Assembly (NCBI GenBank): GCA_002633005.1
Contig: NMRA01000539.1
Coordinates: 186,001-250,000, forward strand
DNA from: Phoronis australis
Lineage: Eukaryota; Animalia; Phoronida
Length of the DNA stretch: 64,000 bases
Reading direction: 5' to 3'
Both the position numbers and the translations under genes were made by a program. A model generated the notes under the pieces. It had not been told where the DNA came from. It saw only the letters and a list, made by a program, of their open reading frames with translations, and did no database searches. This document shows positions 1 through 64,000 of this stretch, piece by piece (within the stretch, counting starts at the first letter, position 1; every line of letters begins with the position of its first letter).

Positions 1-45
1 GAACTATTCATTGCAGCTTTCTTTAGAGAACATGGTCTATTACAG
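1..45 (+). CDS. 3' end of a coding exon (ELFIAAFFREHGLLQ, phase-0 donor); LMF-like, identity uncertain
   Basis: Open frame 1-45 followed by a consensus donor CAG|GTAAG. The peptide aligns without gaps to the end of the LMF2 penultimate exon in this window ([15 protein letters not shown]|GT, also phase 0). Only 15 codons are visible. Confidence 0.55.
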
Positions 46-3000
46 GTAAGCTTTTAATACTCATTGTTCGTTGATGGAGTGTAATTCAGACTGAATTCAG
101 GGGGTGTTTAATACATCTTTGGTTCACAAATGTTTGTATTTGAGACCCTCGAAGTTTGCATAGAAAACAGGTATTGATTGTAAGTCTGCAAGCATGCCTA
201 AGTTGATATTTGAAGTTGGAGGTTCATTGCAAATTTGTCATTCTTTAAGAGTATGGATAGCATATCCATGTCCATCATATCTCAATATGCGTTGGTCTTT
301 GCATATAAATTATTGAACAGTAGTGATTGTTTGGCAGCAGAAATCCCCTTTTCCGTTGTTTAGATTATTTGTAGCTATGATTTATTTCCTCTAGTTATTG
401 ATTCTTCAATGTATGGCATTTTGTTTATTATTGATGTAACCATGGCTGCCGTCTTCCGTAATGGCAAGTCTCAAGTATTGCGCTTCATACTCCTGGGAAT
501 GCATGTGCTTTGCATGTTCTTTTGATAGGAAACAAAAATACATTCATTTTTAAATGAAATTTTTAATGCTTTTTGAGTGTTAACCAATGCAACACAAACA
601 GGTGAGACAAGTGATCCAATGAATACGTAAATAAACGTGTCTTACATAATATGTGAAGTTCATTGAAGTTTTCTGTATTCCGCTTCACACCCATAACTGC
701 AGCACTGCCATCTATAGTTTGTCAAGTTAACTGTTGTAAACCATTGGTATTCAAATACTTCAACCTGTTCTAGCTAACAGTAGTTTTCCTTCTTTTATAC
801 CGTATGTTGTGTAATGCAAGAATTCAGCCAGACTAAAGCCGCAGTGATTTGAAAAGGTAGATGAGCATGATCAAGCAGGAATAGTGTAAAGGATCCAGAT
901 TAGGCTACAGAGATCAAATTGAGGATCTCTTAATGAACAATGATGGTGCTCATAATTACAGGCTTAGTCTCAATGGTTTCCAGGGTCTTGGTTCACCTGG
1001 AGGCAATACAGCTGCTCTGTAGTCACACACCATCTCTCGAGTGCACAGAAAGCTCAGAAAGTGACTGAAAGATTGACATGGTTCACATCTTGAATGTTAA
1101 TTCACAAAAGTAGCAAAAATGGTTTCCTTAATCCTGGACACTGGCCATTGTCCTACAAATTACGGGACGTGCTGGTAAATTTCAAGACAAATGTGATTGG
1201 TTGTTTATTAAGAAATGCTTTGAATGTCGTCTTAAATCAGGGCATTGCATTCACCACTATGTACCTTTGTCTGAAACTGAATATGGAAAATTAGCCACAA
1301 ATTTCACCTTACACATGAGGGACATCACCCATGTCTGGCTTAACAATCGCCTGCAGAATTTCCAAATTTTCACGTTTAACCGTCTACACTTGGATTCCTG
1401 CCCACCCCTATCTACTTGATCCAACACTTTCTGTAAAGCTCCTATGGATCTTGGTAAATGCCTAGTATCTCCTGTAAATTTTAGCTCCCAAAATATACAA
1501 AAGCTTTGATAATCAACAAAGTTTTATCAGCACCTGTACTCACCTGCTGTGTTTCATTTTACTCTTGCCGCACCAGTGTTTACCCATTTCAATGTTCTGG
1601 TAAACACGCAGCCCTGACAAAAACTTTCGCCCATGCTCTACTTCATGCCGTTCCCTGATATTTGAGTTCCTTAAAGCTAAAGCCCCCTGGGCGTTATTGT
1701 GGACAAGTGTGATTTCATGCCACTGAAGGTAATGCAATGAATTATATATTTTGATGTAGTATTTCATCAAAAACATAAGGGATCGTGTTCTGATATAAAA
1801 AACAACTTTCATCATATGGAGTATTTGCCACTCCTAAGCAGTATTATTGAGTTCATATCCTTCAAACTGAATTACGTAGATTGACATAAAACGCCTAGAG
1901 TATAACCCCCAACGGCAATGCTGCTTTGGCGACTAAAACTATGGTGCCATGAAAAGCAATTTATGTGAGCATGGCCTAAATCAAAGACAAAGTGATTTTT
2001 TCTAAGCTGGGAACAATTTCCAAGTCAGCCAGGTGTGATGGTAATGGGCCTGAATTAAAAGCTTGGTATTTGATGAAAGGCATGGATTTGTTGCCCTTTA
2101 AGGTTGCTATGCTTTCATCCATCTGTCAAAAAAGAGTGGATTTTGGTATCGAAGAATCAGTCACGACTTGTTTTGTGCTCTGATTGGAAGAGTTTTTTCT
2201 GGACTTTGGAAGAAGTGAGTGGTTGCTCTTGATCAGGCTTGGGGGGGGGGGGGNGGTGGGGCATCACACTCTTAGCCAAAGGCGAGATGACTAGAAATAA
2301 GGTTCTATGATAGCTAGCGCCAGATGCATCCATGTTTAAAAGGTTGCACAATAAATTAAGAATCAGATAGTATTGAATATCATTGAGCCATCGAAGATCG
2401 AAATAGTGTCATTTACATACGGCAATTCTTTGCTTATTTAGCATACAATATGGCCGACAGATGAAGTTCCATTTTGCCAAATTTCTCCACATAGATGAAA
2501 GTCAAGAAAATTTTAGTGTATTACTAGCATGGTTTGTGCAGTGTAGAGGTCATAAAACAACTTTTAGTAGATTTCCATTCTTTGGAAAATGGAAAAATGA
2601 AAATTAAGACAATCACTACGGTACTATAAAAAGTGATCTAATGATGGCCATATGTACTATCTGATAGCACGCTATTTCATTGACATATTTAAATGAGCAA
2701 TGGCAATCGTGTAAATGAGTGATCGCTGTACGATGGTCTCATAATTGACGAGTTTTATTGATAGAAAGTCCAACGCCAAAAATTAAATTGCCACTAAATG
2801 GATGGAGTACGCCCATGGTACACGAAAATTTGTGACTAACCTCAAAGTGTCGTGCAGTTCTTGATGTAAAATCTCACACAATATGGTGGACAGGTGACAT
2901 TGTATTTTCTCATTTTTTTCATAAATAATGCATAGTTCCAGAATGATGCTTTGAGTATCATAATAATGTGAAGAAGCCCTTTAAAAAGAAATCTGCAATT

Positions 3001-3462
3001 TTGGCAATTATTTTCATCGAAAATTGTTGAAATTTTTCGAAAGGTACTACGTATTGGGATACAGGAGAAAAGCATTCCTGTATAAAGACACAGATACATC
3101 GGGCATTCATCAATATTCTTGTTATGCATGTTTATCTCTTGACAACTGGTCAATAAATCCACTTACCTAAGAGTTCTACTGAGTTTTATGCATCGGTCAT
3201 TGTCCTATGGTATGAATCGATAATATTTTTAGCGTAATCTTCATTTTAAGATATAGTTATTCTACACCTATTCATGGCGGCCTGGTGGAATTTTATCTGG
3301 TTAAAGTTCTTACGAAAAACACAACAATAACAAATGTTAAACTCTACTGTTAGCCGAGCTCCGGCTTGGGCTCCTACTCGTATCTCTGTCACGAAATAAC
3401 TGACCTTTGAATTTTTTTCCTTTTAGTAAGATGTGATACTTGTGTGACTTATCTATCCTCAG

Positions 3463-3567
3463 GTTTTTTCACACTCCCAGATGCCATCCACAAACGGCTA
3501 TGAAATGCCACCTGTTAGGCTAAATAAGACCACTCACTGTGTGTTACATGACTCCCAGTTGAGCTAA
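3463..3567 (+). CDS. Candidate terminal coding exon (VFSHSQMPSTNGYEMPPVRLNKTTHCVLHDSQLS*) for the exon ending at 45
   Basis: Acceptor ttatctatcctcAG|G, 34 open codons in phase 0, then TAA. Followed by ~5 kb without recognisable coding exons and AATAAA signals near 8667 and 8814. No homology recognised. Confidence 0.3.
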   Translation, partial: VFSHSQMPSTNGYEMPPVRLNKTTHCVLHDSQLS

Positions 3568-6500
3568 GATATATGTACTTCTTATCTTAACCTCCATTGG
3601 AAGACTGCTGTGCCGTGACAACATGTTGACATGATCCAAACAACCTGTTTACAAAACTGTAAATAGTATCTCTAGGACATATTCATTTCTCTATACCACA
3701 ATTAAGTTAGTGAATTATAGGAACGCAGTGTTAACTAACATACCTGCTGAGTTTTCTGAATGTATCCTGATCTATTCATCTTCAGTCTGTGATTGACAGT
3801 GTCTCAGTAAAAAATGTCTGTACGTGGGTTAACTGAATATAACGGGCTGTCTCCACAGTACACCATTATAGCAAGTTAGACAGAAACAAAAATAAAAAAA
3901 ACATCATTTGATCAGTCGACTAATATGTCATACGAGCGGCATACAGCTCACATATTCAACACACCTGTTAGATCTTAGAACGCCTCTGAAACTTGGTGCT
4001 AGTTCCAAAGTTTTCAACGAACTCCTCGGTGAGTGCCAATCTGTTACGGCAGAATCCTTATAACACTGTTTCGATCCCCATCACAACCACTCAGCATTGC
4101 TAAAACCAAAAGTATACATGAAATAGGTCATTTCATTTACCTGACCTTGCTACCACACCTCACCACAGTCAGATGATCTCAGCATTTCTCCTGTACTGTT
4201 ATTTCTTTGTATTAACACAAAATATCTGATTGACTGGAACAGAATGTTGTAAATATACCAGCCAGGCATTGTGCTGACCCATGCCAGCATAGAAGTCTTT
4301 AGAAACCTGCCCACAGTAGGAAAACATCAACAGAATTCACTGATTTCTTTCTGTTGGTAGTACCAGTGAATGGAGCAGAATACCAAGGCTTAGTTTGGTC
4401 TGTGTTTGGTCAATTGACCACGGACAATAGACCATCTCTGTACTGAATGAAGATTCTGATAGAGTGTGTTTGTACTGGCTGTTTACATTCTAATATTGAT
4501 TAAACACTTCCCACAGCCCTCCTTAGTAGTGACAGGTAGCACAAGTCACTGGATTATTATTTCCCTGTCAAAACCCTAATTTCATTTGATGAAGAAATCT
4601 CGTGATTGGATTCTCGGCTCCCTGGTGTCGATTACTTATCCCACATTGTGAGCCAATTTTTTGGAATGAATTGCTTTTACACTGAGATATCCAGTTACTT
4701 TATAACCTTTTCCTGAGCTGTGTATTGTGTTTACACTTACATGATTGTGCAAAATAAAAAGAGCAGAGGTTTTATCGTCTAGTTTAAGACCCCTTAACGC
4801 AAACACGAAAACCTACTTTGTACACGAGAGACCCATGGTATCTTCTCCAGATTACGAACGCTTGAACATTATGACCACCAGAAAGTATGGCCAGTGAAGA
4901 TTGGCATTTTGAGCCCTTTCTATGAATAAACTCATAATCTCGCACCCAGTTATACTCCTTATCCCTTATTGAACAATCACGCCAAAACAACGCTAAAGCG
5001 ACATTTCTTCCTTTGGTTGTTAGTGATGCAAAGTGCGAGCAAAATTTGCACAGTGCCAAGAATGTCATTGTGCGCTTTAACCCTCCAAGGTATGCTAGAT
5101 CTGATCGATCACTTCATAATTGTTAAAATGTTGAGATAGTCTGTCTTGCCGCTCAGGTACATTACGTAAACTAATGACATGCCAACTGAGTAACCACTGT
5201 TTTCCCATAAGATGGACAAAGGCTGATCTGCTAGGCCGTAACATCACAAAGTAACTGATCTATCTTATCATAAAACAGCCTATCCTCCTTCTCATTATAT
5301 ATGAAAGAGCATTATGAGGTTGTGCCTGAGCAGACGTCTAATGAGCATTCGAATGCTAGTTTTGTTTCAGGGTTCTAAAATGCGTCTAAATTGTTGTAGA
5401 ACAACGCAATTATAGGAGTCTAAATTGAGTCCCCAGTGGGAGGTGATAAGTTCATGTGTTGTTCTATACCTGCGTGTCAATCATTTGTTTCCCCTCAAGT
5501 AGACTGTATAAACAATCGCCATGGCAACAGTTGTTATACTGAATTGCTCAATGGAAAGAGCCATGGGCTTTGGTTCACCAAGGGAGTTACCTTCTGTGTG
5601 TACGAGAAATGTCTCGTTTTAAGATTTATAGAAAGCTTGAAAATCGGTTATTATCCAAGGATTTTTGGGATTTGGTTAAGTTAGATTGTGAAATCCAAGT
5701 TAAAAGATTCTGTGCTTGACTAGGATCTAGAATTTGAAAGCATATTTAAGATGCTCTAGCTTTTCTAGCTTTGTTGAAAAGTTGTTTATGATAAACTAAC
5801 CAAAACATTCCAAGCCTGCAGTTTAGGAATGGATTTGGAATACAATTACTTGATTTACTAACATCTCAATACATTTTACTCCACATGTTCGTGTTCATTT
5901 TAACATCACACGTATTTCACAAGAAAATGGGGTTAGGTCTAGGAATAGTCATTTTGGATGTGGCCCTATCCATAACCAACCGTCTCTATGTAATAATGAA
6001 GTGACCACCAGTTTCAGTAGCTTAGCCAAGACTGAATAGCAGGCAACATGTTCAATCCTGCACCCTAATGGAAAACGGTTACCCCTTAGGAACACCAGGG
6101 TTCACTAGAATCAGCAGAACTCATAGCTTTTGACTGGCCTGTACTATACTATCCTTATGTTTTGTACCTGTTTGTCTTTGGATTATAACGCCCAATCCAT
6201 TAGCACAAACTGATAGTTAAGCAGCCTACCTCAATCCATGGTGAGCTCTTTTCCAAGTTGGGATTGATCTGGAATTTAGCCTTGTGTACAATCAGCTGTG
6301 TGATGATTGTATACCTAGTGGTATCAGATAGCTGTCTATTGATTCTTGATCCCCATGGTTGGTAACAACATTGTGCCTGTGTGAATGCATTGAGTAAGAC
6401 AGGCTGGTGGCAGGCCTGCAGCTTTCATGAATTTTGTAAAGGTGGGCGTTCATCTCAGTTTTTCTTGGCACAGCTTATTATAGTCTCAAACGGATGTCAA

Positions 6501-9495
6501 ACCTTTCTTAGTATGCTATATAATTTTTTATTGTATGGGGATGCTCCCGGAACTCAAAGTACAAAAGTTTTCATTGACAGTTCCTGAGAAATTTGCAAAA
6601 TATTTTGTTCACACGTCAAACATGACTCCAGAATTTTCCCCTCACTTGGCTTACTTTTTGAGTTACAAGCTCCAACCCATTGTAGCCCAAATCGATTCAA
6701 CTCGGCCTTTATTTCCGTTATCAGGACCGTAGGATGATCATGCAACAAGACGTTATTTTAAATCCATACACATATTAAACAAGTTCTTACTCTGTTTGCC
6801 CAGTCAATGTTTAAATGTCTGCCTACTGGCCGGTGTGACTTTTGGAACAGCCAAAGTCTTGCAATGGATATAAGCTCACTGTGCACGGGTTGATTTTAAG
6901 AGAAGTAATTTTCTAAAAGTGAATTCAGTTGTAAATTTTCCATAATTGTTCATAACACTTCATCGCTTTTCTTGCAAATAACAATAAATAACAATCCCTT
7001 AACCTGGAACTTGCACGCTAATTCCTTATCTTTATGGTTGCTTGATGGTCAAATTCGTTAGAAGCACACGATTGGAAAATGAAGTAGGTTGAAAATTGCC
7101 AGTTTTCTAGAACAAGTTTTGTGGAGAAAATGATGCTTCACAAATCACTGATCCATGTCCAGTAAGTATTGTGACGTGATCATACTACGTGATGCATGCA
7201 TGCCATATGAGCTCTCCAGGTATATCATAAGTCCAAAGGTCTTCTATTTGAAGATTTTTTTTTCGTTTTCGCATTTACAATTTGTCTGTGAACACAACTA
7301 CATTTTGTTTAGCGTAGATTATGTTAAAAAAGAATTGACATTTAGTTCCTGCTGTACATTATTAGCATAGTTTGGAGGGTGCACATCTTTAAAATGATTA
7401 GAATTAAGCTTTCACGTGCGACTCCCTAAGTATGACAAAGCCAAGTTGCGGGAATTGCAACTGTTTATACTTTTTATGAATTCTGTTATATATTGTTAGC
7501 TTTTGACCAGTTTTATGTTCTTAGAGAAGAGAAGTGCTTATTCTAAATCACAGGAATGTTAGTAGTGCGAAGTGAGGGTGATCTGTTCTTGGCATTGTTT
7601 GCTCTGATCAGATTTTTGTTGCTGACCTGGGCTAGGTTGAATAAATATAAAACTTTATTGCCTGATTGTTGCCTGGCAAAAAGAGGCAACATGATGTGTG
7701 ATACTTTGATGTCATTTTGGCTAACCAATACATGATTTATTGGGATCATGATCCTTGCTGTAACAGCATGTATGCAGCCTATGACCACATGAAATTGGTG
7801 CATAATACTGACTGATTTACCCTAGGTTGGCAATTATGCCATTGATACTAAAATTGACTTTCCACGCACATACTAGTGGTGACAATGCTAGCAGTCTTGG
7901 GATATCTCAAACTGGTAGCGAAAGTGACTCTCGCAACCATTGATCTTCTCGCATCACGCTGGCGTCAGTGTGGACAACCTGTCAGTGTGAACAGGCTGTC
8001 AGTTGACAAGAATCAGTGAGTTTCTTGCCCTATTTTCACTTGGCTTCTGTGGCTATTTTTACGAGTTTAAAGCTTATTCATTAGTTCAGTTCAAGTAACA
8101 GAAAAATGAAGTGACGCTATACTCCTTACCTTTCTGCTTGTTCATCATCCGCTCAATGGGAATTGGAGATAAGGAGGTCGTCCTTCATAGCAACGTCTTT
8201 GTTGCTAGGTCATGGTGGTGTGACACCTCAGACAAGGTGTATTAACTGTGCACCTATCTGTTTCAACGAGTTTACATTTTCCTTCCCCCCCCGAGATAAG
8301 GACAGGGTTTGAATTATTTATTTAATCATTATGTTATCTGATAGGAGGGCAGTAGGGTCATCCATCATTTAATGAATTGACTTCCACGAATTATGAATAT
8401 TTGTAGCGTTGTCTATTATGCGAAATGCATTTTAGTGTTTTTATTTTTTATATTTATATATATGTTTATAAACATTTCCAGTTGTCAGGTGCGCTGTACT
8501 TACTTTGCTAATGTGTAATGTTACAATGATATTTGAGTTTGGTGCATTGTAATTATTTAGTTATTTTGCACAAAATTAATTGCAAAATTCTCTGTTTTGT
8601 AAGTGATCAAATGTTAACTCGTTGTTTATGTCGTTTGTATATAGTAATAACCTCGCTAACATAAGAATAAATATTGGGAATATTTTTGACTGTTTTGACC
8701 GTAAAATTTCACTTGTCCATCGTAGTACATACAGAATCAGTGATTTCATAAACGCATGTAATGGAGTTTTAACGATATCGATGAATGCGTGACGTCTTGC
8801 ATTCCACCGCATAAATAAAGTCAACGGAGCTTGTTAAAAGCTGGGCATAGTTAAAAAGCGCAGCATGCAAAGGAGTGTGATGAATTTTATTCATGTTTGT
8901 TGCTCGTGTGGACAAGTGCCTGTAATTGGTAAAATGATTTTAGCTCGTATTTTGTACCCATGATGGGGTGAGAGAAACTACTGGATAATCCAATTGTATG
9001 GTAAAATCTTTCCAATTTCGGACAAAAACAATTGGCAAAATTGTCTTTTTATCATTTTCTAAGGCTTTCTTCAATTGTTATCCAGAGTTTTAAAAAAATG
9101 TGATGGTAGGCATCATAATAATCTTGAACATTGTAAAACAATAATTTTGTGGAATATATTTTATATTAAAATGATAAAATGAATAAAATTTCAACTATTA
9201 GCCACATTGTGTCCTAAATTGGTGAGGTTTTACCGCACAAGATTATCTACTGGTCGAGCATTTACTGGAGGTGCCAGAAAATCACAGGCCTGGCTAATTC
9301 CGTTCTAAACTTGAACTGCATCAGTTCGTTTGTAGGTTCACTCTCAAAAAAAATACAATATCTAATATAAAGAACATTTTGAGTCTAGTTTGATAGCATG
9401 AATTTGTTCATTATTTCATATTTTGCACAGGAGATTAGAGAATGCAGCTTTGGGTATATTTATGTATAACTCATCAGAACTGTTTTTTGTTTCAG

Positions 9496-12400
9496 ATCTT
9501 TTTGATGATCCTAATTCTACTGACGGGAAACTACAATTTCTTTAACTTGCTCACATGTATATTGTGTCTCCCTCTGTTGGATGATAAGTTCTTTGGGAAA
9601 CCTCACTATGGTAAGTTGAGAATTTCCATACTCAGCTGTATCCATGGTAATTGTAAATGTTAGTTGTGAGTTGCCTGACCCTCAGCATAACATCAACTTG
9701 CCAAATGCGACCTGCAAAATACTTGGGAACTAAGGTCGACAGAAGAAGAAAACCTGGTATTGGCGGGTTTCAAAAGTTCTGGCATCCACAATTTATGCAT
9801 AGTTTGTAACAGCCAAAACTGAAATAAACCAGATAACTAATTTTCAAAATAGCCGCATCATATTGAAATTCTCTTTCCCACCAGACAAAGATCAAGTTTG
9901 TGGTAGACAGGCGCTGAGCGCCACCTACAGTAATGCCGACGGGAGGTTTCAACTGATGGTATCAATGGCATTTTAATACCTTTCCTGCTAGGATAATGCT
10001 GGCAAATTTGCACAGCTGTGTGGTAGTGTGTAGTAATGGATTATGAAAAATGGCAAACATTTTGAAATATCCAGGGATGAAGGACATGTTACATACATTT
10101 CTCACAGCAAAGAAGAATCCACAGCTGCGTAATCAGTGGTTGTGACTGACAAAGCGGGAGAATTTCAATTCCAGGCGATGTCAAAAGGCTAAAAATTATA
10201 AATTTGTCAACTTAGCCTAATAAAAATGAGAGAGGCTGACAGTGGAATTTATTCCTCTGTAGCAATTGGATTTCTTGTCCGCCAGAGATAAAACGGAAGT
10301 CGCTTTTGCACTCTCATTACTCCAGGGATCGCTAATATGAAAAGTGCACTATTGAAGAATAGTAAATGGCAGCCAAGATGCACCTGAGATCACCCAGACA
10401 CTGCGAAGTTTGAGTGTTCCACCAGTTCCCTCCTCGAGTCCGATATCTCACACAAGGTCATCTCCTGAGACAGAAGCAGACGATCAACACACATTACCTA
10501 CACTTGCATGACTAATTGGTGAACCATTCTGATTATTGACAAATGATTCCGACTCTTGTCTCTTTACTCCATATTTCGAGTGCGTGTTCAAATATGTGGG
10601 ACATTTTTACCAGGTCACCATACAAAATCTGAGTTCTCAATATATATCGAGCCCCAATTCATGTTTTGGTTATTTTACACTCGCCTACTTTTGCTTAGTT
10701 TCTATTGACAAAAATAAGTGATAGGTTGATTTTCAAGAAACAAAATGGTGACTAGCCATGTGGGACGGGTAACTTAGTGCCACCTGGCTGTACCAGGAGG
10801 TACTTCTTCTCAGCGGGTGGTGCTGGGGAACATGTTTGACATCATGAACAGACCATTTTACAGAAAAGTGACATGACAAGATGTATTCTAAACAAAAATG
10901 AAGTTGCCTTCTTGTCCTCTAGAGGCCACTAGTATGCGGTCTCACATACATGTTTGCCACGTTGCTACTTAAATGTCTCCAGTTAGAAAGTTGATACCTA
11001 ACAGAATAGGATTTCAATTGGTGCTGTGAAAACACTGACCTCCTGCTGAAATGTCATGTCTGATCATTTGAATTGTGTGCTCCATAGAGTGGGGTATTTT
11101 AGTCTCAGAGAAGTTTATTTACTTGGAATGATGAGAGAGTTTAATGGTCAGTTCAGGATTTTGTTCTTTGCAGACAAAGACTTTTTCGAGACTCTTCCAT
11201 ATGTCGGTCGCCTGTGGAAGCTGCTCAAGGTGCTCATTGTCTTGGCAACCATAGCGTTGCTAACCTACCTGAGTGTAAAGTGTTTTGATCTCAGACTGAA
11301 CAATAACTTCACAGTGTATTCTCGCGTGGGTGAGTTGCTGGAATATTGAAAATGAAATGAAATTCACAGGCTTCAATGCTTTTAATGTCACAAGTTGTTT
11401 TCCCAAAGGACAAAGGCATTGCTGAAAAAATGGACTAGTTGAATGTATTGCCCAAGGATGGGGTGGTCTCCTTGTGGGGAATCCTCTGAGTCACATTGCC
11501 ACTGCTGTGCAAAGAATGACATGGCTTCTTCAGTCTTTGCCAGTATACCTGCTGAGTATTCCCAGCAGTCAGTTTGATGTCCTGCTGTGGCTGTGTTGAC
11601 GGACATGCTCTTTTGGTAGAATTCCTGTGAGTAATAAGTAATTGCATTTGAGATTTAGAACTTTTTAAATTTATGTAGGATACTAGGAAATGTCCGAATT
11701 TGGCTAATGATCGTCAAAAATAATTGGCATTGTATGAAACTTTGACATACTGGGCTTTATCCACTGTTCTCCAAGGTTTTGTGAGGACTAGTTTGTAAAT
11801 TGTTCAACTTTTGCTTGATGGCTATCAATTTTATGATTGTTTAAGAAAACAGACAACAGGGTTTTTCAGATATCTTCTCTAGCATCTTCACCAAATGATG
11901 TTTAGTCGAGTTGTTGTTGTTTTGCAGTGAATGTATTTTCTTTGCTATATTTTACTAAAAGATGTGGTCAGGTGATCCAGTTCATGACTGATGAAAAGTC
12001 AAAAGTCAAATTCACAGACTTTCTGCTTTCAGAAAATATTATTATTTTTATTAGTATTTTGTGTAGATATTTTGCTAATTGCACATAGACTTGTCAATAA
12101 AATTTCATGTAAACTTAGTGTCTTGTTGACCGATTTCCTGTGCATGCTCGTAATTTAGTTTGCAACTACAGTTCTTTCACGGATTGCCCTGGTGTTGTTT
12201 CTCTATTAATACGATGATGACATGTTTATATTTATTTAAATTTCAGCCTTTTCTCAGAGGGAATTTCAGGACTTTGTATCAAAGTGTCTCCCTGTGACAG
12301 TGTGGATAGGGGCCGTGTCATTAACCTGGGAAGTTATCAAAGCTCTTGCAAGGTGATGCTGATGTCTTGGAAAAAATGGATTTTGGTTCAAAGTTTTAAC

Positions 12401-15400
12401 TCTTTCACTGCCACACATGCCTTTCAGGGAGTTACCTGGTCACTGCCAAACTTGCCAGTCGACGAGTTGGGTACTTTCTCATTCTTGATCCAGTTAATCC
12501 GCAATTTCTTGGGAGATGACTACTACAGTTTATCAGCGTTGACAAAATATCAATTTTTCGATGTTTGCTTTGCACTTTTTATGAAGAAACTTTTGTGAAA
12601 TTCAACTAAATAAAGTTCTACTTTTCTGTCATATTGCCTCATAAATATATCATTGTCATGTGATACGGCACTGCCTCGGACAAACGAAGTACTTATTTAA
12701 TTAGTAACAGTTACTTGAACCGGGGGTCCCGCATTTTGAGAACCAGTTTTCTCTGCTAAATCACAGGCATCAAACTGGTTCTCTAAATTCGGTACCCCTT
12801 TATGTGACTATTGTCTTTCTGCCTTAGGATTCTATCTGAGAACACCAGTTTCTTCTCCAAGTCTGCAGCTCTGGTCAGGTGTCTAGCAATGTCCGCCGTG
12901 GCGTATGGAATGTTTAGCATTAGTTTGGTAAGACAATGAGTGATATTGACGTTTGGGTCTTGCTTCTCGTTTTTAGAATACGAAATCCTGGAGAAGGAGT
13001 AGAACCTTTTATTGCATGGGCGCACCCAGGGGGGGGGGGCTCGGGGGCTCGAACGAACCTCCCAATTTGACGAATTGGGCAAAAAGTAAACGAGACAAAA
13101 GTCCGCAGGAATTTGGCGCGTATGCACAATTGGTAGGCCTGGACCTAATAGCCCCATTTTTTTAGTCTTCGTTGATTTTTTTCAGTAAAAGGTCTGCATG
13201 TTGAAGAATTCGAGCCTCCCTATGTTTTAGGCTGGGGGCGCGCATGTATTTTCCAAGACTTACTTGTAAATTGATCGACCAACTTATAATTGACTTCATG
13301 CCCACTTCATTACAAATTGTAGACTCGTGAGATGAATCGTAGTTTGAGAACTATCTAATGTGAAAGTTATCATTACGCATAATTTCGTACAATTTTAGAC
13401 GAGTTTCAATTATTTAGGTCACAATGTTCATCATTTCAAAATTCTATTCGCTTGTTTAGTATGATGTTTCGTACCCAATCAAAATTGGCAGTTCAAAGAG
13501 TAATGCGTGCCTGTGGTTATATTGTACCTTTCTGAACAAGCAGCTTAGAGAACAGTTTCGAGAATTTCAGGAGTTGCTGACGTGATGGTACAGTGGTTAA
13601 AGTAAAAATGTCTTTATGGAATTGATTTTTGTTCTTGATTTGTCATTACTTTCTTGCAGCTAATTCTGAGGTCTACGGCGTGGTTATAGAAGCATGCTCA
13701 AATCAGTTTTATAGTAAAATGTCATCATTTTTGAGATATGACATGGCGTAATTTTCTTATTTTATTTTCAGTAAAATATGAGTTGTGCCAAATGAATGTT
13801 TTTATCATTGATATGCTCTGCAAAAATATAATTACGTCATTGGACAATGTTTTGAGATGTTGTAGGCATTCACAGCAATGTTGAGTATTATTGAAAAAAG
13901 AAAAATATCAATTTTGGCAATATGTTTCCGAAATGGACAAGAGTTTGCCATTCACTTGTTCCTTGGCTTAAAGATGCTATGCCTCATTAAAACTGTGAAG
14001 AATAAATTTGCAGCAAGCACCACTTTGTGACTTACTGGAGAACTTTTTGTACAATTATAATAAGGGAAAGAAACTGTTTGACGAAATGTAAATAAAATGC
14101 AGTTTTAAAGAAAGCAACACAACTGACACTTAAAAACAAGTGTGAACATAAAGAAAATCCTACTAATTCCGACTATTACGCTATGATTATTTGATAGTGA
14201 AATGAACAAATAATAAAAATTGGGTTATCATGTTTTATTAGGGTAACAATGACATATTACCATACTCCTTTACACAAAAATGGTCTCGCAAAATGAGACT
14301 TTCTTGAGATTGTGTTAACTGATTCTCGAATGGTTTTCGACACACCGTAAGACCCGGGGTTATTTGTAAACCAGCGCTTCATTTGCAGGTTCGCAATTTA
14401 ATAAGACACAGCATCTTTAAATCCCGACAATTAATGTATTGTAACAAATTCCGTCACTATGTATTTCCAGGTTCCACACTCAGCTGTGGACCAGCAGTAC
14501 AGAAATAGACTTCCTCCACTGGTCCATAGGTGGCATGCCAACACCCAACTGTTTCATCTAACAAGTTCTTATGGCCTCTTTAGAAGGTTAGACTTCATTT
14601 GTTTATGGCACATTCATACTAGTTGACATTGGGTGGCAAATGGTGTACTTTTGTATCAAGTGTGGCAAAAACGTTTTCCAGCCATTATTAAAACATTTGT
14701 AAGTACAAATTACTTGATTTCATTTTTGTTTTTGGTAGGATTATGAGATTGAGTTTTAGTTATGAAACAAATGAGATTATCTTGTCGTTAAAAAAGCTGA
14801 ATTGTATTGTTTTAAAACTAAGTCTAAGTGAACTCATAACACAAAACATAAAGATGGCAGATGGTTTTCTCAATCCCTAGTTAGTCTTTCAGTATAATAA
14901 GTATGTTAACGAAAACAAGTAATGTATGTCTCAGAGTTAGCTTTAACTAACAGTACAATTGCTTAAAATATAAGTCTTGTGACTCATTCAGTACATTTTT
15001 GTTGGCCTACTACAAAACATTTTTTCACAAAGAAGTGACTGAGTTATTTCATAATTAAGAACAACTTGGGCTAATGGTCTGGTTAGTGGCTATTCCTAAA
15101 CGCCTTATTCATATCCATGGAATAATGAAGAAAAGTCACCTAAATTTCAAAGTCATTTTATTCACTCTACAAGAAACTCATAAATAAATATGTCAATATT
15201 TAAAAATTGCACAATCATTGTTCAGTAGTTCACTCTACAAAAAACTGAATAAATAAATATAACCAAAAGCATAGAAAAACATTGCACAATCTTTGAAAAC
15301 GCTAGTACTTAAACTTAATACACTCCACATTACTTGTTGAAAATTAAATTTGATTTAAACGTGATTTCAAAGCTCGATATAGAGATGATTTTCATGGGAA

Positions 15401-18400
15401 AATTTCTTTGTCCAACCTTTCGCTAACCTTATGTTTGTTTTTCAAAAAGTTACTTATAGCGTTAGTTCCTCGTGAATGTTGACGTGATTTTCTAACCTTT
15501 AAAGTTTTGCATGAAACACTATCTTGTAACTAACTTATGTATGAAGTGCAAAGTGATTCCTACTAAATATCTATCAATAAGCATTTGAACTCCATGGACA
15601 GACTTATACTGAGACCTACCATTCTAAATGAAAGACTGTCTATCTGAGTGTGTGGATAGATTTAGTGCTTTGTCTTGGGAAAAACTGTCAAAAAAGATTA
15701 AAAATTAAACATTTTTCACAAATTTAGGAACCAAAATTGTACCTTGTTAATTTTATTTCTCAGTTATCTGGACATCTTTTGAGCTGAAAGTTCTGTACTG
15801 CCACAGTTATTTATGCTTTCATTCTGCAAGTCACTTTAGTGTTAATGAAATATTTTTAAGACATAAAACAGAATCCAGCATTTGCCATTACTATGCAAAA
15901 CTAGTCTGAATGTGCCAGCGTCATCTTGTGTGTGTTTCTTAACCTTCCATTTCCAGTTTGTTTGTGTACTTTAGGTTCCACTGTCTGAACTTGACTGGAG
16001 TTTTAATCAGTCCCTCTCTCCACTTGTCACGAGTCTCCATGCAAAACTTGACACCTATCAACTGACAAGCTCCTATGGGCTGTTTAGAGTGTAAGCTACT
16101 TCAGTCTTTTGGTCATAGTTAAGTGAATTGTGCTGCCTGTTTTGTTATTTTCCTTTTTCCTTTTGAATTTGTACTGATATTGCTTCTCACAGTATGCCGT
16201 GGTGGTTGTCTCTTGGTTGCCTTGACAATCTTGTTTCTCACTATGGTAACAGCTTTACATTTTAGGGCATTTTGCATTTTTTCACCTTGCTGTGTTAGTG
16301 TATTATGCCATCAAGTTATCATGAAACATTGTTTTTTGTTTAAAATTTTGAGTGCTTTCAGCTCATATGTGATGACAAATTTGAGCAAATATGATTGCAA
16401 AGAGGATATTTACCATACAGAATGTCCTCTTGATCTGGGTCATTATTGCCGTGCCTTGTAAAGTTGCCAACTGACTATGGTGCCACTGCTGTCACTAAAA
16501 CAAAGCGACTAAAAAGCCTATTTGGGTTGCATGCTTTGTATTTTGTATCATTTATCAAATTGTAATTTTAAAATGTGTAACAAAGTCAACAGTTCATTCA
16601 AGATTATTTGTTTGTTGTTACAGGATGACTGGGGTTGGTGGTAGACCAGAAGTCATCGTTGAGGGCAGCAACTCACTGGACGGCAAGTGGAGAGAATACG
16701 AGTTCTTCTACAAGCCAGGCAATGTGTCCAGGGTGCCACCTATTGTTGGTAAGACAAACTGTAAGAGGAAAATATTGGCCACTATGTTGCTGTTCAATTC
16801 TGTTGTTTTGGACACTCCTGTTTTATGCGCATAATGTAAACCATTGAAATGTGTTGATGTATTGCACATAAAAATATTGCAACCTTTCTTGCTCGTAGAA
16901 CTGGTTAAAATCACTATGGTACCATTGACTTATGTCTAGCATGGCTCAGACTTGCTCATATTTACGATATTCATGACTAAATTCCAGTGCACAAGTATGA
17001 TGCAAGGTGTCAATAGACTGAATGTTTTTCGTGTCAAATCATCTCAGTCTGTCTTCAGGTAGAACCAAAGTGCAGCTAGAAGGTTAACAAGTACTGTACA
17101 ACAACTGGTCACAAACATGCTCCCTTAATTTATGTCCTTAGTTATCTCTATGCGTGCACCTGTACTGGTAGACATGAATATGGGGATGAGTTTGCATTGA
17201 GCTTGGTGTCTGGCAACTAATACTCTCAAGGTTTAACCAGTTGCATGACTGTTGTTAGTCTGAACAAAACTAGTTTTCCCAAGTATTTTTACTCAAATTA
17301 GCATATTTATGATACAGCAGTTCCACGTGTCATTAAATGATGTAATACAATTAAGTTACTGTTTTAAGTCGCAGAAGCAGTTCAGTGTCATGAATGTATA
17401 TTGGTGTTGTGATAGCTGATTGGTTGATTAACGTTTCAGCGCCTCACCAGCCCCGCCTTGATTGGCAGATGTGGTTTGCAGCCCTTGGCTCCTATCAACA
17501 CAATCCGTGGTTCTTGAACCTAGTCTACAGGTTGTTAACAGGTAATGGAAAATTTCCATTAATGATATGTATGACCTTATCGATTACTTTAGTCATACAT
17601 TTAGCCATCTACAAAACTGGTAAAAAGTATATAGTTTTTGAAAGTAGAAAGCCTGTTGAATTTGATGTTTATCCTTATACCAATGTGCCACGAATTGCGT
17701 CACGTGATCATGTCTGCTTAGTAAAATTCAGCAATAAAGAAAGCTACATTCATAGAAAAGCCACAGTATTAGTAACACGACTAAATTTTGTATGATATAA
17801 ATGTTCAAGATGAAATCTCAAAAATGTTGTTGAATTATTTTAATTATTTCCTTTTTTTGTTTCATGCTACATTTGAATTTTTTATTAAAGTCATGGAAAA
17901 GCAGATCATTTATAAAACAATAACATTGTATTGTTGAATAGTGCTTAAAACATGGTGTCTGAAAGATTATAAATCTAATCAATGATCACTCATCCCTATT
18001 TTGTAATCCACATAATCTGAACTTTTCTCTGAATACTAGAAAAGCGCCTCCTCAAATCTGTAACAGAAATTTGAAACACTCATCCCATCACAGCTGCACG
18101 TCCCCACTATCCACATTACATTGACTGCCCCCTGGATTTCTCAAAAAAATTTTCTCCCACCTGCTACTTGCTGAAACAAAGAGGATCTTGTGGTTTATGA
18201 TGGCATTCATTACCCACCTCCTCTGAGTAGCCTGCTCAATGCCTTAGTCAACGTTACTTTGTAAAGTTTTCAAACTTGTTCCAAACTTATGAGCTTCACC
18301 AAATAGAAACCGCTCCCAGAAGAGTCTACGTGAGTCATAATCAAGTGATCAATACAATGGTGCCCAGCCACATAGCCTAAGCATGCATGGAGTACAGTAA

Positions 18401-20560
18401 CAGGTCATCTGTCTACTGTGTCAAATGTATTTGGTTGTTAAAGATCAACTATTTGTTCTATAGATTTTTAAATTTATGACTTGTGTCTGGGCGACTTTCA
18501 AGTTGTCAGTAGATTAAAACAGGTATTACTAAATAATTGCATAAGGTTGGTAGCGAACACATAGATTAATTCTTGTTAACACAACCAAGTGAAAATGCTG
18601 TACCTTGACAGTTTTGGCTACTCACAGCAGCCATATTCGGAAGCTATTGGACACTAGGTGGCGAGGTGATGACACTGTTCCAAATTTTAGACAATTTATA
18701 CCCCCCATAGTCTCTGTTCATAACTGAGCAACTTTTTTCACCTAAATAGACTCTCTAATCTGTCTAGATCTCAAGTTATTTTCTATGTAATTAACTGGGA
18801 AGACGCTCGTCCTGTTGAGTCCGAAAATAACTTGAGATCTAGATGGATTAGAGAGTCTATTTAGGTGAAAAAAGTTGCTCAGTTATGAACAGAGGCGATG
18901 GGGGGTATAAATTGTCTAAAATTTAGAACAGTGTCATCACCTCGCCACCTAGTGTCCAATAGCTTCTGAAGATGGCTGCTGTGAGTAGCCGAAATTGTCA
19001 AGGTACAGCGTTTTTGCGTGGTTGTGTTAATAAGAACCAATCTATGAGATTAAAACAGTGTTGAGGTGAATGCTCACTTTTACTTGCAGGTCAGCCAGAG
19101 GTACTTGAGCTGATAGCTCACAACCCGTTCCCTGGCAAACCACCCAAGTACATCCGAGCTCAGCTATACCACTACTACTTCACCAAGCCATCTGGAGAGT
19201 GAGTACAAATTATCAAAGAGTGCTGCGTGCATGTGATACGAGAACTAGGCAGGAGATTGTGTCCTTTTTGTAGTTCTTCACTTGTTTTGCTTTACAATAA
19301 GTGTGTAGTTTATCTAAGTCTGATTGACTTGCTGGAAGTAATGGAGATTTTGCCAAATGTTGTTTTGTAACATCTAAGCCTAGGGTTAAGTTTTTACTCA
19401 AAATTGACATTTTCTGTTCTCCTTTCAAACTCGACAAAATTAACTAATTTTTCTGTGCTCAAGTATGTTGTGGATTATAAAAATGAGTGTCTAGCCCAAA
19501 TTCGCACTTTATGACCCCTAAATTGTAAACCTCAATAGATTACTGTTAAAACTTTCTAGCTATAGTGTGCATGACGCCGAACTCAACTGGTTCAGTAATT
19601 ACTTATTAAGTGTTATCTGTTTCGAGGCCAGTGACATTGTCTGTGATGTTTAACAAATGCCATCTGTTGTTGTCATGGTCTTTAGGGAAACCAGAAAAGA
19701 GTGTTTTGAATAATAGTGGTTACATCCACGTATGTTTCAGAAAGAGGAGAATGAGAAAAAGTAAACGGTAAAGATCGTGAAATAATTTTTCAGTTTTTGC
19801 GTTCAATTTGTTTTCCTTCTCTTTCGTTGTCATTTTTCATTACAGTTGATCACTGCATATTTTTAATGCTTTATTTAATGTTTCTGTACCTTTGAACATT
19901 TAAAAAAAATTAAGTCAGTGTTCCTGTGTGAAGTTTTGCGCTTTTTACATTTATTGGCTGTTTTCAGGACGTGGCCTGTCAAGTGGTGGAGACGGAAACA
20001 CGTTAAGGAGTATCTGCCCATACTAGCCAAGGATGAGCCGTCCTTTGTGAATTACCTCAAACAGTACAACATTCTCCAGGTGAACAGTTCGAACCATCTC
20101 TTTGTCACTTCTATTCGTCATACATTTAATATTTAGGTTTCAAAGAGAACTGATGAATTTCGTCAAACTTCATCGGTGTTTGGTGAAACTCTGAAGGAAA
20201 TGAGATGAACGGTCATTAACCTGAAAATTAGCTGAATATTTTTGTTCCAAAATTTGATGATTTTCATGGAGAGGAAATTTCATGATTTTCTTTTAAAGAT
20301 TTCTTTACTTGTATATATAAGCACCAGACGTTTACAAAGTGCGTTTGTCTAACAACAATTCTTAACATGATCAATGTATAAATGAGGTCAATTTGTTTTT
20401 TAAGGTCAAGTTAAAACCAAGGTCAGATGCCAATTGGCTTGAGCAAACAGTGAGAACAGTTCGCGAGTACGTTGGCCAACCTGAGGGATTTAAGGCACTG
20501 TCCATGCTGTTCACTTCCTGCCTTATTGTCAAAGTCCCTTTGCACTGGATTTTTGGATAG
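9496..20560 (+). CDS. LMF2: Lipase maturation factor 2, 3' part (~398 aa; 5' exons lie upstream of the window). Exons 9496-9610, 11174-11329, 12247-12352, 12828-12927, [14471-14586 or 15975-16090], 16624-16748, 17440-17541, 19090-19198, 19968-20079, 20405-20560
   Basis: LMF2 family motifs [97 protein letters not shown]....EYLP. All introns are GT-AG with matching phases; stop TAG at 20558-20560. Confidence 0.95.
13015..13246. mobile_element. Short non-autonomous DNA element (MITE) with CATG(G/C)GCGC..CCCAG terminal inverted repeats
   Basis: Termini catgggcgcacccag / ctgggggcgcgcatg; flanks tattg / tattt (imperfect 5-bp TSD). The same termini occur at 48435-48598. Confidence 0.65.
14471..14586 (+). 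CDS. LMF2: LMF2 mutually exclusive exon A ([39 protein letters not shown])
   Basis: ttccAG|GTT acceptor, AG|GTTAGA donor, 116 nt, phase 0 to 2; joins 12927 and 16624 in frame. Confidence 0.9.
15975..16090 (+). CDS. LMF2: LMF2 mutually exclusive exon B ([39 protein letters not shown])
   Basis: actttAG|GTT acceptor, GT|GTAAGC donor, 116 nt, phase 0 to 2; homologous to exon A with no indels or stops. Confidence 0.88.
18523..19046. mobile_element. Truncated Penelope-like retroelement in inverted-repeat configuration (GIY-YIG C-terminus pseudogene plus pseudo-LTR)
   Basis: ~220-bp inverted arms 18560-18783 / 18822-19046. The + strand from 18784 reads [29 protein letters not shown], then after a frameshift [13 protein letters not shown](W/*)NSVI, the typical PLE endonuclease C-terminus. 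A 12-bp direct repeat agattaaaacag flanks it at 18511-18522 and 19047-19058. Confidence 0.85.
18960..19005 (+). ncRNA. Minimal type I hammerhead ribozyme motif of the Penelope-like element
   Basis: CTGAAGA (18966-18972), stem II GGCTGCT-gtg-AGTAGCC, GAAA (18991-18994), GTC cleavage triplet (18997-18999). Stem I is tagctt/aaggta with one mismatch; stem III is vestigial, as in PLE hammerheads. Confidence 0.72.
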
Positions 20561-22017
20561 TTCATTAGTGATTTCCCACACGTTTAGAATTTTGCTTAAA
20601 TGATTTTGATGACTGCAGTGTTTAACGTGTTGGCTCGTTTATTTCATTTTTCAATAAGAAGTTTAATTTAAATTACTAGGTCTTCTGTGGACATGTGCAA
20701 TCTTGAATATAGTGCTTAAGTGGATATAAACCCGCCTTCTGTCACAAGAACTAACGTTTTCAATTTGACCACTTACCATTTTGAAATAGGTCGCAGAATT
20801 TTCCCAAATCTAATTGTCTCATTTCTGGGCTTGAAAAAATGAGAGTTGATCGTTGCTAGACACCAGGGTCAAGTTCAATAACTGTCTCACAGCTAGAAAC
20901 ATCTAGTAGCCAAAATTACATGCCCTCATTGAAAATACAGGGTAACGTCTCACTATGTCTTGCTTTTCTAGCGGGACACTCGCTTTATTGAAATCTACAA
21001 TCATGGCTGGTCACTTCGTGCAACGAGCACGATCTCCAATCGTCATTTTTTTCCAAACCCAGAAGCCAGTACTCATCAGTTACAAACAAGTTGAGAAAAA
21101 GTTTGATAGCGGTAAATGTCCATGTCCCATTCTGAAAAACAAATTTCAATTTCTGTTTGAATTCAGTTTCCCAAATTTTGAAGACTGGCCAAACTCTGGA
21201 GAATTTGTACCATAAATGAGTTACTCGATTTGACAGAACACCGACTTGAAGCAGTTTTAAAATATTATCAGCATAGAAATGTAAGAATTAATTTCAAAGA
21301 TGAGGTAGTTTTGTTGCGATTGTGTCTTAAACAAATTTTAACACATTTTTCTACGTTTTTGTATCATGAAACGAGTTTTTATGGCCCTAAGTAACAACTA
21401 TCGACCATTCTGAATACCACAAACCGTCCTGTTTTAGTCTATTTGTGCCTTGTTATATGACCGATGCACTTATGGATTCTTCTTATTAATTAGCACGTCA
21501 TATAACATTATTTGCATTCTGGTCCTAGTTGACATTGTGCTTTATCTGCCCATTATCTCGTCAACAGCGACTGGAACAAATCTACCAATCTTTGTTTTTA
21601 CAAGGGCTTAGATGCTCAAATGTTTACTAGTGACAAACTGCACTTCAATGACGCTCCTGTCTTTGAACTAGTGAAATATACTTGCTACCATTTTAAACCA
21701 GGCAGATTTTAATGTGAACACTTTTCGTGTTGGTTCACTAGTTGTAGATAACAGATTGGGCTAATGTACATTTTTAATTCTCGCCAATAAGTTTTTCAAA
21801 TTGCAATAAAATTGAATTTCATCTATGCTATAAAATTGATGTTTGTTATTCCAAATACTGGAATTTTTTTGTTATCTATACAATGAAGAATGTAGATGTG
21901 TTTCACATGTCTATCAGATCTGACCTAATGGAATGTTGAATGTGAGTTAAAGTGCTATTTCTGAAACCTTTTACAATATCGTTCACTCACCTGTTAACAG
22001 TCCGCTTGTATGTAATG

Positions 22018-22026
22018 TTTAATAAA
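22018..22026. terminator. Candidate overlapping polyadenylation signals for convergent LMF2 (AATAAA, +) and NUP62 (ATTAAA, -)
   Basis: TTTAATAAA: AATAAA at 22021-22026 on +, ATTAAA at 22023-22018 on -. It lies between the two stop codons, ~300 nt past the NUP62 stop. Confidence 0.4.
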
Positions 22027-22321
22027 AACATCTTAATAATAACTGTTCAAATGTGATTTCATTTCAGCAAACAGCCATACTCTACAAACAAGACTCTTAT
22101 TCAATATTTTGGAAACTAACATGTATGTAGTCAAATCTCCATAAACTGTATTACAATGTACATTTCCACAGCTCCTGCTCATAAAAAGCTCGAGTCCTCT
22201 TCCTCTTGAAACACTTTCAAGCAATGCATCTTGTTATTTTCCCATGTATCGTGTGAACTTACAGAGTCAAAAATACAACATCTAACAGACGGGCAGTCCA
22301 GTAAAACACCAGTAGATGGCA

Positions 22322-25300
22322 CTAGTTATAGGCCATCCTAAAGTTTCTCTCCTGTTCGCGTCTCCTGTGTTCGGTAAGTTTCGACACCTCATCTACTTTG
22401 CGCTGGAGGTGGGCTGAAATGCAATTAGATGTGGAGTAAGCCACATGCTAAAATCAAAATTTACTTTCCAAACCACTTGACTCATCCCAGCAATGCAACA
22501 CGCAGGCGAATAAATGTCGATTATCTGCTATTGACGTCACAATTCCTGGGCGATGTTCACTCGTATGTAAACGCTTACTAGAAAATCCAGGTGGTTGACA
22601 AAACTTCATGCATGAGGCACGCATCAAGTGAGTTTCACTTGTAGGTACATGCCAGCCTCACCCAAGTTGAACAAAAACCCAAAACGTGTGACCATGCTGT
22701 CGAGTATCTATTTACTGCAGCGTTAAGCTGACTTTTCAGAAATTCTGATGGCAGATAAACGAGTGTTACTAGAAATAAGCGTAAACAATGCAGGAAAAAC
22801 AGATTTCATCAAATTGATGTTATTTAAGTTGCCATTACGTAATTAAAAAGTATATGTAACAGTGACCTCATAACCAAATGCTCGGATTATAAACACGATA
22901 AGATTACTTGTGACACGGTTGAAAAAATTAAGCCACACTATTGGTCAGGATCACTTACGCATTCTCCAGGCCATGGAGGAACGTTGTGAAAGTGAATGGA
23001 AAGTGCAATGTAACAAGAGCCTGGCTTCAATCTAGTTTGATACTAACCGACATTCTGGTCCACCCATTGTAGAGAGTCCATGTGTGCGTTGAGAATCTTG
23101 GCAATTTGGTTGATCTGGGAATTGAAAATCAATGCCATAAATGATTACCAGCATTCAGTGATGCCATTACATTGTTTTTCACAGCTCGATGAACATTAGC
23201 AATCAATACCGCATTTTGAGAGATCAGAAACACCATAATTTAACATGTTAGGAAAAACAAGTCAGTAATTGGAGAATTACCAAAGCCCTTTCTGGCACTA
23301 GAAAGCACTGTGCAAGATATTTCCATGTCAAATGACGGAAAATGTGATTTAATGACATCATCGCAATGTGCAGGTGTCTCTTGTAACACAATAGTCATTC
23401 GCGTTACAACAAATTTACGAAACTTGTTTCTTAACAAGAAATGAAAAAGAAGCAGTGGGAACTAGGAAAATACTATTTATACAAATGTGTTGTCATAAAT
23501 GGGCACATTGATATGGTTTAAGTAAGAATTACTAGTCTTCTTACATGCCACCTGTTGGTCACAACTGCAAGGTTGGCAGAAGTTGCAGGTTTGAGCCCTG
23601 GTTGGGGCAACGATGTTTTCAGATTAAACAATAGGTCACGTGATGTGACCAACATTTGGTGTTTAATAAGAAGACTAATAACTCTTCCTTTAAAATGGAA
23701 CATGCTTTACTGTAATCAATAATTGGCAAAATCTTAACCAACCGGATCATTGGCGTCTTGAGCACTGTTAGACGCGTTCACATGGTCAATAATTTCCTTC
23801 AAGTCCTGAGCCATTCGCTTCAACTGAGCATCTATATTCTCAGCCATTTGGTAACTGAAAAATGACAATGCCATTGCCATTCAATAACTGACGAGAAAGA
23901 TGTTCCACCATGAAGCAACGACTTCAAACCCAGTGACCTGACACTAGACACACATTTCTTTTTTAATATTTAAAAACTTGACACACATTTGACCTCCAGG
24001 GCTTCAAACCTGAATGACAAGCGTAGCACGAGCAATTTACTGGATAGCTTCAATGAAAACATTTTTGACATTTATGTCAAAGCAACCTACTTGTGGAAGC
24101 TCAACTTGCAACTAATACTATAATACTACTATGACTGTCGTCTTTCACTTCCATCGTGATTTTGTAATTGAGTACATGAAGAAGAATCAAGGACACTGAC
24201 TCGAGATAGAATCTTTCTTATCTAAAATTTCTGACTTGGTATTAATTTAAGTATTCAAATCTTACAGCAGCTTCAGAAATGTTCATCTTAGACAAAGTTT
24301 TGACGGGTAAAACCCAATTCAAGATAACAATAAATCATTTGAATTCTGACTGCACTTCAGCAAAGCCTAGTGTCAGTGCCTACTTGTTAGAAGTCTACCT
24401 AAGCTGACTAAAAGAATTGGTGACAACGTCAAGTTATTTACTGACTGAAGTTTGACATTGGTGGTATGTTAAAGCTGGAAAAGTTACACCTTGTTGTAAA
24501 CACAATTCTGGCACACAGCGCCATGAAGCAGAAAAAAGAGCGTAGAAATTTCTGCGCAGAATTCCAGCGCAGAAATTTCTGCACAGAATTCCAGCGCAGA
24601 ACTTTCTGCGCAGAATTCCAGCGCAGAAATTTCTGCACATGATACAACAGAGGGCTGAAATGCAATGGAATATATCAATTGTTAAGCCAAAATGATGGAA
24701 ATCCAGGCGTAGAAAAAATCTGCAACTTTTCAGGCACAAAAAGGGAATGAGTGGAAATTCCCTTTTTAAAATGGAAAGTGTTAAATAGTTCTGTTGAAGT
24801 TGGTTCAGTTTATTATAAGAATTGCATTGTAATCTACCACACATTTGACTCCAGCTATTACTACATACGTGTGTTCACGCTCCAAGTCGGCGTGTTGCTG
24901 GTACGTGATTGACGGCAACTGATCCACAGCCTTCTCAAGAGGAACCAACACTTCCTCCAGCTCCTTCTGTTGGGCAACGATGAAATCAAGCTCGTGCTCA
25001 AGTCTCTGTTGATCTGCCTTCACGCGCTCCACGTCAGAGTTGAGTTGGGTGATCTACAGGACCAACATGGTTATTTGAGAACACCGACAGAAATCCTGAT
25101 ATACACACACTGTGGTATTCAATTTGTTGGCCCCTCGAAAATAAAAGGCACCAGGCAATAGAAAGTGCCAAATACCGCCTGACGGAACAAAAATGTGTAG
25201 AATTATAGCAATGTAATACAGTTACGGTATGCAAACTAGGTCTGCTGAAAAGGGCAATAGTAACATACATCACCCTTCATATGATTTCTTGAACCAGTCA

Positions 25301-28300
25301 GTTTTATGATCAGACACTGTACACATTTAGTCACGTTGAGCAGTGCGGCCAGCCATAAACAACATGTTCCAACCTAAGTTACCCTCATACTCAAATGTCT
25401 GTCCCATACATTGAGCTACATGGGCCGCCATACAGAGACATGTTCTCAACAACCGTTTCGCCATTTCCGTCAACCTCTGTCGCATGCACTCACCCGCTAG
25501 ACAGCCGTACAAAAACACATTCAACATACCTTCTTCCAATTCTCCACAAACTGTGATTCCCATGAGTTGGTCCATATTACCAGCCATACAATGACATGTT
25601 CTCACCTTCCTTCTTTCCATTCTCCATCCACTGTCAATCCCATGCATTGACTTGCGTGATCTGCTAGAACTCCTTCATCCACAAGTTGCACGTGCTATGC
25701 ACTGGCCCATGTGGCCAGCCATACAAAGACGTGTTCACACCTACCTTCTCTCCATTTTCCAACGACTGTCTTATCCCATGCATTGACCTGTATGGCCAGC
25801 CATACAAAGACGTGTTCCCACCTACCTTCTCTCCATTCTACATCAACTATCTATCCCCACGCATTGACTTAGATGGCTAGCCATACAAAGACCTGTTCCC
25901 ACCTACCTTCTCTCCATTCTCCATCAGCTGTCTATCCCATGCATTGACCTGCGTGGCCTGCTGTATAAAGATGTTCCTGCTCATCCAACTCCTTCATCCA
26001 CAAGTTGCACGTGCCATGCACTGGCCTATGTGGCCAGCCATACAAAGACATGGTAACACCTACCTTCTCTCCATTCTCCATCAACTATCTATCCCCACGT
26101 ATTGACCTAGATGGCTAGCCATACAAAGACCTGTTCCCACCTACCTTCTCTCCATTCTCCATCAGCTGTCTATCCCATGCATTGACCTGTATGGCCAGCC
26201 ATACAAAGACCTGTTCCCACCTACCTTCTCTCCATTCTCCATCAGCTGTCTATCCCATGCATTGACCTGCGTGGCCTGCTGTATAAAGATGTGTTCCTGC
26301 TCGTCCAACTCCTTCATCCACTTGTTGATATTGTCCTCCAGCTGTTTATACGTTATGGTGGTGGTGGTTGTTGGGGTCACACCAGCTGTTGACGACGAAC
26401 TGTAAACACCAAGTTTCAAAATAACACAAGATGGCCGAATGCTGCCACTAGCTCAGTGGACAAAATGTTTTGTTTGCAAAACAAATCAATCACTAAAAAG
26501 CCTAACAAGAAGAAATCAAAGCAATGTGGTTCTCGCAAAGCACAAAACGTGACACCAGCGAGCATTCTTGGTTTGAGCAAAACATGAGCATTGTTAATAA
26601 ATGTGAAACAATAAGAAACAGTGTTCATGTGAAAAATCTTGTACTCTAGATAATACAGCAGATCCTGTTCATTACAAAGATCAAGAGAGCTGGGGCTTAA
26701 ATTACCCACAGGGACCAAAGGTTTACTTCTTGAGCCTGGTTTCCGGAAACAATGACCTGTCAGTTTTTGTCAAAAATCACTTCATAAAGTTATTTTTTGA
26801 CAGATTTCTGGTTTCTAACAGCTTTAAATGTTGAGCCAGGAATGAAACAAATTCAGAACCACCAGCAGCAGAGCTGGTTCTCAAGTCATATCATTTGCTC
26901 ACAAATTTCAATGCGAGTGGCGACAACTTTGCATTTTACCAAACGTCACTGGATATTGGAGGGGGAGGATCTCACAGAAAATGAGTCACTACGTCATGCC
27001 ATCTCCAGGAATGCACCCAGACATCTCAAACCATGGTTTTAACCACCTTAGAAGCTGAAGAAGCGACATAGCCATCAGTTTACAGGTATGTTGTTGTACA
27101 CTATTTCAAGAAATCTACAGCAGACCTATAACTGAAAAATATCCCCGCTTCATAAGCCACAACTCAGGATGCCCCAAGACCTTAACTACTTTCTACAGCT
27201 CGGTGTAATATAAACATAGTCCATAACCTCATCCAAAACGAACTGTGATCACGATAAAACCTCTTCAGTTTAGGACACAATACAGAATATTTTTCGTATA
27301 GTACACGAAACAACAAATAGATGCTTTATCTTTTTAAAGTAACATAGCTATCATCAAACAATACTACGAGAAATTGGGACATTAAAAAAAAGGTCAGTGG
27401 TGTTTGAAATATGAAAAACTCAGTATTGGCTAGTACTTTTGTCCACATTGCCAAGATTTCACCACACTGAACAGCTGGTTCTGTTTGGCAGTCTGACTTT
27501 CAGTCAAAGATCCCCACACGTATTAATAAACATGTAATACCTGACAATTACCTTGTTATTGTTGTTGTTGTTGTTGTTGTTGTATTCTGCGATAAACTCG
27601 TAGTCGTTTTAGTTGACGCAACAAATGGTGCAGATACGGAGCCTAAGGGAATAGTCAAAAAGCATTGTCACCACGCAAGTTTTGTTTAAAGGTATTTAGC
27701 TCTTCTTCAACACATGAAAGAACAATNCCTCATCCAAAACGAAGTGTGGTCACGATAAAATCTCTTCAGTTTAGGACACAATACAGAATATTTTTCGTAG
27801 AAGACACGAAACAACAAATAAATGCTTTATCTTTTTAAAGTAACATAGCTATCATCAAACAATACTACGAGAAATTGGGACATTAAAAAAAGGTCAGTGG
27901 TGTTTGAAATATGAAAAACTCAGTATTGGCTAGTACTTTTGTCCACATTGCCAAGATTTCACCACACTGAACAGCTGGTTCTGTTTGGCAGTCTGACTTT
28001 CAGTCAAAGATCCCCACACGTATTAATAAACATGTAATACCTGACAATTACCTTGTTATTGTTGTTGTTGTTGTTGTTGTTGTATTCTGCGATAAACTCG
28101 TAGTCGTTTTAGTTGACGCAACAAATGGTGCAGATACGGAGCCTAAGGGAATAGTCAAAAAGCATTGTCACCACGCAAGTTTTGTTTAAAGGTATTTAGC
28201 TCTTCTTCAACACATGAAAGAACAATTTAATCACACAAATAGAAGCACGTCAAATAATACTTTTTCGCGCCATAATATGTTGCTGCAAGAACGCATCAGT

Positions 28301-31300
28301 GAAAGGTCGATAGCAGTAGACCACTATGTGCAGATATTGTTCGTAGTTGTTTTAAGTGACTAAGGTGCATTGCAGTCGCCACATGCTAAGGAGATAATAC
28401 CTAACTGAATAGCAGAATTTAGGGCGTTGATGTAGTCAGAGCAGTGCTGACTAAATCTTTTGTCATAACATCACTAATGTATAACTTGCACAAATTCTGC
28501 TACTTCGATGGCAACTCAACAGTGTCTGTGTTGTAACTAGTGATGTAAGCAAACAACAGCAATACCCTACAGGCAGTCTGGAAAGGTAAACAGTGCGCTG
28601 ATGCTCCTTAAGACAGGAGGTGGCAGCACTTCAAGCATTATCACAAAAAAAACTGAACTGGTTGCGACGTTGACAACACAATGCGTAATAAGCATACCGA
28701 ATAACATTCCTGATGATGCTGTGGTTGTTGCCGTGGACACAGTCGCAGCAGGCTGGACAGGTTTCGCACCTGGAAGCATACCATTACCATCATCAGAGTA
28801 ATTATTACCTGTATTCACTCTACAACATGCGCATCTTCTCGTAACTGACAGGGGCGGATCCAGGATTTTGAGTTGAAGGGGGAGGGCAGAGTATTAGCCA
28901 GGATTTTACCAATCAGACATTTGCACATTTGCACCCCAAACTGTTAAAATGGAATCTGGGAGAATTTTAGGGGGGTGCCACAGTCCCCTTGCCCCCTCTA
29001 AATCTGCCATTGACTCATCCTGACACTTCCGACACAGGACTGGGTTTTTCCCCACCTTTTCCCCTTTACATGTGAATTGAGACTTTTACTGAAATTATGT
29101 GTAGGTGCGTACTTGAAGAAACAAAACTTCACCGTCTTTCCCAAGCTACACTGCTACATTTTTTGTTGCACATTCAGCAAATCTACTCTGTGAGTCATGT
29201 CGACAAATCTTACTTGTGTGTACAAACATGTTTACAATTTTGATTAAATACATCTTTTCATTACTTTGATTCCGTCCTTCCTTTTAGGCATGTCTTTCCT
29301 TTTCAAACTATGTGTTTAAATTTCAAGTTAATGTTTTTGTTTCACAGTCCTCTATTCAAAAACTCAAACTGAGGAATGTATCACAGACATTAAGAATAGA
29401 ACACGGTAATGCAGTCTCTGGAAAGTGACATAAACTTTAAGAATAACCATCTCATGACCTCAAATTACACTCTGACAGACTCTGCCCAGCATTTGTTCGT
29501 GGTATAATTTGGACGATTTCAAGTTATGGTGCTGTTATCGTTTTTCAAATGCATTATGGGACGATTGTTGGCTCGCAAATACGGGGCGACATCACATAAA
29601 GCTTGGTGACTCGTAAACAATATGACGCACAACAGCAATTGTCAATTGACCTCACTGTAAATGAAACAACAGGTTCATAGGAACATGATTTTGGTGGGTG
29701 TACGACTAAAATGAAGAGCAGGAAATGCCAAAATACTTACCAAGCGTTAATCCACCAGAGGGAGTGACAGTAGGTGTGAAAGATGGCTTGGTTCCAACTG
29801 TTTGCGCAGTGGCGCCGCCGACGAGCACTGACGACTGATTACTACCTGTGGTTGCTGAAGCAGCTGTAAGTTACAACAAATGCTGTCAATGTCACGAACA
29901 TACAAACTTCATCCATCAAGCCAATACAGGCGAATGTTTGGAGAACTTTAACTAGGCTAAACACACTCCCTCCCTCATTAAAAACAACAGCCTTTCTCAC
30001 AAACCACAGTTGTATAATTACCCTCTCTGAAAGAAGATATGGTAAACTGGCTCAAAAGTCAATTGTACACTAAAACAAAGTGAAACTGTCGTTCATGAGT
30101 TAAGCTGCCATTCTGCTGATAAAGTTGTGATGCGATCTTTTGCGTCGGCTTTTGGCACTATGAAATATTGCGTCACCTATTGGCCAGTTTCTTTTTATCC
30201 CCAATTCTTCAATCAACTGTTCTTCTTCCACGAAGTTGCGTATATGTCACGATGAATAACTGAACAATGGCAGTCGAAATAATATTTTTGTTTTTCATTT
30301 TTGAAAATACTTTTGGAGAAACTACATATTCACTGAGATAACAACGCATTGAGAGTATAGATTATGTTAAAACACAGACAAGTTGCACGAGTTTTACAAA
30401 TAAAAAATTAAATAACAAAGTCAATATTATAAGTTACGTTTTATTATTGACAATTTTTAACAAGCCAATGCAGCAAACATCTGGACAGTACTTGAAGATG
30501 CTTTAACTCAAAGTTCGAGGCTACTGACAACAGTCTCACTGAGAAAATTAGAAAAATTGTCCGGGTTTCTTGTCCGATTCCCGGGTTCCTGTTTTAAAGA
30601 TCGGGGTTCATGTTTTTCCAGCTGGTTCGCTATTTTGAAGGTGCAGGAGTCTGTTTTACACTGGGGTTCCTGTTTCGATGGAACACACTGAAATTTGTGC
30701 AACAAACTCGCATTTGGGACAAGACCGTAACAAGGTATGCTGGCCATTCTTCAGTGATCTGCTCTGATAATTTTGATGAGTCTTGCATTGATACTTCTAT
30801 GCTAATCCACTTAAATTTGGGGTTCACCAAACTGTAAGTACTCCTGAATGTGCCGGTATGTAAAATAACATGCAGCTTCATAAAAGAGCATTCCAAATGC
30901 AGATCCCAATAACAACATGTTTTTCTTGATGTAAGTCTGACTGAATTATTATCTGATGACTTCTACAATTGCCAATGATATTCACAAAGAATTTTATATG
31001 GCTGTGAAATCTGGAGCTTCAGTTTTATATGAAATTTAATGAGATGTCAAGGCAGGTTCAAGAGAACAGATGTGTGACCTACTTTTGAGGTAATTGACCA
31101 GAACAATGTCTTTGTTGAAGTTTCTGAAAGGCGACTCATATGCAGTGGACTCTAAACTGTTTCTGCATTTATAAGGAGGAACCAACTATCGCAAAATTTA
31201 CAGATTTTAAGAGAATAATGATGCAAGAACCGTCAAGCATGTACTCAGATTAGCCGGACAAGTTCATACGCCACACTTATGTCTGCAGACCTAAGAATAC

Positions 31301-34300
31301 TTTCAATTAGATGTTCCCGTTCTTCTTTTTTCTTGTTTTTAGGCTATTGAAGTCACGGTAGTGATGTGCAGTGCCATAAAGGAAAGTTTAATGATGCTAA
31401 CAATGTTGCCACTTGCCAAAACAAGATGAATGGTGGTTTTAAGCACGTCAACACTCTACTACGCACTACTTTCCAAAGCAATGATAGGAATTGCTTTTAA
31501 AATGTTCCACTTTCGGATGAGAGGCAATCAAAAAATAGGACATTTATGATTTTCGTGAAAATGAAATGATATCTTAGACAACTGTAACAGACAAAAGTGG
31601 TCACCCACACCTTCTGGATTTACCAATTACCAAAAAACTACAACCCAAGGACACTACCTCGAGTCTTCTAACACAAAGCCTACTTAAAATTCTGGTGTTC
31701 ATGTTGCACTCGCTATTTGCCCACTTTAATGCCTTGGGCTTTTCTGTTCAATGCAGCGATTTGTTTAAGGCCAAGGATGCTGTCTAAGATTCAACAAGCA
31801 GTGGCAGGTCTACCTAAAATTGAAGGTTGTGTGATGCCCTACTACTCATGGTGCATGTTTTCTATGCCATGTTGTGTGATGCCCTACTACTCATGGTGCA
31901 TGTTTTCTATGCCNTTTTGTTTGCTGCTCTGGGTCTGTCAAATGCTTTGGAGAAATTATGAGATGCATTGGTAGGAAAGCTAAACTTTGAAGTGTCTAAG
32001 AAGTAGGTCACACCAGTGCAGTGTGCAGTTTTAAACCATATATAAATACCTCCAGCATGACCATGATTATGGGTAGCCACAAAACAATGTCAATAACTGA
32101 AATTCAACATTTGCATGGAGTTTGGAATTTATAATGTGGAGAACACTGTGAGATGTCAAGGCAGGTTCAAGAGAACAGATGTGTGACCTACTTTTGAGGT
32201 AGTTGACCAGATCAATGTCTTTGTTGAAGTTTCTGAAATGGGACTCATATGCAGTGGACTCTAAACTGTTTCTGCATTTATAAGGAGGACCCAGCTATCG
32301 CAGAATTTAGAGATGTTAAGAGACTTAAAATTCCGGTGTTCATGTTGCACTCGCTATTTGCCCACTTTAATGCTTTGGGCTTTTCTGTTCAATGCAGCGA
32401 TTTGTTTAAGGCCAAGGATGCTGTCTAAGATTCAACAAGCAGTGGCAGGTCTACCTAAAATTGAAGGTTGTGTGATGCCCTACTACTCATGGTGCATGTT
32501 TTCTATGCCTTGTTGTGTTAGTGCATTAATTGGAAAGAAGTTGAACTTACGGAGACTAAACCCAGACGGTTGCGTTCCTTGCGTCTTGGCAGGGGTAAGA
32601 TTAAAGAACCCTGATGATGCCGTGGTGGTGGTGACGCCTCCACTTGATGCCGGTTGTCCTCCGCCAAGTAGCTGAGTGCCACCAGCACCGGTGGTAGCAG
32701 GGGTGCTGAACGACGAAACGCCAGTACCAGCCTTTGCCGGGGTTGCAGCTCCGAAGGTGAATCCTGTGGTGGGTTTGGCTGGGGTGGACGTCGTGCCAAG
32801 ACTGAAACCTGACCCCGGAGGAAATTTGGCCACGGCAGTACCGAATGTATTTGACTGAAGTCCAGTACCATGTAGTGTGGCACCTGCGGGTTGAGCCTGT
32901 GTAGACAACACAGAGCCGAGTGTGTTTCCTGTAGTTGTGGCAGCAGCTGTACTCCCCAATGTGAAGCCACTGGACTGTTGCACTTGGCTGGATGCACCTC
33001 CGAAGGAGAAACCTGAAACATTTGATACAAACGGCAACTGGTAATACAAAGCCAAGCACTCTACTGAACAGTACAGGCTTAAGGATGACAATGTGATGCA
33101 CCTTTTAGGGTAACGGTTTAGAAATTTTTAAAGACTTTATTTAGACTAAGACGATAGTTTGCAGCGAATATGCATTTTGTAAAAACCACAAGAAAAGTGG
33201 AGGAAAAGAACGATGCGTCACGACATGATAAAAAATTCTGCACCAGTGGGATATCTTAACACAACGCCCAAGATGTCCAGAAAGAGGGACCATTTTGGCA
33301 ACCAATAACTTGCCAATGCGACTTCAGATCTGGTTTGGAGACCTGGTAAAAATCTCAAGTCAATGCAAAGTTGCCGGATTTTCACAAGTTGCAACAAAGT
33401 CAGAAAAATAAGAATTCACTTGTAAATGTGTCATTCATTTCGAAATTTGAAGCGACTTCCTAACTTAACTTCAAAAATTGATGACAATATTTCTCAAAAA
33501 TAATATCCTTGGTTCACAATTCTTCTAATTATTTTGTACAATCAGTACATCTGTTACCCTCTGCAAACATCCGAGCACACGTTCACATTAACACAGTTAT
33601 CTAGCAATAACTGGCAGGTCTCCAACATGACGTAAGCACACATTGTATTGTGATGATCAGCTTTCCCCTAAGGTAAGAGCAAGTTATCCCTATTTTACAA
33701 CTTGAATAAAAGAAAAAACACAAATCATTTTGGACATTACGACAGACATTAGTCACTTGAGCATAGTCGCAGACGTACTACTTTTCAATTTGCATGTCTT
33801 AGTTTTTTCATTTCTGAATGTCAACTATGGATGGTTTGTGAAGGCCAGGACTTTCACACCACTGCACAGGATTTCCTTTTTCGGAGCTGATTTCCAATTT
33901 GGCAAACTGGGATTTCTGCCAAGTTGAACTTAGCGACTTCATGTTACGCTATGTGTCGAGACCTGAAAAACCATAAAACATCGGAACCAGTGATCATCCT
34001 ACACTTCCACTGGGATCCTGGGAAACCACCATCAACTTCAATTTCTTGGAGTCCATGAATAGATTTTAGAAATCTTATACTAAATTACGTCCAAGAATGT
34101 AGCCTCGGGTGAATACTGGGACTATAGTTGGTCCCTCACACTGCAATAAAATAAGATCGACGTAGCCTTTGTATGAAAAACATCACAGATTATGCCAAGT
34201 CATTAGAATGCACGAATGGTTTAAGTTACCTGCTGTGCTTGCCGCTGGCTTGGAACCAAACGTGAAGCCAGGTGTACTGGATGCTGTTGTGGCTGTGGCC

Positions 34301-34383
34301 GTTGGTGCAGCGAAGGAGAAGCCCGTGTTGGGTGTGGACGTCGACGACCCACCTAATGCAAAGTTGAAACCTCCACCAGACAT
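22322..34383 (-). CDS. NUP62: Nuclear pore glycoprotein p62 (~510 aa). Exons 34383-34230, 33012-32551, 29863-29741, 28769-28698, one copy of 28142-28052/27642-27552, 26399-26225, 25053-24869, 23854-23743, 23114-23048, 22413-22322
   Basis: N-terminal FG/FxFG repeats (MSGGGFNFALGG, GFSFGG, GFTFGA) and a Thr/Ser-rich linker. Nsp1-like coiled coil: YKQLEDNINKW..EL..QE..F.QQATQVNAWDR.L.ENGEKI, RLEHELDFI..QQKELEE.L.PLE, YQMAENIDAQLKRMAQDLKEIIDH, QIAKILNAHMDSLQWVDQN. Phases are consistent (1533 nt including stop). Confidence 0.96.
24539..24640. repeat. 27-bp minisatellite (~3.5 copies) with internal palindromes
   Basis: Unit gcgcagaaatttctgcacagaattcca repeated in a NUP62 intron; contains the palindrome gcagaaatttctgc. 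Confidence 0.85.
25345..26224 (-). repeat. ~80-bp minisatellite derived from the NUP62 exon 3' end plus splice donor (~9 copies, increasingly degenerate away from the exon)
   Basis: Unit (- strand) caggtcaatgcatgggatagacagctgatggagaatggagagaag-gtaggtgggaacaggtctttgtatggctggccata matches the real exon end at 26269-26225 and its intron start. The longer copy near 25900-26010 carries more exon sequence with a 2-nt deletion. Confidence 0.9.
27228..28226. repeat. 500-bp near-identical tandem duplication containing a 91-nt NUP62 exon; probable haplotype/assembly artefact
   Basis: 27228-27726 vs 27728-28226 differ by only a few substitutions and are joined by a single N at 27727. Confidence 0.85.
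28849..29012. mobile_element. MITE with CAGGGGCGGAT...ATC(C/T)GCCA(C/T)TG termini, copy 1
   Basis: Imperfect TIRs; internal sequence (gtattagccaggatttt..cagacatt) shared with 50956-51101; flanks actga / actca. Confidence 0.7.
31040..32510. repeat. Duplicated intronic segments around the N at 31914 (31040-31214 ~ 32149-32322; 31682-31913 ~ 32323-32509); probable haplotype artefact
   Basis: Highly similar blocks on either side of a single N. The first version has an extra ~470 bp and a ~44-bp internal tandem duplication. Confidence 0.75.
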
Positions 34384-34787
34384 GGTAACGACTGGCCGTG
34401 TATATCTGGTCAGAACTAATTAGGCTTTCCCAGAACAATATCGATGCCTTGAGTCAAACTGATGAAACTACCACCACCTCCTGAAAGATGTCACCAAACC
34501 GCGTCTCGTCAGCATGGCATGAGTGGGGTTGAGGTTGAAACCGAAAATAGGCGTTGGAGTTACAAAAAGTAGGGATGGTTAAGTGCTCCACATTCTGGTA
34601 TAGATTTTATGGTGTATCAATCAAAAATAGAGCTGGCTGAATATATGTCAGTTGCAGCCCTCAAAATCATGGACGACCAAAAATGTGTCAGTTTTCTTAA
34701 AGGAGTATGCCACCCAAAAAACAACCTAATTTGTATCAATTTAGATCGAGTAGTTCTACTCCATAATGACACGTACGGTTGCGTTAC

Positions 34788-34840
34788 CTGACACCTGACG
34801 GCAGACGGAGGTGTTGAAATTATCAAATGACGTCATCGGT
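34788..34840 (-). promoter_or_regulatory. Candidate NUP62 5' non-coding exon and promoter with a perfect CRE palindrome
   Basis: Minus-strand donor CAG|GTAACG at 34788; acceptor ctttcAG|G at 34480 upstream of the ATG; ATGACGTCAT at 34827-34836. Confidence 0.45.
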
Positions 34841-37467
34841 TTCACACGCAGTCTGTTCAGCAGTTCAAAACACGCGTTACTGGCGTCAGCTTATCGCTTG
34901 AAGTTATCGTTTAACACCAATAAATCATCAAACTTCGATGTAAAACCCTTAAAAATACACCAAGCTCTTATAAAAAAGTGTTGTTTTATTTCGCTCTTAC
35001 GGATTTATTGGTATTTGGACAAACCGTAGCCTACAAAGTTCGGCAGGCCAATAAGGTCGGTAGCAGGAGTTTGGGGTCCGTTCGGAGATAATTTCGAAGT
35101 ATTTTCCGTGAGATACAGACAGGAGAACCTAGATCTCTGTTGTTTAGACTTGTGATTTTTCGAGTTCTAAACACAAAACGCTCGTTATCCTGGTCAGTGG
35201 CTCGGAGCCCGATCAGGCCCGTCGCGGCTGGCCGGATTGACTCGTTATCTCGGCCAGTGGCTCGGAAACTGATCAGACATCACGAAAATAAACCAGCCAA
35301 AGTTCAGTGGAAACTAAACTTCCAGTCAAGAAAATACTATACAAGTGAGCCAAAGTAATGTGCACGTGATCATGTTGGTGAATTAGCCAAGAAACTGCAA
35401 ATCTACTTACTCGTCGGGGGCCGCAAATTCATTCCGCTTGGCCACAGCACCGTCAGGGGCAGGGCAGAAGTCGTACATTGACAATCATTATTTGAGTAAT
35501 CAGGGCTCGACATAACGAGCTGCAGGTCGCATTTGCGACCTGAAATTTGGAAATGCGAGCTGCGATATTTGTCAGCTCGTATCAAGTCGCAAAATGCGAC
35601 CTGGAATTTCCAACGAATGCGAGCTGAGTTTTTACACTTCTCAACAGATACCTGGCAAATACAAAGCAGCTCTTGTTAATCCGACCGTTATTTGGTCGTT
35701 GCCAAATCCAAGTTCAAAACAACACTAACCGAGAACAGCCCTCCCGATGACTTGTAAGCAAGTCCGTGAACATGGGATATGCAGAATCGATCTTTGAAGC
35801 GTTTCATTGGCTAACACTTTCGGCCACTTTTGTAAATTCCCGGATTCGCCTAAGAAAGTTTCGGGCCACTGCTTAACACTTGATAAAACTTCACAAAACA
35901 ACGGTGTTTCTACTAATTATTAAGCTAACAACTTACCAAACTTTGTGGTGGACAAAAATGTTTATTTTTCACATAAGATGTCCTTATTACATGTATCAAA
36001 TATCCAAGACAATATCCCTGATATCGCACTGCGGCACCGTTAGCGCGCAAGCGGTCCCGGCACACAATCGTGACTTAGACTGAGATGTGCTTCTCCTATG
36101 ACAACTTTATTAATCGCCAAGCGACGGTCACGTCTTTACTTTCATTTGCCAAGAAATTCTCAAACCCCTTACTTGTTTCTGGGGCTACATGTACGTGCGC
36201 GAAATATGATTTGTCTTTCACACGTTGTTACCAATGTAAAGTGTAGGCCTACTCCAGCGATTCAAGTGCGTGAACTCACGCGCGCGCACCACTTCAAAGA
36301 ACAGCGACAGTCCTAAATGAAAGAGTATACCGGCTTGGCTCTGGTTTATTTGAAAATAAACTCAGATTCCCAGCGGTTATAAAAGACCCGATGTACCGGG
36401 ACCGATATAACCCAGAAATGACGTTTTCCTGTTCCGTTATTTCCCGAGGTCGATGTTCTGTAAACCCTGTATTCTATGCACTAGATGCGAAATTAAGGTT
36501 CAAGTTAGCGAACTTTTCATTCTTCTCTTTATACACCCCCCCCCCCCCCCCCCACGGCAACTTTTCGCTCCCCGAACCACCGTCGCCGTAAAATGTTCAG
36601 ACTCCTANCTTTAGGTGGATTTTCGATTTAACTGCCCACTGCTCGGTTAACCGCCCTCCCCCGATTTTTTGAAGTCGCCAATTTAACCGCCCAGGGCGTT
36701 AACCCGAACGATTACGGTATGTAACAGTATAATAAAACATATTTTGCTGGGCTAAAATTTCACAATAAAAATAGAAGACAACACCTGACTCATAAAAGTG
36801 TGGCATGGCAGGTACCCTAAAACAAAATGTTTCGATAGATATCGAAGTAAATTAAGAGAAAATAAAGAATTAATTTTCAATACATTGTTGTTCAATCGTA
36901 TACATTTCTGCTTCTAGTCCACAAATCTTTACTACACTGTACGTCTGTAGAGCGAGGGTATGCTGATGCCAATATCTTCAGTAAAGCAATAAAATTCCCA
37001 GTGCTGTGCTGAATGTGGTAGACTACAGACAACAGTACTAGTAGACTACCAATACTAATAATACTGTAAAAAAGTAATAGAGTGGTCATCTTTTTATTAC
37101 CATAATACTAATAGGCACACTGCGTCAAGTTTGAAACAAGTATTGTAATTAATTCAGTGGAAATTGTATACTTACTTAATTTTCTAAACACGCAATAGGC
37201 AAAGCATGAAACTGCATTTGACCAGAAAAGGCTAGTTCTAAAAGAGTCAACAGTAACAGGGGAAATACCCAAGTGGCTAAAAATAACGCTGTCTGGTCAA
37301 TCTGAACACCCAACGTAAGGCATGGCATTCCTTGTAAAAAAACCTCTACACAAGCGACGTGAGAAAATGTAAAGATAAACTCTACTTCTTCAAACATTCA
37401 ATACGTATTAGGAGCCATTTACGTAACAATAGATACAGTCTACAGTGTGAATGAGGCACAAACTTAC

Positions 37468-37725
37468 GACGAACTCCGACAACTTTCAGCTTCGCGCCGC
37501 ACCGCCATGCGACCAAATGACGGTAATTTGCGGCAGATATTGACGAGGCATTATTTAAGGATCCTTCAATTTATACCAAAATTTTCACTTAATATGAAGA
37601 TTTATTCTGTAATAATTCTGCTTGCATGCACATTCGTGTAATTCAAAGTCTATTGATGGAAATATTGACAAAAAAGTTTCGTGTACCGGAAGTATGGCCT
37701 AACGACACCCACGGCAAAAATGGTC
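37468..37725. promoter_or_regulatory. Candidate bidirectional promoter: MRPS21 (+) and a minus-strand first exon (37508-37468)
   Basis: ETS site CCGGAAGT at 37686-37693; YY1-like AAAATGG at the MRPS21 ATG. On -, ATGGCGG at 37508 is followed by a GTAAGT donor after 37468. Confidence 0.5.
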
Positions 37726-40700
37726 GGTCGTGCGCACGTTCAGTTTCTGTCACGAACAGTGTTAGTTCGTAACAACGAGGTAGATGGGGCTTACAGGTTT
37801 TTGGACAGGTAAAAGTACAACCAGCTTGTCTAATCTTTCATCTTGTGCAGTGATATCCATCACGTCATCAGGGGTGACAAATGCTCTAAGACTAGTAATA
37901 GTGCTTGAATCTTCACTTCATACTACTACTATCCACGCACTGCGTCTACTGCCTACTAGTACTAGTAGGGTGAGCAAACCCAAATACAAATTTCATCAGA
38001 AACACTTGAAAATAGTGTTAAATGATAGCTTTAGACATGTCGTTTATACAACTTTTTGAATTTTTCAAATCGGTTCGGCGGTTCTCCAGTTATTTAAATT
38101 TTAGAGCCTCAAAAATGGCATTTTTTCAGCAAACGGCACCACAGAAAATGGCAAGTTTAGACAACTATATTTGGGAATCCATAGCTCACTGTGTTCCTAA
38201 AACAAGATGGAGAGTCCTTTGCAAGTAGGTTAATAGCATGGCATAGACACCAAACCACAAATTATTATATTTTGCACAAGGACAACAAAAATTGAAAGTT
38301 TCTCCATTTCGACTAGGCAATGACCATCGCCTCTGTTGGCCCGACCAGAGGCGATGCAGCTCGCACTGACTAAAACATCAAAGTCACGTTGTTATAAATA
38401 CCTTTTGCGCATAGAGGAACACCTTAGTTAGGAGGTTGTCGATGTGTTTAATTCCATCCAACTCGAACAAATACTCGCATTATCAAACTTTTTCTTAGGA
38501 ACTGAAATAGGGACTGCTCGAAGAAAAAGTTTTCTAACGCGAGTATTTGTTCGAGTTGGAAGAAATTAAACACATCAACAACCTCCTAAGGTGTTCCTCT
38601 ATGCGCAAAAGGTATTTATAACAACGTGACTTTGATGTTTTAGTCGGTACGAGGCATAATTCCCCAAAAAGCTTCCGGCGTATGGAGCACTTATAGGAGC
38701 TGCATCGCCTCTGGTCGGGCCAACAGAGGCGATGGTCATTGCCTACATTTCGACTTGTGACGGGACATTTTTGCCCCTGAAGCTAAGTTGAACAAGTGAT
38801 GTTTTAAAAAGAGCAACTTATTACCTTGAAAATGACAAAACACTTCAAGAATTACTATGGCTTAGGGAACATGTTTCTTTTGCTCCAAAAGAGTTTGAAA
38901 TAATTCTTAAAAATGAAATTTGCTGAATAAATAAATTCAAAATGAGCAAAAACCAGAAACCTAGTCTTTTTCAGAGTATTTTATTATTTTTTTTAAAAAC
39001 CTGTGAGGTTATGTAAATTAATCTTTTTTCCCAAGTAAGATTAATGTTTTCACAATCTTAAGTTGCACACCAAATGATAAAAAATGACAATATGCATTTT
39101 TAATTAAACAAAATTAAATTGGACCCTAAAACTTTCAACGAATTATAAATCAATTTCATTCCTATCAAATAAAATAGAAACTGAGAAGTGTTGTGTTGGT
39201 GACTATCCAAAAAAATGCATATTTGTATTCTAAAATGTTTTGATGCACTGCAGCGTTGACTGAACAATTATTTTTATGAAATATGTAATTTTCTAAAAAT
39301 GAAACTGATCACAGCGCCACGACGAGGTAGTAAAAGTGTAACAACAAATATTTTTGAAGAAAATTAAAAAAAAATGGCTATTTCCCCAAAATTGAAGTAA
39401 ATAGAATTTTGAAAATATTCTATATTATTTTCATGAAAATATTTCACCAGGTTTGGGCCACTTTTTGTAATTTAGAGAAGTTTTGACTGGTTCTGTTGAA
39501 TACATTTGACCAATCAGGTTCGAGTTTACTTTGAACCCTGGAAAGGTCAATATGGTTCTTGAAAAATGACTGAAGTTACCTTATTAAAAGTGATCCTAAA
39601 TGGAAATAGTGAGACAAAGTGAAAAAATTGATCAGGAATGGATTAAGACATGATTGGTGATTATGACATTGAGTGTACACTTTCAGGATTTTTCCAGGTG
39701 AGAAAGTGGCAAGGCAATAAATTAAAAAAAGTACATTTTCTCATATTTTTGTCAAAAAAATAAAAAGTGTACACTCAGGGTTGAAAGCAGAATTTTGTAG
39801 CAAACAATTTGATATAAATATCATTAAAATCGGTTCAGTAACAGCCATTTAGCAGCTGAAAGTTTGACCCCTACTATAAGTCACAAGAATTCACCGGGGA
39901 GTGAAAAAAGTGTGAAGTGCTCGCTGTACTTCAATTTTTAAAAATATTCATTAATGCCCAATGTTTTTGTATTTTGGATATCGATAGAAAGAAGAAAAAT
40001 TAAATATTTCACTGGCATACTTTTCATTTTCCACCACTTAGTATGCTAATAGATTTGAACTTGTGAAAATCATGAAAAATGGCAAAATTTCACTCTTGCT
40101 GAATTTCCGCCATATTGGTTTGCTCACCCTACTACTAGGCAATTACATCGCCCTGGATGCTGCAGGCAAACCGACCAACCAATGGGCTACGTGTTGCCTA
40201 ACTGCCTACTGGCACCGCTACGGCGCCAGTAGTCATACGTCGGATGCTATAAGGTGAATTATGCCTCGGACTGACTAAAACATTAAAGTCACGTTGTTAA
40301 ATACCTTTTGCGCATAGAGGGACACCTTTAGGAGGCTGTCAATGTTTAATTCCTTCCAACTCGAACAAATACTCCCCTTAATAGTTATCAAACATTTTCT
40401 TCGAGCAGTCCCGCGTTGAACTCCCAAAATTGGTAACTCAACATTTTTATCACTGCACGCGGCAGGTGATCTGATGTCATGTCTTATGGGCTTATTACTT
40501 AGTGGAGGAAACTGGTTCTCTAAATCAGGGACCATTATATCCAACCAGTGCCAAGAAAAAGTTTGATAACCAGAAGTATTTGTTCGAGTTGGAAGGAATT
40601 AAATACATCGATGGCCTCCTAAGGTGTTCCTCTATGCGCATAAGGTATTTATAACAATGTGACTTTGATGTTTTAGTCAGTGTGAGATACAATTTACTGA

Positions 40701-41444
40701 AAAGCTTCCGGATGAAGATTCTATAGGAGCTCCACTGTCTCTACTGGCACCACCAGTAGATACGGTGGTCACTGTCTAACTAGCCATCTAGCTAGCTGGC
40801 TGTTTGAAGACTCTGACCACAGGCACTCTCATTAGCCACTCGCTGTTATGTACTATAATAGATAGTATAGTACATAACAGCGAATGGGTGATGAAAGTAT
40901 CTGTGCTCTGACTATGATCAAGATGTCAAAATACTGCTTGGTACCTCTGTGTGTTAACCTCCTATAGACCTCGAAAATCACACCACCCAGGTAGTTCTGC
41001 TTGTTACCTCGTCATGCAACCTATATCAGTTTGTAGAGCTAACCATCAGCGGGGGTGCATGCAAAATCTGGGAGTCATCCGTCACTCACTTTTGCCTGGT
41101 GCAACCGTTAAAGTGAAAAACAATTTAATATTGTCATTTTCTTGCGTAATTCTCCGCCTTTTGTAACACAGAAAAGGCTAAAATTGCGCTCATGCCACTC
41201 GCATGTGCCAGTGCGTTTTATTATAGTTCTATCGATTTTTTGTGAATTGTCAATATCTTGTTGCAGAATATTGCGAAATGAAGGCATAGTGGAGCGAGCA
41301 AGGAGGTGCATGTATTATGAGAAGCCATATCAGACTAGAAACAGGTTAGCTTATGAACGATGCAAGAAGATTTATGACGATGAAATGAATAGCAAAATAC
41401 AGTTCCTGATGAGGAAAAACAGAGTCAACCCGTTTCCAAGATAA
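37720..41444 (+). CDS. MRPS21: Mitochondrial ribosomal protein S21 (bS21m), 88 aa; exons 37720-37808 and 41267-41444
   Basis: MVGRAHVQFLSRTVLVRNNEVDGAYRFLDR|ILRNEGIVERARRCMYYEKPYQTRNRLAYERCKKIYDDEMNSKIQFLMRKNRVNPFPR* matches the MRPS21 pattern (RTV.V....V..AY..L.RIL, YYEKP, YERC..IY..EM..KI.FLMRKNR..P). Phase-2 GT-AG intron. Confidence 0.96.
37966..40131. mobile_element. ~2.2-kb non-autonomous DNA transposon (hAT-like TAGGG termini) in the MRPS21 intron
   Basis: Perfect 15-bp TIR tagggtgagcaaacc (37966-37980) / ggtttgctcacccta (40117-40131); AT-rich non-coding interior. TSD only approximate (gtactag / ctactag). Confidence 0.7.
38314..38745. mobile_element. Foldback/MULE-like MITE with long TIRs and 9-bp TSD, nested in the hAT-like element
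   Basis: Termini taggcaatgacc / ggtcattgccta; arms are complementary over most of the element; exact TSD catttcgac at 38305-38313 and 38746-38754. Confidence 0.88.
40136..40778. mobile_element. Second, more diverged member of the same foldback family, in opposite orientation
   Basis: Shares ctgactaaaacat.aaagtcacgttgtt..ttttgcgcatagagg..ccaactcgaacaaatact and its inverted copy. The spacer motif cttcgagcagtccc is the reverse complement of the one in 38314-38745. Confidence 0.8.
40818..40905. mobile_element. 88-bp hairpin MITE with CACAG termini and 7-bp TSD (P-element-like signature)
   Basis: 40-bp imperfect stem with an 8-nt loop; direct repeat ctctgac at 40811-40817 and 40906-40912. Confidence 0.7.
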
Positions 41445-43669
41445 CAGTGTGGTATGTGGATTCTTAAAATGGCTGTGCAGATGATTGAGTTGAAGGAAAT
41501 GAACCAAACGTCAAGGTCACACTCAAGTTCTTCAGAACGCGAGGAATGAATTCATAGGAGGACAAAATGGAATATGGAGCTCTTTTGAGAGCAGAGATAT
41601 CTTTCTCGTGTTGTTGTAGTAAACGAGGGAACGTTCAAATCACTGTCACATAGAATTGTTCACTAATGGGAGGACAATGAGTGGATTTCATCTATTGAGG
41701 CCATAGCGTGTACGACAATTTTCGAAAAATTTGACCAAATCTCTTTTCTTTGAAAACCGCAGAGAGTTCTCGGCATTTTTTTGTATGATTTTCAAATGAT
41801 TTGGTTGAAGTGTTATTTTTAAGTTGGTTGCATTTTGCAGTGCTTCCAAACACTAGGGTCCAGTGTACCCACCTTACATGAAAGTAGTCTAGAAACCATT
41901 CTATGAACTACATGCCCTGGAATCTACTCCTCCTATCTTCCACTGGCACCAAAACTCACTGCAATAAAACATGTTTCTCATATGGTTATTGTGAGTCACT
42001 GGGTAATTCATGCGTCTGTGATAGCACAGACCTGGGACATTGTATCAATGTTGAAAAATGGTGTGAATTTGATGGTACACAGATCAATGTAAAATACAGA
42101 AAGATAGCAGAGAAGTGAACATGATTGTTATTTCTTTATTTTTGTTCTTGCAGCTAACTGAAATTGCGTTCGTTACAAAGTGCCGTACATATGAACTCAA
42201 TATGTGTTTTCTGTAGCTTATTTGTGTGAAGTGACTTAAAAATGCAAACTTTTAAGAGCACTGTCTTTTGTATTTTCACTGCAACTTAAAAAAAATCAAC
42301 CAACTTTTGAAAAATAGCCAGTCTGGGATTGGTGACATTGATGGAACTTCAAATTTTACATTAACAGGCACTTTTGCCTTTACCTCAGAAGCAATGATAG
42401 TGACAGGTTTGTTGTGTTTGACACACTGTTTCACTGTTGGATTGTTATACAGAAGCATGTGCATACTATAGTGCTGCCAAGTGATCTAGCGTATTATTGT
42501 TTATTATCTGTATACAAATGTCTTGACATGCTCTGCGTTAAATTTCAAAATGGCACCCTCCGGGATTGAATTCACTGTTGGTGACATATTTTTCAACTTA
42601 GAAGAAACAGTGTGGCAGAGGAGTGTAATTTTACTGTCGAAAATTCTTCATCAAAATAAAATTGTATTATAATGCATTTAATACTCTCATTTGCCTGGTT
42701 TAATGCTTATGTTCAACTTAACACCACCCTTTAAAGTAGCACATTTTTCATACATGTAATCTTTTAAATACCCATTCTCAGCTTAGCACCCATTGGCAGT
42801 TTATGATTGAGACTTAATTAAAAGTACCAGAGTCTTCTGACACTCTTTGTGTACAACGCATTTAAGCTAGCTGTAACTAACACTCAATTTCAATGGCACC
42901 TTGCCATATTCGTTGGGGAAAGTGTATGCCCATATTTATAAACCTTATTCTATCACCTGGGCCCATAATCTAATCTTTTTTTCCAAAAGCAGGCGTAAAA
43001 TGATTTATTACATTTTCTCCTGCTACTTTGGTATTAACTCAAAATAAGACTGTCTAGTATTCTGTGCTCGAGTACATCATGGTTTATGTGGATAACTGTG
43101 TTGTCCTATTTTGCACTTAATGACCTCATAATTAACTTAACATTTTGAGTTTTTACTCAAAATCTGGAGTTTTTGCTCCAGATAATAGCTCGAATGGAGA
43201 GGTCAGCAAATGCGAATTTGGTATACACAGTGGTTTCCCTAATCCATAATGCACTGAAGCATTAAATAATACATTATTATCAATGGATATTAAAAAGAGC
43301 ATGGCAAATGCCAATTAAAGCTTTAAATTCGATTTTGAATGTAAAGACTGAATCCCACCCCTTGGTGTTCAAACTTTTATTCGCAGCCATATCTGCTCTT
43401 TACTTCTAATGCTCATTGCGTTTCTATTCTTTGTTTGAATTGTCATTTCATTCCATCATTTGCCTGGTATTTCCCTGACGTCCATATCACCTTGGGGTCT
43501 GAAACTAAGCCGTCGTGGGAGTGGTCTGAAGCTATAAAAGATCTGTCAGGCTTTCTAAAGTTCGGAAAACATTTCTAATCTGATTAAAAAACAAAACGGG
43601 ACGGATTTAAAAAAAACGAAAGCGACGTAGATCAAAAGTTTGCCCCTTAAGTATAGTATTTTAGGCGAA

Positions 43670-43760
43670 CTATGATAATAATGATGATGATGATGATGAT
43701 GATGTAATAATAATAACAAAAATAATAATCATAATACCGGTAATAATAATAGTAATAATG
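43670..43760. repeat. (GAT)n/(AAT)n microsatellite
   Basis: Visible trinucleotide runs. Confidence 0.85.
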
Positions 43761-46719
43761 CAGAAGATGAATACTGATTCAGAATCTCATGTTACCTGTT
43801 GAGAGCTGGTAATGGTAACTCTTAGCATGACAGTCATTTGTGGTCAGGTTACCGTTATGCAATCGGATTTGGACTGGGAAAGATAACCTGAGCAGCTCTC
43901 GTGCCAATGTTCGTGGGAAAGTCTGAACTGGCGTTCTTGACAGTTTCACGGAAATGGAGACCTCCAAAAATTCCGAAGAAAAATGGATAATGACAACTTT
44001 CGATTAACACTCTACCTCAAATCACGCTATTTCAAATGCCGGCTTGAGGCTCAAAAATGGTGTCCCAATTGTTAACGCAACGAATGTCCCTCCTCACGTT
44101 TGTCGCCGAAGATACCAGTTTAGACACCGCTAATTCGTTTATTTTTAACCTGCAATGTTTCTTAGTTTTCAGTGAAAGAGTTCGGCCTGTCTCTGATTGC
44201 AACAGCAATATTCTTAAGTTTTGTGAGAGACAATCAGCAGCAATTCTAGTTATGATAAAACACATATAGACACGGGAAAACGTTTTAAAAACGTTGACCC
44301 GTATGTTAACTTATTGTCATTATTCAATAAAATTGCTATAAAATAGAAAACATTATTTGTAAAAATGGCGATCGTACATAGTTTAGAACAAAATATTCGT
44401 CTTTCACGTCAGCATGAGAACCTGAGTAGACAAAGTGTAAATTGTAATTAGTGCAGCATGTCGATTAGCCTCTTGGTTTAATGAATATCTTGTGAGTTAA
44501 ACATTGACACGGTTTAAAGATCTACACTTATTTGCAGTTTGTAGTGATAAAATTGTAAGTTTCGATTTTCGTCTTTTAGCCAGCTAACGGAAAATGCAGC
44601 TTGGATTTATTAGCTTTTATTCCTAAACGCACTGCATGTTTTCAGCTAAAATTGGGTCACTCAGTCTCAGCTTGGCCTTGTTCACAATTTGGGATGTTTT
44701 ATAACAGACATTTCAAACTAAACAGCCTCAGCCACTATGCAACTTTGTGTCATATTGAAATATATATTTAACAAGAGACTTGCATTTCAAAGCAATGATT
44801 CATTGAAAATGTGCTGTTATTTTTGTGCAGAGTTCAGCTAGTCTCTTGACGACATAAGCTGAAACATCTCAAGTTCAATCCCGGACTACTTGAGATCTCC
44901 CTTCTATTTCGTCACCAAACGGAAAAGTAGTCAAGTTGTTTCTAGGTGGCAGACGATTGCGACAAGTACCAACTTCCCGGATGTTGCAAAGAAATTAACT
45001 CTAAACCTGTTCTTGGCTGGTACTGCGTGGGTATCGACGCGTGTATCTGCGACGAATTTTCTGTGGAATTGACACGAAGATCTTCCGAGCCATCACAATT
45101 TCAACATACCGTAGCTGTTGTGCGATATGTTTTTTCTATGCACTGGTATACTAAATGGAATAAGTTATGTTAAAATGTACAAACCCCAAATTTGCTACAG
45201 GTGTAGCAAACAAGGAAGTTGCATTTCGCTCTATATAACTGGCTGAAAATGAAATAAAATTGGTCTCACAACATGCCTTAAATAGACATAATCTTGTTTC
45301 CGTCACTATAAGGACATCTAATCCGCGAGTGACTAGAGAAAACGCTTCAGAGTTTATTGGAGTTGAACAACGCTGAAATAGTGTATTCGAAAATGGCGCA
45401 CTCACGTATTGCTTGCGACTATTCGGATCATTGGGGAATAATTCAAATTTGAGAGCTATACAGGCGCGAAGTGGTGCTTTATTCTTATTACAGCGTTTGC
45501 GGAGACGCCCTGAAACATCACAAAAACACGTCTAACGGCAAAAATATCAAGAGATCCAACCATTATTTGAAATGTTTAACTTTCTCTATTAAAATAAATT
45601 AGTTATATTTAAAGTACTTTTTATGAAAATTATGAAATTCGTTGTTTAGGCATGGTGCAAAGTAATACGCAATTAATTACTTCGAGGAAACGAGCCATTC
45701 TTAGAGAATTGTCTAAATGGAAATTTGGTTGCATGCAGACTATTCGCCATCTGTGCAATTTCAATGTCGGTCGCAAGCTGTAAACGTAACTTTGTTTACT
45801 CTCATGCAATTTATCATAAAATATATGCACTATTTGATGCGTTTTATTTGGGGCTCGACAAAAGAATTATTTTCTAGCTCTAAAACAAATCGTGTCGGTT
45901 TTCACATTCATAGTGGTGAGAGTCAACAAGCTTTTAAGATAAAAAATGAGTGATTTGTTGTTCAAGCATCACGTGAAAAATGTTTAGATCCTCCTTTCTA
46001 CATTATTTTCTTGTCAGAAAAATGAGGAAAGGGTGAGAAAAAACAACACTGACTAAGAAAATAAAAGAACGCAAGTCGGGGCTTCACCGTGATATGATTC
46101 ATTCGATTAATTTCAGGAAAGTAACTGATGCCAGATTTGAACTTTTAAAACATTCGCATTGACAACCAGCGGGGGTGTTAGGTTCACGAACCGTGATACG
46201 AAACAGGGAATGAAGACTTTGATCTAACTTCCACAACTCGTCTAGTTTTGACCTCATAAATTTTCTTTGCTCACACTTATCCATCTGTTAGGTGGTGATA
46301 TGAGTTTATCCTTACTGGTAAATTCTAACAGATGCTAAAGCAAAGGCACTTCAGTGTAAACCCAGCCCCTCGTCTTAGGCTTTCCCGGGTTTATTCTTTT
46401 TGTGTCGCTTAGATTAAATGTGAATACGCACTCCAAAGCAATATACCGGTCTGCTATTATCAGCATTTTTTGCGTCGTCGTTTCTGTATAATAAACTTGG
46501 ACAACTTTTGAAACAAAGCATGAGGACATAAATCTATTTCTGTGAAATTTAGTTGCACGGATCAACTGCTCGAGTAAGACGTAAACTCGCGTTTTTGAAA
46601 AACAAGCATACGTGGATGAGGCTCGCGTCACGAACCAAGCACGAAAAAAATATTAATTTACAACTGGTGGCCACATTTCTTTATCATTATTACAAACCCA
46701 TCTTCCGTCACAAAAACAA

Positions 46720-47215
46720 CTTCCACATGAATGTACGAATGACCTAAAATTACTTGTCTTCAGTTACGCATGCTGCATAGGATTGTAGCTACTAATTATC
46801 GTATAAATAAGATTAGACATATGGACTCAAGTGCTTGTAATTTTTGAAAATACTTCCCGAGACTTTAAAACATTTTTTGAATGTGAATATATTAATTCTT
46901 TCTGGCATGGGGTACGTCTCTGGTTAATGACTACAATGCAAGAAAATTTTGAAGTAGACAAAACCACCATTACATTTGGTCTTCAAAATGAAGAGAATAG
47001 AATTTTGAACTGGTTCCTTTTACAAACTAAAACTTTCATTTTTAAAATGAAATTAGCTAACGTCAACCCTAATTTAATATGTATTAAAAATGTTTTGAGG
47101 GTGTGTTTTAATGTAGAAGTGAGTGTTTCTTTGAACACACGGAAATTCAATGATACAAACAAATGGGAAGATTGGAAATGTGTTTTCGAAACATTAAGGG
47201 AGCCAGAGAATTGAC
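46720..47215 (+). mobile_element. Degenerate 3' end of an L1/Tx1-type LINE ORF2 (zf-RVT region)
   Basis: Frameshifted remnants LLHRIVATN..., FFECEYINSFW..V..WL, ITFG, ILNWFLLQTKTFIFK.K, ending in KWEDWK, followed by a T/GT-rich tail. Confidence 0.75.
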
Positions 47216-48434
47216 CAGATCCCAGAACAGAAATTCAATTCGTATTTTTTAAATGCATATAACTTGAAAGTAACAATCAAATGTTTTCTCACTTTTTTGC
47301 ACAGTTACATACGTTGTTGTGTTGTGTTGTGTATACTTGTATATTATGTACCTGTTTTGTAGTAAATGTAAGATAAAAATACTTTTGATTTCGACTGCAA
47401 GCCTTTACGAAATTAGTCTGAAATGGTTACATAATCAAATTAGGAGTGCTGAACTTGGAAAGACCTGTCAGATTTTTGTTGGCTGAGGCCATGCCGTACA
47501 GTTTACTTGTCACGTCATAATGACCCTGTTTTGTGTACGGGCATCGCCTCGTGTAATGAAGAACTATCTGATCTTTGCAAGATAAGAAAACACTTCTTAT
47601 TTGAGTAACAAACAAGGCGAGACCAGTTCTAGAGGCGCAATTCAATTTATTTCAATCGTAAGTTAGTTCTCTGACGGTTCGTGTGCTTATAGCCTCTCAT
47701 ATGATGGATTACGGCAGATTTCTGTTCGTTCCCTGGTTTCCATGTAGTCTCTACCCCGATTGCCACCTGTTATCCCCCCGTTAGTCGCTACCAATTCTCG
47801 CCCTCCTAACCCCTTAATTGCTCCTATTCCAATTCGCGCCCACTTTCACTATTCTGACTAATTTCACGACAGCCTCAAAAACCACAAAATCGATCGTCAT
47901 TGTGCCCGTCAAATCCACGCCGTGGACGAATATGAGAAGCGGTTGAGTTTCAAGTTGCCTTACCGCGAAAAAACTTCACCATCCCCTCTACTGTATAAGG
48001 AGTCAATTGATTCCTCGCATTTACCGTGGAATAACAAGTAAACACGAGGATGCACCGACGTGTGTTGCCAAGGCCCCACTTATTTTAATTCTGTAGGCAC
48101 TTCACATATTTGACCTCTTTAGCCTACTAAAAAATGAGCGCCGATCTATTTAATATCATAACCGACATCGGATGTAATTAAATGTTAAAATAAAAAGCTG
48201 TATGCAAATAAATAGGCCTGGAATGAGCAGCGTATTTGTGCGTATAGGCCCAAGCGACTCTATTCAAATGTTCTGAAATGTAGGCGCATGTGCCTGTACG
48301 TGAACCTCTCGGGTAAAACTATGCTTGACAATAACGGACGTACCCTATCATGCACAGCTGATTGGTCCCTAGAATTCATTGAAAATTCTTGCAAGTGATA
48401 GGCTCGCGCAGTACGCCTAGATGTATATGTACAA

Positions 48435-48598
48435 CATGCGCGCACCCAGCCTTCAATATAGGGGGGNNNNNNNNNNNNNNNNNNNNNNNNNNNNNNNNNN
48501 NNNNNNNNNNNNNNNNNNNNNNNNNNNNNNNNNNNNNNNNNNNNNNNNNNNNNNNNNNNNNNNNNNNNNNNNNNNNNNNNNNNCTGGGTGCGCGCATG
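48435..48598. mobile_element. MITE ends flanking an assembly gap (N 48467-48583)
   Basis: catgcgcgcacccag / ctgggtgcgcgcatg perfect TIR with 5-bp TSD tacaa; same family as 13015-13246. Confidence 0.7.
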
Positions 48599-49223
48599 TA
48601 CAAGTACGTTCTTGCGCAGTATCTAATTTCGTTTGTTTCTGAAATGTCATGGCAATTATTTTTTCCTCTTAAACAACAAAATGTTAAACTCTAATGGTCT
48701 AATTCAATTTGTATTCTAGATTTGTCGATCCTCTGTAAATAATCAAAATAACGTGACGGTCGCACTAGTTATTAGACAGGATTATTAATAGTTATTTCTA
48801 TAACTGTTACCATCAGTCGGTGACATACACCTTCGCATGTGAGTTGTAATCTACGAAAGGCACTGAAAAAGTCCCTCATTAAAGTACATCGCACGGCAAG
48901 TTTACAGTTTTGTCGAGGACAATGTGTGTGCCTTTGTTCAAGGTAATGACACACAACGTATGAGGCTGCATAAAGGACACCCAATTGCGCCACTATGTGT
49001 AACTTGAGCACACGCGCCTATACATTTAAAAAATTATCTTTAAAAAGACGCATCAGTTCGGAAATAGGCGCATGAGCCTAAATACACGCATATACAGTAA
49101 ACCTACAGTGAAAACTCGTTTAAAAATGTAATTTTGAAAAATAGCGTCCGAGGAGCTCTTAATAAAATGATTGGCTAAGAATAATGAATGTGGTATAAGA
49201 TGTTCGTTGGTTAGACAGAAATT

Positions 49224-49410
49224 GCAGCACGTATTGGGGGTACGTTGGACAGTACTAGTGTTGAGACAGGCTAAGATGCGGCAGCACGTATTGGGAGGTA
49301 CGCTGAGCGGTACTGGTGTTGGGACAGACTAAGATGCACCGCGTACAGGAGGATGAGACCGTGAGAAAATACGACGTACAGGATGTACGTTGAGCAAGAC
49401 TAGTGTTCAA
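49224..49410. repeat. Degenerate ~57-bp tandem repeat (2-3 copies)
   Basis: gcagcacgtattggg..gtacg.tg..c.gtact.gtgttg.gacag.ctaagatgc repeated at 49224 and 49281, plus a partial third copy. Confidence 0.65.
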
Positions 49411-50955
49411 ACTGATAATGGACCAATTACAGTGTAGAAATAGTGCCAGCGGCGGTTCCAGGTCAGACGACGGTTCGAGAAGCGGACACAAAATCGTAGT
49501 TGCAAGTTGAACATATCTGTTGAGAACGGTTTGCCAAGGCATCAGCAGGCAATTGGTCGCTATGAGATTGAACATAGATTTTGTCCAGCAAAATTAATCT
49601 GTCCGGCTGAGGAAAGAAAAAATTACTTTAATCCCCCACGATGAAGATATTCTAACTTATTTGCGTAGAACCAGTTGTTGGCAAGTTTGAGCATTTAACC
49701 AAATATCTACCAACTATAGATTTTCAAATGTGTAATTTTTTTTAAAGTAGAATGTTTAAAGACGGATTTTCAGCTTTATACCAATGCGTCATTAATTTGG
49801 TTGTTCTACCGATCACTTTTGTAAAGTTTTGCAAAAAGAATGGTACAGTCATAGCAAAACAACGGTATCAATAATATGATCAAATTGCATTTCCAATAAT
49901 GATTGAAGATGAACACTCAGTGACGTTGCAACAGTTTCCTAAAATATCACTCCATTTTTCTTTTGTGCAACTTTTGATTTTTATTTTCATAACAGTCTTA
50001 CAGGTCTTACTTTTTGATAGGCCCTCGTTCAAGAGCGGAAACTTTTCAGCATGTTGAAGAAAGGTGCACAAAGCATGGTCTGTGAAACTTTCATTTCAAT
50101 TTGATCAATTATTTCTCAGATATGACATTGAGTTAGCTAAATTTGAACATTTTCAAGGGCTCTGCATAACCTCAAGACCCTTCTGCCGCCGGCGAAACAA
50201 GACCTGACCAGGCTTACGTCACGCGCAAGTCAAGTGGCAGCGTCTACAGACGGCCTTAACTCGATCCACATTGGTGAACTGCTCACCCAAGGGTGAAGTG
50301 AGGTGCGTAGGAATACCACATTAGTAATCACAGCTCTCAGAAATCAAGCACTCGTAGGCTGGACTTGTCAACATGTCTGAATCATTGGATGGCGAGAGAC
50401 GGTGACAGTGTTTTTGGGTGTTATTTTTTACGGAGACGATGGCCATTAAGGATGTGTTACTGTTGGCTTTTGTTAGTAGAGTTCTAATTGGTGAGTAGAT
50501 TTTGGTTGGGGTATATTGAAATTTAGACGTCATCAGATCTTGCTCAGGCAGGGCTTTTGAAATGCAATCCTTGACAACACCATTCTGTTGTAGCAAAAGA
50601 GAAGATAACCAGCAGCTGATTGTTTCTGAAATGGTTGTTGCGCATTCTCTGGGTAAAAATTCATTACGTTTAGCGTGTTCTAACTACGTTTTACGTGTGC
50701 CTTTGATAGATTGGTATAATTTTTTGATGGATTTTTAATTTTAAAACACTTGCAAATTGATGATTACTAAACCCAAAGAAAACCTATATATCAAATAATC
50801 TTTGACAACAAAAAGGCACCAGACGCATTATTCACTGAATGCCAATAAGACCTCGTTCATTAAGTTACAGCTGCATGGTAACATGTTGTTTGTGTTCTAT
50901 TGTAGCCTGAGATTCAACTGACTTCCTATCCGAACATTCGTAACTCCACCTTTTC

Positions 50956-51101
50956 CAGGGGCGGATGCAGGATTTTGAGTTAAGGGGGGCCACGGCAATG
51001 TATTAGCCAGGATTTTGCCCGTCAGACATTCGCACACCGAACTGCCAAATAGAATCTGGAAGAATTTTAAGGGGGCCTTGGCCCCCATAAATCCGCCACT
51101 G
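50956..51101. mobile_element. MITE with CAGGGGCGGAT...ATCCGCCACTG termini, copy 2
   Basis: Homologous to 28849-29012; flanks ttttc / tttac. Confidence 0.7.
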
Positions 51102-53167
51102 TTTACCGTTTTACTTATACTCCACTCAGAAGATACTTTTTAACAAATACAGCGAAACGCCATGTTACACAAGGAACCTTATCGCTATAGCAAGTACGTT
51201 TAAGTTCTTAACACTCTCATATGTACGGTAAAAGACAGGCGTTTTACACTGTCCTTGTCCTAACTGATACAAGTGGAACCAGAACTACCGAAGACCGTTT
51301 ATTTACTTACTAAAGGATTGCTTTTTTACATGTTTAAGAAGATGATTTGCATTAAAATTCGACACCGATTGCACGATGCTCGTGTGGACTTGTCTGGCTC
51401 GTCTTCGTTATTTGTAAAATGTAAATATTTATTTCTCTCAAAAATCCTGGTATTTCCGTTTCTGTGAGGTCTTCAACTAAGCATAAAATTTATTCCCTGT
51501 GAGCCTAGTCAAAAGACGTACCAAATGTGTAGGAGTTTAATGTATTGCGTTGAGGTTGTCCGGCTTGCCAAACGTTGTCTGATGCTATTTCAAAAAATGT
51601 TGAGGGTATTATGGTCATGCAAACTTGATTCAGCAGCTGATTCCACCAAAAAATCTCTTCTTTCAAATTGCTACGCATTGGCAATTAAATGGCTTCGAAA
51701 TTTTAACCTTGTTACTCGGAAACTGAGAGTTGTTCGATTAAACTTTTGACTGACTGGTTTGCTTTAAAATTTCAAAAATCTTCAATTTGTTACGAAAAAT
51801 AAATTGGAAAGAGTGCCCCAACTGAACTTGTCTTGACTTTAATTAGCTTTCTCTTTAGCCTATACGTCGTTTTATGCCCCCCATTCACCGTCAGTTGAAA
51901 CATATTCCCGGGCGTTCTGTGTCCACTGTCGGTAAACCGTTGGCTGGGTGGTTCTCAACCACAACATGTGTGGAATCGTTCAAACCTAATGGAATCCATA
52001 GTGTTCATAACAGTGGTCGCTTTATCAGCTCTCGGTTCTAAACACGTGAGCATAGGCAGGGCGGTTACTGTCAGGCACAAGATATTTTCAGGCAGGCTAC
52101 AGCGTTCAAGAAAACCTGGGTTGAAAAAAGAAATCATCCTCGAACGGATATGGGCGAGGATTCATAAACACAGATCAGCAGTAATTATAAATCATTTTGT
52201 GTTTAACAGTTTCCTAAATCATCGAGCAAACGACCTTCGCTTCCCACAATCCTGTGTATACACTTTTGCTTATCATGGTACAAATGCCCTGTAGTACCGG
52301 AAGAGACTGGTGTAGGCCAACACACATTAATTTCTGTATTCGTTAATGATACCTAAGATATGAAGGTGGTTAGGATTTTACTGAATTCGCCATCAACAAT
52401 ATGGAAATCAATTTTCATGTGGCTATCTCACTACTCAGTAAATGAAATGTGGGCCCGAAGTTTCCTTTACCCCTATAGTAATAGGCAATTCACGATTGCT
52501 TCAGACATTGAAGACAAAGGTAATTAAACAGCTCGAACTTGTAGTGAAACATGGCTTTTTTGGACATTTTGTAAATTTTGAACAAGTAAACAAGCAAGCT
52601 ACCGTGACAATGAATAATCCAACCGCCAACAAATCTACGTCCTTTAGTTGATAATAGTTACCAATCCGCGAAATATCCACCGTAATAGTTAAAAATAACT
52701 TTAAAAGTTAAAATGCTTTAGTGGTTGCATTTTATAAAATACTCCAAGTACGAGAACAGTCTTGTTTTAATTATCGACTTGAGTGTGTTAGTGTGTTAGG
52801 AATTAAGCACGAATTGTTTAGCCGAGTTTTTCTGATTAGCTAACACCCTCGACGGTCGATGCCCTAACAAAGATACTATCTTTGGCCCTAACTCCCTGGC
52901 AAGACCGGGTAACTCCGTTGAGTAAACATCAACGATACCAGGTCAAAGATACTATATAGGTACTATAGGTAACTGTAAAATCTTTGAGCACGTGTTCACG
53001 AGAATGTACACTGAGGGACGTCATTATAAATCAACTCAGTTTATCTTTTCGGAAAATCGGCGTTGCGGGTGTAAATTTTTAAGACCACAGACTATACACA
53101 AAATTGTTTTGATGTTTTAGGTTTTGGCCGTTTGCGTGCAAAATGGCGTTCCACTCCCCATAACTTA

Positions 53168-53186
53168 AACACACTCACACACACAC

Positions 53187-53231
<45 letters not shown>

Positions 53232-53257
53232 CACACACACGCACACACACACACACA
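53168..53257. repeat. (CA)n/(CACG)n microsatellite
   Basis: Visible repeat; explains the THAR/VRAC ORFs. Confidence 0.95.
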
Positions 53258-54289
53258 GGGCAGAGGCTGCAGCGGCGTCGACAACAGGAAGACGTTTTAT
53301 TGATAGTTATAATAGCCTTGTACTGAAAAAATATTCTTAGGGTAAAGGCGCCCAGAAGGTGTTTTACCACAAACTTGTTTACAACTCGAACACTCAAATC
53401 ATTGTGACCTCAAACCAGCTTTTGAGGACACCGATGGATAACACAATCATCCAAATGTTTTCCCTTCGTGGTATCAGTTGGTTAGGAACATCAAAGGAGG
53501 CGGTGACGAGAACAACAATAGTTACGAACTATGTGGAAATGAATAAGCAAACACGCGTAAACAAAGACATTATTTAACTGACCAATAAATGGAAGGGTTC
53601 ATGCCAGACTTCAATGAACACTGAATACAGCATCCATGGTAATTGAAACTGTGACTCGTAGAATTGAAGTGATTGTAAAAAGTGAAATGGAAACGTGCTG
53701 TCAACAGTATAGTGTCTTCACCAACTGAATTCTTTGGCTTGACGAACGCAACTCAGATTATAAGAAAATCTACCGAAGCTTAAGTTAAAAAAATAATCAA
53801 TTCCTCTTCTTTAATTGTCTTCAAGTTCCCAGAGTTATTCCGTCGAATTTTAACAGTCTCCAAGTAGCGGATTTCCTAGTTAATGGAAAATGTCGTGGAA
53901 TTTCCGAACAACGAGGGCTCAGCATTTGAATTGCGTAACGACAGGCCAATAACCTTTGTCCATGCTTCTGAAATGTCTCTCGGTAAATGTAAATATGACA
54001 GTTTTCCCGTCAATTTGGTGGGGTGAGGTGCTTGTTTCCACAGAGCTACTGTGACACGTTCACGTCTCGTCTGCGTGAAACAAGTGAATAGACACTTTTA
54101 CTTGTGCAAATCTTGTCATTGTCAAAATTTTATACCTTTTTGGAAGGTTATGAAGCACGGGAAAACAATGAACTCATCCTATGCTACTGTCCTGAAGAGC
54201 AAAAATTAATACAATTGAATTTTTTTAGCGAAATTGTTCTTGTAATCGCAACAAGTTTTAATGAATGTTAATGCCATAGCAAGCTAAAT

Positions 54290-55240
54290 AATGACACAGA
54301 GAATACCTTGTTCTAGCTTTAGAGACAACCCTGTTCCGTTTAAGAATTTGGAAATGTCAATTAATAATTCATTTTACACTGAAGTGCTTAAGAGCTTAGA
54401 GCCTTTGAATATAGAAGTTTTTAAGAATATTCCTACTATCAAACAGCTCTTGTGGAATAGTCAGAACATTTTAGTTAGTTATTTTCTAGATAATGAAGAT
54501 AGAATTCTTGGCTGGGATTTGATCAAAATTAAAAAACAATCTCAAGAACTTTTGTATGTTGCAATACAAAGTGGTTGTTAGTGCATTAAGGAAGCATCTT
54601 GGCGAATTAGAAGCAAGATCTTTTGGTTGTAACAACTTTCATTTTATTAATTATAATAGTTGTAGTAAAGATTGGTTTAAAATTCTACTATATTATATAC
54701 TTTTGCACAGAAACCCATGTGCCATTAAGTAAATATTATAAGGAAAATGAAACCAGAGAAATTTATTTTTCACCTTTTTAGCCTTCTCATAAATCCTGAA
54801 TTAAAGAACTTCAGATACCTCTTTACCCATAGCAGAATATTTACAAATATCACTCTATACAAAATAGGGGTGGTCCAAACTGATAAGTGCCCCTATTGTG
54901 ATGAGTTACAGACTTTACTTCATACGTTTTATTATTGCACCTGTGTCAGGACTTTTGGAAATCAATGCATGCTCTCATAATTAAAGCGCTAAATACTCAA
55001 TACATGTTTACGATTTGGGACATATTAGATTTTGTTCAAAACTCTAATCCAAATCACAAATTAATTTGCAATACCATTAACACAATTGCTCTTTACTTCA
55101 TTTATCAGACAACAGAATTAGAAAAGCCTCTCCTTTTTATGATTTCAAGTTGAAGTTACAAACTTTTATAAACACAATTTTAACTGATACCTCGGACACA
55201 AATGTGGATAAATGGAGAGGTCTGCACACATGCTTTTAAT
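54290..55240 (+). mobile_element. Degenerate 3' end of an L1/Tx1-type LINE ORF2 (zf-RVT region)
   Basis: Fragments QLLWNSQNI and ELKNFRYLFTHSRIFTNITLYKIGVVQTDKCPYCDELQTLLHTFYYC..V..FW (CxxC..H...C zinc knuckle), broken by frameshifts. Confidence 0.8.
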
Positions 55241-56177
55241 TATTATTCTATAAATGATTAAAGTTCTACTGTTAATATCATTTTTATTTATATGTATGTT
55301 TGTATGTACTTATATAGCACCTAATTACACCAGACATCATATCAGCACAGCCTGAGTGTGTGTATGAATGGCGCGTGAAAGTTCTTCCCCCGTTCCCCTT
55401 TCCCTTTTCAGTTGCATTTTGTTGCCTTATATATTGATTGGTTAATATTATATACTTTTGTTAAAGCCGGATCTGAGGCGCGCAACCGCAGACTGGCTTT
55501 GCATTATTGGCTGGGCAATAAATGTATGAAAAAGATATTCCAAGAAATTGCCGAGTTTCTATGTTAATGTATTTAGATGCATTTTACAGTCTGCGCTGTA
55601 GCTGTGTAAACCATCAAGTGTCGTATCCGTTGTGATTGGTGAGACTGAAATACATTCAATTGTTGACTACTGCAATTTGCTGTTTTGTGCTGGCCAAAAA
55701 TATTCCTTTTCATACAAATTTTGCAATATTCATTTGCGAAACAATTGACCAGTAGTCAAATGAGTCAAGTGAATTTGTGCTTTCGATTTTCATCAACCTT
55801 TTTAGTTAAAAAATGATGCAATTAAAGGGCGTTTACTTACAGATAGTATATAGCTTCCTTAAATAGAGAGATTTATAGCATAATTTTCTCCAAGCGCCTT
55901 TTCGCGGGAACCATTAATGTTGGACAAATGCTTCTAAGACTATAACTTGCTGGAAAATGCCGAATATTTAGATCTATGGTTAAAATTTTGAAACTCCACG
56001 TACTGGTTCAAAGTCGAAAGACACTCGCAATCCATTTGCCAAGTCAAAAACATTTGAGTTTGGAAAGGGAAATGGTTGATTCAGTCCTTTTGAAAGTAAT
56101 TCAGATATAGAAAGCCATCCCTGCCTGTTACGGCAAATGATTCACTTGCACAGTTCTTACTTTGTTCGTTATTTCAG

Positions 56178-59100
56178 GATTTTTCGTTTTGAAGACGAGT
56201 GACGTAATAAATGCTGTGGTAGTTGCCGTGGATTCTGAAACGGTGACGGAAGGGGGAAACGTAACCCTATCGTGTAGATACAACCTGACCACGAAAACTG
56301 ACAACGGGACGACAAGGTATGAGCTCGAAAATGTGGAATGGTATGTCGTTCGTCCCGGCAGTGATTACAAAAGGAGGATATTTAAAAAGGATCTCAATCG
56401 ACAACCCCGAGTGGAGTACCCGTACAAGGGAAGGATACAATACGTTGGCTCTGATGACCATGATGGATCGATTGTTTTGTCAGAAGTGACCTTACAAGAC
56501 GAGGGAAGATATGTATGTGAGGTTTATGTTGTCTTGGACAGTCGGACGGGGCAGGGTTCGTCCAACGCGACTACCGTTACTGTGCAAGGTATGCCAAAGT
56601 TCAGCTCAAATGTAAAAGTCCTGGGGATGGGGCGCTGGTTGGGGGTGAGGGTGAGGATGGATCGCTCATGAATAGGAGGGATCGGATGGGAAGTGTCGCC
56701 AACTTGGGTGGGGATATTTTGCTCTAACAACTATCATGCTGGATATCTATTTTGCTCTGACGAGTGGTTTGCCTTCATGTATGTGTTTGACTTAGGGATA
56801 CATTCTGCACTAGAATGAGTAATCTAAAAAGTGGCAACTTATCCAANNNNNNNNNNGTCTGCAGAAGTCTCGCGTGCCCATTGTTCGGGTTGATCTAGAT
56901 TGTGAATGAACGGCAGCTCCCTGGCCCACCTATTACGTGAAAAGTGAAAACCCAAAGAAAATTGGAATCTAATTTCTTTACATTTCTTTCTCACACCTTT
57001 GGGTAATCATGCGCTGTCTTTGAGTGAGTCATGTCAGTATCATTCACAAGGCATTTACTAAAACGACTTTATTTTGACAGCTATTATTTTGTCAATGGAA
57101 ATATTGCGATGCAACACTGCACTACGTAGTAGTAAAAAGCGCTTTGGTTAACAATGTCAGAGTGGCCAAAATCCCAAATATTCGCTGAGGGTTATTAAAT
57201 ACGTCCTTTCTTTTGTTTTTATCACATTACAACAAAGAATAACGTTCACCAACAGATTGATATCACTAAAATATTATAAATACAACAAGTATTTGCCTCT
57301 TATTATCACCTTGTAGGTGAAGTTCCGCGTGCCATTTAGTAGGTGCACCACCAGGAGCGAACTTATTAAATTCTTTCTTTGCTTTGAAAAATTAATGTTA
57401 CGATGAAAGTAACAAACTATTATTAGTATTTTTGCAAAGAGGAAGCGAAGAATCAACCCCTGTGAAAGTAAGAAGCTAGACAAGTAAAAACACAGTTCTA
57501 GACTGGACACATGGCCTTGTGGCGAACCGTTATATAACAGGAAACTAGCTCTCGCGGAGGTATGTTCGGTTGATATATTTAACACAGGGAGTGAACAGAT
57601 GTGACGCCCGATTATGCCTAGGCTGGGTCTCGTCTGTTGTGAATGAGTGCATGACCTGTGCGAGTGACCTATAACAACACCGCGCCATCGGTGGAAAGTC
57701 TTGTGGTCAACATTTGCTCTGGTGTCAATTGCGATTGTTCGTAAAAATAACATTCTTTGCGTAAACAACTTTTTTGAAAATTCTGTGCCAAGATTTAAGA
57801 TTTAAGTTTTGAAATGCTTTTAATCATACATGATGGAGATTAGGCGAAAGAAACCAGTAAAATGATATTTTTAGGTCATCGGTCCAGGTCAAATTGTCGC
57901 AAACAAGAGAAACGTCTTTGGGTTCACACCCATGTCATAGGCGGAGGGAGTTCCAATGCGCACTTAAAATCCAGTCCTACGCAATACTAGTGGGGATGGA
58001 AAAATGAGCACCCGAGGCGATCATACCAAATGATAGAAAACTCAGTCACTCTCAGTTTTTAACAGACCAATTATTAAGTACACTAATAATTTACAGTAAT
58101 TTACAATAACTTTGTTTTTACAATCATGCATAATCTAGGTTGTTGCAAAGTGACTTGAAATCTTTATCATTACATACATAACAATAATAGTAATAGTGAT
58201 GGTAATAATGATGATGATGATGATGATAATAGTAATGATAATAGAAATAATAGAAATAAACGTGTGTGAGTTGGCTGGATCGTCACAATTCTGCTCCCCT
58301 TTTTTCGAGTTACCGCAGTCGGCGCAACACCCCCCCCCCTGTAGCCACAATTGTCGAGTTACCTCCCATCTGAGTTTCCGCAATTTTTTTCTACTTCCCG
58401 GAGTGAACAGTTGATACAAGTTCTTAGTATAACTTGGTATAATATTGATTTTCTCTTTTTATATAATTTGCTGTCAATGCGGTTTCTGGAATATTGTTGC
58501 CGTTTTTCAATTGTATTCTGGACTACTCAAGTTTTAGTGTTGAATTATCCATAGCTTTTATTCAAATCTAGGTGTGGGGGGTGCAACTGTCCCCCTGCCC
58601 CCGACTGTAGTACGCCCATGGGTCAAGCCTTAATTTTCCATAATTCAAAGCAAAAAGTCACACGTCTGCCCACCTGGATCTCGGCCATTTTTTCACATAC
58701 AGCGAGTCCGTAGGCTTAAACAGTTTCCAATTAAAAAGACTGTAGATATTCCATATCGTGATTTATCGAAACCAGTAAGTTTAACCGTGTGCTTGATTTT
58801 CTAGTGCCACCATCAACACCAATCATCGAAGGTTGCCCTATCTCTGTTTACGCCTCGGACACGATCAGCTTGTCCTGTTCAGCAGAACCCGGGAAACCCC
58901 AGGGAGAAATCACGTGGCACAAGCGACTAGCAGACGACACCCTGGTGACTTTGGGATCGGGCCATCAAGAATCCGTCGAAAGACTACGAAATGGAAAACA
59001 AAGGTTGACCAGTGTGTTTCGAACGAAAATTGAGATGACAGACGACAATTCCAGATTTATTTGCATGGTGAATAATTCAGCAGTGACTGGTGATCCACCA

Positions 59101-61605
59101 TCGGTCGTTACTCACTCCATCAAAGTTGTTGGTGAGTTTATGAAAACGTGGTGTCATATCGAGTGAGCTTATTATTAATGATCTTTAGAACGCAGTGCGA
59201 CGACGCAGTTACAGTAACACAGACAGGGAACCATTATAGGGTCGTCATTTATTTATTTTGTTGGAACACTTATCTCTGTTATACTCCAAACGCCGCAAAG
59301 AATATGCTAGGCTACTGACGTCATTGTTTGATTGCATTTGGCAACTTCTGCTACATTATAGCTTATAATAGTTTCCGAATTCGTTATTTTACTGAGAGTA
59401 TTGAAACTACTGATAAGGAACGTTGCGCTTATGTTTGGTGTGGGTTTCAAACAACCATCACATTGTTTCTGCAGAGCGTACTGACACCATTTCCACAACT
59501 GACGGCAGCAGCGCCGCAGAGTTTGACGAAGTGACAACCGAGTCTTCGGAGAGCTCCTCTGAATCTTTATTTAAGACACATTACAGACAAGAAAATCCTT
59601 CCTCGTCATTGCTGGCAGCAAGCACTCCTCCCACCACAACCGAAATGAAATCGACCACCAGAGAAAGGAGTCCGCCGATTCCTACAGAAGCGCCCAAGAA
59701 ACCTCCAATAATATCCACGTCAACAAATGCTTGCCAGGCGTTTAAACCGGGAATGAAAATCAAATTATATTGCCACGCCAATCTTGGACAAAACGCTGTG
59801 CTAGAGTGGAGAAAGGAATTGAGCTCCGGACGACACGTGGAGCTGAGAGGCCTTCGAGATGATTATTACCAAAATAGATATACGTCTGTAGTACTGGAGA
59901 AACCGAATCCGAAAAAATTGTCGCAAGTCATAAGTGTCCTCGAGGATGGCCTTACAACTGAAGACGAAAGATCACGCTACCACTGTGTAATAAAACGAGG
60001 CTCCCGGGAACTTAAGGACTCGTTCACGGTTCAGTTCCAAGGTAAACAAATAATTACAAGTGATTTTAATGCACCCATTAGCACAACAGCACAACGCTCC
60101 CGTAGTCCCCGAAATCGGCATGCCCACGGAGTTTTTTGATAGTGTCCTCAGACGGGAGGAGGACACCATGCTTGAAACGAGGTTTAACCAAAAATATAAC
60201 GAAGCACGGACCTGGAAACACGAAATATAGTGCAGTGGATACGAAGAATCGGCGACTTCTCGTTTTTTCGAATCCCCAAAACATTGGTTTTACATTTTCG
60301 TGCAGACTTCCATGATATTTTCGGGTCTGTATAACATATTCCTATGAAGTCAGATTCGAATTTCTTCACCGAGCGTGCTACACAGTACAGCGGCTGATCT
60401 AAGTTAGTTCAAGAAATTTAAACCTACCTCAGAAGGTGCGACTAAATGTGAGCCCCGCAGCTGAAATCTTAGTTCCGCCCTGGTAGTCAGCAGTTAAAAT
60501 CATTTATGCCTCGTAGATTTTTATCAGTAATCACACTCAATTGCAGTCATTATTTCACCAAAGTAAAGTCTCTGTTTTTTCTGTGTATGTGCGAATAACC
60601 TTGTTAATACCGCTTTTTTCATTGAAAAATATATCTTACTGGAGTCAGTTAGACAATGCATTCCCAGAATTGGAAACACATTCATTCGTCAACGAATTCA
60701 CCATTTATGTCTTCGGTGTTTGTTCACAGATCCGTGTAACTGCCCTGAGAGAGTACCGGAACCAAAAGAAAGTCCTACTACCATCAGTCGTAACGACATG
60801 GGAGCCATTATCGCCGCCATTGTTTTGGGTACTGTCCTGGTAGTACTTGTAATCACGTGCGTCCTTTTTGTAATGGTACGCCTGTACTACAGACGCCGAA
60901 CTGATGGGAAATTTCTGTTAGGTAATTCAAACAGTAAATACATTGTACATACTAATTTTGGTGTCGCCAATTTATGTTGTTATCGAGACTTAAACGTTGT
61001 TTTTCTCATTTTCTATGCCGCCTATGTTGATCTTTTGTAGCACTGTCATTGCCCAAGGACCCGAGAAACTTCGACGTATAGATACATTGAGAATTAAAAA
61101 GGGTATAGAACATAAGAAATTTCAATCTTTTAAAGCAATCTCTGCCACCAATAAATCCACAGATGTCATTGAAGTTATTGTAGTACTGACGTAGACAACA
61201 TTAGGCGTTATTTGTACGACTGTTTTTCTAGATTTACCCGTGCATCCTCGAACTGAACCAAGAGAAACGCAGCAACCACCTGTGACTCGTACCGAGCAGC
61301 AACTCAGTCAAGAAGGGAACGAAAGATACGTGCCACCGTCCCCAACCCACCATAACCAGCGGACGGCACCACAACAGAACGAAGAGCACGTCTACTTCGA
61401 AATTCAACATGGCGAAGTTTGTCCTAACGGGAATTGTAGCAATGGCGATGTTCCTGCCCAGTACACGACTATGAACGGTCCGACGCCAGGAGCGCAGTAT
61501 GAAGAACCAGTTTGCTGTTGCAAGAAAAATTGCAAACATAAGCGCAATGATTACTTTGTGCTAGAGGACGTAAACGGCAGCTGTAAGAAACAACGGAAAA
61601 AGTAA
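56178..61605 (+). CDS. Type I transmembrane Ig-superfamily receptor (IgV - IgC2 - Ser/Thr/Pro stalk - Ig - TM - Tyr-motif tail), ~620 aa plus an unplaced leader. Exons 56178-56588, 58805-59131, 59475-60041, 60730-60921, 61232-61605
   Basis: V-set motifs GGNVTLSC, VEWY, YKGRI, GSIVLSEVTLQDEGRYVCEV. C2-set ISLSCSAEPGKPQGEITW..DDNSRFIC. Third domain LYCHA..LEW..EDERSRYHC. TM GAIIAAIVLGTVLVVLVITCVLFVMV followed by RLYYRRR. All introns are phase 1 GT-AG. Confidence 0.9.
58180..58260. repeat. (ATG)n/(ATA)n microsatellite
   Basis: Visible trinucleotide runs; explains the poly-Ile/poly-Met ORFs. Confidence 0.9.
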
Positions 61606-64000
61606 AACGTAAAGGGTAAAGCTGCGACCACGGGTGTGCCAATCTATGACTCATGTCACCGCAACTGTCCATGATGCGAGGAATCGTGCCTTCTGCGACG
61701 GTTTGTGACTCTACAAAACTCAACGCAGTTGAACTAAATCTGTAATATCATTCAATCAAACAGCTATGTTTGTTGGTGTTACTTTAGTCTGGCATTGAGA
61801 TGAGTCGCATCGAGCAGTGTGCGACGTTCAGTCGTGATAAGAGATACACACAATTTGTGGACCTACGCGCAGGATGTCGCAAGAGCGGGGTTACCATCAT
61901 TTTCATAAAAACTAATCCCCAAGACAGCGAGCCCTCTACGGTGCTCCCTAAATCCGCCTAAACAAACCCTTTGAAATGATTCGCCCGGTGTCAAGTATCG
62001 AGCGACTGATTTCAGCTCTGTCTACACAGTCCGACGAGTTCAGTGTATGGAATTGTGTTACGACTTTGCTTACGTCAATCAGGGTTTGCAGAGAGCGGTT
62101 CAAAAGCCGTGAACAACTTCACTCGAGTCGGCCATAGATCGGAGCAAAATCGGACATCCTTCATTTCAAATGACCAGTCGCATACACGTTTTTAGCTCGA
62201 AAAGCTAAGTGGCCGGGAACACTTGTCTACTCACTATCATTGTATAATTATATATGTAAACAGGAATCGATTACAAAGTCGTGTACGACTAGTCGGAGTG
62301 AAAAGGTAGAAATTCAAATGTGCCATAAAATGAGTGTTGTCAAGGGTCTGATAACTGACATCCAATACACAAGGGGCGAACGAGAAGGCTTCCGTCGTTC
62401 GGGGATCCTTTGGGCATATAGTGCGGAGCGTGGCACCACCAGTAATATTTTGATTTGAAGCCGGACCGCACAATCAATAGTAATCTTATTCGAGTTTCAT
62501 TTCATACGTGTCTTGGGAGTTTAAATTTGAACAAAAGTAAAACGAAATTAAAAAGATATTTAATAATTTAACCTATTTTAGGGTTATGTAGAAAGGCCAA
62601 GTGTCTCCCGGATGGATACTTTATACAACCTTCCAATCTCCGCTCATTAGCATATAAGAAGGATGCTTGAGAGCCCTCTTGTCTATGTACATATTAGGAG
62701 GTCAAAGGTTTAATTTCGTTAAAGGTTTAATTTCGTTATGATGCTGCTGCAAGAAGTGAACGCAATCCACAAGTTGTAGTGACACCTGTGTTTTCAAATA
62801 TGCATAACCGGTGCTTTATTATCGCGGCTGCCTACAATTCTTCAGCACGTCTATTGTACAGTACGTTCGTTTCGTCTAAACACGCAAAAGTACAGGATTA
62901 TCACTCAAACATAAAAATCCCAAAAGATAAAGAAAATTCTTTCGTTTGGTGTTACGCAACGCTTACATAGGCGAAGTCCAAATGTTATCATTGATACCAA
63001 TACCTCTAGGCTACTTTGCCTTGGTTATAGACAAAAGAAGACCATCGCCATCGTTTTCCCTTTAACAGTGGTGTTGTTGGTGGGGGAAGGGTCTGTTCGA
63101 GGCGCCACCGCATGGAAGGGGGCAGCACAATGACCGGGAGAAGCAACATTTGGCTGCGACTGGTCGGGTGGCTAGCGGCTAAGGAATGGGTGACGCAAAA
63201 ATGTTGACACTGGACTGGACGGGAAAGGGGGCGGCATCGTTACGTTACGCCTCGGGCAGCGATAATCCTAGCCAAACAATGTGCATGCACGTTTTTACTA
63301 TACTGCTACACTCTGTGGTGCAGTATCGCTACTGTGTCTGGCAGGTCTGTCCACACTGGACTAACTGAAATCTTTTGAGAAGAAAAAAGGAGAGGGGTAT
63401 GTCTAGTAAGTTTACTTAGAACCTTAAATGATTCTCTGTTTCTGTGCTGGTGAGTAAAATACAGCCTGTGTCTCAACAAATGAATTTGTAAATATTAACT
63501 GTAAATAAACATGTGATATTATGCATTGCAACTACTTTTCATGATTAATTAAAAATACAAAATTACATTTACGAGTAACCAGTCGTCGTCATCACCATCA
63601 TCGACGGTGTCACGGGTTAAGAGGTATAGATTATAGGGACTGTGCAAACATTGTTACATTGTCGAGTTTGCTTTACCATGCTCAGTACATCAATCATTCG
63701 TGTCATGAACACAGGCAGCAAAACAAACAAGCAAACAACACTACAATCTGAGAAAGAATGTTTGGCACTCTTGACTAGTGCTTGGGTGAACTAATTGGAG
63801 TGTAATTGAACTGAATACGGCATTAGAATTTAGCTCTGGCTCTTTCGAATCCATTAGTATTCAATGGAAAGTCACTCTCCCGTGAAGAAATTTTAAAAAG
63901 CTTATCATTTTGGTTTCGTTACACAGAGGAAGGACTCAAATACTTTGATATGCAATACGAAGTCGTAAAATATTCGATTAAAAGAGCAGTACAAGTCTAA

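What the first reader, a model, noticed from the sequence alone, without database searches (positions are those of the whole stretch)
14471..16090. Tandemly duplicated, mutually exclusive exon pair in LMF2 switching the start of the conserved C-terminal domain
Seen: two homologous exons, each exactly 116 nt with phase 0-to-2 and intact splice sites, lie between the same flanking exons. A encodes [39 protein letters not shown] and B encodes [39 protein letters not shown]. About half the residues differ, yet there are no indels or stops and the LTSSYGLFR motif is kept with synonymous changes, so this looks like an old duplication under selection rather than an assembly copy. Since 116 is not a multiple of 3, including both or neither shifts the frame. 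B alone carries an N-glycosylation sequon (NQS), is more acidic, and changes GLFRRMTG to GLFRVMTG. Established: tandem duplication is the usual origin of mutually exclusive exons, and LMF proteins are ER membrane proteins. Inference: two LMF2 isoforms differing in a lumenal segment. I do not know of this being described for LMF2.
Basis: partly seen in the sequence, partly recalled or inferred. Interest (0 to 1): 0.85.

Follow-up and report, generated by a model that had tools for sequence, protein, structure and literature searches.

The report
Ancient either-or exon pair in LMF2
The LMF2 gene of this invertebrate carries two tandem copies of one 116-base exon that can only be used one at a time, the same pair turns up as alternative protein forms in molluscs, a brachiopod and ribbon worms, and it likely tunes a loop predicted to line the protein's core, although only the first copy was seen spliced in this species' RNA.

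Summary
A (14471-14586) and B (15975-16090) are 116-nt AG/GT exons, 19/39 aa identical. Either alone keeps the frame; both or neither give an early stop. In the RNA laid, only A is spliced (26 junction reads; none for B). B is still very likely functional. Isoform pairs differing in exactly this segment occur in 14 of 17 lophotrochozoan protein clusters examined and in 0 of 13 others; octopus has three versions. An annelid-like genomic contig holds both exons in tandem. Window B carries the class residues of the second copy (K-16, D-14, Q-11, non-R end), and cross-lineage pairing ranks 1 of 128 relabellings, so the duplication is likely ancestral to Lophotrochozoa. New here: (i) a predicted duplex of about 32 bp across the A-B intron would put A's donor 44 nt from B's putative branch point (1/1000 shuffles; not found in the one relative testable); (ii) an LMF2 model matches the vitamin-K carboxylase GGCX fold (Z 12.6-14.4), with the exon's end likely near the reaction-centre linker. 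The NQS sequon is not conserved. It is a known kind of splicing; no description for LMF2 was found.

The parts
12828..12927 (+). constitutive upstream LMF2 exon (ends phase 0; encodes the end of a predicted membrane helix)
   Evidence: RNA joints into it and out to A; AG/GT
14471..14586 (+). alternative exon A (first copy, ends YGLFR-R), 116 nt
   Evidence: spliced reads 12927>14471 (0/2/4) and 14586>16624 (10/8/2 plus one contig)
14606..14642 (+). arm I of a predicted long-range intronic RNA duplex, starting 19 nt after A's donor
   Evidence: predicted only
15879..15917 (+). arm II of the predicted duplex, ending 25 nt before the putative branch adenosine of B
   Evidence: predicted only
15939..15943 (+). 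putative branch-point motif of exon B (TTAAC)
   Evidence: motif scan only; not mapped
15975..16090 (+). alternative exon B (second copy, ends YGLFR-V), 116 nt
   Evidence: intact sites and frame; class residues shared with second copies of molluscs and nemerteans; no spliced read seen
16624..16748 (+). constitutive downstream exon d (Pfam LMF1_C 11-50)
9496..20562 (+). 3' part of the LMF2 gene held in the window; further exons at 9496-9610, 11174-11329, 12247-12352, 17440-17541, 19090-19198, 19968-20079, 20405-20562 (stop)
   Evidence: tblastn, Pfam, RNA joints, open frame

Best explanation
A and B are tandem copies of one LMF2 exon that break the reading frame unless exactly one is used, and they are likely a functional mutually exclusive pair inherited from a duplication near the base of the Lophotrochozoa, with A the major form here and B a likely minor or tissue-restricted form. 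Shown: the anatomy, the frame logic, splicing of A, and the same pair as alternative proteins or tandem exons in other lophotrochozoans. Inferred: exclusion is enforced by nonsense-mediated decay of A+B and skip transcripts (stops 473 and 427 nt before the last junction). In this species it is probably helped by an intronic duplex that would bring A's donor within about 44 nt of B's branch point, too close for direct A-to-B joining (about 0.55). Inferred: the two copies split features of the ancestral exon (A kept the terminal Arg, B kept the acidic residue at -14). They swap two short helices and the residue before the invariant MTG of a loop that is predicted to pack into the membrane core of a GGCX-like fold, so the isoforms would differ in ligand, client or partner handling rather than in glycosylation (about 0.45).
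For: Isoform pairs differing in the 39/40-aa segment: Ostrea edulis, Crassostrea virginica, Magallana gigas, Ylistrum, four Mytilus species, Pomacea, Patella, Aplysia, Liolophura, Octopus (three versions, in both O. vulgaris/sinensis and O. bimaculoides), Sepia, Lingula, Lineus, Tubulanus. That is 14 of 17 lophotrochozoan clusters against 0 of 13 others (11 named non-lophotrochozoan, 2 unnamed). In the Sepia cluster both forms lie on Logan contigs of 2.2-2.6 kb with whole ORFs, i.e. spliced RNA by inference. Genomic contig L004 holds two 116-nt AG/GT copies in the same order. A tree of the constitutive exons puts the window in a lophotrochozoan clade (99/91). With the terminal residue dropped, 15 of 16 pairs match the other lineages in the same orientation, and the observed labelling is the best of 128 lineage-level flips. 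Residue -14 is D/E in 13 of 14 second copies and 0 of 14 first copies. Residue -11 is H/K/R in 14 of 14 first copies and Q/E in 12 of 14 second copies. Window B has K, D, Q, V and window A has N, Q, H, R. Outgroup single exons have D/E at -14 in 31 of 38 and R at the end in 30 of 38. Duplex: -53.4 kcal/mol, reached by 1 of 1000 dinucleotide shuffles, strongest of the gene's 10 introns (next -37.5), second of 10,296 tile pairs; mean pair probability 0.95 when the whole 1.4-kb region is folded. Fold: model pLDDT 93.6; the top 15 Foldseek rows are all GGCX (E 0.003-0.034); VIA Z 12.6-14.4 against 5.6 for the next protein; the only Z of 8 or more among 48,161 chains (Z 11.4, rmsd 7.5, 293 aligned).
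Against: No spliced B read in about 5.1 Gb of RNA (three runs of one study, 18-19% of each read) or in one contig set. The only reads on B are one unspliced pair; upper 95% bound on B use is 11-14% in those samples. Window A scores about as well against second copies as against first copies, so the class signal comes mainly from B. Lingula pairs the other way round. In L004 both copies end in R, and Haliotis has a B-like exon ending in R, so the Arg switch is not universal. Dreissena, Haliotis and one unnamed cluster show a single form, and genomic loci L002/L006 (unidentified animal) have one copy only. The duplex was found after the fact, and L004's A-B intron has no significant equivalent (176 of 1000 shuffles as strong). 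The exon-to-GGCX register is not shown residue by residue. The isolated C-terminal model matches GGCX only at Z 2.1 (model 40 to chain 399), six residues off the register suggested by Tyr-Met spacing. NCBI isoforms are automatic models whose read support I did not see. Clusters were picked partly because their names said 'isoform'.
Confidence: 0.85

Rival explanations
1. The pair is ancient and functional elsewhere, but in this species B has become a silent relic and LMF2 uses only A.
For: 0 spliced B reads against 26 A junction reads. Single forms are on record for Dreissena and Haliotis, so loss may happen. B's exon-side donor bases (AGT) are off consensus.
Against: B keeps its length, both splice sites, the frame, the whole motif with synonymous-only changes and all four class residues, while its flanks have decayed to background. 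The RNA comes from three runs of one study. In oyster the listed Logan full-length proteins are all of the first type (11 of 11; 15 of 82 members listed), yet a second-type isoform is on record, so a low share is expected.
Confidence: 0.08
2. The same exon was duplicated independently in several lophotrochozoan lineages (as reported for MRP), and similar residues arose by convergence.
For: Only 33 residues carry the signal. Lingula pairs the other way, and window A is not closer to first copies. Octopus shows a further duplication, and Lingula has a second swap at aa 199-248, so exon duplication in LMF2 recurs.
Against: Cross-lineage same-class similarity exceeds cross-class similarity (59.0 and 66.9 against 53.2). 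The labelling is the best of 128. The order first-then-second is the same in the window, in L004 and in chimeric models of Tegillarca and Lamellibrachia. No two-form cluster was seen outside Lophotrochozoa.
Confidence: 0.12
3. The exons are mutually exclusive only through frame surveillance (NMD); the intronic duplex is a chance inverted repeat or a transposon remnant.
For: 116 nt is not a multiple of 3, and both wrong forms carry stops more than 400 nt before the last junction. No equivalent duplex in L004. It was found by a post hoc scan (seed E 0.011).
Against: Three further stacked helices continue in register beyond the seed. The arms sit exactly at the two ends of the A-B intron, are not repeated elsewhere in the window and draw almost no repeat-derived RNA reads. 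In octopus three such exons together would be in frame (length inferred from protein), so NMD alone would not suffice there.
Confidence: 0.4

Closest known systems
Tandem-duplication mutually exclusive exons in general (review part of PMC6071210, Introduction read)
   Same: Homologous equal-length exons, same phases, frame-breaking co-inclusion, candidate RNA structure.
   Different: No competing docking/selector pair was found: each arm's best partner is the other arm. The geometry suggests a steric block instead.
Invertebrate NALCN alternative pore exons (PMC3557258, abstract seen)
   Same: A deeply conserved invertebrate exon pair in a membrane protein that swaps a charged residue at a conserved motif; absent from vertebrates; tissue-biased use in a snail.
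   Different: NALCN's switched residue has a known role (selectivity filter); the LMF2 residue's role is only inferred, and the LMF2 pair was seen only in Lophotrochozoa.
Drosophila Dscam exon 17 steric hindrance combined with RNA structure (title seen in a reference list; paper not held)
   Same: Two-exon cluster in which RNA pairing is said, by the title, to combine with steric hindrance.
   Different: Tested by experiment there (recalled); here predicted from one genome and not found in a distant relative.
Oyster alternative oxidase duplicated exon 10 (PMC5589949, abstract seen)
   Same: Molluscan isoforms from a duplicated exon, with the minor form dominant under stress.
   Different: Terminal exon, reported for one species; the LMF2 pair is internal and shared across phyla.
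Vitamin K-dependent gamma-glutamyl carboxylase, GGCX (bioRxiv 10.1101/2025.02.09.637231, section 8 and passages read)
   Same: Best structural match of the LMF2 model. A loop after a membrane helix leads into a lumenal beta domain; GGCX's linker 391-404 carries Tyr395 and Met401, and LMF2's invariant Tyr437 and Met443 have the same spacing.
   Different: About 10% identity, rmsd 4-7.5 A, no sequence-profile hit; no catalytic activity is known for LMF2 from what I read.

Membership tests
Tandem-duplicated mutually exclusive exons | Homologous exons of like length and phase between the same flanking exons | tested here: met
Tandem-duplicated mutually exclusive exons | Each exon is joined to both flanking exons in mRNA of this species | tested here: inconclusive
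   A yes, B not seen in three shallowly read runs of one study and one contig set
Tandem-duplicated mutually exclusive exons | The two are not co-included | tested here: inconclusive
   no A>B or skip joint listed (threshold 3 reads), but B was not expressed in these samples; no two-copy protein in the clusters except chimeric ab initio models
Tandem-duplicated mutually exclusive exons | Both forms exist as transcripts or isoforms in relatives | tested here: met
   14 of 17 lophotrochozoan clusters; both forms on Logan contigs in the Sepia cluster
LMF2 (lipase maturation factor family) | Pfam LMF1 plus LMF1_C domains, closest to animal LMF2 | tested here: met
Docking-site/selector RNA-structure MXE | One site competing for pairing with one selector per exon | tested here: inconclusive
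   each arm has one outstanding partner (-46 against at most -40 and -37 kcal/mol); no close genomes to look for conserved elements
Steric-hindrance MXE | Donor of the first exon too close to the branch point of the second (about 50 nt limit, recalled) | tested here: inconclusive
   intron is 1,388 nt; effective distance 44 nt only if the predicted duplex forms and the branch point is at 15942
GGCX/HTTM fold | Shared overall fold | tested here: met
   Z 12.6-14.4 for 15 GGCX entries, next 5.6; weak Atlas lead to an HTTM-named cluster, score 0.79
GGCX/HTTM fold | Conserved catalytic residues and vitamin-K-dependent activity | not testable with these tools
   no residue-level structural alignment was returned; invariant K178, Y437 and M443 are only positional candidates

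The most novel reading that the evidence does not exclude
LMF2 is an unrecognised enzyme or ligand-binding protein of the vitamin-K carboxylase fold. Lophotrochozoans have, since their common ancestor, switched its reaction-centre loop (Arg versus Val/Thr/Ser next to the Met equivalent to GGCX Met401, plus the preceding helices) by mutually exclusive splicing, enforced in this species by a long-range RNA duplex that collapses a 1.4-kb intron into a sterically blocked one.
Probability: 0.2. Interest if true: 0.85.

Novelty: new member of a known kind. Interest (0 to 1): 0.6.

Why it matters
LMF2 has little known function (the one review read mentions it once). An either-or exon kept across molluscs, brachiopods, nemerteans and annelid-like worms, and tripled in octopus, marks the segment that selection tunes. 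It supplies natural variants for a direct isoform test. The fold match to GGCX turns 'what does LMF2 do' into a testable question about a cofactor pocket, and the exon ends on the invariant motif likely to line it. The predicted duplex is a compact, minigene-testable case of RNA structure mimicking a short intron. The isoforms already sit in databases as unnamed X1/X2 models, so the novelty lies in recognising the conserved switch, not in the sequences.

Tried and rejected
No whole genome is held for the window, so congeners, dN/dS and conservation of the duplex in close relatives could not be tested. No RNA holder was listed by index; the four runs came by species label. A word search with the A+B alignment found nothing (21 candidates). 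The representatives search gave 43 hits, none examined being a closer relative with a pair. Sequence searches of the PDB with exon d and with a 129-sequence profile found no LMF or GGCX relative. The isolated C-terminal model gave no clear fold match (Foldseek best E 0.31; VIA best Z 3.8). Of 12 metagenome loci, 5 held an LMF2-type exon (L002, L003, L004, L006, L008); the other 7 showed no LMF2 exon. L003 and L008 end too soon after the first copy to test for a second. Rejected: assembly copy or recent duplication (flanks unrelated); a third copy in the window; the sequon as a conserved feature; the arms as a common repeat. A six-lineage version of the flip test gave 4 of 64 before the window and L004 were added and lineage pairs weighted equally; the eight-lineage version gave 1 of 128. 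Literature: ten searches. 'LMF2'+'mutually exclusive exon' listed 3 papers, all vertebrate transcriptome surveys by title and not opened. The three LMF-with-GGCX/vitamin K searches gave 0, 2 unrelated-looking and 0 papers. Most subscription journals, including the other GGCX structure papers, are outside the library, and no supplements were read, so an LMF-GGCX fold link may be in print or in family databases. Earlier scan notes: nothing by place or words; one unrelated bacterial note by sequence.
Full report
Observation. Exons A (14471-14586) and B (15975-16090) are 116 nt each with AG/GT ends and translate as reported. They share 66/116 nt and 19/39 aa. The window holds the 3' part of an LMF2 gene (Pfam LMF1 and LMF1_C; tblastn). 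In a ten-exon model the frame is open to the natural stop with A or with B, and breaks with both (codon 228) or neither (codon 166); those stops lie 473 and 427 nt before the last junction. A profile of homologous segments finds only these two copies among 2,908 pieces of the window, and their flanks are unrelated. Random decay of A to B's distance never kept the nine-residue motif (0 of 20,000).

RNA of this species. Three raw RNA runs of one study (18-19% of each read, 5.1 Gb) and one contig set were laid on 11000-17700. Joints 12927>14471 had 0, 2 and 4 reads; 14586>16624 had 10, 8 and 2 reads plus one contig. No joint into or out of B, no A>B and no skip was listed (threshold 3 reads). A narrow lay on B found 0, 2, 0 and 0 records; the two are one read pair running unspliced from intron into B. 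B is therefore under about 11-14% in these samples. This is the main result against the reading.

Relatives. Searches with exon d and with a full-length alignment gave 120 listed proteins each; 30 of their clusters were opened, chosen partly because names said 'isoform'. In 14 of 17 lophotrochozoan clusters, members differ in the 39/40-residue A/B segment: oysters, scallop, mussels, three gastropods, a chiton, octopus, cuttlefish, Lingula and two nemerteans. Dreissena, Haliotis and one unnamed cluster showed one form. Octopus has three versions. None of the 13 other clusters (sponge, cnidarians, echinoderms, amphioxus, lamprey, arthropods, two unnamed) showed two forms. A metagenome scan gave 12 loci, 5 with the exon. 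L004, close to annelid-like proteins, has both copies in tandem, 116 nt each. L002/L006, from an unidentified animal, have one copy. A tree without the alternative segment places the window inside a lophotrochozoan clade (99/91) with no close sister.

One duplication or many. Classes were named by the last residue (R or not), which was then dropped from scoring. Fifteen of 16 pairs match other lineages in the same orientation, Lingula being the exception, and the labelling is the best of 128 lineage-level flips (4 of 64 in the smaller first version). Second copies have K at -16 (11/14), D/E at -14 (13/14) and Q/E at -11 (12/14); first copies have no acidic -14 and H/K/R at -11 (14/14). Window B fits the second class at all three positions and ends in V. 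Window A fits the first class at -14, -11 and the end, though overall it is about as similar to either class. Single-exon outgroups mostly combine acidic -14 (31/38) with terminal R (30/38), so the copies appear to have divided ancestral features (inference). Exceptions: both L004 copies end in R, and Haliotis has a B-like exon ending in R. The NQS sequon is not conserved.

How exclusion may work. Frame surveillance follows from established knowledge of NMD (PMC6071210, Introduction read). In addition, 14606-14642 is complementary to 15879-15917 (stacked helices of 11, 7, 3 and 11 bp). The first 80 and last 150 nt of this intron pair at -53.4 kcal/mol, matched by 1 of 1000 shuffles and far above the gene's other nine introns. 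The helix has mean pair probability 0.95 in a fold of the whole region, and the arms are not repeated in the window. It would leave 19 + 25 = 44 nt between A's donor and the putative branch point of B, which would block A-to-B joining (the limit of about 50 nt is recalled). It was found post hoc, and L004 has no significant equivalent (176 of 1000), so I give it about 0.55.

What the swap touches. An AlphaFold model of the oyster second-type isoform (pLDDT 93.6) puts the exon (residues 404-442) at the end of a long helix, then two short helices, then a loop leading to the first strand of the C-terminal beta domain, which a review describes as lumenal for LMF1 (PMC11526315, passages read). YGLFR and MTG are among the residues at least 97% conserved. 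The loop has pLDDT 84-96 in the whole protein but 54 in an isolated C-terminal fragment of a homologue, which suggests it packs against the membrane domain (inference). The model's best structural match is GGCX in three searches. In GGCX the linker 391-404 after TM9 is embedded in the membrane and supplies Tyr395 and Met401 to the reaction centre (10.1101/2025.02.09.637231, section 8 read); LMF2's Tyr437 and Met443 have the same spacing, which would put the R/V position beside the Met. No residue-level alignment was available, and the fragment match is weak and six residues off (Z 2.1), so this step is a lead.

Comparison and verdict. This works like, and on all testable features is, a tandem-duplication mutually exclusive exon pair; NALCN's pore exons are the closest functional analogue (abstract seen). 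The isoforms exist as automatic database models, but ten literature searches found no description of the pair or of an LMF-GGCX link (subscription journals not covered). New member of a known kind; confidence 0.85 that the pair is functional and ancient; interest 0.6.

Noticed in passing
window 25712-26297 (minus strand): An 81-bp tandem array (7.3 copies) repeats the 3' end of an exon plus its GTAGG donor about six times into the intron. The exon's peptide looks like NUP62 (label recalled, not searched).
   Followed up: partly
Lingula proteins P0020/P0131, aa 199-248: A second same-length isoform swap in LMF2, upstream of the part of the gene held in the window.
   Followed up: partly
Octopus P0056/P0173, P0167/P0172; Sepia P0317, P0318: Octopus has a third alternative exon with a degenerate motif (YGSLER); a chimeric Sepia model carries a similar piece. 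Both genera have a 13-aa extension of the V-type exon.
   Followed up: partly
Logan members of clusters P0213 and P0009: The commonest form differs by lineage: V-type on 104 and 19 contigs against R-type on 1 in the Sepia cluster; R-type in all 11 listed full-length Logan proteins of the oyster cluster.
   Followed up: partly
window 18590-19050: A long inverted repeat (MITE-like) inside an LMF2 intron, seen by eye; not analysed.
   Followed up: no
window 12720-12790, 13015-13240, 13890-14290, 17630-17660: Intronic repeat fragments that attract many partly matching RNA reads from elsewhere in the genome; 13003/13203 also form the strongest local inverted pair.
   Followed up: no
window 1-9495: No 5' LMF2 exon (aa 1-244 of homologues) was found by tblastn, so the preceding intron exceeds 9 kb or the gene is broken in the assembly.
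   Followed up: partly
Tegillarca P0004/P0006: Two neighbouring LMF2 gene models on one contig, one a chimera of first and second copies.
   Followed up: no
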